A DNA stretch of 39,158 nucleotides from an uncultured bacterium (GTDB lineage: Bacteria > Cyanobacteriota > Vampirovibrionia > LMEP-6097). Location of the stretch: NCBI GenBank assembly GCA_903930015.1, contig CAIYXB010000079.1:1-39158 (forward strand). Reading direction: 5' to 3'. The notes beneath the pieces were generated by a model. It ran no database searches. It was not told the DNA's origin and was given only the letters and a program-made list of their open reading frames with translations. Positions 1-39,158 of the stretch are shown in pieces. Made by a program: the position numbers and the translations under genes. Position 1 is the first letter of the stretch, and every line of letters begins with the position of its first letter.

Positions 1-1362
1 GTAAATAATTCATTAATTAAGTTAAAAATTCACAACATACCTGAGGCAATTACATTCAACAACTTCAATCTAAAACTTTCTGACTTTAAATTAGACAAAG
101 AACAAAAGCTTACAACGAAATTAAATTTAGATACTAAACTCTTTAATTCTAATAACTCAACACTTACTGCAAGCGGTACTCTTGGTCCAATAGATAAGGA
201 CATGAAAACACTACCTCTTAATGTTAATGAGAAAATCAAACTCAGTATTGTAGCTATTCCACCAGCTATTCTAAAAATGAATCTTGGAGAATTAGTGCAA
301 GTTACAGATGCTTACATAATACAAGAAGCTAAACTAGGTGGTGATTTCATAAACACCAGCACCGGTATAGGACGCCTTAAAATCGAAAACTTACAAATTG
401 GTCAAACAAAAGAAAAAAGTCTAATTGTTGATTCTGATTTTCCTATATCTTTCAAATTAAAAAGCAATCAAACGCCGATGCTCACGCTAAGTGCCAACAA
501 TTCAACTATAAACCTAAAAACAAAAGACAATGACTCAGGGAAATTAGTCTTCGATGCAAATATTGCAATGAACCTTAAATCAGGATTTATTAATGGAAAT
601 TCAAGCGGTAATATTACTGGAATCGACATCAAAAATATAATTAGCGCCTTAACAGACTTAGGCAATGTAATCACGGGAGATCTATATCTTGAAAACTACA
701 AAGTTAGCTTTGCTGGCTTGACTCCAGAATCTATGTTCAAGTCAGCAAAAGCAACAGCTGATGTTGAAATGAAAAACGGTAGTATTTATATACTAGAGAC
801 AATTACTAAATACAAAAATATTGCAGATCAAGTACTTAAAGGATTGGGCTCAGGCATAAAGACAGACAAAATCAGCGGTAAATTTAAAACCTTTAAAGCT
901 AACCTGAAATTAGAAAATAAAATACTTGCTGTTGAAAACATAAACATTGAAGCCTCTGAAGAACAACTAAAAATCAACGGTCGTGGAGAAGTTAGAAAAT
1001 TACAATGGTTAGTTTTTGATTTAAATCTGGATGTACCAAAATTACAACCAATACCAATCAGTGTAAGAGGTACGATAGAAGCACCTCAAGTTTATCCAAA
1101 TTTAAAGAACATAACAAAAAAACAAGGCGAGCAAATGTTAAATAGCTTCTTACAATATGGATTAGATGCCCTAAATAAAAACCAACCAAAGACTGAAGCG
1201 AATGCTACAGCTGAAACTTCAAAAAAAGGAAAAGTTGGTAAAAAACAATCTTTTGGAAATTTATTGAAAGATACTCTTAAAGAAGGATTACTAGAAACAC
1301 CTCCAGCTACACCTGCAACTCAAGCACCAGCTCCCGAGCCAGCCGCTACAACGAGCCCTTAA
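1..1362 (+). CDS. C-terminal part of a large Asn/Lys-rich envelope protein (AsmA/TamB-like guess); ORF is open to the left window edge
   Basis: Frame 1 has no stop from nt 1 to the TAA at 1360-1362, so the ATG at 202 in the ORF track is probably internal. Repetitive beta-strand-like sequence with a Pro/Ala/Thr-rich tail. Family assignment rests on general resemblance only. Confidence 0.4.
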   Translation, partial: VNNSLIKLKIHNIPEAITFNNFNLKLSDFKLDKEQKLTTKLNLDTKLFNSNNSTLTASGTLGPIDKDMKTLPLNVNEKIKLSIVAIPPAILKMNLGELVQVTDAYIIQEAKLGGDFINTSTGIGRLKIENLQIGQTKEKSLIVDSDFPISFKLKSNQTPMLTLSANNSTINLKTKDNDSGKLVFDANIAMNLKSGFINGNSSGNITGIDIKNIISALTDLGNVITGDLYLENYKVSFAGLTPESMFKSAKATADVEMKNGSIYILETITKYKNIADQVLKGLGSGIKTDKISGKFKTFKANLKLENKILAVENINIEASEEQLKINGRGEVRKLQWLVFDLNLDVPKLQPIPISVRGTIEAPQVYPNLKNITKKQGEQMLNSFLQYGLDALNKNQPKTEANATAETSKKGKVGKKQSFGNLLKDTLKEGLLETPPATPATQAPAPEPAATTSP

Positions 1363-1363
1363 A

Positions 1364-1392
1364 GTTACGATTCAATTAGAATGAATCGTAAC
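1364..1392. terminator. 11-bp perfect hairpin between convergent genes (possible bidirectional terminator)
   Basis: gttacgattca (1364-1374) pairs perfectly with tgaatcgtaac (1382-1392). It overlaps the last codons of the minus-strand sigma gene. No clear U-tract on either strand. Confidence 0.3.
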
Positions 1393-2098
1393 CTTCAGCG
1401 ATCATGAGCACTCTAAGTTTCTTAGTTGCTTCTTTAATCATGTGAGAAATTCTTGATGGCGATACATTAAGTTTTTCAGCAACTTCGTTTCCGCTGGCAT
1501 TTGTATAGTAACGAAGCTCAATAACTTTTTTTAAATTATCAGGCAATTTTGCAATAGCTTTTTTCAAACTATTTTTCATAGCGAGAAGCTCTAATCTATC
1601 TGACTCATCAACACCATTTGGATCAGCAGGATTGAACCCAGTATCTTCAGCCATCGAATCAACAGACATGATAACTTCAAATACTGCTTTTCTAGCATCA
1701 TCTAAAGTTCTTATTTCTTCACGCTCTGTACCAAGTTCTGCTTTTGACTTTGCTCCAGTTGCATCAATTGAGTCTTGATCAAGCGCTACAACGGTTTTCA
1801 CGCCATACCAACTTTGACGTGAGCGAAGCTCATCTTTCATAGCCCACTTAACTGATTGGGCAATATAACTTGAATTATATTCAACTGTTTGAGAGCTTTT
1901 TGCAACTTCTATAAGCTTATTTATAGCTATCAAACCTGTGTTGACTAGCTCATCGTAGCTTAATATTTTTCCTGTCTTACCTGAATACTCTTTTCTTGCG
2001 ATCATTTCAACAATAGGTAAAAACTGGGCAACGTCTTTGCCTTTGTTTGAGGTTTTGGAGTCAATTTTTAAAGATTTTATTTTGTCGTCTTGGCTCAT
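1376..2098 (-). CDS. sigma-70 family RNA polymerase sigma factor (group 3, FliA/WhiG-like)
   Basis: Region 2-like segment (GLIAINKLIE...YIAQSVKWAMKDELR). Region 4 HTH (LPDNLKKVIELRYY...EVAEKLNVSPSRISHMIKEATKKLR). Confidence 0.8.
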   Translation of the reverse strand: MSQDDKIKSLKIDSKTSNKGKDVAQFLPIVEMIARKEYSGKTGKILSYDELVNTGLIAINKLIEVAKSSQTVEYNSSYIAQSVKWAMKDELRSRQSWYGVKTVVALDQDSIDATGAKSKAELGTEREEIRTLDDARKAVFEVIMSVDSMAEDTGFNPADPNGVDESDRLELLAMKNSLKKAIAKLPDNLKKVIELRYYTNASGNEVAEKLNVSPSRISHMIKEATKKLRVLMIAEGYDSF

Positions 2099-2220
2099 TG
2101 GGGATTATCTAGATAAAGTAAAATTACCTCAATTTATCATATACCATTATAAAGTAAAGCTTATCCTAAATAAGCTTTAAAATTTGAATTTTTAGTAATT
2201 ATTATGCAAGAATCAGGAGA

Positions 2221-2985
2221 ATGAAAGCAATTATCTTTGCAGCTGGCATATCATCGAGATTAGGAGAACTTACAAAAGATTTACCGAAATCATGTCTTGA
2301 AATTGAACCTGGACTTGCCATGATAGAACGCATGCTTTTACTTTTAGCAAAACATGAATTTTCAGAAGTAAGAATTATAACTGGTCATGCAAAAGATGCA
2401 TTTTTACCTTTTATAGAAAAACACAAATCAAAATTTAAAATTCTTGAAACTTTATACAATGATTTATTCAAAGAAAGAAATAATATTTACACAGCTTACT
2501 TAACAAAAAATATTCTTGACGAGAGCACACTAATTATAAATTCAGATCTTGTAATTGCTGAAAAAATCATTGAACTTGCAAAAAATGAAATCCATAATAA
2601 CGCTAAAAGCTTTATGTTAATTGATGACCATAATAAAATTGACGAAGAGTCAATGAAAGTCTATGTAACAGATTCAGGCAAAATCACCAGAGTAAATAAA
2701 GCCCTTGAACTTGAAAAAAGCCTGGGTGAATACATAGGGATACTTAGAGTATCTAAAGATGATTTAAACAAGTTTTTTTCTTCAATAGATACTATTCTAG
2801 AAAACAAAGGATTCAATTTATACTACGAAGATGCAATAGATAGAATCGCCAGCGAAATAGAAGTAAAAGCCCTTAGCACTCAAGGTGCAATGTGGACTGA
2901 GATAGATACAAAAGAAGACTATCAAAAAGCTCAAGAACTTGCAGCTAAACTTAAAAAAGAAATCAACACAAAGATAGAAGCATGA
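2221..2985 (+). CDS. sugar/polyol-phosphate nucleotidyltransferase (NTP_transferase fold)
   Basis: N-terminal MKAIIFAAGISSRLG...LPK signature of nucleotidyltransferases. AGGAGA Shine-Dalgarno just upstream of the ATG. Confidence 0.7.
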   Translation: MKAIIFAAGISSRLGELTKDLPKSCLEIEPGLAMIERMLLLLAKHEFSEVRIITGHAKDAFLPFIEKHKSKFKILETLYNDLFKERNNIYTAYLTKNILDESTLIINSDLVIAEKIIELAKNEIHNNAKSFMLIDDHNKIDEESMKVYVTDSGKITRVNKALELEKSLGEYIGILRVSKDDLNKFFSSIDTILENKGFNLYYEDAIDRIASEIEVKALSTQGAMWTEIDTKEDYQKAQELAAKLKKEINTKIEA

Positions 2986-4010
2986 GATCAATAAACATAC
3001 CAACAAAAATACAAATCTCAAAAACAAGCCCAGAGCTCGCTTTAGACTTAGAAAAGTTTTTTAGTGAAAATAAAAATCAATGCTTTCTTTTTGAGTACAG
3101 TGATTTTGGTAAAAAATATTTTGATTCTTTAATAAAACCACTCTTAAGAGAAATTCGCTTTAAAGAAAGATACTCTAGACTTGGGGTGATTACAGAAAAG
3201 GAATTTGATTGGATTTTTAGTATTGGTGGAGGAAGAACTCTTGATATAAGCAAATTAACTGCCAAAAACTCAGAAGCAAAACTTGCAAGCTTACCAACAC
3301 TAATCGCACATGACGGAATTTGCTCACCAGTCGCTGTTGTTGACGGTGTTAGCCAAGGAGCACTCGTACCAACTGCTTTATTTGTAGATTTCTCAATTAT
3401 CAAAGAGTGTCCTATCGAGCAAATTTACGCTGGAATAGGAGATCTAGTTGCAAATTTATTTGCAATTGAAGATTGGCTTTTAGCTCATAAATTACGCGAT
3501 GAAGAGATTGATGACTTTGCCATAATACTTTCACGAAGAGCAGCAAGTAGTATCATCTCAAAACTAGAATTTAATTTACTAAAAGAAAAACAAGAAGCAA
3601 AAAAATTTCTTACAAGCTACAACTTTTTACATGTATATATTGAAAGCCTGGTGCTCTCTGGCATTTCAATGAGCATCGCAGGTAACTCAAGACCCTGCTC
3701 TGGAGCTGAACATCTGATCTCGCATGCGATCGATGAAATCTATGGCTCAAACACAAAAGCACTACATGGTATTCAAGTAATGATCGCAACACTCTATTTA
3801 GAAAAAATCATGGGTATTGATTTACTAAGTCGAGAAGAAATAAAAGATGATATTTCAGATCTGGAAAAAATCCTTCGCAGTTATGGTATGCCAACAAAAT
3901 TTAGTGATATTGGCATTAACAACGAAGATCTAAAAGTAATTATTGAAAAAGCTCCTTCCACACGAAAAGGTCGATTTACTGTACTAGATCTGATTAGATC
4001 TGGAGTTTGA
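2982..4010 (+). CDS. sn-glycerol-1-phosphate dehydrogenase-like enzyme (EgsA/AraM branch of the Fe/Zn alcohol dehydrogenase superfamily)
   Basis: GGGRTLDISK nucleotide-binding loop. LPTLIAHDGICSP resembles the PTxASHDGIASP motif of G1P dehydrogenases rather than the AStDaP motif of GldA. GDLVAN and GAEHLISHAID metal ligands. ATGA start/stop overlap with the upstream gene. Confidence 0.6.
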   Translation: MRSINIPTKIQISKTSPELALDLEKFFSENKNQCFLFEYSDFGKKYFDSLIKPLLREIRFKERYSRLGVITEKEFDWIFSIGGGRTLDISKLTAKNSEAKLASLPTLIAHDGICSPVAVVDGVSQGALVPTALFVDFSIIKECPIEQIYAGIGDLVANLFAIEDWLLAHKLRDEEIDDFAIILSRRAASSIISKLEFNLLKEKQEAKKFLTSYNFLHVYIESLVLSGISMSIAGNSRPCSGAEHLISHAIDEIYGSNTKALHGIQVMIATLYLEKIMGIDLLSREEIKDDISDLEKILRSYGMPTKFSDIGINNEDLKVIIEKAPSTRKGRFTVLDLIRSGV

Positions 4011-4033
4011 TTCATATTCTTAGGTAATCCCTT

Positions 4034-4055
4034 GGGGTCTGACCCCATTTTTCTT
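4034..4055 (+). terminator. weak Rho-independent terminator candidate
   Basis: ggggtctgacccc short GC hairpin followed by attttt ctt. Confidence 0.35.
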
Positions 4056-4087
4056 AACCTAGATAATTTCAAGTCCTACTACTATCC

Positions 4088-4104
4088 AGAGGACTTTTGA
4101 CCCC
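4088..4104 (+). promoter_or_regulatory. 17-mer AGAGGACTTTTGACCCC, copy 1 (contains TTGACC)
   Basis: Identical 17-mer recurs at 34565-34581. Both copies end exactly 35 nt before the ATG of a small membrane-protein gene. Confidence 0.4.
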
Positions 4105-4139
4105 CTACAAATTTTTCAAAATCTGAAAAGATACTGGAT

Positions 4140-4730
4140 ATGCTCGGATACAGTGAAGCAAATGCTATTTATTTTAGCGCAGGAAAAAAAACAGGTTTTG
4201 CCAAAATCAAGTCAGGCTTTGATACTCACGAGCAGTTAGAGCTCGGGGAAGAGCAATTTGATAGCTTAATTGAGCACGGACAATTTGCAGGACTTCCTAA
4301 GTTTAAATACATAAATATTTTTCAAAAACTCTGCAAAGAAACAAAACAATGTCATTGTGCAGAACACAAAGCCTACAATGCCTTTAAAAAGAAAATCAAA
4401 AAACTTCCTAATAAAACCCGATTCGAAGATTTTAAGAACTACATACCAAGCTTAAATGAGATCAAAACTCAAAAACCCTTTTCAGTATTTTGTGGTACCA
4501 GTTTTATCATTAGCTCCGTCATCAGCATTCTAATAATGTGTTTACCGAATTTATTTAGATACAAAAATACGGATTTTGTTTTTATGACTCTATGGCTTGG
4601 ACTGAGCATTTTAGTCTTATTCATAAGCTCATACTTAATTCAAAAAAACTATTTAGCACAACCTAATGCTCTACAGATTTTCATAGCACAAAAGGCACTA
4701 AAGGAGGTCCTTCATGGAAATAATAATTAG
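4140..4730 (+). CDS. membrane protein with a DUF1385 (YqhQ)-like AEHK...CGTSF motif; first gene of the T4SS-like operon
   Basis: CAEHKAYNAF followed about 45 aa later by FCGTSFIISS and two or more hydrophobic helices. Overlaps the next ORF by 17 nt. Confidence 0.35.
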   Translation: MLGYSEANAIYFSAGKKTGFAKIKSGFDTHEQLELGEEQFDSLIEHGQFAGLPKFKYINIFQKLCKETKQCHCAEHKAYNAFKKKIKKLPNKTRFEDFKNYIPSLNEIKTQKPFSVFCGTSFIISSVISILIMCLPNLFRYKNTDFVFMTLWLGLSILVLFISSYLIQKNYLAQPNALQIFIAQKALKEVLHGNNN

Positions 4731-5166
4731 CCAAGTTTTAAATTTTGGCATGATCACAATGTATCTAGTACTCATACTAGCGGCAATCACAATGCCAATC
4801 TGGGCATACAAAATAATCGAAACAAAATTCATCAACAAGCACGATGCTCTTAAAACAAATTTCAAGCACGGTGGGCAAGGGACACAAATCATTGCTTCAC
4901 TTGGAACTACAACAGCAGGAGTATTTTTGATACAGATTCTTCCTTTGATTTTTAGCATCATTGGTGATGTGGGAGCAGATTTTGGTATCTCAAGTATTTA
5001 TGGAGAATTCACACCTGGAGCGGTTGGTGTAAGTGATTATGCAGATAATTTTTATGCACTAACAGCACAACTTGGAGACATGCTACAAACAGTAGCCCCA
5101 ATGGCTGCTGTTGGCTTAGGAGGTTACAATTTAGTAAACAAACTTTCTAGAGGATTACCAGCGTAA
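4714..5166 (+). CDS. small three-helix membrane protein, positional candidate for a VirB2/TrbC-like pilin
   Basis: Strong AAGGAGG (4701-4707) 6 nt before the ATG. N-terminal signal-like helix plus two further hydrophobic segments. Lies immediately upstream of the VirB4-like gene. Confidence 0.3.
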   Translation: MEIIISQVLNFGMITMYLVLILAAITMPIWAYKIIETKFINKHDALKTNFKHGGQGTQIIASLGTTTAGVFLIQILPLIFSIIGDVGADFGISSIYGEFTPGAVGVSDYADNFYALTAQLGDMLQTVAPMAAVGLGGYNLVNKLSRGLPA

Positions 5167-5168
5167 AC

Positions 5169-7679
5169 ATGGTTAAGGTTTATAAACATTTTAATAAGCC
5201 ATATGAGATTTTTCTGGGGCTAAGTATTACCAAGTTGATACAAATTATAATCGTAATGGGAATCACGTTATGGATTTTTATTAGTCTTGGACTTAGCCCC
5301 CAAAGTCCTCTTTCACTCATAATCCTCATACCACTATTATTGTGTTTTGCAGTAATCATAAAATCTCAAGACGATTATTATTTAAGACTACTAACACATC
5401 CTTTTCAAGATCACCTCTATCTAATAAATAGAAAAACAAAACATTATCCAAATTTAATCGATAAGATAAATATCAAGAAAATTAGTGATTCAATAATTTA
5501 TAAAAAAGACTATAGTCTTAGTCAAATAATGCGAATCAATCATGGAATAAGCATACAAAATTTATCCAATGATGAACTAAGGGAACTACTCAATACATGG
5601 TCAGGGTTTTTAAGCCAATACAATAAAATCTCAAATTTTGAGGATTACTTTAGCAAACTCTTTGATAAAGAGCTTTTAGAGTTTTTTATTCATATAGATA
5701 AAGAAAGTCTAGAACAAAAATACTATCTCATAATCCATCAAGAAGCTTTAAATGAAGATAAATCAAAACTAGAAAAAATCTTAGTTAAAATATTACAGAA
5801 ATTAAAATTAAGCCCGAGTAACTCTTACTATACTTACAAAAAAGAATTTAATTTATTACAAGAAAAGATAGCCTACTGTCAAAATTATTTTAATAGCTTA
5901 AAGCTAAGCACTCACTTACTTAATGATAATGAGATTAAAAACCTCATTAGTAAAGAGCTTGATATTTTCACAAGCAAAGCCAAAGTCAAAGATAAAGGCA
6001 ATCATCTTGAACTAAAACAAACAAAAAATTCTTCAACCGAATATATAAAAACCTATACACTAAAACTAGCACCAGATAGTGGTGAATTAGATTTTTGGCT
6101 TAAAGAATTAGTATTAAGGATACATACTGAAGCCTTTATCTCAATTAAGCTTGAATACAGAGACCCTGATCAAGATAGAAAAAAAGCCGAATCAAAAGCA
6201 AGTATACTCTCTGAACTAAAAAAAGCCAAAAGAGCTTCGACGCAAAGTGTCATCAAGGACAATAAAGCCCTTTCTGAAACCCTAATAAACAAGCCATATT
6301 CATATAATTTAAGTATTGGTATCACAATCAAAACAAATAGTATAGAAGAACTTAAAAACTTTGATCGCATAATCCAAAGACCAATTAAAAACTGCGAGTG
6401 GAGTCCAGAAGCTCGTAAACAAATCAATTCACTTATCTCTAACTTGCCTTCATCTAAGCAAAATAAAGTCAGCTATAAGCATTATGCTGATTTAGATTTT
6501 GCAACTGCAAATTTTTGTTTTTTTGCAAGTAACTTTCCTAAAGATTCAAAATACTATATAGGTAAATCATTAAGTGATAACAACCCAATAAATCTAAATG
6601 AAGCAAACACCAAATTACATAAGACAAGATCAATAAACTTTATTGGCGACTCAGGCTCTGGAAAATCACTACTAGCAAAATCAATGCTTATCAAAAGGCT
6701 TCAAGATCCAAAAAACAAATTTATCATCATCGACAATACCCAAGATGGTTGGACTGATTTTACAGAAGCGCTTGGTGGCGTGCTGATAAACTTAAACAAA
6801 GCTTGCCCAGTAAATAATGCTTACTTTAATCCATTTTATATTGAAGAAAAACTAGAAAATCAAGAACTAAATCAAAAAATACTTTCTTTAATGAATTTTT
6901 TTAATGCACTATGCGACCAAGAAAAATTAACACTAGAAGATAAAGATTTTCTAGGCAAAAGTTTAAGGACATTTTTATTAAAAAATATCAAAGCTAGCCT
7001 AAGTGATCTATATTTATTTTGGTCAAACTGGGAAAACCGAGAACTTGCCACTAAATGGCAGAGCTTGATTGCGACATATTGCCATGTAACAAATGGAGCA
7101 TATGCCTATCTACTTGATGGCAAAGCATACTCATACAATAATCAATTACAACTGTTTCAATTCAGCACCATAAATCAAGAAAGGAGTTTTTCTGATATTT
7201 GTTTTTATCTAATCAATAATGAAATCGAAAAAAAAGCACAAAGTCAGGAAAGCAAAATCACGCTGATTATTGATGAAGCTTGGCGTTTAATGCAATCTCA
7301 AAAAGCAAGAGATTTTCTATCATATTATGCAAGAGCAGGCAGAGCAATCGAATGCGCACTCTGGACTATAAGCCAAAAGCCCAGCGATTTGACTAAAGAT
7401 ATCTACTCTTCCGCAAGTGTCAATATAAGCTTTCATTTAAAAGAAAAATCCGACCAAGAAAAACTCAAAACACTTGTCGGCTTTGAAGAACATGAACTGA
7501 AATTATTTACAAACAATCTACTTAAAGCCAGAGGAAACTGTATTATAAAAAGTAGCTACGGCACCGATTTAGTAAAAGTAATGATAAATGATGATAAGAA
7601 GATCATTTGCTCATCAGAAAAAGACTTACTTAACGCAAGAAAAGAATTTCAAAAATTAGCTACTAGGATTTATCAATAA
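5169..7679 (+). CDS. virB4: VirB4/TrbE/TraC-family type IV secretion ATPase with an N-terminal VirB3-like two-helix membrane module
   Basis: Walker A FIGDSGSGKSLLAKS, Walker B TLIIDEAWRLM, downstream ARAGRA...WTISQKPSDL. N-terminal residues about 15-75 form two TM helices, as in VirB3-VirB4 fusions. Confidence 0.75.
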   Translation: MVKVYKHFNKPYEIFLGLSITKLIQIIIVMGITLWIFISLGLSPQSPLSLIILIPLLLCFAVIIKSQDDYYLRLLTHPFQDHLYLINRKTKHYPNLIDKINIKKISDSIIYKKDYSLSQIMRINHGISIQNLSNDELRELLNTWSGFLSQYNKISNFEDYFSKLFDKELLEFFIHIDKESLEQKYYLIIHQEALNEDKSKLEKILVKILQKLKLSPSNSYYTYKKEFNLLQEKIAYCQNYFNSLKLSTHLLNDNEIKNLISKELDIFTSKAKVKDKGNHLELKQTKNSSTEYIKTYTLKLAPDSGELDFWLKELVLRIHTEAFISIKLEYRDPDQDRKKAESKASILSELKKAKRASTQSVIKDNKALSETLINKPYSYNLSIGITIKTNSIEELKNFDRIIQRPIKNCEWSPEARKQINSLISNLPSSKQNKVSYKHYADLDFATANFCFFASNFPKDSKYYIGKSLSDNNPINLNEANTKLHKTRSINFIGDSGSGKSLLAKSMLIKRLQDPKNKFIIIDNTQDGWTDFTEALGGVLINLNKACPVNNAYFNPFYIEEKLENQELNQKILSLMNFFNALCDQEKLTLEDKDFLGKSLRTFLLKNIKASLSDLYLFWSNWENRELATKWQSLIATYCHVTNGAYAYLLDGKAYSYNNQLQLFQFSTINQERSFSDICFYLINNEIEKKAQSQESKITLIIDEAWRLMQSQKARDFLSYYARAGRAIECALWTISQKPSDLTKDIYSSASVNISFHLKEKSDQEKLKTLVGFEEHELKLFTNNLLKARGNCIIKSSYGTDLVKVMINDDKKIICSSEKDLLNARKEFQKLATRIYQ

Positions 7680-8203
7680 TGAGTGTTAAAATATGGCTAA
7701 ATCAGCCTGGTATAGTAAAAAAACTACAGCTTTTGGCTTTAATAAGCCTGAGCTTGAATATTTTTTTACTCCTAAATAGAATTCCTCAATCCTGCAAAAA
7801 TAAGCCCGCCCAAGAGCTGCCAGAGCCCAAGGAGGAGCAAAAAAAGCAAACCAGTAATCTAGAGATCAAAAATTTTCTCAAAGAGTATTTAAATTACTTT
7901 TTTGGTACTGGACTTGTAGCAAGAAGTTTTATAGAAAAATATTCAGATGAAGAACTTTTTAAAAATGAGCTTGCTGATCAGCTTGATCAAAGAACACTAA
8001 AAGAGTTATCTAGTAATTTTAACATCTCAGATTTTTACATTGAAACAAAAGCCCAGGACACATATCAAATCATACTTGTTGGTATAGAGAGTTTTAATAA
8101 TAATCAATACCAAGATAGAGAAATTACTATGATCTTAGAGTTAATCTACCAAGACGATAAGTTCATAGTCCAATCTATACCTAAGTTTGAGGTGAAAGCA
8201 TGA
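7679..8203 (+). CDS. bitopic membrane protein, positional VirB8/TcpC-like candidate
   Basis: One N-terminal TM helix followed by a domain of about 120 aa with alternating beta-like segments. The ATG overlaps the upstream TAA by 1 nt. Confidence 0.3.
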   Translation: MSVKIWLNQPGIVKKLQLLALISLSLNIFLLLNRIPQSCKNKPAQELPEPKEEQKKQTSNLEIKNFLKEYLNYFFGTGLVARSFIEKYSDEELFKNELADQLDQRTLKELSSNFNISDFYIETKAQDTYQIILVGIESFNNNQYQDREITMILELIYQDDKFIVQSIPKFEVKA

Positions 8204-9495
8204 AATTTAAATTATTAATAGTATTAGTATCCCTTCTTCAAGTAATGTCAGTCAAATCCGAAGTAAGCTTTGTTGACAAGATACTTGATCAACAAACAAA
8301 TGAATATCTAGAAGACCGAGACTATTTTCAAAAAATAAATATTCACACAAAAGAATCTCCTCTTGCAAAAAGTAAAGAAGAAAAAGAACTATTTTCATTT
8401 GAGCAATGGGAAAAATTACGCGAAGATAATCTAGGCGCAATAGATCTTGGTAAAGATATCGCGTTAAATAAGATAGGTGGACTTGCAACTGGAGTAATAG
8501 ACGTAACTCATCAGGTGAAAAGAGGCGTCAAATCAGCAATTCAAGAGAGTTTTGGTGGTTATGCAGAGTACCAAAGACGAAAACAGGTTGAGGAAATCGC
8601 AAATAGTACCTTTATAAACCGAAAATTACTAGGAGATCTCTTTATAAGAAACAACAATGAAGATTTAGAAATGGGTTTTCAAAACAAAGGATTTAGTTTT
8701 ACTAGTTTTAATGAAAAAACATATAGCTATAAACTAATTAGAGAAATAGTCCAAAACGAAACCATCAAAAATCTTAGAGGGTTGATCATAAAAGTAACTA
8801 TATTTTTACTTATGTTGATGATTACAATTAAGATACTTGCTGCTCTAAAACAGGGTAACAGTGTCATTGAGACATTTACAAAGCCCTTAATAAATTTAAT
8901 ATTAGCCTTAATAGCAATTGGAGCTGGTTATAAGTTTCTAAGTTTAAATCTCAACTTAGCAAATAAACTCGCAAAAGCATTTACCATGATGCTCTATGAT
9001 TTTAAGGCTGAGTCATTAATGAATCCAGGTGAAGCTTGGACAAGTTATGCTGAAGATTATGGTTATTTCCCAACAATGGTTCTTGCAGTATTTGATATGC
9101 TATCGCAAGTGTTTATAGGATTTTTCTATATTGCAATTATTGCATTTATAGTATTTGGTATGATTTTTTATCCATTTTGGATAATATTTTCTGTCTTTCA
9201 ACCTAGTAGACTGGTTTTTATTGAATCCTACATTAATTGGATAAAAGCAAATTTGGTTTTAGTATTTAGTCCAATATTAATTATAATTTTTCGTATCATA
9301 AGCTTAGAATTGAGTAATGACTATATATTTATGAGTATTTTGGCAAAGACTCTGAGTTTTTATTCATTACCACTTTTAATGTATTTTATTTTCCTAAAAG
9401 CAAATCCCACAATTGACTTTGATTATGAGAAAATTGATTATTCAAGTCAATTAAAAGAAGAAATTAGAGACTTGCTTGCAATAAAAAATGCTTAG
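8200..9495 (+). CDS. polytopic membrane protein, VirB6/TrbL-like candidate
   Basis: Signal peptide, soluble region of about 190 aa, then five or more hydrophobic helices. ATGA overlap with the upstream gene. Confidence 0.35.
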   Translation: MKFKLLIVLVSLLQVMSVKSEVSFVDKILDQQTNEYLEDRDYFQKINIHTKESPLAKSKEEKELFSFEQWEKLREDNLGAIDLGKDIALNKIGGLATGVIDVTHQVKRGVKSAIQESFGGYAEYQRRKQVEEIANSTFINRKLLGDLFIRNNNEDLEMGFQNKGFSFTSFNEKTYSYKLIREIVQNETIKNLRGLIIKVTIFLLMLMITIKILAALKQGNSVIETFTKPLINLILALIAIGAGYKFLSLNLNLANKLAKAFTMMLYDFKAESLMNPGEAWTSYAEDYGYFPTMVLAVFDMLSQVFIGFFYIAIIAFIVFGMIFYPFWIIFSVFQPSRLVFIESYINWIKANLVLVFSPILIIIFRIISLELSNDYIFMSILAKTLSFYSLPLLMYFIFLKANPTIDFDYEKIDYSSQLKEEIRDLLAIKNA

Positions 9496-17145: not shown

Positions 17146-19004
17146 GCAGCTAAAAGATTATTCCTAATACTACCTTTATTGTCTAAATAATATTTTGAAT
17201 TTCGTAAAGAACTTATGTAAGGATGAACAACTTTGTACTGATCAGCTCTCTTTCTATCGGCTTCTTTTTTTGATCTTTTTGGCTCAGCTAACAAAGTTAA
17301 CTTAGGAGCCCAGATTGTCTTAAAGGCATCCACAGCACCTTTCGTCTCTTCTTTATAAGCAACAATGTCCTGAATATGCCAATTACCCCAGTTCCTCATA
17401 AATTTAAAAATTTTATCTCTTGATTCTTTAAAGACATCAAGTTTAACTAATTCTGTTTTAAAGGCTTTGTCATCAAGTGATTTGTTCTCTAGCAAAGCTT
17501 TCAGTCCAGTTATAGGATTCGCTTCTGCTTTTTTTAGGGAGCTTTGAATATCATTCTCTAAAGAAGTTATAATATCCCTGAACTTAATCAATGCAGTATT
17601 AATTTTTTCAGGATTAGGAATTTCCATTACATGATCTTTATATAACTTATCTCTATCTACAACACCCTCAGCAACAAACCAATTTATCAATACTTGTGAA
17701 ACAACAGCATCAAATACATCATTAACATCATTTTGAGTAGCGTAACGCAGCATTCTTTCAGATAAAACAAAATCCCTAATTACATTAATAAGCCTATGTT
17801 GAATTTTATCTCCAAATTTATTTGTGTCCGCAAAATCAATCAAAGCTTGAATATCAACTCTCATTTCTTCAAAAGCTGCTGATTCAAAATAGTCTTTTAA
17901 AAAATAACCAACATCTTTTATTGTTCTTGGTTGCAGCCTCTGATCACCTGGCAATGCAATTTCAGCATCAGAATTTACTCTAGGAATCTCTCCAGTTCGA
18001 TGCAAATCCTCGTGACGAGTTAACCAAAAAGAACTTGCCTTAAAAATATCTGAAGGAAGAACATCCTTGAGTGTAGCAAAAGTATTTTTAGCAACTCTTG
18101 AAATATTACTTAAAGCATTCGATGAACTTTCATGAGCAGAAGTAAATAAATTTCCTATAGCAACATTCAATTTAGTTACAAAAGTATTACCGTTATCAAT
18201 CAATGGATTTAACAGCTTAGTTGTAAATTTTTTAAATCGATTGTAAAAAAAATCTGCTTTATAAAGAGTAAATGAATTGGGATTAACTTCACCTACATGC
18301 GCTTCAGGAAACAATCCCACCAAGCTCGGATTTTTCATTTCAAGGCTTGAATTAGTAGATTGTGAGACTCTTGATTTTGAACCTTCTAGGAGAAATTTTT
18401 CTAGAAACATCTTATCAATAGATTTCCAACCAATTACGGGTACATGCATATTTTTGATAAATGGGATTTTAAATAAACTGAAAATAAAATTCGTATCTAA
18501 TTGATCAAATACAGCTCTTGTACGACTAAAATCACCAATCTTTGAATCTTTAACTGCTACTTGAAACATAGGGTGAGATAAAAATTCATATTTTTTTCTT
18601 TGATCAACAGATAAAGATTTTGAAATATGATTATCACTGTGTAGATCAAAATGTGCTTCAAATATTTTTTGAAATTCTCCCTGCAACTCTCTTTTTAAGC
18701 GAATCTCTTTATCAATTAGCTGGCCCTTATCTAATGTATTAGCTAAGCTATCATAAACAGCTTGTAGCTCAGCTGCTTTATCATCGATGAGAGTGTTTGC
18801 TTTTATAGTTAACTCATCAAGCACTTTAAAATTTTCTTTACTTAAATGTAATCCAGCAAATTTTGGCACTGGCACATGTAAAATACCTGAATCAGGCTCA
18901 ATAATTTTTTTTCTTACTGAAGGCTGAAGTCCCAAATCACTTACAATCTCAAGAGGGTGAACTGAGGGAGTATTTCTTTTTAAACTAGTAATTGCTGTAA
19001 CCAT
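17142..19004 (-). CDS. hypothetical protein (620 aa), no recognisable domain
   Basis: Long uninterrupted ORF. Stop codons overlap convergently with the LuxR-type gene. Confidence 0.5.
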   Translation of the reverse strand: MVTAITSLKRNTPSVHPLEIVSDLGLQPSVRKKIIEPDSGILHVPVPKFAGLHLSKENFKVLDELTIKANTLIDDKAAELQAVYDSLANTLDKGQLIDKEIRLKRELQGEFQKIFEAHFDLHSDNHISKSLSVDQRKKYEFLSHPMFQVAVKDSKIGDFSRTRAVFDQLDTNFIFSLFKIPFIKNMHVPVIGWKSIDKMFLEKFLLEGSKSRVSQSTNSSLEMKNPSLVGLFPEAHVGEVNPNSFTLYKADFFYNRFKKFTTKLLNPLIDNGNTFVTKLNVAIGNLFTSAHESSSNALSNISRVAKNTFATLKDVLPSDIFKASSFWLTRHEDLHRTGEIPRVNSDAEIALPGDQRLQPRTIKDVGYFLKDYFESAAFEEMRVDIQALIDFADTNKFGDKIQHRLINVIRDFVLSERMLRYATQNDVNDVFDAVVSQVLINWFVAEGVVDRDKLYKDHVMEIPNPEKINTALIKFRDIITSLENDIQSSLKKAEANPITGLKALLENKSLDDKAFKTELVKLDVFKESRDKIFKFMRNWGNWHIQDIVAYKEETKGAVDAFKTIWAPKLTLLAEPKRSKKEADRKRADQYKVVHPYISSLRNSKYYLDNKGSIRNNLLAA

Positions 19005-19081
19005 TAATTATTACTAAAGAACATTATATAAGAAGTTAACTAATTACACTAATATTTATTATTTTGATATAATTTAATTAA

Positions 19082-20029
19082 ATGGAATCAAAATTAGAGA
19101 TAAAAAATGACTTCTGGGGAGAACTTGATCTTGACGGTGTAATAACAATAGCATCAAGACTAAAAAGGTTATCTGATCTTTTTTATCAACAAGTACAAGA
19201 AGTATATGATTCAAGATTAAGAAGTTTTAAAACCTCCTGGTTTTCGGTACTAGCAACAATCAAAAGAGAAGGTGTTATTGATTTTAAAACTCTTGCAGAT
19301 AAAAACAATGTTTCAAACTCTGCAATTTCGCAAGTAATAAGAGAATTAGAAAACAAGGAACTTGTTGATATTAAAATTGGATTAGATAAAAGATCAAGAT
19401 TAATTTCATTAACTCCAAAGGGAGATAAAATACTTAGCAGTATAATTCCTGACTTAATTGATATCGAATCTGTACTTAAAGATATTTTAGGTAGAGATGG
19501 ATCTTTTTTAATAAAAGTCTTGGATAAAACAGAATACAAACTTAGAAAAAGTTCTTTCTTCGATATGCTTGAAATTTCAATTGATAAATATAATACAAAG
19601 GATAAAGATTCGTTTAGAGAGCTTAATATGGAGTGGATAAATGAATATTTTGGCTCATGTGAAGATTTTGATATTAGTTTTTTTGAAAGACCTGAAGACT
19701 TTACCTTCAACAAAGGGGGTTTTATATTACTTGCCAAGCAGAATGATAAAGTTATTGGAAGTATCGCACTTATACCTGAATCAAAGACAAGTTTAGAAAT
19801 AGCAAAATTAACTACACATAAAGACTTTAGAAGAAGAGGCATAGCACAAAAACTTTTAGACTCAGCAATTATTTTTACCCAAGCAAATTCTTACAAACAA
19901 ATTACGGCTCATTCTAATACTTGTTTAAAAGAAGCTCAAAAATTTTACGAGAAAAATAAATTTGAATCTAAACCATATCAAGATGATAGATATAATAGAG
20001 TAGATGTTATATACTCAAAGAAGATTTGA
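19082..20029 (+). CDS. MarR-type HTH / GNAT N-acetyltransferase fusion protein
   Basis: Winged-helix segment (VSNSAISQVIRELENKELV...DKRSRLISLTPKG). C-terminal GNAT motif A (HKDFRRRGIAQKLLDSAI). Confidence 0.75.
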   Translation: MESKLEIKNDFWGELDLDGVITIASRLKRLSDLFYQQVQEVYDSRLRSFKTSWFSVLATIKREGVIDFKTLADKNNVSNSAISQVIRELENKELVDIKIGLDKRSRLISLTPKGDKILSSIIPDLIDIESVLKDILGRDGSFLIKVLDKTEYKLRKSSFFDMLEISIDKYNTKDKDSFRELNMEWINEYFGSCEDFDISFFERPEDFTFNKGGFILLAKQNDKVIGSIALIPESKTSLEIAKLTTHKDFRRRGIAQKLLDSAIIFTQANSYKQITAHSNTCLKEAQKFYEKNKFESKPYQDDRYNRVDVIYSKKI

Positions 20030-20046
20030 CTAGGAATAAGTAATCT

Positions 20047-21237
20047 ATGGTAAGTGCTACAATTCCCGAAATTCAAACAGGTATTCCAGTTATTAGGGAT
20101 TTTCATAATGTCCCTAGAACTCAGGTAGTTACTACTCAAATCGATGAAAAAAGAGTAATAGGGAAGGGACTTGCCAAACAAACTCTTAGATTTGATTACC
20201 AAACGGAGGACCTGAAATTTTTTTTAGGAGAAGATGGTTTTAATCAATTTATATCTCAACTAGAAAAACAAAATCCAGATAAAGCAATTTCACAAACTGA
20301 TTACGATGTTGCTTTTTTAAAGTATCTTACTATCTCTTCTAACAATCAATTAGAAAAAGGGCTTGGTTCACTCAAAGATATCGCAAACAAAGTGATGAGT
20401 CAAGTACCAAGCTTATTAATCTATAGTGCTGGGCAGGAGGTTCAAGATCTTTTTGAACACCAACCGAGATTAACTCAAAAAGCAATTGAATATTTAGTTC
20501 TTGATGATGAAAGATCTGGACTCGCAAGTCAATTCAAAGATTTCAATAAATCAACTAATTACAATATCACTTCTGATGCTAAAAGAGAATTATTTTACGA
20601 ATTAGCAATGAGGGTACTTAGAGCTAAAGTAATTAAAGCTTGGACAAACCCTAAAGTAGAGAGCCAAGATCAACTATATCAAGCAAGGTCAGAGGCTTTA
20701 AAACAAATTCAATTAATAGAAAAGGGAAAAGAAACTAGTATGCTTACATCAAGAAGTAATAAAGCTTTAACTCTAGCTCAATTGCTTGCTGTGTCTGCAA
20801 TAGTTTTAGCTGGGTTGAATGGAATATTAGGTAAACAAGTAACTGATCTTAATCAAGTGGTTGGTGATAAACAGCTTGAACTTGAACAAAGACGAGGTTT
20901 ATCTATATTACAAGGGGATACTATTCCAACCTCAACACAAGAACAAGCACTTAAAGCGCTCACCCCAACCGAGCAACAATTCTTTAGGGATCTATCGAAT
21001 GAATTAATTAAGCAAGCAAAATTAAGATTTCCAAATGAAACTAAACGTGAATTTTCTTTTCTACTAGGTAAACTAGAACAAGATAAAATCAAAATGATAT
21101 TAAAAAATGAAGGCAGGATTCATTTCACGATACCTATACGTACATTCCAGGAATTATACAATAAATCAACAGTCATATCAACAGAAACTAGTCCAATAGA
21201 AAGACTTATTTTAGAGTTACCTAAATATTTAAATTAA
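20047..21237 (+). CDS. hypothetical protein with one central TM helix
   Basis: Long ORF. TM segment LTLAQLLAVSAIVLAGLNGIL. No domain recognised. Confidence 0.45.
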   Translation: MVSATIPEIQTGIPVIRDFHNVPRTQVVTTQIDEKRVIGKGLAKQTLRFDYQTEDLKFFLGEDGFNQFISQLEKQNPDKAISQTDYDVAFLKYLTISSNNQLEKGLGSLKDIANKVMSQVPSLLIYSAGQEVQDLFEHQPRLTQKAIEYLVLDDERSGLASQFKDFNKSTNYNITSDAKRELFYELAMRVLRAKVIKAWTNPKVESQDQLYQARSEALKQIQLIEKGKETSMLTSRSNKALTLAQLLAVSAIVLAGLNGILGKQVTDLNQVVGDKQLELEQRRGLSILQGDTIPTSTQEQALKALTPTEQQFFRDLSNELIKQAKLRFPNETKREFSFLLGKLEQDKIKMILKNEGRIHFTIPIRTFQELYNKSTVISTETSPIERLILELPKYLN

Positions 21238-21649
21238 CACTTCCCAATTTCTTCCTTTTACAATGAATTGGATCATTAGGAACTGCATCACAATACGTTG
21301 GAGCACCACAACATGGATTCCAAGTATAAGGTGAATCACAGCCGTAAGGACAATCATCATCATCTACTCCATAAAAAGAAGGTGTTGTAATAAGTTTTAA
21401 CAAACTAGATTCATTCTGATAATTTCCAACCAATTCATCTATAGCAGATTTAAAAGCTCCGCCTAATCTTTTTGTAAATTTAGCGTCTTGTGTTGCAGAC
21501 TCAATACAAACAGTGACAAGAGGATTTCTTCCGATTGTCTTACAATTAGTTTCAGCAAAAGTTAAAACATTGGATTTCTTAAAACTTTGTGCAAAAACAG
21601 CGATTTGAAAAATCACTAAAACGGGTAATATAAATTTTAAAAACTTCAT
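21221..21649 (-). CDS. small secreted cysteine-rich protein
   Basis: Signal peptide MKFLKFILPVLVIFQIAVFA. AGGAGG Shine-Dalgarno. Cys-rich C-terminus (DDDDCPYGCDSPYTWNPCCGAPTYCD...HCK). Confidence 0.5.
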   Translation of the reverse strand: MKFLKFILPVLVIFQIAVFAQSFKKSNVLTFAETNCKTIGRNPLVTVCIESATQDAKFTKRLGGAFKSAIDELVGNYQNESSLLKLITTPSFYGVDDDDCPYGCDSPYTWNPCCGAPTYCDAVPNDPIHCKRKKLGSVNLNI

Positions 21650-22226
21650 CCTAAGTCCTCCTAAAGACTCACCCCAGTGACTACCCCTAGGTAAATTACT
21701 TGTCGGACGAATTAAAATAAATCTAGAATAAAATACATTAGTACTTAATTAATTTTTTTTAATAGTTAAAAATGGGGTTTTTTCTTAGCAATGCCTTTGA
21801 ATGAGTTACGTTCACTAATCAAATCGATGCGGCTAAGTCTTTGTAAAAAAAGAAAGGTGTTTATAGTAACGGCAGTAACTTCATCTCTGTCGGTATTCGA
21901 AATGCTATTTCTCTTTTTTGGGTTTACAAAAATTATCTTTTTGTTTTGCATGAGTGGGGGACCTGCCTTTTGGTTTCTATAAACACCTGGGTGTTCACCC
22001 TTCAATATCGGTTAAGTGCTTAACTAAATGAATTAATCATTTCTTATAAAAGAATAAAAAAAATCCTTATTTTACAAGGGTTTTTCAGAATTAATTTCGC
22101 AAATACGAAGACACTATTACAAAAATATGTGTAATAGTGTTGAAGAGAAAATCTCAAATTTCAAAAATGCGCAAGTTTCCTTGTGAATTTAGGATTTACA
22201 AAAAGTTATGTTGAAATTATTTAATA

Positions 22227-22360
22227 AATAGACATCTTGCGAAACATCGTTTCGCAGTAGATGTCGCCCGAAAAAAGGTCGCAACGACGCCACTCTTCGG
22301 AAGTTGCGCTAAGGATAATTCCGACTTTCACAAAAGGTCTAATGAGTATCTAACTTAAGA
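22227..22360 (-). repeat. unit U copy B (reverse complement of 14987-15118)
   Basis: Hand alignment shows only a handful of differences over about 132 nt. Contains the gacatct...agatgtc and gcgaaac...gtttcgc nested hairpins. Confidence 0.65.
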
Positions 22361-22363
22361 AAA

Positions 22364-22580
22364 TGGTACCGGTATCTGGGTTTCGCCCGGACTGTGTGTG
22401 CCGCCCCGCTCGAAGATACATAGGAAAAATAGTATAGGCGTAGCTGCCGACTTTTAGGAGGCAGATGCGCCTATACTAATTCTTCTAGCTGTAGTTTGTG
22501 AGCTTGCGAGCAAACTACAAGTGAGTGTCTTCGAGCGGGGCGGCACACACAGTCCGGGCGAAACCCAGATACCGGTACCA
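22364..22580. repeat. 217-bp palindromic element: perfect 53-bp inverted arms enclosing two hairpins
   Basis: 22364-22416 is the exact reverse complement of 22528-22580 (checked base by base; 34/53 are G/C). Inner hairpins are 22430-22440/22468-22478 (11 bp) and 22490-22498/22511-22519 (9 bp). Confidence 0.75.
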
Positions 22581-22786
22581 CTCTGACAACCGAATACGCT
22601 TTGGCTTTAAGCCAGCCCTCGGCTTCGCTTCGCTCAGCCTCGGGCGTCTCGCGCTAACAAGTGAGACTACAGTGTTAAAGAGCTGCTTCTTTAAGTTTGA
22701 TTGTAATTTTTGTCTGAAATTTTACAGGGCTGCTGCAGCTGTCAGTCAGCAGAGCTGAAAAATTTCAGACAAAAAATCATAGGGAA
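22573..22786 (+). repeat. repeat X' (left inverted repeat of the island)
   Basis: 22573-22658 equals the reverse complement of 30986-31071 with 1 mismatch. Lower-identity homology with an indel of about 22 nt continues to about 22786. Contains an 11-bp perfect stem (22712-22722/22760-22770). Confidence 0.7.
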
Positions 22787-22831
22787 TGCAAGGAGGCGAA
22801 GCCGACGCGCTAGTCTTCATTGCGCAGCAAT

Positions 22832-22983
22832 TTGAGTGAGCCCGTAGGGCGAGCGAATATATTACTGCAATACGAGAAACCCTAAAGTGCCACTTTAGGG
22901 TTATACACAAGCCTTTATCTCAGCGTGCGGAGCGAGACCTAGGCTCGCGGACTCCTGAACAAGGGTGAATTTCTAGCTACGAC
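22832..22983 (+). repeat. repeat Y copy 1 ending in the Z motif (22964-22983)
   Basis: Direct repeat of 25321-25470, clearly alignable by eye over about 150 nt with numerous substitutions. Conserved hairpins ccctaaagt/actttaggg and gcgag/ctcgc. Confidence 0.6.
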
Positions 22984-23178
22984 CGTATTCCATCAGAATT
23001 ACCACTCATAGGTTGGAAGCGAGACAAACAAATAATTACAAGGTCTTTGATATTTTTTTTCTAAACAATTCAATGAAAGTTGATGTCTTTGCTTTTATGA
23101 AGTGAGACTGAAGGGCTCACGGAACCAATCTGAGACGCTAGACTCAGATTGCAAAAACCTATTCAATTTGTATATTAA

Positions 23179-23913
23179 TTAATGTATACGTCTCCAACGT
23201 TTAAAAGCCTTGACCTCAGTAGAATTTAAACCAAACCACTCACCATTTTTTCTTTTATCCACAAAACGCTTATGCCAGTATGCTTCTATGCCGCTTGGAT
23301 CGTCAGTTTTGATTACATGAACCAATTTAAGATCTTCAGGCATTTGAACTCTCAATTCCTTTCCTCGCTGAACAGAATCTTTACTTTTACCAATTTTGTA
23401 CTCGTTACGATTACCGTGTTTATAAAGATATACTTCTCCTACTTCCAAACTAGTATCAGTTCCATTTATATCTTGTTCACGGGAAGATGTTTTTATCACT
23501 GGCTCACAAAATTCTAAAATATCTTCATAACTATTTTTATCACTACAATATTCTATTATTTTTGATGCAAGATGTTGTTTTGAGCCATAACGATTTTCAT
23601 AAGTTGATTTGTAAGGAAATTTATCGTTACTACATGCTTCCAACCTAATCTCTGAGGCAGTGGGAAATTTATTTAATTTACGCATTAGTTCAATAAATTT
23701 CTCAATAAGAAATTTATCGCTATATGCTCCCTGCAAAGAATTGGGAGTAAATCCTGCTTCTGTAATCGCGTCTGAAAACTTAGCCCAATGTTTTTGCCAA
23801 TCATAGCGTTTAATACCAATTTCTTTTTCAAACTTTGCCATACCTAATGGCTTGCCACCATTTGACTCTGTGGTTCTTTTTATCTCAGCTAAAATCTCTT
23901 CTTTACCTATCAA
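23179..23913 (-). CDS. T5orf172 (GIY-YIG-like, MUG113-type) domain protein with two N-terminal homing-endonuclease-associated-like repeats
   Basis: C-terminus VYLYKHGNRNEYKIGKSKDSVQRGKEL...IEAYWHKRF...NGEWFGL. TTG start preceded by AAGGAGA, which overlaps the ImmA stop codon. Confidence 0.6.
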   Translation of the reverse strand: MIGKEEILAEIKRTTESNGGKPLGMAKFEKEIGIKRYDWQKHWAKFSDAITEAGFTPNSLQGAYSDKFLIEKFIELMRKLNKFPTASEIRLEACSNDKFPYKSTYENRYGSKQHLASKIIEYCSDKNSYEDILEFCEPVIKTSSREQDINGTDTSLEVGEVYLYKHGNRNEYKIGKSKDSVQRGKELRVQMPEDLKLVHVIKTDDPSGIEAYWHKRFVDKRKNGEWFGLNSTEVKAFKRWRRIH

Positions 23914-23924
23914 ATGGTTCTCCT

Positions 23925-24425
23925 TTAATTGCTTTTAAATATTTTGTGATTATACACATGCCACCAAGCTGCATCTTTACTAACATTGTAAAGTCTAGCT
24001 AAACTTTCAACATCTCCATCCAGCTTTTCATAATCTTGCTTAAATGAATCAATAGGCATAAGTAACTCAGCAGCAAACTGGTTTGCCTCTACTTCCTTTG
24101 GATCATCATTGCAAAAATCTAATTTTGTTTCAGAGTCTGCATGTCCTAGAATGACATGACCTAATTCATGCGCAACAGTAAATCTTTGTCTAACTATAGA
24201 TTTTTTGTTGTTATAACCAATAATGGCTCTACCATTTTCAAAAAAATGAAGACCGTCAATGCTTCCCAAATCCCTTGCGTGAATCTCTACATTCATAGTC
24301 TTACGTACTTGTTTGATAATTTCATTAAGAACTATAGGGGCAGATTTTAAGCCAGTCTGCTCCAGTAATTTTTTAGCAAACTGCTTTGCAATTTTAATTC
24401 TTGCTTTATTCTCTTCTTCAATCAT
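23925..24425 (-). CDS. ImmA/IrrE-family zinc metallopeptidase
   Basis: HELGHVILGH motif followed downstream by EVEANQFAAELLMP. ATGA overlap with the XRE gene. Confidence 0.85.
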   Translation of the reverse strand: MIEEENKARIKIAKQFAKKLLEQTGLKSAPIVLNEIIKQVRKTMNVEIHARDLGSIDGLHFFENGRAIIGYNNKKSIVRQRFTVAHELGHVILGHADSETKLDFCNDDPKEVEANQFAAELLMPIDSFKQDYEKLDGDVESLARLYNVSKDAAWWHVYNHKIFKSN

Positions 24426-24769
24426 TTATTCTGGCTTTTTACAAACTCAATGAAATCTAATATTTTGTCCCTATCTTTGGGTTTCAATTGTGAAAGTTCT
24501 TTATCTTTACGAAAAACTAATTTGAAATCTAAGTCTTCAAGATCTTCTGATTTGCCTAAAAAGAAATTAATATCCCTATGCAGCACCTCTGCAATAGTTT
24601 CTAAATCTTCCACTGAAACTTTTCTATTCCCAGACTCAATCAATGAAATTGCAGTACCAGATTCAAAGCCTAATAATTCTGCTAATCTTTTTTGTGATAT
24701 TTCTGCGGACTCTCTTGCTTCTTTAATTCTAGCCCCAATAAGTTTATACTTATTATCATCGCTTTTCAT
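24422..24769 (-). CDS. XRE/Cro-cI-family HTH repressor
   Basis: IGARIKEARESAEISQKRLAELLGFESGTAISLIESGNRKVSVEDLETIAEVL. Confidence 0.85.
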   Translation of the reverse strand: MKSDDNKYKLIGARIKEARESAEISQKRLAELLGFESGTAISLIESGNRKVSVEDLETIAEVLHRDINFFLGKSEDLEDLDFKLVFRKDKELSQLKPKDRDKILDFIEFVKSQNK

Positions 24770-24775
24770 ATTGAA

Positions 24776-24842
24776 ATTATAGACTTTTCAAAAAGTGTTG
24801 ACAAGTCCTTATCAAAATGATAAGCTAGGGTTATCAAAGTGA
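24776..24842. promoter_or_regulatory. back-to-back promoters with overlapping -35 boxes, plus palindromic operator sites
   Basis: Plus strand: TTGACA (24798-24803), 17 nt, TAAGCT (24821-24826). Minus strand: TTGTCA (24804-24799), 17 nt, TATAAT (24781-24776), ending 6 nt before the XRE ATG. Palindrome CTTATCAAAATGATAAG at 24808-24824 and half-site TTATCAAAGTGA at 24831-24842. Confidence 0.5.
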
Positions 24843-24885
24843 GGCACACGTGTGTTTCACAAGAAAACTAGAGGAAATTAGAATA

Positions 24886-25167
24886 ATGGCAAATTATGAA
24901 ATAAAATGTATTAACAAAATTGATAGAAATGATCCTACTGAAAGAATCCAACGTGTTGGTGGTTATAGCAACGGCTCGAATTGGAAAATTACTGTCGCAG
25001 AAGCTATTGGTTACATAGAAAGTAAGCAACATAGTTTTTATGTAACTAAAAATGGTAAAACCGTATGGGTCATTGTCGCTGTGAGTAGATATGGAAACAA
25101 ATATATTAAAACCGAAGCTGATGGTAACGAGCCAAATAACCTGCTCAGCTTGCCAGAGTGTGTATAA
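24886..25167 (+). CDS. DUF3892-like small protein
   Basis: Start placed at the ATG at 24886 (GAGGA upstream). C-terminal ...TEADGNEPNNLLSLPEC matches my memory of the DUF3892 signature. Confidence 0.55.
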   Translation: MANYEIKCINKIDRNDPTERIQRVGGYSNGSNWKITVAEAIGYIESKQHSFYVTKNGKTVWVIVAVSRYGNKYIKTEADGNEPNNLLSLPECV

Positions 25168-25172
25168 ATGGT

Positions 25173-25238
25173 ATGACAGTAAAATACTTCATCTATGCTC
25201 GCAAGTCTTCCGACTCAGAAGATAGACAAGTGCTTTCT
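25173..25238 (+). pseudogene. displaced 5' stub (first about 22 codons) of a paralogous large serine recombinase gene
   Basis: MTVKYFIYARKSSDSEDRQVLS compared with MQYFLYARKSSESEDRQMLS of the intact gene at 29457. Most nucleotides match by eye, including an identical 15-mer TCAGAAGATAGACAA (25215-25229 = 29493-29507). Homology stops at about 25238. Starts 5 nt after the DUF3892 stop. Confidence 0.7.
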
Positions 25239-25248
25239 GAACCTTGGA

Positions 25249-25311
25249 GTCGTAGCTATAAATTCACCCATTCTTCGGCTTTAACTAAAAAGGTGAATTT
25301 CTAGATACGAC
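25249..25311. repeat. inverted pair of Z motifs (20-nt arms, 2 mismatches, 23-nt loop containing CTTCGG)
   Basis: gtcgtagctataaattcacc (25249-25268) against ggtgaatttctagatacgac (25292-25311). Confidence 0.6.
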
Positions 25312-25320
25312 CCAATTGTC

Positions 25321-25470
25321 TTGAGTGAGTCAAAGGCGAACGAAAATATATTACCAAAATACAAGCAACTCTAAAGTACCACTTTATACTTATGCACAAG
25401 CCCTTAATTCAGCATGCGAAACGAGACCCAGGCTCGCAGAGCCATGAACAAGGGTGAATCTCTAGCTACA
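25321..25470 (+). repeat. repeat Y copy 2 ending in the Z motif (25453-25470)
   Basis: Direct repeat of 22832-22983. Ends 22 nt from the stop codon of the minus-strand TIGR04141-like gene. Confidence 0.6.
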
Positions 25471-25491
25471 CCCCCCTATCTTTTTTAAAGA

Positions 25492-27327
25492 CTATTCATC
25501 AAGATCACTCTTGCAAATTTGACATATCTTTAAGTCAAAATCATATTTTTTAACTTCTTGATTTAGCTGAAAAATAGAGAACTTTGCAATATTTGATTCA
25601 AAGGATTCAATATCTGTGATCGATCTTATCGTAGAAGCTTCATCTACAAAAGCTAAACAAAATTCAATTCTTTTTTTGCTCCTAAATAAATCAATGAAAT
25701 CAGATTCAGAATATCTTGATAGCCAATCACTAAATTTTCTAAAATATTCATCCTCACCTTTTGATACTCGAACAGCTTTTTCGTAAACTTTTTTTAAAAA
25801 CTCACCTTTCTTTGTTTTTATAAGATCTTCATGAAGTCTTCTTGCTGAGACTTGGATTTGGCTAGAAAGCTCACGAATAGAATTATTAAATCCTTTCTTC
25901 ACATGAATAATTTGTATAGAATCTTCATTCACCTTAATAAGATCACAGAGTTCAATATTCTCAACAATTAACCTATCAAGTACAATAAAATTTGCATTCC
26001 TATAGAACGAAATATTAAAATCTTTTTCTTTCTTATGCTTGAGAATGTTCCAAGGTACACCAATAACAGAATTATCAAGATGCGTATCTAGTAAAGTTCT
26101 TATCCCACTATTAAGGTTGTCAATAAAATTCCTTTTTACTATATACCAAAGTCCATCAATAAGAAAATAAGTTTGTTTCTTAAATTCAAACTCACCATGA
26201 ATATGACTAGTCAAAGAGCCTACAGTACAGACTTTACCGTCATAATCAAACGATGTAATATTAATGTTTTTAATGAGTCTTAAAAAACTTTCTTTATCGA
26301 TATCACTATATTGTGAAGATACTTTAAGCAACTTAAATATTTCTATCGGTCTAGTCAAAGATACTTCATCAATTATTGCTTCAAAACTTCTACCAATAGT
26401 TATTTTATACTCATTCGCACATAAATACTTTTCATAATCTTTATGACACAGATCAAATTCATTAAAAGGATCATTTGCATTTTCAATATTACAATATTTT
26501 TTGAATAGTTCTTCACCGATATGTTCATTAAGACTATCTCGTAGTTCCTTGCCACGCTTTCCATTTTTACTTAGAGATTTAATTTGACTTAAATCTATTG
26601 TCGACTTCATTCTTAAAATAGTGCTAAGTTTCTTTAAAATAAGTGTAATTTCATAAGGATCTAATATCTTTTTAAGGAGGAATGATGACTTCGCCTCACA
26701 AGTTAAGTTCTTTTTTATATCTTTCTCATTAAAACCTAACTGCTTTTGAAGAACACCTTGATCTAATTCTGCTCTAATCACTTTATAAACACTTCCAAAG
26801 TTATCTTCCTCTGTGATTCTTTGATCATCTCGAAAAAAACGTGTGTTAGCTATAATTTGTCCAGTTAAAATTCTTTCTTGTACTGATTTCACTGATTTAG
26901 AACTTGATGAAATTAACTTTTCAAGTATATTTAAGCCAAAATCATCAACAACAAAAGGTTGAATAATATGATGGCCATAACCTCCTGTAACCGCAAAAAT
27001 ATTTTTTCCATCAGAAAAGAAACAAACAAACGATGGAATATTATTTGTTTTTAAATTGTATTTCAAATCATCAGTCATCAAAGTTGATAAGAATTTATAC
27101 CAAGTTGCCTCTCTTGAAAATACACCACTGTAAATGTAAATATCAAAATTATTTAATTCTAATCCACTAACAGTCTTTCTCTCTTCAAATTTTTTCTTTT
27201 CACCCTTATTATAAAATTCAATAACTTTATTACAAATTTCCTTATGATCAACCAAACCTGTTTTCTGTGATATCAAATCAAGATTTAATAGATAGATGCC
27301 AGTCTGTATACCAGATTTACTTCCCAT
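25492..27327 (-). CDS. TIGR04141/DUF6119-like protein with a C-terminal PD-(D/E)xK-like motif (putative nuclease)
   Basis: C-terminal ...VLDRLIVENIELCDLIKVNEDSIQIIHVKKGFNNSIRELSSQIQVSARRL. Start preferred at the ATG at 27327 (GGGAG Shine-Dalgarno) over the TTG at 27360. Family call is from memory of family signatures and needs an HMM search. Confidence 0.5.
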   Translation of the reverse strand: MGSKSGIQTGIYLLNLDLISQKTGLVDHKEICNKVIEFYNKGEKKKFEERKTVSGLELNNFDIYIYSGVFSREATWYKFLSTLMTDDLKYNLKTNNIPSFVCFFSDGKNIFAVTGGYGHHIIQPFVVDDFGLNILEKLISSSSKSVKSVQERILTGQIIANTRFFRDDQRITEEDNFGSVYKVIRAELDQGVLQKQLGFNEKDIKKNLTCEAKSSFLLKKILDPYEITLILKKLSTILRMKSTIDLSQIKSLSKNGKRGKELRDSLNEHIGEELFKKYCNIENANDPFNEFDLCHKDYEKYLCANEYKITIGRSFEAIIDEVSLTRPIEIFKLLKVSSQYSDIDKESFLRLIKNINITSFDYDGKVCTVGSLTSHIHGEFEFKKQTYFLIDGLWYIVKRNFIDNLNSGIRTLLDTHLDNSVIGVPWNILKHKKEKDFNISFYRNANFIVLDRLIVENIELCDLIKVNEDSIQIIHVKKGFNNSIRELSSQIQVSARRLHEDLIKTKKGEFLKKVYEKAVRVSKGEDEYFRKFSDWLSRYSESDFIDLFRSKKRIEFCLAFVDEASTIRSITDIESFESNIAKFSIFQLNQEVKKYDFDLKICQICKSDLDE

Positions 27328-27462
27328 GAACTCCCTATCTAAACCATTGCTCCATTCCAAAGATAAATTAGTTTAATTTCAATATCATTAATTATTTTTT
27401 GATTAGCATTAAAGGCATAATCTAAATTTTCAAGTTCTATATTCATACACATCAGATCAAAA

Positions 27463-29343
27463 TTAAACTATTTTCTTTTTCTCAAGAAGCTTAGCTTTAA
27501 AATGAGCCTGAGACTCACGCTTTACTTCATCAAGAAAATTACTCTCTTCAATCTCTTTAAATTGTTCATTACTAATATTTTTTCGTTGTTTTGATTGTAT
27601 ACCCAATCCATCATTAATTCTCTTGCTTACAAAACGTTGTATCCAAGCAAAATCAGTAAAGCGAGGGTTCAGGACTCTGCTTTTAAACTTTAGATTCAAT
27701 TCTTTCAATATGTCCGTCACTATACTTTTTGCTTTTTCATTTAATAAATTTTTACTTGCTTGACGTTTATTTTTTGGCTTTGGCGTTTTTTTAACAAAGG
27801 AGTCTACTTTATAACCTTTATTACTCAACACTTCTAAAAATTTTAATTTCTGAGCGCTGTCCATATTTGCAAAATCAGATAGAGCTTCTTTAACTTTTTC
27901 ATCTTCAAGATCAATAAAATCTGAAGAAAAGTCAAGTAAATTCTCACCCGTTTCTCTTATTGCAGCAAGTTTTTCATCTTTTTGATTATTTGTATCGGTT
28001 TCTATATCAAAATTTACAAAGGAGTCCTCTAAGTTACCTTTACTATCATCCACAGAAATTTCAAGTTTACTAATAAAATCCTGATCTTCTTCATCAAATA
28101 ATTTAAATTCATCAAATCTTTCAATCTGATTCAAACCAAGATGTGAAACAACCCAACACTCATTAGTCTCAGCATGCTTTCGAATTACCCTACCAATAAA
28201 TTGAATATATGGATTAAGCGACCTGAATGGCTTAAAGATTGCAGCAACACCAAGAGGTTTGTGATCGAAACCTTCTCCCAACATACCAACATTTACGATT
28301 ACGTCAATTTTGTTTTTCTTTAACTTATCTAATACTTCACTGTTATCACTTTCAGTTTCTTTTGAATTAACAAGTCCTACTTTTAATCCCATTCTTTCAA
28401 AAGCGGGTTTAACGAATTCTCTTGCATGCCTTATAGTCATTGCAGCTGCAATAATCTGATGGTTTTGATTTGGGAACTTCGTTTTTAAGACATTAAGCTT
28501 TTCAACTGCTTTTTGAGCAATAGAAGCACAACAGTCTTCAGACATAGCAACACTACGTCTAAACCAAGCATCATCTTTAAGTTTCATAATGTCACTAAGA
28601 GAATATTCTTTCCCAGCTTCATCTAAAAATCTTAATTCAACTTGTTCTGGAGAAACATTACTCGTTCTAATATTTCTAATAATTCGATCTCTAATCGCAT
28701 CCTTAAAGTGATAAGTATAGATCTTTTCCCCATCAAGCTTTTTACCATCAGACCGAAAAGGAGTCGCAGTAAGTCCAATTATTTTTGCATTTGAAAAAAA
28801 ATCTATAATCGTCTTATAGGTATTTGCTTCTTGATGATGAGCTTCATCAATTATAACGAGATCAACATCATCGCTTCTGCTTGCAAAAAACTTTTCAATA
28901 TCATTGAGTTGATGATAATTTCCAATAATTATTTGATGTTCGTCAACATCCGAATTATTAACAGTCGAATCAAGAACCAATGTAAAAAGTTCTGATTCCG
29001 TCAATTCTTTATCTGATAAAAGCTCTAGTGCTTTATAAATATTTGCTCCAGGGTTCTCAGTTATGTCCAGATCATCATTTATTTGAGTTGCTAAAGCTTT
29101 ATTCGGTGTAATAATAAGAGTTTTTTTCTTACACAATCCAAAAGGCAGTATTGCAATTAGAGCCGACTTCCCTGTACCTGTAGGCATTTGAATCAGTGTT
29201 TGTCGATTATAATTTTTTTTAGAATAATGCTGAAGTGCTGAACTAAATGCTTCAGTTTGGCATTCTCTTAACTTCTTTCTAGAAATCTCTATTTCACTAA
29301 ATACATTACTCATCTGATTAATAATATCCAAATTACTAAACAT
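27463..29343 (-). CDS. SF2 DEAD/DEAH-box helicase (ResIII + Helicase_C type) with a C-terminal extension of about 200 aa
   Basis: Motif I MPTGTGKS, Ia IITPNKAL, II IIDEAHHQ, III GLTATPFR, VI QFIGRVIR. Confidence 0.8.
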   Translation of the reverse strand: MFSNLDIINQMSNVFSEIEISRKKLRECQTEAFSSALQHYSKKNYNRQTLIQMPTGTGKSALIAILPFGLCKKKTLIITPNKALATQINDDLDITENPGANIYKALELLSDKELTESELFTLVLDSTVNNSDVDEHQIIIGNYHQLNDIEKFFASRSDDVDLVIIDEAHHQEANTYKTIIDFFSNAKIIGLTATPFRSDGKKLDGEKIYTYHFKDAIRDRIIRNIRTSNVSPEQVELRFLDEAGKEYSLSDIMKLKDDAWFRRSVAMSEDCCASIAQKAVEKLNVLKTKFPNQNHQIIAAAMTIRHAREFVKPAFERMGLKVGLVNSKETESDNSEVLDKLKKNKIDVIVNVGMLGEGFDHKPLGVAAIFKPFRSLNPYIQFIGRVIRKHAETNECWVVSHLGLNQIERFDEFKLFDEEDQDFISKLEISVDDSKGNLEDSFVNFDIETDTNNQKDEKLAAIRETGENLLDFSSDFIDLEDEKVKEALSDFANMDSAQKLKFLEVLSNKGYKVDSFVKKTPKPKNKRQASKNLLNEKAKSIVTDILKELNLKFKSRVLNPRFTDFAWIQRFVSKRINDGLGIQSKQRKNISNEQFKEIEESNFLDEVKRESQAHFKAKLLEKKKIV

Positions 29344-29456
29344 TTGCTTGAATTTAGCTAATCCATATTAACAAAACTGTCCATTCAATAGCTTCTTTTT
29401 ATCTAACAATATTACTACCTGGCCAAACCACACAAAATCCTTTAAAATAAAGCTCT

Positions 29457-31010
29457 ATGCAATACTTCCTCTACGCCCGCAAATCTTCTGAATCAGAAGA
29501 TAGACAAATGCTATCCATTGAGGCTCAAATCCAGGAGTTAAAGGACTTTGCGAAGAAAAACAACTTAGAGATAGTCAAAACCTTCACTGAATCCATGTCA
29601 GCCAAGGCACCTGGGAGGACTGTCTTTAATCAAATGCTGACCGAGCTTGAATGTGGTACGGCTGATGGCATACTGGCTTGGCATCCTGACCGTCTTGCAC
29701 GAAACATGTTTGACGGTGGAAAACTTCTGCACCTTATCGACAAGAATATAATTACTGATCTTAAATTTCCTAGTTTTTATTTCGACAAATCGGCTAATGG
29801 AATTTTTAATCTCTCTATTGCTTTTTCTCAGGCTCAATACTTTGTTCAAGGACTCAGAGAGAATGTCCTAAGAGGAATTAGACAGAAACTAAGACGCGGG
29901 GAATATCCAGGCAAGGCTCCTTACGGCTATATCAATAACCTAAAAACTAAAACAATAGAACCAGATCCTGAATATTTTCACATAATCCAAAAACTACTTA
30001 ATAAATTCTCTGAAGGCAATATGACTCAAGCAATGTTCAGAAAAGAATTATTTAATCATGGTTTACAAACCAAGAACGGTAACCAATTAAACTATGCTTC
30101 ACTATTTCATATTCTCACGAATCCATTCTACTATGGGGTCTTTAGGCTAAATGGCGAGCTTCATCAAGGCTCACATCAGCCAATGATCTCTAAAGAAACT
30201 TATGACAAGATTCAAGAAGTTCTTAAAAGCAAAACTAGAAAAGTAAATCACTCAGAAGAAAAGAAAAAAGAAAAAAACTATCTCTTCCAGGGTCTTGCTC
30301 GCTGTGGTAATTGTGGCTATGGAATCGTTCCAGAATGGCACAAGAAGAAATCTGGTTTGGTTTTTAAGTATTATCGTTGTAGCCGTAAGTCTAGAGTCTG
30401 CACTTGTGATGAAAAACCAGTAAACGAGAATCATCTTGCACAGCAAGTAGAAGAATTTATCAGCCACATAGCTATGCCTAATGATTGCTATAAAAAACTT
30501 CAAGAAAGAACCAAGCAATGGGCGGACGAAGATACTAAAAACTCTAAAGTGGCACTTCAGGGTTTATCTACAGAACTAACAAGTATCCAAAATAAGCTTA
30601 ATCAGCTTCTTGATCTTCAACTAGACGGTGAGATCTCCGTAGCTGAATACAAAAACAAAAAAAACACTTTAATCGAGAAAAAGGCCAATTTAGAAGATCA
30701 AAAAGCCAAAGTTTTAGCTAAAGGCTCAATTTGGGTTGAACCACTAGAAGATTGGATGAAAACCTGTAACCAAGCCGCTCAAAGCCTAAAGAGTCAAAAC
30801 TTTCAAGAGATGAATCGTATTCTTCAAAAAATCGGGTTGAACCACAGAATCTCGAAGAAAAAACTAGATATACAGTTTGTTAAACCCTATGATTTTTTGT
30901 TTGAAATCCAGCCACTGACTGACAGCTGCAGCAGCCCTGTAAAATTTACAGACATAACTAATCATCAAACGCAAAGAAGCAGCGCGTTAGCGCGAGACGC
31001 CCGAGGCTGA
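29457..31010 (+). CDS. large serine recombinase (resolvase domain + recombinase domain + zinc ribbon + coiled coil)
   Basis: YARKSSESEDRQ catalytic-serine region. LAWHPDRLARN. CGNCGYGIV...YYRCSRK zinc ribbon. Coiled-coil LNQLLDLQLDGEISVAEYKNKK. The last 42 or so codons lie inside repeat X. Confidence 0.85.
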   Translation: MQYFLYARKSSESEDRQMLSIEAQIQELKDFAKKNNLEIVKTFTESMSAKAPGRTVFNQMLTELECGTADGILAWHPDRLARNMFDGGKLLHLIDKNIITDLKFPSFYFDKSANGIFNLSIAFSQAQYFVQGLRENVLRGIRQKLRRGEYPGKAPYGYINNLKTKTIEPDPEYFHIIQKLLNKFSEGNMTQAMFRKELFNHGLQTKNGNQLNYASLFHILTNPFYYGVFRLNGELHQGSHQPMISKETYDKIQEVLKSKTRKVNHSEEKKKEKNYLFQGLARCGNCGYGIVPEWHKKKSGLVFKYYRCSRKSRVCTCDEKPVNENHLAQQVEEFISHIAMPNDCYKKLQERTKQWADEDTKNSKVALQGLSTELTSIQNKLNQLLDLQLDGEISVAEYKNKKNTLIEKKANLEDQKAKVLAKGSIWVEPLEDWMKTCNQAAQSLKSQNFQEMNRILQKIGLNHRISKKKLDIQFVKPYDFLFEIQPLTDSCSSPVKFTDITNHQTQRSSALARDARG

Positions 31011-31071
31011 TCGAAGCGAAGCCGAGGGCTGGCTTAAAGCCAAAGCGTATTCGGTTGTCAGAGTGGTACCG
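30885..31071 (-). repeat. repeat X (right inverted repeat of the island)
   Basis: Reverse complement of X' (22573-22786). Overlaps the recombinase 3' end and the last 8 nt of the tRNA. Confidence 0.7.
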
Positions 31072-31152
31072 ATGGCCGGACTTGAACCGGCACAGGAATT
31101 AATTCCCGACAGATTTTAAGTCTGTTGCGTCTACCGATTCCGCCACATCGGC
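31064..31152 (-). tRNA. trnL: tRNA-Leu(UAA), class II, CCA-encoded, no intron
   Basis: Folded by hand. Acceptor GCCGATG/CATCGGT (G1-U72 wobble). D-arm GCGGAATCGGTAGACGC. Anticodon stem ACAGA/TCTGT with loop CTTAAAA. Long variable arm GGAATTAATTCC. T-arm GCCGGTTCAAGTCCGGC. Discriminator A followed by CCA. Confidence 0.9.
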
Positions 31153-31271
31153 ACAGGAGAGAGTCATTTTGTAGACCAGACTTTAGAAGATTCTACACTA
31201 AGAAGAAAAATGTAAACATTAAGACTTAACTAGAGTTCTGGTGAAAATCCTAAAAGGGTTTCAGCAGAACT

Positions 31272-31868
31272 CTAATTGTATTGACTCAATAAATAATTAT
31301 AAGCGCTGCTTAGTGAATTCATCATTTCGTTTGTGTCTTCTTTTGTAAGATCTGGATGAATTAAACTAACCATTTTTCTATAAGCTTTTTTAATAACAGC
31401 AAAATCTAATTTTTGATCTAATCCAATATACAAAGAAGATCTTGCCCATATTTCTTTTTCTATAGACAAGTCTAAATTAATATCTGGGCGCTTTTCAAAA
31501 TTCAAAGAAGCTCCTTGAGAAAAACCTTCATTGAAATTTTTTCTCGCTTCTCTTTCCCTTTCATCAAGAAGCTTTTCTAGCTTTTTGATTTTACGCTCAA
31601 ACTTGTTTTTATTAAGAAGTAACTCTTGTATCAACTTATCATGACCAAAAGGTCTTTCCATATTTGAATAAATTATTTCTAAAATATCTAAATTTTCGTA
31701 TATAAACGTTCTTGGAATACCAAGTTCAAGAGCAATACTTCCTGGATGAATCTCCTGTCCGTTTACTTTTAGCGTTTCAATTATTCTAAGAATTTTTGCT
31801 TTATCTATACCTAGATCTTCAAAGCTAGGCATTACGATATTTGTAGAATTTTTGCTTTGATTAAGCAT
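31272..31868 (-). CDS. J-domain-containing protein
   Basis: C-terminal IKKAYRKMVSLIHPDL...SSAYNYL (HPD motif). The N-terminal region may be HTH-like. Confidence 0.55.
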   Translation of the reverse strand: MLNQSKNSTNIVMPSFEDLGIDKAKILRIIETLKVNGQEIHPGSIALELGIPRTFIYENLDILEIIYSNMERPFGHDKLIQELLLNKNKFERKIKKLEKLLDEREREARKNFNEGFSQGASLNFEKRPDINLDLSIEKEIWARSSLYIGLDQKLDFAVIKKAYRKMVSLIHPDLTKEDTNEMMNSLSSAYNYLLSQYN

Positions 31869-31912
31869 AAGATAAGCATAATTATTATCTCACATAAAGA
31901 GCAATTCACTAA

Positions 31913-32440
31913 TCAGCTCTTAGTTTTAGACTTTTTTTTCTTTCTATAAACAGAAGGTGACTGAGTTAAAGGATTATTCTTATCCCAGATACCTAAACCA
32001 CTAGCTTTTGCACTAATCTCAGCATTTTTTAGTCGCCCTAGATACTTAAGGTCTTTTGTAAAAGAATAAAGTTCAGCAGATCCTGAACTAATCATTTTTT
32101 CATTAATCAAAACTTCTTTGTCTTTATCGGCAAAAGCGTAGGCGAGGTGCCTTTTATACTTATCAATTTTTTGGATATCATATTCAAGAAAAATTATCAT
32201 ATCTTCACCTATTAATTTTTCTAATACAACTTTGGAATTGGGTCCCCAAGGTTTTTGTTTTGACTCTGGTGCATCAATCCCTAAAAGCCGAACTTGATAC
32301 TCATTACAGTCAATACAAGGATAATCCTTTACCAAAAATGAATCGCCATCAAAAACTTTTAATACTTCAACTGCATCAAGCTCAGTTTTTATACATGCCG
32401 ATAAAAGACATAAGCAAAAGAAAATACATAAGATTCGCAT
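31913..32440 (-). CDS. thermonuclease (staphylococcal nuclease-like) lipoprotein
   Basis: Lipobox LLSAC. VRLLGIDAPE motif typical of SNase homologues. Confidence 0.8.
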   Translation of the reverse strand: MRILCIFFCLCLLSACIKTELDAVEVLKVFDGDSFLVKDYPCIDCNEYQVRLLGIDAPESKQKPWGPNSKVVLEKLIGEDMIIFLEYDIQKIDKYKRHLAYAFADKDKEVLINEKMISSGSAELYSFTKDLKYLGRLKNAEISAKASGLGIWDKNNPLTQSPSVYRKKKKSKTKS

Positions 32441-32500
32441 AAATACTCATTCTACACGAGCTAAAGACAGCAAGACCTGATTTCTAGTAATATTACTTAA

Positions 32501-33214
32501 GTGGAAAAAGCTCCAAAAGCCTATAAATATATTGATTACATAATGGCAGCCTTTGTAACGGTGCTCTTAATATCAAATATAGTAGGCAGTATCAAAATCA
32601 CTAAAATTTGCTTGTGGGATGAATTTTGTTTTAGTGCAACAACTGGACTTTTTCTTTTTCCTGCAAGTTATTTAATAGGAGACCTCTTAACAGAAGTCTA
32701 TGGTTATTCAAAAAGTCGAAAAGTAATTTGGACTGGATTTGCTTGCCTGCTTGCAACAAATTTAATAATATTGTTTTTCAGATTTTTACCTAGCGATCCA
32801 TCTTGGGGACTAGAAGCTGAATATACAAAAATTTTTAGCCAAAGCTTAAGAGTGAGCCTTGCAAGTATGGTTGCATATTTCTGTGGCGAATTTACAAATA
32901 GTTTAGTTATTGCAAAATTAAAAGTTCTAACAAAAGGCAAATACCAAGCGCTTCGTATTATTGGATCAACTGCCGCAGGAGAGTTAGTAGATTCTATCTT
33001 AATACTCTTTCTTGGTTTTTATGGAGCACCAGGTTACCCTCTAGAACTCATGCTTAAAGTGCTTGTAGTTAACTATAGTTTTAAAGTTGCCTGGGAGATT
33101 GTCTTTTATCCAGTCACAAAACAATTACTTAAATTTCTCAAAAAAGCAGAGTCAGAAGATTACTATGATATTAATACAGACTTCAACCCATTTCATTTAG
33201 AGGCAAAAAAATAA
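32501..33214 (+). CDS. yhhQ: queuosine-precursor transporter (YhhQ/VUT family)
   Basis: LFPASYLIGDLLTEVYGYSKSRKVIWTGF and multiple TM helices. GTG start is uncertain. Confidence 0.7.
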   Translation: MEKAPKAYKYIDYIMAAFVTVLLISNIVGSIKITKICLWDEFCFSATTGLFLFPASYLIGDLLTEVYGYSKSRKVIWTGFACLLATNLIILFFRFLPSDPSWGLEAEYTKIFSQSLRVSLASMVAYFCGEFTNSLVIAKLKVLTKGKYQALRIIGSTAAGELVDSILILFLGFYGAPGYPLELMLKVLVVNYSFKVAWEIVFYPVTKQLLKFLKKAESEDYYDINTDFNPFHLEAKK

Positions 33215-33215
33215 T

Positions 33216-39158: not shown

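Follow-up and report, generated by a model that had tools for sequence, protein, structure and literature searches.

A probable serine-recombinase island at the 3' end of a tRNA-Leu(UAA) gene, with an extra inverted attP

We examined contig CAIYXB010000079.1 (GCA_903930015.1) over its whole length of 39,158 nt, hereafter the window, with attention to a feature at 22,364-31,152. The segment 22364-31071 is very probably (we estimate a probability of about 0.85) an 8.7-kb integrative island that is mobilised by a large serine recombinase (LSR) of its own and located at the 3' end of a tRNA-Leu(UAA) gene. An earlier sequence-only reading of this DNA had already placed an island at that tRNA 3' end, and this was borne out by direct copies of a core, TGGTACCG, at 22364 and 31064. 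The same reading had taken the island to be bounded by long inverted repeats; in this it was mistaken, since the left repeat arm is not an edge and the true left end lies at 22364. The features of the island are collected in Table 1.

Table 1. Features of the island and its attachment sites (window coordinates)
Feature	Position	Strand	Evidence or remarks
attL (core copy 1, TGGTACCG, 22364-22371, plus arm a)	22364-22419	+	Direct repeat of the tRNA 3' end at 31064; alignment A3
Arc 1, 105-nt spacer between tRNA-mimic arms	22420-22524	.	Holds hairpins at 22421-22487 and at about 22489-22522
Complete inverted attP copy	22525-22786	-	As reverse complement, agrees with the attP expected of attL x attR, at most 2 mismatches
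Inverted attP, mimic arm psi	22525-22572
Inverted attP, core copy 2, CGGTACCA	22573-22580
Inverted attP, X_L	22581-22786
LSR-middle-like fragment	22856-22980	+	Second copy at 25345-25469, direct repeat, 82%
Cargo module 1	23179-25167	.	Pfam, PADLOC
MUG113/T5orf172 protein	23179-23913	-	Cargo module 1; Pfam
CapP-like M78 peptidase	23925-24425	-	PADLOC capP, 5e-32
CapH-like HTH protein	24422-24769	-	PADLOC capH, 6e-14
DUF3892 protein	24850-25167	+	Cargo module 1; Pfam
Decayed LSR pseudogene	25179-25469	+	First 20 codons 25179-25238; internal fragment 25345-25469
Cargo module 2	25492-29343	-	DUF6119 protein 25492-27360; ResIII/DEAD helicase 27463-29343 (Pfam)
Large serine recombinase, 517 aa	29457-31010	+	Resolvase, Recombinase and Zn_ribbon_recom domains; 3' end inside X'_R
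X'_R, P arm of attR, right repeat arm	30885-31063	+	Inverted copy of 22581-22786; homologous to the LSR 3' ends of L001, L002 and L092
tRNA-Leu(UAA), with core copy 3 at 31064-31071	31064-31152	-	ARAGORN, Rfam

Results

Island ends and attachment sites

The core TGGTACCG occurs exactly three times in the window (at 22364 and 31064 on the plus strand and at 22573 on the minus strand) against 0.12 expected, and for a 19-mer taken from the inverted repeat 0 matches are expected by chance; the repeat and the core sites are therefore not accidental. The copies at 22364 and 31064 are direct repeats, as in ordinary attL and attR, with a repeat of only 8 bp. It is the copy at 22364, the third TGGTACCG, that marks the true left end of the island; the left arm of the inverted repeat lies 209 nt inside it. 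When the attB of a close relative that is free of the element (L108, 21107-21191) was aligned with window positions 22324-22408 (attL), 31024-31108 (attR) and the reverse complement of 22536-22620 (attP), all four shared the core (alignment A3). A set of attB, attP, attL and attR with a short shared core is present, attL and attR standing in direct orientation at the ends and the flank side of attL being weakly attributable.

Arm a of attL and the tRNA-mimic P' arm are reverse complements of each other, and in attL the TGG...GGAC span measures 29 nt, an attP-type spacing. The T-loop-like motif GTCCGGG of the psi arm begins at 22552, and on the right the T-arm and the acceptor 3' strand of the tRNA form the B' half-site. 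Nine of the 10 nt left of the attL core agree with the tRNA trailer of L108. This match is weak because 8 positions recur at the second copy of a 122-nt dispersed repeat, and we downgraded these 10 nt as a candidate native trailer. Synteny with L108 on this side stops at about 22205, 159 nt short of attL.

Pfam searches found no tyrosine recombinase (Phage_integrase domain) in the island, which sets it apart from the classical tyrosine-integrase tRNA islands, and an Rfam scan returned the tRNA as its sole match.

Inverted repeat and palindrome

The long inverted repeat at 22573-22658 and 30986-31071, reported earlier with one mismatch in 86 nt, was recovered by a repeat search; counted from the core, the first mismatch falls at position 61 and the next at 87. 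Taken as arms of 105 nt (22554-22658 and 30986-31090), the repeat is 90% identical. The weaker gapped homology previously traced to about 22786 and 30885 was likewise confirmed (213 columns, 81%, reaching about 22784-22786 on the left and 30885 on the right), with perfect blocks at 22717-22749/30915-30947 and 22762-22784/30885-30907. Identity is highest beside the core and falls inward, from 99% over 86 nt to 77-81% with indels.

A palindrome at the left end had also been described correctly, except that its arms (22364-22419 and 22525-22580, 98%) are 56 nt long and not 53. As RNA, the 236 nt at 22355-22590, around the 217-nt module, fold with -176 kcal/mol (z = -21.5). Both hairpins of the arc 1 spacer are preserved in a related locus (L007) by compensatory changes, and their loop motifs are conserved. 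In the Patescibacteria relatives, 1-3 kb of cargo stands where the window has this spacer.

The repeat proved to be biologically meaningful, as had been supposed. Its unit, X, has homologues in relatives whose LSR 3' ends adjoin tRNA-Leu(CAA) and tRNA-Val(GAC), and by these homologies X is the conserved 3' end of the LSR gene and an attP arm. The dispersed-repeat reading of X, which had been put forward in advance as the finding that would speak against an island, fails. On the right, the repeat arm is formed by the 3' end of the LSR gene itself, which is also the X' of attR, and the left arm is the X of a second complete attP; residues 516-570 of P0002 match 22715-22539 on the minus strand (tblastn).

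Recombinase gene and cargo

The LSR has matches to PF00239 (2e-19), PF07508 (2e-11) and PF13408 (3e-11), and Y6, R8, K9 and the catalytic serine, S10, are invariant in 20 homologues. In homologues the LSR reading frame extends into the tRNA. The window LSR is without the in-frame C-terminal tail that homologues have; the tail sequence continues out of frame across the tRNA (read from 30962 in frame 2, it gives ...SEWYRWPDLNRHRN and then a stop).

Older LSR remnants lie further inside the island. The fragment at 22856-22980 has a 32-nt core that is 78% identical to 30526-30557 in the LSR gene, the protein-level match being weak. Residues 1-20 of the pseudogene show 70-80% identity to P0001, P0002, P0008 and P0010 (tblastn; repeats D1 and D3), and the pseudogene fragment is 89% identical to the start of the L007 LSR. 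The helicase of cargo module 2 matches the PADLOC PbeA and Type IV restriction-enzyme models weakly, and exact-sequence database look-ups of three window proteins gave no match. Pfam and PADLOC yielded no candidate recombination directionality factor among the cargo, such factors being too diverse for profile search.

The tRNA gene and an element-free relative

The ends of the tRNA-Leu(UAA) read GCCGATG...CATCGGT-A-CCA, with a G-U pair at 1-72. The outermost 8 nt at the right end, CGGTACCA, are tRNA positions 69-76, as first proposed, and they are the shared junction sequence. The G1-U72 wobble itself had been observed correctly and interpreted as the scar of a replaced 3' end. This interpretation does not hold: L108, whose flanking genes are 84-93% identical to those of the window, has a single core and is without recombinase, X and tRNA mimic, and its tRNA 3' end is 100% identical to that of the window over the 45 nt compared. 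It is just such an island-free relative that the sequence-only reading had named as evidence against a scar. Unrelated lineages in which no X follows the tRNA share both G1-U72 and ...GTACCA. Because the element-free L108 and these other lineages share the same tRNA 3' end, U72 is, on this comparison, native and not a mark of insertion.

In L108, 8.9 kb of unrelated DNA lies between the syntenic block and the tRNA. A different locus considered as an empty site, L088, was set aside as a decayed island with an 89-aa LSR stub.

tRNA mimicry and the spacing of the half-sites

A T-loop-like motif stands 29 nt from CCA in the mimic, compared with 24 nt in the tRNA, in about 32 of 37 loci, among them the window, L007 and L009, and the mean identity peaks at an offset of +5 (0.36 vs. 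a background of about 0.25). The spacing rule of serine integrases (PMC3783163) places the motif of the zinc-ribbon domain (ZD) 5 bp further from the crossover in attP half-sites than in those of attB. The +5 offset, as measured in these alignments, fits this rule on the tRNA side. For the X half-site, compared as an attB-type or an attP-type site, we found no consistent motif or offset relative to the tRNA or the mimic.

The mimic was also considered as part of the target and rejected as such; it is conserved across hosts and absent from L108. The outer reverse-complement mimic lies beside non-conserved flank in the window and in L002, L007, L026, L029, L044 and L082. Because the mimic and the outer inverted copy are conserved across genomes and tRNA types, both belong to the element.

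Distribution of the layout among related loci

Among 62 LSR loci with enough downstream sequence, 51 have a convergent tRNA. The inverted copy was found in 67 of 83 related LSR loci, and in 50 of those 67 it is at least 95% identical. The layout spans Patescibacteria, Omnitrophota and Gammaproteobacteria-labelled MAGs and nine kinds of tRNA, and a scan of viral contigs gave one further locus. Perfect tracts of the arms vary widely between loci, from 25 to 269 nt. The inverted copy persists in very small genomes and among LSRs with a mutual identity of only about 40%, and in minimal relatives the repeats enclose the recombinase gene alone. In the literature on serine recombinases, tRNA targets and inverted repeats, we found no description of this layout.

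The orientation of the LSR is 51 to 1 across relatives. The exception, L058, is genuinely opposite, with the tRNA mimic on the far side, and its repeat has decayed to 74%. Three loci arranged as tRNA(+)-repeat-LSR(+) were examined as inverted states and treated as assembler paths through the repeat, L042 because the same tRNA 3' end reappears, reverse-complemented, at the far end of its contig, and L019 and L043 because their contigs break off inside the far repeat arm.

The only circular relative, contig L077 (4585 bp), runs from the LSR through X' and TGGCGG to the reverse-complement mimic, which is the predicted attP junction; its inverted copy is reduced to a 28-nt remnant. Finally, real tRNA-Ser genes stand on either side in L079 and L083, which fits an internal attP that would have recombined with a second tRNA.

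Discussion

Proposed mechanism of integration

We propose that the LSR joins the attP of the element to a chromosomal attB at the 3' end of tRNA-Leu(UAA). The attP would consist of X', the core and the tRNA-mimic arm, and the attB of the tRNA trailer, the core and the T-arm/acceptor region of the tRNA. Judging from motif spacing, crossover probably takes place inside the shared TGGTACCG, at about tRNA positions 71-73. The LSR would read the T-loop region of the tRNA on attB and its imitation, 5 bp further out, on attP. The tRNA would be rebuilt unchanged between two directly oriented junctions, attL (22364) and attR (31064), and excision would presumably proceed by attL x attR. This explanation rests on the site set, the +5 mimic, conservation across the family, one circular relative and one unoccupied tRNA. 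Against it count the weak trailer match left of attL, the 8.9 kb of unrelated DNA in L108, the lack of a consistent motif in the X half-site, the in-frame tail missing from the window LSR, the failure of Pfam and PADLOC to yield a directionality factor, and the reduction of the inverted copy in L077 to a remnant.

The extra attP and other readings of the inverted repeat

The extra attP could be a live second attP, perhaps held identical to its partner by gene conversion, a proposal that we favor with a little less than even confidence. The excised circle would then contain two inverted attP, and the integrated island would still be able to recombine with another tRNA gene. Two identical inverted attP in a double-stranded circle predict equal orientations, however, against the 51 to 1 that are seen, and arms that are perfect for 80-269 nt exceed what LSR binding should need.

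A tentative alternative, to which we would give perhaps one chance in three or slightly less, is that the internal inverted attP has no function and survives as a by-product of an old palindromic duplication, its uniformity due solely to gene conversion between the inverted repeats. Identity that decays away from the core is the pattern expected of conversion tracts, the lengths of the perfect tracts vary, and the copy is nearly lost in L077. On the other hand, the copy is retained across distant LSRs and in very small genomes, and L079 and L083 indicate that the internal attP can be used.

Of the three scenarios first offered for the inverted repeat (transposon termini, an invertible segment or head-to-head insertions) none fits exactly. 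Inversion is not supported, orientation being 51 to 1 across relatives, and we consider it unlikely that the LSR flips 22581-31063 (8.5 kb) through internal attP x attR, which would turn its gene from convergent to co-directional with the tRNA gene and act as an on/off switch for itself or for the cargo. Near-identical inverted arms with a recombinase gene inside do recall Hin-type switches, a flip would leave both junction sequences unaltered, and L058 is genuinely opposite. Yet the two sites are not equivalent, one being an attP and the other an attR; the single exception to the dominant orientation is a decayed one; and contigs of the L042 type are assembler paths. Pairing of attP with attR, moreover, is not normal for serine integrases (PMC3783163).

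A more speculative reading, improbable in our view, treats the inverted attP copies as the two strands of one stem. The element would travel as a strand-specific single-stranded circle, folded into a dumbbell and double-stranded only at attP, and a serine recombinase would use the stem much as XerCD acts on CTXphi and IntI on attC. If true, this would explain why the arms are perfectly complementary over 80-269 nt despite divergence between elements, the near-universal inverted copy, the 51 to 1 orientation, and the hairpins with compensatory changes in the short spacer of the window type, which resemble a single-strand origin. Once the stem had integrated, the chromosome would be left linear and hairpin-capped, and replication followed by one attL x attR exchange would give the three-site layout and an element-free sister chromosome. 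What is compatible with such a folded site is the geometry alone, namely the inverted attP copies, the perfect arms and the spacer hairpins.

It is very unlikely that the element is a transposon of 22573-31071, cut at the outer X tips, with the left tRNA-like sequence as target. It would have long, near-perfect, terminal-looking repeats, which in minimal relatives enclose the recombinase gene alone, and the window junction TGGTACCA is itself palindromic, but the left arm lies 209 nt inside, the ends differ (tRNA mimic vs. X'), conservation of the mimic and of its outer inverted copy extends over different genomes and tRNA types, the L108 tRNA has no adjoining mimic, and circular L077 joins X' to the mimic and not to X. 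We rejected excision from one X site to the other: because their core polarities are opposite and most relatives, with junctions read directly, have no palindromic dinucleotide, a conservative serine recombinase would be unable to perform it. Just as improbable are two independent head-to-head elements at CGGTACCA sites, the left one largely deleted; three CGGTACCA/TGGTACCG sites and older LSR remnants that show repeated acquisition speak for them, but the remnants are direct and not inverted, and accidental double insertion with decay would not be expected to give the same three-site layout, perfect arms included, at the more than 60 loci in distant phyla where it is seen.

Implications

An LSR island at a tRNA gene, as we read this locus, would belong to a large cross-phylum clade of serine integrases that in nature target tRNA genes at their most conserved part. 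Since the attP/attB pairs of this clade can be read straight from genomes, it offers recombinase/site pairs ready for use, and more than 30 independent systems give natural confirmation of the 5-bp spacing rule for attP and attB. The many contig breaks beside tRNA genes in Patescibacteria are explained as ends inside perfect inverted repeats of 75-170 nt, which also give some false palindromic paths. A live retained attP could drive inversions or cassette exchange between tRNA genes, and L079 and L083 look like such products.

Comparison with known systems

The phiC31, Bxb1 and Listeria A118/LI integrases resemble this LSR in being three-domain recombinases with a short common core and a 5-bp motif shift. 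In contrast to these phage enzymes, the target here is a tRNA 3' end that one attP arm imitates; the other attP arm contains the end of the recombinase gene, whose frame runs into the tRNA in homologues; the cargo is small and defence-like or absent; and there is a second complete, inverted attP. Tn4451 (TnpX), Tn5397 (TndX) and SCCmec (Ccr) are non-phage elements that, as here, have a large serine recombinase and a circular form. Their targets differ from that of this island and involve no tRNA mimicry, and to our knowledge none of them retains an inverted attachment site.

In the attP of CTXphi, two inverted dif-like sites pair in the single-stranded phage genome, and integron attC sites are also folded. 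The window similarly has two inverted attachment-site copies around a short spacer (105 nt, with its own hairpins), whereas in the Patescibacteria relatives the spacer is 1-3 kb. CTXphi and integrons, in contrast, use tyrosine recombinases, and their single-strand substrates have been demonstrated.

Tyrosine-integrase tRNA islands (P4-like elements, tycheposons) share with this island the tRNA 3' end, the restored gene, accessory or defence cargo and the remnants of acquisition. They usually have longer direct repeats; here the recombinase is of another family, the identity block is 6-8 bp and the inverted repeats are long. Among 937 Prochlorococcus tycheposons and cryptic elements, 910 have tyrosine recombinases, and a large serine recombinase is confined to the rest (10.1101/2020.12.28.424599). 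The Hin and Gin systems resemble this locus in having a serine recombinase gene inside an inverted-repeat segment, but they are small invertases with short identical sites and an enhancer, whereas here a large recombinase is paired with an attP and an attR, and one orientation dominates. Set beside these systems, the island is an ordinary kind of LSR tRNA island plus an extra inverted attP, an arrangement that it shares with more than 60 related elements in many phyla.

Architecture of the integrative element

The island is an integrative element of a large serine recombinase (LSR). One arm of its attP mimics a tRNA, and a second attP is conserved in inverted orientation. The layout of the island follows from a second, reverse-complement copy of the tRNA mimic (starting TGG), which lies further left than the inverted repeat and adjoins non-conserved flank. 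The left part consists of flank-core-reverse-complement mimic (attL), a spacer (arc 1) and an inverted, whole attP (mimic-core-X); the right part consists of arc 2 with the LSR, followed by X'-core-tRNA (attR). Here, the core is the short sequence common to the three sites, and X and X' are the arms of the long inverted repeat. attL and attR point the same way, as they do in every integrated element, and a four-way alignment that included the unoccupied site of a close relative (L108) gave a textbook attB/attL/attR/attP set. A single circular contig turned up, L077 (4585 bp, with a terminal overlap of 51 nt); it runs from the LSR through X' and TGGCGG into the reverse-complement mimic, which is the attP junction as predicted. 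The sequence-only reading had placed the ends of the island at the inverted repeat (22573-31152); the outer mimic moves the left end outward, to 22364.

Features of the element and its surroundings
Feature	Position	Strand	Details
Palindromic motif	14700-14790		cattgcgaagccacgaagtggctgaggcaatc; short, G+C-rich, intergenic
122-nt repeat	14997-15118; 22227-22348 (similarity to ~22356)	inverted copies	G+C-rich, structured; 96% identity
Island	22364-31071
TGGTACCG	22364; 22573; 31064	+; -; +	only three occurrences in the window
Palindrome arms	22364-22419 / 22525-22580		56 nt, 98% identity; two hairpins between them
Spacer (arc 1)	22420-22524		105 nt, between the two tRNA-mimic arms
Internal attP with left X	22525-22786
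Decayed older LSR pieces	22856-22980; 25179-25469 (25179-25238 + 25345-25469)	direct orientation
Cargo			CapP/CapH-like pair (peptidase + HTH)
Cargo			MUG113/T5orf172 protein
Cargo			DUF3892 protein
Cargo			DUF6119 protein
Cargo			ResIII/DEAD helicase
LSR	29457-31010	+, toward tRNA	517 aa; Resolvase, Recombinase and zinc-ribbon domains
X' in attR	30885-31063
tRNA-Leu(UAA)	31064-31152	-	sole tRNA in the window (ARAGORN, Rfam)

The outer mimic lies 216 nt away in the window and 190-203 nt away in L002 and L007, but 1.0-3.2 kb away in L026, L029, L044 and L082, where the interval holds cargo in all four. From our reading of translations, the L029 interval (6575-9764) encodes a phosphotransferase-like (kinase-like) ORF of 340 aa and an Erm/KsgA-like (rRNA-methylase-like) methyltransferase of 297 aa, and the L044 interval (7581-9770) encodes GrpB-like and DUF218-like ORFs. 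Both hairpins of the window spacer are kept through compensatory changes in its L007 counterpart (537-646), and the single-stranded motifs GGAAAATAGT, ATTCTTCTAGC and CTACAAGT are conserved, which suggests that one strand, as DNA or RNA, folds and has a function. The RNA fold of the 236-nt stretch 22355-22590, which contains the 217-nt module, reached −176 kcal/mol (z = −21.5).

The inverted repeat and the recombinase gene

In the window (one entire contig of 39,158 nt, ~33% G+C), the near-perfect 86-nt inverted repeat of the sequence-only reading was as described: counted from the core, mismatches appear first at 61 and then at 87, and gapped homology extends to 22784/30885 (213 columns, 81%). 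The closest LSR homologues (50-62% identity, 553-581 aa) have reading frames that enter a convergent tRNA gene (tRNA-Leu(CAA) in L001, tRNA-Val(GAC) in L002), and their C-termini read ...EW followed by the translated reverse complement of a tRNA. X aligned to the 3' ends of these genes, and residues 516-570 of the homologous LSR protein P0002 matched both 30962-31093 (+) and 22715-22539 (−). These matches show that X is the 3' end of the recombinase gene: the right arm is the end of the gene itself and the left arm an inverted copy of it, running on into tRNA-like sequence. The annotated frame of the window LSR stops at 31010, and the tail that is conserved in homologues can be read in a second frame, which crosses the tRNA and ends in SEWYRWPDLNRHRN and a stop (within 29457-31105). 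This tail could be out of frame through a frameshift or a sequencing error, or could be dispensable.

The catalytic Ser10 motif of the LSR is invariant across homologues, and the rest of the island is defence-island-type cargo. The older LSR fragments inside it indicate that the island grew by successive acquisitions; one fragment (25182-25238) is 89% identical to the L007 LSR vs. 85% to the island's own gene.

Survey of the family

One genome per species was scanned with an alignment of 20 homologues, which yielded 80 loci, mostly from Patescibacteria, the others from Omnitrophota, Gammaproteobacteria-labelled MAGs and more; with L001-L003 and the window, and minus L005 (a duplicate of L002), the survey comprised 83. 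Where enough downstream sequence was available, a convergent tRNA lay at most 260 nt downstream in 51 of 62 loci (Ala 29, Gln 6, Leu 4, Ser 4, Val 2, Trp 2, Asp 2, Pro 1, Phe 1). Upstream of the gene, 67/83 loci repeat the LSR 3' end in inverted orientation; in 50 of these 67 the copy is at least 95% identical, with a median length of 113 nt. The left arm usually lies ~110 nt ahead of the LSR start codon, for a minimal unit of ~1.8 kb; seven loci hold at least 1.7 kb of cargo in between (6.7 kb in the window). The inverted repeat is real, and more general than could be seen from the window sequence alone.

Many surveyed contigs begin or end inside the repeat. Three others (L019, L042 and L043), with the order tRNA(+)-repeat-LSR(+)-repeat, were considered as inverted states, but L042 finishes in the same tRNA 3' end, read in reverse complement, and in L019 and L043 the sequence runs out within the far repeat arm. 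They are best read as false palindromic assembler paths through the inverted repeat, an annotation trap in these MAGs.

In a metagenomic relative (L092, 2643-3203, against window 30657-31153), the same kind of element occupies the same tRNA. Identity is 91% in the 3' part of the LSR but only ~70-73% in the flanking host genes, which suggests recent horizontal spread of this type of element. In L003, a 71-nt copy (87%) of the tRNA-Met 3' part follows the LSR (11662-11732), and the intact tRNA-Met (21542-21612) lies 10 kb on, past an island with tyrosine integrases; these are two island types in tandem at one tRNA.

The unoccupied site and the left boundary

Window positions 14849-22205 are syntenic with L108 (84-93% identity), which has a single TGGTACCG and lacks LSR, X and mimic; L090 and L092 are additional occupied relatives. 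The window tRNA (GCCGATG...CATCGGT-A-CCA, with CGGTACCA at positions 69-76) has a G1-U72 pair, which had been taken as the scar of an integration that replaced the tRNA 3' end. However, L108 has the identical tRNA 3' end (100% over the 45 nt available), and G1-U72 with ...GTACCA also occurs in other metagenomic tRNA-Leu(UAA) genes without downstream X. U72 is therefore native, and both the scar and the replacement are contradicted.

Between the syntenic block and tRNA-Leu, L108 carries 8.9 kb of unrelated DNA (12224-21122) with six ORFs (251-975 aa) that gave no Pfam match; located where the window has its LSR island, this DNA may represent another island or genes specific to the lineage. The left boundary is confined to 22205-22364, mostly 122-nt repeat. 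The 10 nt left of 22364 match the L108 trailer at 9/10, a match weakened by the recurrence of 8 of them at the other repeat copy. One copy lies directly left of attL, its end overlapping the putative tRNA trailer. Since neither copy was matched in L108, the repeat behaves like a small mobile, MITE-like repeat. The palindromic motif cattgcgaagccacgaagtggctgaggcaatc, we presume, resembles repeats common in intergenic DNA of some bacteria.

Retention of the inverted attP

The inverted attP is kept among LSR lineages only ~40% identical to one another, with arms that stay perfect over 80-136 nt towards X and 25-269 nt towards the mimic; in the window, arm identity falls to 77-81% further in. Perfect arms in such divergent lineages imply concerted evolution or re-creation in each cycle. 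Our first-ranked reading, with a probability of about 0.4, is that the spare attP is live and that gene conversion keeps the copies uniform. In two Omnitrophota loci (L079, 3775-5637; L083, 5397-7190), the LSR and both arms lie between two genuine, convergent and different tRNA-Ser genes, as would be expected had the internal attP recombined with a second tRNA. It looks as though each attP copy there has recombined with a tRNA gene, via inversion or cassette exchange. A functionless by-product ranks second; we regard it as rather unlikely.

We consider it improbable that the inverted attP is part of an inversion switch; L058 is the single genuine opposite-orientation case, a bias of 51 to 1. 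If the circle were double-stranded, its two identical inverted attP sites should let it integrate either way round, so this bias requires selection or a strand-specific intermediate. Selection could possibly act through tRNA-promoter read-through driving the recombinase. That the inverted attP is half of a folded single-strand stem is, in our view, very unlikely.

Two further options of the sequence-only reading fail. Transposon termini are at odds with the opposite core polarity of the two X-bearing sites: read directly, the shared junction nucleotides lack a palindromic dinucleotide in most relatives, so a conservative serine recombinase cannot excise between the X sites, and circular L077, which joins X' to the mimic, speaks against a transposon ending at the X tips. 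Accidental head-to-head insertion would not be expected to leave perfect arms at more than 60 loci. A mimic was never found beside an unoccupied tRNA (the L108 site).

The mimic and known attachment sites

Directly outside the left arm, every locus carries a sequence whose last 5-8 nt equal those of the adjacent tRNA (TGCCA for Trp, GACCA for Phe, CGCCA for Ser, AGCCA for Gln, CACCA for Ala), and which also has a T-loop-like GTYCRRA motif. In Patescibacteria, conservation of this block of ~57 nt extends over different hosts and tRNA types, so the mimic belongs to the element. In the literature searched on serine recombinases, tRNA targets and inverted repeats, we found no description of an LSR element with a mimic arm and an inverted attP.

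Measured from the CCA end, the T-loop-like motif begins at 29 nt in the mimic and at 24 nt in the real tRNA. This spacing was seen in ~32/37 loci, among them L007, L009 and the window (22552), and mean tRNA-mimic identity was maximal at offset +5 (0.36 vs. ~0.25). This shift agrees with the zinc-ribbon-domain (ZD) motif of Rutherford et al. (PMC3783163), which lies 5 bp nearer the crossover in attB (positions 11-19) than in attP (positions 16-24). By this correspondence, the mimic is an attP-type half-site and the tRNA the matching attB-type half-site. From the same motif positions we infer that the crossover lies ~5 nt in from the end of the tRNA, around positions 71-73.

Follow-up and report, generated by a model that had tools for sequence, protein, structure and literature searches.

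The window analysed here, a stretch of 39,158 nucleotides from an uncultured bacterium (GCA_903930015.1, CAIYXB010000079.1:1-39158), contains an 8.7-kb island (22364-31063) adjoining a tRNA-Leu(TAA) gene (Table 1). The window holds one complete island frame, within which lie two cargo modules, two copies of a repeat called Y-Z and one stub of a large serine recombinase (LSR) gene. By searching Pfam, we found that the intact LSR gene matches PF00239, PF07508 and PF13408 (E=2e-19 to 3e-11). Serine recombinases were the only type present (one LSR and one LSR stub), as the preliminary description had stated, and Phage_integrase had no match among the island ORFs. The recombinase stub reported there is also real, since it corresponds to codons 1-22 of the intact LSR, with 85% nucleotide identity between 25183-25237 and 29461-29515. 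A promoter-like site with 11/12 matches lies upstream of the first cargo operon. Exact-protein look-up returned no record for the LSR or the RpoD of the window.

Table 1. Features of the island and of its tRNA target (window coordinates).
Feature	Position	Strand	Remarks
W palindrome	22364-22580	.	Island left end; arms 22364-22419 and 22525-22580, 98% complementary; 105-nt spacer
X'	22581-22784	+	Inverted copy of X
Linker	22785-22831	-	Two small hairpins, GGC-GAA-GCC and ATTGC-GCA-GCAAT
Y copy A	22832-22963	-	Hairpins H1, H3, H2 (GCGAG..CTCGC)
Z1	22964-22983	+	20-nt motif at the cargo-proximal end of Y copy A
V	23096-23155	.	Two hairpins; conservation extends to L020 and L012, including two compensatory pairs
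Older island's cargo operon	23179-24769	-	Three genes
T5orf172/MUG113 nuclease-domain protein	23179-23913	-	Older island's cargo operon
ImmA/CapP-like peptidase M78	23925-24425	-	Older island's cargo operon
XRE/CapH-like gene	24422-24769	-	Older island's cargo operon
DUF3892 gene	24850-25167	+	Directly upstream of LSR stub
LSR stub	25171-25237	+	First 22 codons of a second LSR gene (MTVKYFIYARKSSDSEDRQVLS)
Z2(-)/Z3(+) inverted pair	25249-25311	.	20-nt arms, 23-nt spacer; at the cut-off point of the older LSR
Y copy B	25321-25472	-	H1 decayed; terminates in Z4 (25453-25472)
Younger island's cargo operon	25492-29343	-	Two genes
DUF6119 protein	25492-27360	-	Younger island's cargo operon
ResIII/DEAD helicase	27463-29343	-	Younger island's cargo operon
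Intact LSR	29457-31010	+	Resolvase, Recombinase and Zn_ribbon_recom domains
X	30885-31063	-	Conserved region from LSR body to tRNA 3' end; partner of X'
tRNA-Leu(TAA)	31064-31152	-	Integration target; final 8 nt repeated at 22364-22371

The borders of the frame are those of an LSR island, with a three-domain LSR at the border facing the target and, at the opposite one, a short stretch that repeats the target. This 8-bp direct repeat, TGGTACCG, forms the first 8 nt of W (22364-22371) and the 3' end of tRNA-Leu (31064-31071). Both arms of W mimic the 3' half of a tRNA, including a T-loop-like TTCGAGC motif, and terminate in CGGTACCA. At the other end, the LSR gene stops 53 nt from tRNA-Leu and its final 42 codons fall within X. 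X' differs from X by a single mismatch over its outer ~85 nt, and its inner part comprises a 69-nt near-perfect palindrome (22707-22775) together with a 33-nt core identical to 30915-30947. The tRNA 3' end, present at both borders, is the likely LSR crossover site; from the comparative anatomy we infer that the island would be mobile and where exactly its crossover would fall. Joints of an excised circle or of an empty site were not found in the Logan contigs of four lake metagenomes (depth only 2-4x). Two other readings of X and X' were rejected. An invertible switch acting through X/X' finds no support, since inversion at the shared core leaves the LSR tail and the tRNA unchanged and the LSR stands beside the tRNA in all ten related loci. 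Nor is X host DNA downstream of the tRNA, because it is homologous beside different tRNA genes in different hosts.

The ten related loci, all metagenomic, encode LSRs with 49-62% amino acid identity to that of the window; the hosts of these islands are Melainabacteria-like. In each of them the LSR is convergent to a tRNA gene or a fragment of one (Leu-CAA, Val, Met, Arg, Ile, Glu); in total, the loci adjoin six to seven tRNA genes other than that of the window. Close relatives were missing from IMG/VR and plasmids, where the best matches reached only 21-26% identity, and the family is therefore not phage- or plasmid-borne in those sets. These loci follow a canonical layout: host, W, X', linker, Y (-Z), variable cargo, LSR, X and tRNA, most of the cargo being oriented towards Y. 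Comparison between the conserved ends, one of the checks proposed at the outset, revealed that the cargo is unrelated and differs completely among relatives, and that most of it consists of defence genes.

Most relatives carry the same non-coding modules (W, X', linker and Y hairpins) at the LSR-distal end. W occurs in six loci counting the window, with equivalents in L009, L011, L013, L019 and L021, and the border logic of the window recurs in L009, L013, L019 and L021 with CCACCA or GTACCA. An inverted X' was detected except in L008, which is too diverged for BLAST, and in L014, whose contig starts just inside X'; in L012 and L020 it is interrupted by the contig end. L010 has a nearly identical linker, and in L011 and L019 the linker covaries (CCAC-GAA-GTGG). 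Homologs of Y lie between the left end and the cargo in L010, L011, L019 and L013/L014, and L021 has the H1 hairpin just outside W. From X' through Y, the window and L010 are 70.5% identical, slightly above their LSR genes (64.5%). Relatives have one Y per island, and Y is modular: L020 and L012 retain only H2 and a further helix, H0, and Y is absent from L009, so that it is not essential to the island. L009 itself exhibits tandem accretion, with two X' copies flanking a toxin-antitoxin/GNAT module.

Within the window, the two direct Y-Z copies of about 150 nt (22832-22983 and 25321-25472) align throughout, as first described, with 79.5% identity over 151 columns (22832-22980 against 25321-25469; BLAST E=7e-29). 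Each copy stands just 3' of a minus-strand cargo operon, in agreement with the proposal that Y-Z marks the 3' boundary of the modules. From the end of Z1 to the T5orf172 stop at 23179 there are 195 nt, matching the approximate distance given earlier, and from the end of Z4 to the other stop, at 25492, there are 19 nt instead of the 22 reported. The ORF ending at the latter stop, originally called TIGR04141-like, is the DUF6119 ORF. In the lake metagenomes holding this genome, the depth of Y-Z is that of single-copy DNA, and an unrelated repeat, R1 (22227-22348), is 15-20x deeper. BLAST self-comparison and the covariance model revealed no additional Y-Z copies within the window. We could thus rule out a genome-wide interspersed repeat of the REP or MITE type, on the grounds of the single-copy depth, the lack of further copies in the window and Z matches elsewhere at chance level. 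A coding reading of Y was also rejected: a 42-codon open frame ends with the same TGA in both copies but has no start codon, the remaining frames are interrupted by stops, and an indel distinguishes the L010 linker. Between Z1 and the older cargo operon, the V hairpins may represent a partial extra Y, since by our reading of the sequences they appear homologous to helices H2 and H0.

By scanning for Z (GGTGAATTTCTAGCTACGAC, at most 3 mismatches), we recovered the four occurrences claimed for the window (22964 plus, 25249 minus, 25292 plus and 25453 plus), with a pairwise identity of 16-19 of 20 positions; none of 100 shuffled sequences had a match, and zero are expected by chance. The CTTCGG that had been noted as tetraloop-like in a Z hairpin lies inside the 23-nt spacer between Z2 and Z3, where it is not closed as a tetraloop. 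Outside the window, Z is poorly conserved in relatives. Pattern scans returned no match in IMG/VR, one in GTDB representative genomes and six in JGI metagenomes, which we take as chance because their surroundings are unrelated, for the most part AT-rich, and devoid of Y. Z is a lineage-specific flank of Y, any role of which would be putative.

The window has two Y-Z copies probably because two whole LSR islands are stacked at one tRNA-Leu gene, and it appears to hold them in tandem, the older one having lost its LSR through deletion. In this scenario, two related islands would have integrated successively at tRNA-Leu, after which a deletion of ~2.2 kb would have eliminated the bulk of the older LSR together with its X, as well as W and X' of the younger island, with the Z2/Z3 hairpin left behind at the junction. 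As the preliminary description had indicated, the inverted Z pair does sit at the breakpoint of the stub: homology to the LSR stops 11 nt before Z2. How the 54 nt at 25238-25291 arose is not explained by the deletion model.

The claim that Y is structured was borne out by the relatives. By aligning Y across loci, we obtained 25 pairs, 94.6% paired, of which 7 change on both sides, with compensatory changes in three helices. The covariation score was reached by 0/500 shuffles and slid controls collapsed, the set comprising no more than 4 full and 3 partial sequences of Y. When run over 193 kb, as had been proposed, the covariance model matched LSR islands only. The hairpins said to be shared by both copies are all present in copy A; in copy B the first one is largely lost (H1 reads ctctaaagt/actttatac, without compensation) and the fold of the whole copy does not surpass that of shuffled sequences (z +1.2 and -0.5). 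In Rfam 15, only the tRNA reached its gathering score, and relaxed thresholds over 21900-25600 yielded chance-like sub-threshold matches, mostly to miRNA precursor models; the modules are new conserved structured motifs absent from Rfam. As to the strand, G-U to A-C counts in Y are 12:3 in favour of the minus (cargo) strand, and the minus strand of linker plus Y folds better in three of the four loci. For W and the X' palindrome the plus strand gives the better fold, which indicates that the region is not one simple minus-strand RNA. H1 (22878-22902 in copy A) is an AU-rich 11-bp stem that contains 3-4 GC pairs, and in every copy a U-rich tract comes after it on the minus strand, UCUCGUAUU here or GUUGUAUUUU-like elsewhere. 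The U tract is interrupted, and a terminator scan did not call H1.

We consider it somewhat more probable than an even chance that Y-Z represents the portion adjoining the cargo within a conserved, structured, non-coding end of tRNA-targeting LSR islands, in which Y would serve as a transcript 3'-end or insulator module. Among the options named in the preliminary description, a 3'-UTR or terminator module is the best supported here, with its mechanistic role inferred. Minus-strand transcription of the cargo operon would run into Y and make it the 3' end of the transcript, where it would fold into three to four hairpins. The last of them, H1, together with the conserved UUGUAUUUU-like tract, may terminate or stabilise the transcript, and the module would keep cargo transcription away from the recombination region (X'/W) and the host flank.

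Other readings of the repeats give the hairpins a different part to play. An unlikely one is that Y-Z yields a minus-strand small regulatory RNA, either derived from the 3' UTR or independent, which may act in trans, for example on the LSR mRNA; Z would be its single-stranded seed, H2/H3 its body and H1 its terminator. The unstructured 5' part, the hairpins and the terminal hairpin with a U tract do give it the shape of an sRNA, but no promoter-like site was found upstream of Z on the minus strand, and the stop codon that precedes Z in copy B is only 19 nt away. The covariance model also matches the LSR antisense in three loci (window 30519-30624 at 29 bits, L019 and L020), and Y copy A agrees with the H1 look-alike in the LSR (30526-30568) at 30/43 positions. 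However, the complementarity between Y and the LSR is only ~70%, and since the look-alike encodes a peptide that is conserved, EDTKNSKVALQGLS, it could be due to coding constraint. The resemblance to an LSR gene segment can also be taken, with hardly any probability in our view, as a sign that Y-Z is decaying junk left by an LSR gene or an old island end and duplicated as a by-product of rearrangement. The decay of the copy B helices to the folding level of shuffles and the piecemeal loss of Y modules in relatives go in this direction; against it, Y retains 70% conservation between islands that share only 50% identity in their LSR proteins, three helices carry compensatory changes, stop codons occur in all frames and the position of Y relative to the cargo is constant in independent loci.

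Two further readings place Y-Z in the movement of DNA. We regard it as quite unlikely that Y-Z or the Z palindrome are recombination sites at which the LSR or a host system swaps cargo modules in the manner of attC sites or cassette boundaries. Cargo is wholly different among relatives and flanked by Y and the LSR upstream region, in L013 two genes separate the linker from the H2/H0 part of Y, the 63-bp Z2/Z3 pair is roughly the size of an att site and lies exactly at the stub breakpoint, and Z copies are more alike (19/20) than Y copies (80%). Yet attC core motifs and a tyrosine integrase are absent, Z is barely conserved in relatives, and the family-wide candidate crossover, the tRNA 3' end/W-X junction, is unlike Z. 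Homologous recombination between conserved flanks can explain the cargo swapping, and the bias in G-U pairs argues for a function that is single-stranded and strand-specific, not for a protein site on the duplex. That the hairpins act as single-stranded DNA, as a transfer or replication origin or as the folded recombination substrate of an excised island, is very unlikely; here Y, W and X' would form one long hairpin-rich DNA element. The left end is indeed a run of long hairpins (-90 to -181 kcal/mol for W, -32 to -48 kcal/mol for the X' palindrome), and DNA hairpins tolerate G-T pairs as well. In addition, the outer ~80 nt of X/X' and the W arms are 98-100% identical within loci but differ between loci, which suggests intra-strand pairing or copy correction. 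On the other side, relaxase, Rep and primase genes are absent from the island and most relatives, W/X' and Y favour opposite strands, and LSR elements are not known to pass through an ssDNA intermediate.

Several known systems resemble parts of this arrangement. Like Y, integron attC sites are structured imperfect palindromes 3' of cargo genes that fold in a strand-specific manner. The integron-cassette likeness first proposed for Y-Z nevertheless does not hold: integrons are recognised by the tyrosine integrase IntI with attI and Pc, by RYYYAAC/GTTRRRY cores and by arrays of cassettes that mostly hold one gene and no promoter, whereas the island lacks IntI, both core motifs are missing from the two strands of 22780-23000 and 25240-25490, and in place of a cassette array there are two units only, each after a multi-gene operon. 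As with Rho-independent terminators and 3'-UTR sRNAs, Y combines a hairpin and a U-rich tract at an operon end with extra upstream hairpins; unlike ordinary terminators, it is a conserved multi-helix module common to islands with unrelated cargo, and its U tract is interrupted. SCC elements use Ccr large serine recombinases at rlmH and exist in composite or tandem forms, in which recombinase genes are often absent from the older units and every unit is delimited by repeats. They share with the window these likenesses and the tandem accretion of LSR islands at one chromosomal site, but their target is a protein gene, their att repeats are short instead of 150-nt structured modules, and they have no long inverted att duplication. 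The structured non-coding module at the end of IS110/IS1111 elements, the bridge (seek) RNA, likewise lies beside a recombinase, and the element family inserts at many targets. There, however, the recombinases are of the DEDD/Tnp type and the RNA pairs with target and donor, while the island has a classical LSR; we found no target-complementary loops in the window modules, and the resemblance to IS110 is a lead only. Tycheposons and cryptic elements of Prochlorococcus also target tRNA genes, 910/937 with tyrosine recombinases and a minority with LSRs (Hackl et al., bioRxiv 10.1101/2020.12.28.424599). They too are small, sit at tRNA 3' ends with a site-specific recombinase at one end and a short tRNA-end repeat at the far border, carry variable adaptive or defence cargo and stack at one tRNA. 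Their hosts differ (Prochlorococcus instead of Melainabacteria-like bacteria), and the same paper describes no inverted duplicate of the attachment region, no tRNA-mimic palindrome and no Y-like hairpin modules.

The anatomy of these islands is unusual, with an attachment region duplicated in inverted orientation and a palindromic tRNA mimic whose end tracks the target tRNA; we found no description of such anatomy for serine integrases. It bears on how target specificity changes in LSRs, which are widely used genome-engineering tools. It is a long shot that W, X', the linker and Y are working parts of recombination, the LSR family using folded RNA or ssDNA to present or choose its attachment site. 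If true, this would explain the moves among at least seven tRNA genes, with the last 6-8 nt of the mimic matching each tRNA, as well as the within-island identity of both copies of the attachment region. If Y is merely a terminator or insulator, the result would be useful but ordinary. Together, these data define a compact family of LSR islands of 3-9 kb in Melainabacteria-like and related uncultured bacteria, which carry restriction, toxin-antitoxin and other defence genes beside many different tRNA genes and whose conserved non-coding modules make their borders recognisable, thereby aiding metagenome annotation.

When the window was compared with itself by BLAST, the two Y-Z copies, hairpin-rich repeats of about 150 nt ending in the 20-nt motif Z, proved to be real (25321-25469 vs 22832-22980, 79.5% identity over 151 columns, E=7e-29). 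Z (GGTGAATTTCTAGCTACGAC) was also recovered four times at three mismatches or fewer (22964+, 25249-, 25292+ and 25453+; 0 matches in 100 shuffles). Other parts of the preliminary description had to be amended. The distance of Z1 from the T5orf172 stop is 195 nt, as described, and that of Z4 from the DUF6119 stop is 19 nt, not 22. The first of the hairpins thought to be shared is largely lost in copy B without compensation, and this copy folds no better than shuffles. Finally, the CTTCGG proposed as a tetraloop sits in the 23-nt spacer of the inverted pair Z2/Z3 and is not closed. A stub of the large serine recombinase (LSR) gene, comprising the first 22 codons with 85% nucleotide identity to the intact LSR, ends 11 nt ahead of this pair.

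The self-comparison also revealed, beyond what had been described, that X, the LSR/tRNA junction region, is duplicated in inverted orientation as X', next to a palindrome, W. Since the left arm of W opens with TGGTACCG, which directly repeats the end of tRNA-Leu, the island spans 22364-31063 (8,700 bp). Judging from the sequence, the crossover likely lies within this 8-bp repeat; W-left|X would then correspond to attP, with W-right|X' as its inverted duplicate. W is found left of X' in six loci including the window, its arms resemble a tRNA 3' half (TTCGAGC motif), and the last 6-8 nt of these arms match the 3' end of each island's own tRNA (GGTACCA for Leu/Glu, CCACCA for Val/Ile); X homologs begin directly after the CCA end in related loci. 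Within each of the five loci aligned, X and X' agree at 99-100% of positions over their outer ~80 nt (22573-22658 vs 30986-31071 in the window, with the equivalents in L009, L010, L011 and L013), or at 98-100% when the W arms are counted, yet these stretches differ strongly from one locus to another; further in, X and X' share a core and are 70-85% identical. The outer identity suggests that the copies are corrected against each other or that one end was recently copied from the other. Folding energies reached -90 to -181 kcal/mol for W and -32 to -48 kcal/mol for the X' palindrome, somewhat better on the plus strand, and the X copy inside the LSR gene did not fold into a strong hairpin.

Homologs of the LSR number in the thousands, the closest at 49-62% amino acid identity. 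All annotated ORFs of these closest homologs (P0002-P0011) stay open through X into the tRNA antisense, and finish, for instance, in ...EWYRWSGSNRH. The genuine C-terminus may be located in X, where a PYDFLSE motif is conserved (window 30885-31010); otherwise these ORFs are run-on gene calls. By comparing ten related metagenomic loci (L008-L014 and L019-L021), we found the LSR convergent to a tRNA gene or fragment in 10/10. In L009, L010, L011, L013, L019 and L021, X' is present in inverted orientation at 1.3-8 kb upstream of the LSR; it is cut by the contig end in L012 and L020, and L014 represents the L013 element on a contig beginning just inside X'. BLAST found no X' in L008, whose left end shows by eye a W-like start (TGGTACCGG) and a linker-like stretch. 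No relationship is seen between the cargo of one locus and that of the next, and most of it resembles defence genes: type I and II restriction, Mrr, RelE/MqsA, Zeta toxin, a TIR-domain protein, DUF4238 and AAA ATPases. At L010, a ~10-kb tyrosine-integrase island later entered the same tRNA-Met, leaving an 87%-identical tRNA fragment (11662-11732 vs 21542-21612), so different island types compete for one tRNA.

Features of the window and of the related LSR loci
Locus	Feature	Position	Strand	Basis or remark
Window	W	22364-22580		self-comparison
Window	X'	22554-22784		self-comparison; 79% to X
Window	V	23096-23155
Window	T5orf172/MUG113	23179-23913	-	Pfam/PADLOC
Window	ImmA (CapP-like)	23925-24425	-	Pfam/PADLOC
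Window	XRE (CapH-like)	24422-24769	-	Pfam/PADLOC
Window	DUF3892	24850-25167	+	Pfam/PADLOC
Window	LSR stub	25171-25237	+
Window	DUF6119 (previously 'TIGR04141-like')	25492-27360	-	Pfam/PADLOC
Window	ResIII/DEAD helicase	27463-29343	-	Pfam/PADLOC
Window	intact LSR	29457-31010	+	Pfam/PADLOC; three domains
Window	X	30885-31090		230 nt, inside LSR 3' end to tRNA 3' end
Window	tRNA-Leu(TAA)	31064-31152	-
L008, L019	tRNA target Leu-CAA
L009	tRNA target Val-GAC
L010	tRNA target Met fragment			3' fragment only, matches tRNA-Met
L011	tRNA target			3' fragment only
L012	tRNA target Arg-TCT
L013/L014	tRNA target Ile-GAT
L020, L021	tRNA target Glu-TTC
L010	Y homolog	6787-6906		full Y
L019	Y homolog	506-625		full Y
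L011	Y homolog	H1 near 6590; model match 6547-6658		H1 part only
L013 / L014	Y homolog	model match 9296-9398 / 1785-1887		H2+H0 part; two genes between linker and Y part in L013
L021	Y homolog	about 165-205		H1, outside W
L020	V	274-345
L012	V	210-306

X' is followed by a linker (GCAAGGAGGCGAAGCCGACGCGCTAGTC...), nearly identical in L010 and better conserved than Z, and then by Y. The linker hairpin is compensated in L011/L019 (GGC-GAA-GCC to CCAC-GAA-GTGG). V, a Y-like motif conserved in two relatives with two compensatory pairs, reads as a partial Y (H2+H0), and Y itself is, by these comparisons, a set of hairpin modules (H1, H3, H2, H0) in varying combinations between the island's left end and the cargo. 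Identity between the window and L010 is 70.5% for X'-linker-Y, slightly above the 64.5% of the LSR genes; X'-linker-Y is therefore under selection. The best Z match elsewhere (L002 8982-9005 and L007 5019-5042), on a very AT-rich contig and adjoining a tRNA-like gene by eye, is probably due to chance, since no Y or X similarity surrounds it.

In an alignment of seven Y sequences, 25 pairs in four helices were 94.6% paired. The hairpins were expected to show compensatory changes, and seven pairs indeed vary on both sides, as in CCCTAAAGT/ACTTTAGGG to CCTTAAAGT/ACTTTAAGG or CCCTATAGT/ACTATAGGG, and GCGAG/CTCGC to GTGAA/TTCAC or GAAAG/CTTTC. The covariation score was reached by 0/500 shuffles, pairing fell to 25-53% when partners were slid by 1-3 columns, and RNAalifold agreed with the helices. 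On the minus (cargo) strand, G-U outnumber A-C appositions 12:3, linker and Y together fold better (three of four loci) and a U-rich tract (UUGUAUUUU-like) follows H1 in every copy; a simple terminator scan did not call H1. Over 193 kb, the Y covariance model matched nothing outside LSR islands except for weak matches within LSR genes, always at the same conserved site (window 30519-30624, L019 and L020). An H1 look-alike in the same orientation (window 30526-30568, 30/43 nt; L019 2779-2845; L020 8142-8244) encodes the conserved peptide EDTKNSKVALQGLS in these genes.

Islands of the canonical type combine a single left-end module with a single LSR. In the window, one complete outer frame (W-X'...X-tRNA) encloses, in addition, the LSR stub, a further Y-Z and a further cargo operon that has regulators of its own. 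In the simplest history, a related second island would have entered at this tRNA, landing between it and the first island. A deletion of ~2.2 kb, starting at codon 22 of the older LSR and reaching the younger island's linker, would then have taken out the body of the older LSR with its X, together with W and X' of the younger island. Z3 and its 3' flank (ACGACCCAATTGTC) align with the conserved linker (CGACGCGCTAGTC), and the linker hairpin of the younger island may therefore be represented by Z2/Z3. We are fairly confident of the joint anatomy: an LSR family targeting tRNA genes, to which the island belongs, Y as a module of the island end, and two stacked islands in the window. L009, with two X' copies (5884-6004 and 7744-7840) and a GNAT, RelE, MqsA module between them, looks like another instance of islands that have stacked and partly decayed.

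By Pfam and PADLOC annotation, the window cargo (23179-24769 and 25492-29343) looks like two defence modules. One has a CapH/CapP-like XRE-ImmA regulator pair (PADLOC E=6e-14 and 5e-32) upstream of the T5orf172/MUG113 nuclease-domain protein; the other combines the DUF6119 protein with a ResIII/DEAD helicase whose best PADLOC match is PbeA (E=8e-22). The non-coding blocks have 43-50% GC vs 30% for the genome. The window's ilvB is 82% identical to Candidatus Melainabacteria MAG proteins, and the window itself is found at 2-4x depth in lake-water metagenomes. R1, a separate 134-nt repeat (22227-22360 and 14987-15118, inverted, 95% identity) abutting the island's left end, reaches 15-20x the neighbour depth in lake metagenomes with many different flanks, and so resembles a MITE-like element present in many copies in this genome. 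An IS4-like transposase gene (DUF4277 + DDE_Tnp_1, 530 aa) occupies the right edge (37542-39134); a gene of equal domain pair and length lies in L011 (2072-3664). The host flank (13783-14694 and 17142-21649) encodes a leucine-rich-repeat-like protein (by eye) and several ORFs without Pfam matches, one of them (21221-21649) small and Cys-rich with a hydrophobic N-terminal stretch.

The closest known systems are tRNA-targeting integrative islands, including a few LSR-bearing tycheposon-like Prochlorococcus elements (bioRxiv 10.1101/2020.12.28.424599), and SCC elements, which grow by tandem accretion like the stacked islands here. The earlier analogy with integron cassettes and attC fails on the defining features of integrons. 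Literature searches turned up no account of these hairpin modules, of an LSR attachment region duplicated in inverted orientation or of this LSR family; the RNA/DNA motifs are what is new, tRNA-targeting integrative islands being already known.

Several rival readings of Y itself, each judged unlikely, have to be weighed. Against a recombination site stand the likely crossover in the tRNA repeat and the excess of G-U pairs on one strand; the run of hairpins at the left end would suit a single-stranded DNA element, although W/X' and Y fold better on opposite strands. A trans-acting sRNA would find a partner, as minus-strand Y RNA, if made, would be partly complementary to LSR mRNA at the H1 look-alike; Y has no family match in Rfam. 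Junk would account for the decay of copy B, and the covariation among relatives speaks against it. We lean slightly towards Y as an island-end module that is also a structured 3' end of cargo transcripts; this RNA role, taken separately, is proposed tentatively from strand and sequence features. In such a role, Y would end or stabilise cargo transcripts at the island border and would shield the recombination region against read-through.

Follow-up and report, generated by a model that had tools for sequence, protein, structure and literature searches.

An island at the 3' end of a tRNA-Leu gene in an uncultured bacterium carries an intact large serine recombinase gene and, upstream of it, the first 22 codons of another. 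We conclude that this arrangement probably arose when one family element recombined with, or was stacked on, another and a deletion then removed the second recombinase. The whole stretch of DNA analysed, here called the window, is 39,158 nucleotides long, and its island contains two cargo modules, each with a family end module (Y1, Y2), together with the remnant of a second recombinase from a separate lineage. Judged from its sequence, the island is a composite or tandem island with a decayed integrase, an outcome of ordinary mobile-element decay. The original prediction had instead proposed that a recombinase-less cassette, bringing a copy of the first ~20 codons with it, entered the island's recombinase open reading frame (ORF), pushed the former 5' end aside and made the gene whole again; such elements, which target recombinase genes and repair them, would form a new class. 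The layout on which that proposal was built is present in the DNA; the regeneration of the gene is contradicted by the lineages of its parts.

The truncated gene begins where it was predicted to, with an ATG at 25173 that lies 5 nt past the end of the DUF3892 ORF (25167) and opens MTVKYFIYARKSSDSEDRQVLS. This stub (25173-25238, plus strand) corresponds to codons 1-22 of a P0018-like large serine recombinase, after which the ORF continues without homology through 26 unrelated codons to a stop at 25302-25304. Within the window, blastn aligned 25183-25237 with 29461-29515, the 5' end of the resident recombinase gene, at 47 of 55 nt (85%, E = 4e-11), a match far above chance, and the 15-mer TCAGAAGATAGACAA is identical at 25215-25229 and 29493-29507. 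The similarity ends abruptly at 25238, both against the resident gene and against an orthologous island, L090. The break sits within a conserved stretch (LS|IE), and there is no homology past it. The stub is not a functional recombinase, retaining 22 of ~145 catalytic-domain codons ahead of the unrelated codons and the stop. We also considered the stub and the adjoining Z and Y2 sequences as a single, internally deleted recombinase pseudogene and rejected this, as blastx returned nothing past codon 22; the sole piece common to Y and the resident gene is a 41-nt hairpin motif (30531-30572) that matches equally in both orientations.

Across a 24-sequence family alignment the recombinase N-terminus is near-invariant, so the similarity between stub and resident gene is no proof that one was copied from the other. 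The stub peptide agrees with P0018/L090 at 19 of 19 residues and with the resident recombinase at 15 of 19, while at the nucleotide level the lineages are barely separated (L092, 48/54; L090, 47/54; resident gene, 45/54).

The genes upstream of the stub, which we call cargo 1, point to its source. They encode a T5orf172/MUG113-domain protein (23179-23913, minus strand), an ImmA/IrrE-type M78 peptidase (23925-24425, minus strand) and an XRE-family HTH repressor (24422-24769, minus strand), followed, across divergent promoter-like sites that are the island's two best matches (24776-24884; 11/12 and 10/12), by the DUF3892 gene (24886-25167, plus strand). With PF01381 (XRE HTH) and PF06114 (M78 ImmA/IrrE) adjacent beside these sites, cargo 1 has the layout of an ImmR/ImmA module, with a predicted regulatory role. 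Two relatives, L090 and L091, carry T5orf172, ImmA and XRE divergent from DUF3892 and then a recombinase that continues past codon 22; in L090 it forms a 553-aa ORF up to the end of the contig, and in L091 the contig stops 125 nt into the gene. The prediction that DUF3892 was ancestrally followed directly by a recombinase, with the stub as that gene's original 5' end, is therefore supported by both relatives. The alignment of L090 422-2481 to window 23179-25238 has 75% nucleotide identity and ends exactly at the stub end, and the encoded proteins are 69% (T5orf172), 75% (ImmA), 79% (XRE) and 82% (DUF3892) identical. The resident recombinase, however, is only 49% identical to that of L090. Set against the 69-82% of its four neighbours, this value indicates that the intact gene is a different one from the old, contrary to the expectation that the gene downstream of the cassette would be the orthologue of the one at the empty site.

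The resident gene (29457-31010, plus strand) belongs to the large serine recombinase (integrase) family by its N-terminal Resolvase, Recombinase and zinc-ribbon (Zn_ribbon_recom) domains (PF00239, PF07508 and PF13408, all above cut-offs), and every invariant column of the family alignment is present in it. It is P0002-like over its full length. Codons 1-20 match P0002 at 19/20 residues and the following 20 codons at 17/20, against 16/20 and 11/20 for P0018. Both stretches thus belong to the P0002 lineage, so the resident gene is not chimeric at the proposed crossover and was never interrupted. Its nearest relative is just 62% identical. A search of genome contigs gave one distant match only, and viral contigs held distant recombinases only and no helicase relatives. 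Exact look-ups found neither the resident recombinase nor the helicase of the intervening block on record, and hence no relative carrying the resident element alone.

The outer ends of the island, on sequence grounds, belong to the resident recombinase and tRNA-Leu. The last 8 nt of the tRNA-Leu(taa) gene (31064-31152, minus strand) form the attR core (31064-31071, TGGTACCG on the plus strand), and the same core recurs at 22364-22371 within attL (22364-22419, plus strand), where it is joined to an element-borne pseudo-tRNA arm, H. In four contigs from one related genome with the same arrangement (L112-L115), tRNA-Leu stands without an element and homology begins exactly at 31064; the flank before attL, CTTAAGAAAA, resembles the empty-site flank of L112. 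attL and attR share their core with this empty attB, with the boundary at the tRNA end, as in a site-specific tRNA 3'-end element. The right arm, TIR-R (P arm; 30885-31063, plus strand), consists of the last 42 recombinase codons and 53 nt.

Inside attL lies a 105-nt spacer with two internal hairpins (22420-22524; 'slot A' of the subfamily), followed by an inverted attP-like site, S_L (22525-22784, minus strand). S_L comprises the reverse complement of H (22525-22572), the core (22573-22580) and TIR-L (22581-22784), an inverted copy of the recombinase gene 3' end and the intergenic stretch. The spacer and the two H arms form a long hairpin (22364-22580; -103.7 kcal/mol, z = -19). H plus core is identical in attL and S_L (51/51), and TIR-L and TIR-R agree as inverted repeats at 85 of 86 positions (S_L against 30986-31071); gene conversion could account for this match. 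The window holds an attP-like sequence solely as this inverted internal copy. Relatives share a layout of leftward cargo, rightward recombinase and tRNA, with different cargo on nearly the same backbone in L090 and L092, and an intact inverted attP-like site is kept upstream of the recombinase throughout the family. Since TIR-L is present in 62 of 65 loci, we rejected the idea that an inverted insertion left it behind by accident. The flipped arrangement, in which the tRNA would stand on the left and point to inversion, occurred in 0 of 62 loci.

Next to TIR-L, a 47-nt linker (22785-22831) is identical at 45 of 47 positions to that of L004, whose recombinase is 50% identical. Repeat Y1 (22832-22989) follows, part of a left-end module with two hairpins and the motif AAGGGTGAATTTCTAGCTACGACC at its end. 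Y stands directly after TIR-L and the linker both at the left end in the window and in L004 (nhmmer E = 5e-22), and is best read as the left-end module of the recombinase family. A second conserved hairpin module (23085-23147) is 83% identical to L092 989-1052. A further copy of Y, Y2 (25321-25478), is left-truncated, without linker or TIR-L, and lies 14 nt downstream of the DUF6119 stop; its positions 25321-25469(-78) are 79.5% identical to 22832-22980.

Y2 belongs to the 4.2-kb block between stub and resident gene, whose contents are those predicted: the Z hairpin (25244-25315), Y2, a DUF6119/TIGR04141 protein gene (25492-27360, minus strand), a ResIII/DEAD superfamily-2 helicase gene (27463-29343, minus strand) and a 113-nt upstream region before the recombinase. 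Z, at the putative deletion or recombination joint, contains an inverted and a direct copy of the Y-end motif, which was found only in the window and in one further contig, L089; the Z region folds at -29.5 kcal/mol (DNA, 25230-25490; z = -3.0). Rfam gave no match for Y, Z or the hairpin region. In PADLOC, no described anti-phage defence system was matched by both proteins of this block (cargo 2): DUF6119 hit no meaningful model, and the helicase gave generic helicase-core matches only (PbeA, type IV REase). Since Y2 is a truncated family left-end module, the presumed cassette plus the resident recombinase has the layout of an ordinary family element.

We propose that 22364-31071 is one integrative element, E2, of a tRNA-gene-targeting large serine recombinase family, seated at the tRNA-Leu(taa) 3' end with its own recombinase intact. 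Its cargo slot, from the left inverted repeat to the recombinase, would hold two cargo blocks: E2's own (Y2, DUF6119 and helicase) and a fragment of a related island, E1 (Y1, T5orf172, ImmA, XRE, DUF3892 and the first 22 codons of the E1 recombinase). The stub would then be the relic of a different, P0018-like recombinase, resembling the resident gene because the family N-terminus is near-invariant. In the probable history, an E1 circle recombined with resident E2 in their shared non-coding left-end modules (linker/Y); less likely, E1 and E2 were stacked by site-specific integration. Either route would place a long palindrome (TIR-R, core, H, spacer, reverse complement of H, core, TIR-L) between the cargo blocks. 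A deletion would then have taken the palindrome and the E1 recombinase from codon 23 on, leaving the stub, the small hairpin Z and the truncated Y2. Since E2 by itself (TIR-L, Y, DUF6119, helicase, recombinase) was seen in no relative, we infer its original state, and likewise how events were ordered, where the crossovers fell and how Z arose.

The closest competitor, which we hold to be unlikely, is tandem accretion: E1 came first at tRNA-Leu, E2 then integrated on the tRNA-proximal side, and one deletion took the E1 recombinase body together with the E2 left end. Such a process has been described for tycheposons, in which sequential integration at one tRNA leaves fragmented integrases (bioRxiv 10.1101/2020.12.28.424599). 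The intact recombinase here is the tRNA-proximal one, and in L003 an older, recombinase-less remnant with acetyltransferase, RelE, MqsA and a partial TIR-L copy (5875-6006, 94% identical) lies beyond a younger element's attL. At the far left, TIR-L, the H arm and the core nevertheless pair with the resident TIR-R and tRNA-Leu, and E1-type relatives have tRNA-Trp-type arms whereas the window core is a tRNA-Leu 3' end. Moreover, after a first integration the tRNA-proximal site would be an attR, which serine integrases of the phiC31/Bxb1 type do not normally use as attB.

Insertion of a regenerating cassette we regard as very improbable, even though direct 55-nt repeats surround the 4.2-kb block, the contiguous DUF3892-recombinase arrangement it calls for exists in L090 and L091, and the outer inverted repeats pair with the resident gene 3' end, as expected if the gene body were that of the outer island. 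Besides the low identity to the L090 recombinase, the resident 5' end and body are of one lineage and the stub of another, and insertion would need a cassette-borne 5' end that happened to share the old body's lineage. On its left, the supposed cassette begins with a truncated family module. No second example emerged: among 80 related metagenome loci none combined a same-strand stub with the cassette, no DUF6119 or helicase homologue occurred in 88 family loci, and the four DUF6119 homologue contexts (L085-L088) adjoin neither a helicase nor a serine recombinase.

Slimmer still are the chances that homologous (Campbell-type) recombination in the near-invariant first ~60 nt of family recombinases routinely shuffles cargo and leaves stubs as footprints. 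The first 20 codons are the family's most conserved DNA. L090 and L092, with recombinases 99% and left ends 88% identical, differ in cargo, and their homology begins exactly at codon 2, the right boundary of the cargo slot; in L012, an inverted upstream region with the first ~36 recombinase codons borders a 3.5-kb cargo block. A single crossover, however, predicts two recombinase bodies or the order cargo 2-cargo 1, and neither is observed; stubs are uncommon, with 2 in about 65 loci, and this one breaks inside a conserved stretch. Recombination inside recombinase 5' ends may still have some part. Finally, that the junction is an artefact joining two related elements during metagenome assembly is scarcely credible: contigs of this repetitive family do often break at inverted repeats, but the whole junction, from DUF3892 through stub, Z and Y2 into the 3' end of DUF6119, is found again at 100% identity in a separate 714-bp ENA contig (L089, sample ERZ27313500), and Z is unique rather than a shared repeat.

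The composite we favour has counterparts among known systems. Large serine recombinases (CcrAB/CcrC) drive the elements of SCCmec composites, which accumulate at a single chromosomal site with direct-repeat att sites in rlmH between the units, and ccr-less pseudo-SCC units keep their cargo without a recombinase. The window island would likewise combine large serine recombinase elements at one site, one of them having kept its cargo and lost its recombinase; unlike SCC, its target is a tRNA gene, and the lost recombinase left a 22-codon stub and no att site. ICEBs1 and phage ImmR/ImmA switches set an XRE repressor and an M78 anti-repressor protease divergent from the recombination module. The predicted XRE-M78 switch of L090 similarly faces DUF3892 and a recombinase, whereas that of the window would now face only DUF3892 and a dead stub. 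The att logic follows phiC31 and Bxb1, with a shared 8-bp core in attB (L112), attL and attR (window) and the attP-like site (P arm, core, H arm). It departs from them in that the attP-like site is intact and inverted inside the integrated element, with arms of 50-200 nt that are up to 100% identical to the attL/attR arms. Tycheposons of Prochlorococcus are small cargo elements at tRNA 3' ends, a minority with large serine recombinases, whose repeated integrations at one site leave fragmented integrases and orphaned cargo (bioRxiv 10.1101/2020.12.28.424599). The window island is also a tRNA 3'-end cargo element with a fragmented integrase, but its foreign fragment is enclosed by the ends of the resident element instead of lying next to that element, no partial tRNA separates the two cargo blocks, and its recombinase family has the extra inverted attP-like site.

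As originally stated, the stub finding matters very little. It illustrates how the conserved start of a gene can look like a targeted duplication, and it does away with the proposed element class; its value lies in the family context. The window is one member of a large, mostly metagenomic family of small tRNA-targeting islands that carry restriction-modification systems, toxin-antitoxin pairs and helicase modules and swap this cargo between near-identical recombinase backbones. Because the inverted attP-like site is kept intact, long and often perfect inverted repeats flank both cargo and recombinase, and the standard serine-integrase model does not explain such a copy inside an integrated element. 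Conceivably, though we think it rather doubtful, the stub is a by-product of an undescribed cargo-shuffling system in which the left-end modules and perhaps the invariant 5' end would serve as handles for exchange or accretion between elements, a reading consistent with a near-identical linker shared by elements whose recombinases are half identical. Should the arrangement reflect a true mechanism, such as inversion or mobility independent of a recombination directionality factor (RDF), it would be relevant to the study and engineering of serine integrases.

Five nucleotides past the end of the DUF3892 gene (24886-25167), an ATG at 25173 opens MTVKYFIYARKSSDSEDRQVLS, followed by 26 unrelated codons and a stop. 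This 22-codon stub (25173-25238) does resemble the start of the intact large serine recombinase resident at 29457-31010, as the original prediction held: 47/55 nt are identical between 25183-25237 and 29461-29515 at the resident 5' end, a shared 15-mer included (blastn E = 4e-11 within the window). Between the stub and the intact gene lie the Z hairpin (25244-25315), repeat Y2 (25321-25478, 79.5% identical to Y1 at 22832-22980), a DUF6119/TIGR04141 gene, a ResIII/DEAD helicase gene, and 113 nt of upstream DNA. The Z hairpin, seen only here, is built from one inverted and one direct copy of a Y-end motif. A separate 714-bp contig (L089) carries the same DUF3892-stub-Z-Y2 junction at 100% identity.

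The family of the resident recombinase is very large, at least 574 metagenome matches being recorded; the protein itself lacks a close relative (top match P0002, 62% identical). In relatives, variable cargo is followed by the recombinase and then by an opposite-strand tRNA gene (tRNA-Ala, Val, Ser, Leu, Lys, Gln, Ile, Arg, Asp, or Trp), whose 3' end abuts or overlaps that of the recombinase. Most family ORFs (~560–573 aa) run through the att core, antisense into the tRNA gene (L002, L003, L092, and many P00xx proteins), with read-through C-termini such as ...EWYRWSGSNRH that may be translated or merely constrained DNA; the 517-aa window recombinase ends 53 nt earlier. Across the family the first ~20 codons hardly vary (M-K/Q-Y-F-I/L-Y-x-R-K-S-S/T-x-x-E-D/E-R-Q-x-L-S), so any two members should share a 55-nt match, which is no evidence of copying. 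The stub peptide is identical at 19/19 positions to L090, a related locus, and to the related protein P0018, and at 15/19 to the resident gene, while its nucleotides barely discriminate (48/54 to the related locus L092, 47/54 to L090, 45/54 to the resident gene). The stub is best read as the remnant of a second recombinase.

A DUF3892 search led to two loci, L090 (GCA_964517685.1) and L091, in which T5orf172-ImmA-XRE diverges from DUF3892 and a recombinase follows directly. The L090 recombinase is a 553-aa ORF reaching the contig end; L091 stops 125 nt into the gene. Window positions 23179-25238 align with L090 422-2481 at 75% nucleotide identity, and the alignment ends exactly where the stub ends. 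Protein identities to L090 are 69% for T5orf172, 75% for ImmA, 79% for XRE, and 82% for DUF3892. The resident and L090 recombinases are 49% identical, an ordinary family-level distance. In L090, DUF3892 (2121-2405) precedes the recombinase by 10 nt, in the same orientation and under the promoter facing XRE/ImmA; one could speculate that DUF3892 serves the recombinase as an accessory or directionality factor.

It had been proposed that a recombinase-less cassette inserted into the recombinase 5' end and regenerated the gene. The contiguous DUF3892-recombinase arrangement that this reading sought is present in L090 and L091, so its ancestral module stands; insertion and regeneration do not, because the resident gene resembles P0002 both before and after the point where the crossover was proposed. 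Against P0002 it matches at 19/20 of codons 1–20 and 17/20 of codons 21–40; against P0018 the counts are 16/20 and 11/20. Given lineage and identities, therefore, the intact gene is not an old gene with a new 5' end but a distinct member of the family, one that no insertion ever broke. Nor does the cassette recur beside recombinase 5' stubs: no same-strand stub-plus-cassette was found among 80 metagenome loci and the context loci, which also held no homologues of DUF3892, DUF6119, or the helicase. That set contains only one other 5' stub, in L012, which lies in inverted orientation as part of a reversed duplicate of the upstream region. There, 5410-5810 and 9710-10096 are 92% identical over the upstream region, with the first ~36 codons (75%), and border a 3.5-kb cargo block. 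The expected neighborhood of cassette homologues and serine recombinases was likewise missing, as DUF6119 homologues (at most 37% identity) occur in unrelated contexts without helicase or serine recombinase. PADLOC has no system model for the DUF6119-helicase pair. The feature amounts to an unremarkable relic within a composite island.

The ends of that island form a textbook att-site set sharing the core TGGTACCG. attL lies at 22364 (CTTAAGAAAA-core-GTATCTGGG..., with the pseudo-tRNA arm H), attR at 31064 (...GGTTGTCAGAG-core-ATGGCCGG, in tRNA-Leu), and the empty attB (CTCAAGAAAA-core-ATGGCCGG) in a related genome (L112–L115; around 7840-7900 in L112); L112 becomes homologous to the window precisely from position 31064 onward. 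The left inverted repeat (22573-22658) matches the resident recombinase 3' end (30986-31071) at 85/86 positions. Two elements are in play: E2, that of the resident recombinase, and E1, a second family element. The E1-type relatives L090 and L092 have tRNA-Trp-type arms, and L092 is located at tRNA-Trp. From the inverted-repeat match and these arms, the ends therefore belong to E2 (22364-31071, 8.7 kb). The T5orf172-to-stub block is then an E1 fragment inside the E2 cargo slot, the opposite polarity to that first proposed. A 217-nt near-perfect hairpin at 22364-22580 comprises the attL H arm and an inverted H arm (56-nt arms, 98% complementary; DNA fold −103.7 kcal/mol, z = −19), with equivalents in L003, L011, and L092.

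Repeat Y is a standard left-end module of the family: in both the window left end and the related locus L004 it comes directly after a 47-nt linker that borders the left inverted repeat (nhmmer E = 5e-22). The linker, AATGCAAGGAGGCGAAGCCGACGCGCTAGTCTTCATTGCGCAGCAATT (22785-22831; around 6726 in L004), is identical at 45/47 positions, in contrast to recombinases that are 50% identical and flanking DNA at 60–66%. Judged from the aligned sequences, the differences between the window and L004 in the two Y hairpins seem to include compensatory ones. The hairpin motif CTAAAGTGSCACTTYAGGG occurs in repeat Y (22869-22910 and 25353-25384) and inside the recombinase coding region (30531-30572; L005 1348-1382), at an SKVALQG motif conserved in a subfamily. 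Y2 starts no earlier than TTGAGTGAG (25321), without linker or inverted repeat, and is a truncated copy of the left-end module, so Y2, DUF6119, helicase, and recombinase are laid out like an ordinary family element. Cargo is exchangeable between elements, as L090 and L092 illustrate: the two share 99% recombinase identity from codon 2 on and 88% left-end identity, yet L090 carries the 2.1-kb XRE-ImmA-T5orf172-DUF3892 cargo and L092 an unrelated 9.1 kb that includes Trypsin_2 and CheR-like genes.

We infer that an E1 circle recombined with E2 within their shared left-end modules, which would give the observed order: cargo 1 (T5orf172, ImmA, XRE, DUF3892), E1 recombinase, junction, Y2, cargo 2 (DUF6119 and helicase), resident recombinase. 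Tandem site-specific integration of E1 and E2 is less likely; L003 shows stacking of this kind within the family, although in that locus the older remnant is located beyond the attL of the younger element. Either route would leave a long palindrome between the blocks (right inverted repeat, core, H, spacer, reverse-complemented H, core, left inverted repeat). Long palindromes are unstable in bacteria. In either case, a single deletion probably removed the palindrome and the E1 recombinase body together; the Z hairpin sits at the deletion joint. For tycheposons, repeated integration at a single tRNA and broken integrases have already been described (bioRxiv 10.1101/2020.12.28.424599). L003 holds a second partial left-inverted-repeat copy (5875-6006 versus 7727-7858, 94% identical) flanking an acetyltransferase-RelE-MqsA block outside the current element's attL; the block looks like an older recombinase-less remnant.

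The island's left flank is not syntenic with L112. Upstream is a VirB4-like conjugation ATPase (5169-7679) that matches an ICE model weakly, and an IS1634-family transposase (37542-39134) occupies the right edge of the window; other mobile DNA is therefore nearby. A 134-nt structured sequence occurs as two inverted copies, 95% identical (14987-15118 and 22227-22360), one of which ends at CTTAAG, 3 nt (22361-22363) short of the attL core. Rfam offers no match for this sequence, which could represent a small repeat element or an sRNA.

Across the family, the recombinase 3' end recurs in inverted orientation ahead of the gene (70–170 nt, often 100% identical) in 62 of the 65 loci with enough upstream sequence, with the core and a conserved H arm directly outside this copy. 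Together these parts form an intact, inverted attP-like site (in the window, the reverse complement of 22525-22700). In the window the architecture spans 22364-22784 and 30885-31071; it is found also in L003, L008, L017, L019, L026, L034, L092, and ~55 other loci. L008, L017, and L034 are among the loci whose repeats are 100% identical. In ~18 loci a second H-plus-core copy, mostly 100% identical and extending to 90–210 nt, lies 0.1–8.4 kb further left in the opposite orientation, with cargo such as restriction-modification systems between the two. Inverted repeats that share one meeting point thus flank cargo and recombinase alike, and none of 62 family loci showed the arrangement flipped. 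Standard serine-integrase logic does not explain why this family retains an inverted attP-like layout.

Follow-up and report, generated by a model that had tools for sequence, protein, structure and literature searches.

The question raised by this locus is whether two neighboring genes, one encoding an SF2 helicase and the other a protein of the TIGR04141/DUF6119 family, form a single defence system or are separate genes that share a place of insertion. Both genes lie on the minus strand of a 39,158-nt stretch of DNA from an uncultured bacterium (GCA_903930015.1 CAIYXB010000079.1:1-39158; from here on, the window), and an initial annotation had proposed that they constitute a Hachiman-like helicase-nuclease module. 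The reading that we favor, with moderate confidence, is that they are two independent candidate defence genes that were likely carried in together on one recombinase element; two separate genes are preferred over one Hachiman-like system given that their relatives were not found together elsewhere.

Both reading frames were found where the initial annotation had placed them, in the same orientation. The helicase gene (27463-29343, minus strand) encodes 626 aa. For the DUF6119 gene the mechanically predicted ORF (25492-27360) encodes 622 aa from a TTG at 27360; the start is likely the ATG at 27327, which is preferred since the ribosome-binding site AGGGAG lies 6 nt upstream of it, and the gene would then span 25492-27327 (minus strand) and encode 611 aa. 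The idea that either one is a chance ORF or a pseudogene was rejected, given that both are full length and carry every family-invariant residue. An AT-rich spacer of 135 nt (27328-27462, minus strand), whose sequence was read directly, separates the stop codon of the helicase gene from the start codon of the DUF6119 gene; no terminator-like site was found, and the promoter-like matches are at chance level, a spacer with which both joint and separate transcription of the two genes may be compatible. That the genes are adjacent and co-oriented, 135 nt apart and with no terminator found, is an observation that runs against their independence, and so is their similar composition (GC3 of 0.21 and 0.19, codon-usage distance 0.15). 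As a sign of joint origin, this shared composition was rejected; both genes also resemble the host core, which makes it uninformative.

This region had been described as an island linked to a tRNA gene, including a recombinase and defence-like genes, and this was confirmed. The gene for tRNA-Leu(taa) (31064-31152, minus strand; ARAGORN and Rfam) provides with its 3' end the right border of the island, and a related strain (88% nt identity) is collinear starting exactly at 31064. A large serine recombinase gene (29457-31010, plus strand; Resolvase, Recombinase and Zn_ribbon_recom matches, PHROG integrase 1.7e-81) is divergent from the helicase gene and reads toward the tRNA; its GC3 is 0.35, versus about 0.20 for both cargo genes. 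A 5' remnant of a second serine-recombinase gene (25179-25238, plus strand), 20 codons long and similar to the beginning of the intact recombinase gene (identity of 85% in nucleotides and 75% in amino acids), is probably the junction between an older element and the unit formed by the helicase, DUF6119 and recombinase genes. At 22554-22784 (no strand assigned) there is an inverted copy of 30885-31090, that is, of the 3' end of the recombinase gene, the spacer and the first bases of the tRNA 3' end, with arms that are 81-90% alike; this copy is probably the left end of the composite island. The region from 22.4 to 31.1 kb is best explained as a small island of composite origin, located at the tRNA-Leu 3' end and assembled from at least two serine-recombinase elements, and its youngest unit would extend over approximately 25.3-31.07 kb (~5.7 kb). 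The helicase and DUF6119 genes appear to be the entire cargo of this unit and were probably brought in together on it; being the sole cargo would also fit a single functional unit. The search for sister elements through relatives of the recombinase in viral contigs gave a single match, with 25% identity.

Further genes lie beyond the DUF6119 gene. Directly before the recombinase remnant there is a DUF3892 gene (24850-25167, plus strand; 105 aa, PF13031 1.5e-21; PHROG 8224, function unknown), followed by a three-gene module on the minus strand (23179-24769). This module includes a capH-like HTH gene (24422-24769, minus strand; PADLOC capH 6e-14, Pfam HTH_3), a capP-like M78 peptidase gene (23925-24425, minus strand; PADLOC capP 5.3e-32, Pfam Peptidase_M78, with HELGH in the translation) and a T5orf172/MUG113 gene with an HNH-associated repeat (23179-23913, minus strand; Pfam MUG113 and T5orf172). 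It has the features of a CapH/CapP-type regulator pair: an HTH repressor and an HExxH M78 metallopeptidase whose genes overlap by 4 nt, and then the T5orf172 gene. The module starts 722 nt past the DUF6119 stop codon and behind the opposite-strand DUF3892 gene, and for this reason it is not evidently a regulator of the helicase/DUF6119 pair.

The helicase matches the Pfam families ResIII (8.9e-28), DEAD (1.1e-15) and Helicase_C (2.3e-9), and its motif I (P54-T-G-x-G-K59), motif II (D166-E-A-H-H170), TATP and motif VI are invariant in 26 orthologs that share 47-56% identity along their full length; it is, as had been assigned, an SF2 DEAH helicase. In the predicted structure (pLDDT 75) a core of about residues 20-410 is followed by a low-confidence linker (about 434-481, with no secondary structure predicted and pLDDT below 50 for residues 446-476) and by a C-terminal domain (482-625) that is confidently predicted as all-helical and conserved in the orthogroup; the tail of about 200 aa noticed initially corresponds to this linker and domain. 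Among solved structures, E. coli RadD comes nearest (Foldseek 8e-15; by sequence 6.4e-20), and XPB is also among the structural neighbors (entry 6p4o, XPB with Bax1). The score against the NCBIfam RadD equivalog is 107 bits versus a cut-off of 720, therefore the protein is not RadD itself and RadD is only its nearest solved structure. E. coli RadD (YejH) and archaeal XPB, which is accompanied by the nuclease Bax1, are the closest to the helicase core in structure and sequence, and RadD also shares the arrangement of an SF2 core with a C-terminal extension. In contrast with RadD, the helical domain of the helicase is specific to its own orthogroup, and its genes are placed in restriction-modification (RM) loci and satellite hotspots and not in a conserved repair locus.

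The orthologs of the helicase were observed in diverse settings: 3 nt after an MTase/R.HinP1I fusion; between an MTase and a type III Res-like gene, 3 nt apart; between RhuM and HsdS, 1 nt apart; with AbiEi/AbiEii on one side and an EcoRI-like MTase and a REase on the other; after an HTH-M78 fusion; and in P4-like satellites of Pantoea and E. coli. In four of the seven other contexts the helicase gene and a nuclease or RM gene lie in tight coupling, with a gap of 1-3 nt in three and an overlap in the fourth; as an observation against independence, this coupling makes a pairing with varying nucleases conceivable. In the P4-like satellite of E. coli AR_0013 the helicase is the sole gene between psu and int, an interval known as the P4 defence hotspot (PMC9122126). 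Other helicase-containing cargo of this psu-int hotspot includes the system formed by a helicase and DUF2290 (Rousset et al. 2022) and Crouga, a system described by domains as having a ResIII/DEAD/Helicase_C protein (PMC13586616). DUF2290 was found neither in the window nor beside the helicase orthologs, and the PADLOC model of helicase plus DUF2290 was unmatched. More distant relatives (~31% identity, same length, tail included) occur in Rep-helicase-small-ORF modules of 5.9-kb plasmids from enterobacteria and of plasmids from Acinetobacter, and beside small ORFs in phage contigs. Close orthologs were found neither in IMG/VR viral contigs, using tail-specific patterns, nor on plasmids, where every match has at most 38% identity.

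The second protein belongs to the family that had been proposed for it, with 106.6 bits (1.8e-30) against PF19614, whose curated cut-off is 27, and 92.5 bits (2.1e-26) against TIGR04141, whose curated cut-off is 35. It aligns end to end with 23 members of ~590 aa, with 14 invariant columns. The D...ExCD...HVKK pattern pointed out in its C-terminus reads VLD451..E459-L-C-D462..H475-V-K477-K, and among the 24 family members (19-37% identity) E434, N438, E459, D462, H475, V476, K477 and Q490 are invariant and D451 is nearly so. This conserved acidic/His-x-Lys/Gln cluster (codons 434-490; 25858-26028, minus strand) is a putative PD-(D/E)xK-like active site. Apart from DUF6119, Pfam gave no credible domain for the 24 members even at E up to 5, a search for sequence relatives among solved structures found none, and no PADLOC model gave a credible match. 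Literature searches for 'DUF6119' and 'TIGR04141' returned nothing on defence, and those joining 'KwaB' with 'RdgC' returned nothing relevant. The family comprises 3,683 clusters at 50% identity; the best 150 of these are all single-domain, with full-length members of ~590 aa, and none of these 150 exceeds 648 aa, so none of them is a fusion.

In the model of the DUF6119 protein (pLDDT 83.2, pTM 0.74) the conserved cluster lies on a helix (434-439), three strands (447-449, 463-466 and 470-478) and a second helix (482-504). Motif and order of elements fit the PD-(D/E)xK core (alpha-beta-beta-beta-alpha-beta), with H475 in the place of the usual acid; a significant PDB match was not obtained with Foldseek (best E 0.079, prob 0.69, CdiA-CT). 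The weak matches include CdiA-CT, bunyavirus cap-snatching endonucleases, Hjc, HincII and XPF, and they are enriched in PD-(D/E)xK nucleases, which make up about 10 of the 50 best. Among viral structures (Foldseek, BFVD) the best match is to an RdgC-like DNA-binding protein of a phage (E 8.2e-4, prob 1.0, 389 columns), which superposes poorly on the model (TM 0.21/0.31, rmsd 14); a second phage RdgC-like protein matches with E 0.044. No solved RdgC structure is among the 50 PDB matches listed (down to E 2.8), and Pfam RdgC does not match the protein, the likeness being without sequence similarity. From these models, a nuclease-like C-terminus is plausible, with weak structural support, and the protein may have two parts, an RdgC-type DNA-binding N-terminal/middle region and a PD-(D/E)xK-like nuclease domain at the C-terminal end. 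We infer a putative nuclease activity, DNA binding and an anti-phage role.

In approximately 50 loci the DUF6119 relatives stand alone, mostly in islands of the RM, BREX, Shedu or PARIS type. Within two genes on either side we found MmeI-type IIG RM, HsdR, BrxC, Shedu SduA, PARIS AriA, Septu PtuA, AbiLi, GmrSD and integrases. A small HTH gene of its own lies 8 nt upstream of the gene for P0016, which at 37% is among the closest relatives, and at another locus (L014) the gene comes directly after a PLD-SNF2 helicase and an Eco57I-like methylase. Most of these islands are chromosomal and without mobility genes; on plasmids there was a single marginal match, and none was found in IMG/VR and PHROGs.

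The two families were not observed to travel together. Using tblastn, phmmer and a family HMM, the helicase family was found within ~8 kb of DUF6119 relatives of 19-37% identity in 0 of 42 loci (~32 non-redundant), and near DUF6119 in 0 of seven further loci (L209, L210, L212-216); the seven other contexts in which the helicase orthogroup was seen (full-length proteins, 47-56% identity) contained no DUF6119 gene. When 160 metagenome and viral loci were scanned from the helicase side, both families appeared elsewhere only at L056, where a distant helicase of the plasmid/phage type is convergent to a DUF6119 reading frame split in two. Clustering of all ORFs of the 42 loci revealed no recurrent DUF6119 partner beyond synteny among Sediminibacterium-like genomes. 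The contexts sampled number in the tens, and the scans by pattern covered the HVKKGF-bearing DUF6119 subclade only. The conserved adjacency across genomes that Hachiman or any obligate two-gene system requires was not found, and each family is found and persists without the other. The initial annotation had itself named a lack of co-occurrence beyond chance as contradicting its two-gene module, and this lack is what was observed.

A lineage-specific two-gene system, similar to Hachiman or to XPB-Bax1, in which the helicase would sense or load on foreign or damaged DNA and feed or activate the DUF6119 nuclease, is in our view rather unlikely. Such a helicase would be a partner-swapping motor, working with different nucleases in different genomes, as suggested by the four of the seven other contexts in which its orthologs are set close to RM-type genes (a gap of 1-3 nt in three, an overlap in the remaining one); the order of the genes (helicase first, same strand, a gap of 135 nt with no terminator found), their place as apparent only cargo of the youngest recombinase unit, the arrangement at L014, and the fact that XPB works with the nuclease Bax1 (6p4o) are consistent with it. 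However, no second pair was found in the ~50 DUF6119 loci or in the seven other helicase contexts, the gap is far wider than the 1-3 nt that separate the helicase from RM genes, fusions are missing from the best 150 of the 3,683 DUF6119 clusters, and the two families persist separately. Its most specific version, a new defence system as the sole cargo of a ~5.7-kb serine-recombinase mini-island, made of a promiscuous RadD-like helicase and a nuclease on an RdgC/RexA-like DNA clamp, we hold to be unlikely. The genes could also serve the mobile element, the helicase in replication or maintenance of the excised element and the DUF6119 protein as a DNA-binding exclusion or stability factor; the plasmid Rep modules and phage contigs of the ~31% relatives, the match to PHROG 16 'DNA helicase' (8.5e-59) and the divergent arrangement with the recombinase agree with this, but it seems improbable considering that IMG/VR yielded no member of the close orthogroup, that plasmid matches stay at or below 38% identity, that orthologs occupy RM loci of chromosomes and a satellite's defence hotspot, that the island in the window has no Rep/initiator gene and that DUF6119 relatives are mostly in chromosomal islands devoid of mobility genes.

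A different doubt concerns the activity of the DUF6119 protein, which could be no nuclease: it may only bind DNA, in the manner of RdgC or RexA, and serve to exclude phage or modulate recombination, or it may be the toxin of a toxin-antitoxin pair that has escaped recognition. This is possible, if less probable than a nuclease: the invariant E, D, E, D, H-x-K and Q are distributed over a helix, three strands and a second helix as in a metal-dependent PD-(D/E)xK site, and about a fifth of the 50 best PDB matches are nucleases of this fold, whereas the best of those matches is not significant, no sequence relative has a solved structure, H475 occupies the usual acid position of the (D/E)xK motif, and DNA-binding RdgC-like proteins give the strongest match in structure. 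RdgC and lambda RexA have a fold, a ring or horseshoe, that binds DNA non-specifically. RexA excludes phage, and does so without nuclease activity, and contexts of phage conflict are common to RdgC/RexA and DUF6119 (PMC11077077). The DUF6119 protein differs in being twice as long, with an extra conserved nuclease-like domain, and there is no RexB-like membrane partner at its locus. According to the reading of two independent genes, the DUF6119 protein would normally be a stand-alone defence-island protein whose RdgC-like N-terminal/middle region grips DNA and whose C-terminal domain (E434, D462, H475-x-K477 and Q490, with D451 and E459) cuts it, so that invading or replicating phage DNA would be destroyed or stalled; the helicase, as a member of a widely transferred RadD/XPB-like orthogroup, would act as an ATP-driven DNA translocase or unwinder, solo or in support of whatever nuclease lies near.

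What the locus shares with Hachiman is its setting in a defence island and an SF2 helicase gene whose neighbor encodes a PD-(D/E)xK-like motif, and a possible common logic is control or feeding of the nuclease by the helicase. Hachiman consists of the DUF1837 nuclease HamA and the SF2 helicase HamB, whereas the partner here is a DUF6119 protein of 611 aa with an extra RdgC-like region; as had been anticipated, DUF1837 was not detected in this protein or its 24 relatives (E up to 5), and PADLOC HamA gave no match. The helicase matches PADLOC HamB1 (2.9e-5) only over residues 51-169, 119 residues of a model of 995 positions, and its partial matches to PbeA and to type IV and type I REases are better. 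In addition, the helicase gene comes first here and the pairing is not conserved. The pair matched no named PADLOC system, in agreement with the view that the pair corresponds to no named system. The DUF6119 gene also resembles the single-protein nucleases of defence islands, for example Shedu SduA, equally stand-alone and sporadic among RM, BREX and Abi genes and with a C-terminal PD-(D/E)xK-like motif; DUF6119 is homologous to none of these nucleases, and its N-terminal architecture is different.

A new Hachiman-like pair, if true, would matter more, yet it is the less likely reading. For the DUF6119/TIGR04141 family, which is sizeable and has neither a PADLOC model nor a solved structural relative, its stand-alone position in defence islands together with the predicted build of a DNA clamp plus nuclease makes it a concrete single-gene candidate for phage defence. 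The helicase orthogroup, placed tightly beside RM genes and alone in the P4-like hotspot of E. coli, is likewise a ready-made defence candidate, and it raises the question of what a helicase without a nuclease adds to restriction.

Two intact open reading frames occupy the minus strand exactly where the initial annotation had placed them. The upstream one (27463-29343) encodes a 626-residue SF2 helicase with matches to ResIII, DEAD, SWI2_SNF2 and Helicase_C; the downstream one (25492-27360) gives a product of 622 residues if read from a TTG, and the ATG at 27327, preceded by AGGGAG, yields the 611-residue protein originally proposed. All the core motifs attributed to the DEAH helicase are present, and the Walker A (G-x-G-K59), DEAHH (166-170), TATP and motif VI sequences do not vary among 26 orthologs. 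The tail described for this protein also exists; in the structural model it comprises a linker of low confidence (pLDDT <50 at 446-476) and, at 482-625, an all-helical domain that is predicted well, and no nuclease-like element was seen in it. Of the thousands of homologs that the helicase has, the top 120 are 46-60% identical to it along the entire length, including the tail. Its closest solved relative is RadD from E. coli, followed by RecQ, XPB and the HsdR motors; identity as a RadD ortholog was rejected, given that its score of 107 bits falls short of the cut-off, 720.

The product of the downstream gene scores beyond the curated thresholds of two family models, Pfam DUF6119 and TIGR04141, which establishes the family membership suggested earlier. 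The D...ExCD...HVKK pattern noticed at its C-terminus is confirmed as well, because D451, E459-x-C-D462 and H475-V-K477-K, along with E434, N438 and Q490, show no or almost no variation in 24 relatives at 19-37% identity. An exhaustive profile search of the family retrieved 3,683 clusters; the best 150 of them are all single-domain proteins, of approximately 590 residues if full length, and no fusions occur among these 150. The AlphaFold model is confident (pLDDT 83.2, pTM 0.74) and has no significant match in the PDB; about 10 of the best 50 PDB matches are PD-(D/E)xK nucleases, all below significance, and matches of this type include CdiA-CT (E 0.079), bunyavirus cap-snatching endonucleases, Hjc, HincII and XPF. 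In the model, the conserved residues map to a helix, then three strands and a second helix, an order like that of the PD-(D/E)xK fold. Among predicted viral structures the top match is an RdgC-like "recombination-associated protein" of a phage (E 8.2e-4, prob 1.0, 389 columns), and a second one has an E value of 0.044. RdgC, which is ring-shaped, binds DNA non-specifically; the same fold is found in RexA, an exclusion protein of lambda (PMC11077077). From the PD-(D/E)xK-type matches and residue layout, together with the RdgC-like match, we infer a protein whose N-terminal and middle region would grip DNA and would be joined to a C-terminal domain that is probably a nuclease.

These two genes had been proposed to form a two-gene, Hachiman-like module. 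Two homology searches plus a genome scan located DUF6119 relatives at 42 loci, mostly in Bacteroidota with a few in other groups, and seven further loci were added by exact look-ups; in neither set were relatives of the helicase detected by tblastn, phmmer or the family HMM. An all-against-all clustering of the neighbours revealed no recurrent partner of DUF6119, except for synteny among close genomes. The DUF6119 genes are usually solitary, each with its own upstream gap, and in one of the closest relatives a private HTH gene of 68 codons is located 8 nt upstream. Reciprocally, DUF6119 is absent from all seven helicase-orthogroup contexts that were read besides the window. The sole other co-occurrence is a locus (L056) in which a distant helicase of the plasmid/phage type (33% identity) is convergent to a DUF6119 frame split in two. 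At these loci the two families do not travel together, and by the criterion set in the initial annotation the conserved two-gene module is unsupported.

Hachiman is defined by a DUF1837 partner, a HamB-type helicase and their conserved adjacency; each of these features was tested and none was found here, and the Hachiman-like framing is not upheld. The view that the pair is not a named system agrees with the PADLOC results, in which the DUF6119 protein has no credible match and the helicase has only partial generic ones (PbeA, 8e-22; type IV and type I restriction endonucleases; HamB, 2.9e-5 over 119 residues). The helicase + DUF2290 system was excluded as the identity of the pair. Crouga, a system of the P4 hotspot named in a 2026 paper (PMC13586616), includes a ResIII/DEAD/Helicase_C protein, described by its domains, that could belong to the same orthogroup as the window helicase. 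For DUF6119 and TIGR04141, a search of the full-text literature retrieved nothing concerning defence.

In one of the seven contexts read, the helicase follows a DNA methylase/R.HinP1I fusion after 3 nt; in others it lies between an N6/N4 methylase and a ResIII/RE_endonuc protein 3 nt further, between RhuM and an HsdS 1 nt further, between AbiEi-AbiEii and an EcoRI-like methylase that precedes a GmrSD_N/HNH restriction endonuclease, or after an HTH-M78 fusion. It is also found in P4-like satellites, in both Pantoea and E. coli; in E. coli AR_0013 (NZ_CP032204.1, 2622084-2623892) the satellite is at ssrA and the ortholog is the sole gene between psu and int, the interval defined as the P4 defence hotspot by Rousset et al. 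(PMC9122126). The ortholog is present in 4 of 5,426 complete E. coli genomes. DUF6119 is a resident of defence islands: among the 104 proteins that neighbour its relatives at approximately 32 non-redundant loci are MmeI-type IIG enzymes, HsdR, BrxC, Shedu SduA, PARIS AriA, Septu PtuA, AbiLi, RmuC and integrases. At one locus (L014, 1431-9812) the relative comes directly after a PLD-SNF2 helicase (1,173 residues) and an Eco57I-like methylase (1,008 residues), and at another (L020, 7989-11520) it is overlapped by a GmrSD_N gene of 599 codons.

In the window, a large serine recombinase gene (29457-31010, plus strand) reads towards a tRNA-Leu(taa) gene (31064-31152, minus strand) whose 3' end is at 31064. 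A second serine-recombinase gene survives as a 5' remnant (25179-25238, plus strand; 75% amino acid identity over 20 codons). Beyond it, segments at 25289-25478 duplicate 22856-22989 with 76-86% identity, which is evidence of serial insertion and decay at this site. The 3' end of the intact recombinase gene together with the initial bases of the tRNA 3' end (30885-31090) have an inverted copy at 22554-22784 (81-90% identity); these repeats of approximately 210-230 nt flank the whole 8.5-kb island, have in common a palindromic TGGTACC core, located near 22.57 kb in one and near 31.07 kb in the other, and diverge immediately past it, and they could derive from an inverted sister element or from a recombinase-mediated inversion. 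From these arrangements the island seems to combine two or more recombinase elements, nested or decayed. We read its older part as carrying a capH-like HTH gene, a capP-like M78 peptidase gene, a T5orf172/MUG113 gene and a DUF3892 gene, and the youngest unit (approximately 25.3-31.07 kb) as carrying only DUF6119, the helicase and the recombinase. The first three genes of the older part form a compact minus-strand operon (23179-24769), in which the capH-like gene overlaps the next one by 4 nt, the peptidase has the HELGH motif and the 244-residue T5orf172/MUG113 protein contains an HNH-associated repeat and has only a weak PADLOC match (PDC-S57, 1.2e-3); the operon resembles a defence module in which one effector is placed under damage-inducible regulator control. 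Between this module and the remnant of the second recombinase gene lies the DUF3892 gene (24850-25167, plus strand), which has homologs in phages (PHROG 8224). A hairpin-capable stretch of approximately 217 nt (22364-22580), with 56-nt arms that are 98% complementary and an inner 28-nt palindrome, is part of a non-coding region (21.65-23.18 kb) of high GC content (43%) that has no match in Rfam; each outer arm terminates in TGGTACCGG, the same sequence as the tRNA-Leu 3' end. Further to the left, the stretch at 15.4-21.6 kb appears to hold ordinary genes, among them those for a sigma-70 factor and a MarR-GNAT protein.

A related strain (88-91% nucleotide identity) is collinear with the window rightwards from exactly 31064. 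Window positions 1-14760 and 31064-37380 correspond to two parts of its 664-kb scaffold (L220 and L217, respectively) that are approximately 90 kb apart, and 14761-31063 has no counterpart in the portions of this scaffold covered by the analysis; this arrangement reflects a rearrangement, a large difference between strains or, possibly, a mis-join in the contig. There, the tRNA-Leu gene is adjoined by different, unannotated genes (L217, 102-7761) encoding 975, 461, 288, 438 and 251 residues, with hardly any matches in Pfam or PADLOC beyond a weak one to DUF4365 and others of coiled-coil or SMC-like type; these represent different cargo at the same hotspot. Because the related strain carries other genes at this place and its left-flank block is approximately 90 kb away, tRNA-Leu is a variable integration site.

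We lean towards the view that the helicase and DUF6119 are two independent candidate defence genes that arrived jointly on a small serine-recombinase element at the tRNA-Leu hotspot. A functional pairing specific to this lineage would agree with the adjacency and common orientation of the genes, with the failure to find a terminator-like site between them, with their similar composition, with their being cargo of one element and with the habit of the helicase of abutting nucleases; given that the families are apart elsewhere, we regard such a pairing as rather unlikely. A role of the helicase in element maintenance stays a minor alternative, because more distant relatives (approximately 31% identity) belong to Rep-helicase-small-ORF modules on small plasmids and also occur in phage contigs. 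Two small mobilisable plasmids, one of 5.9 kb from Klebsiella (L207) and one from Acinetobacter (L208), carry a replication initiator, a helicase of the same length and an ORF of approximately 70 codons, and the helicase + small-ORF pair of this type also recurs in phage contigs; however, the close orthogroup was not found in the viral contigs or plasmids searched. Each of the two families is a concrete candidate for a role in defence, and the predicted clamp-plus-nuclease build of DUF6119 is new among described defence proteins.
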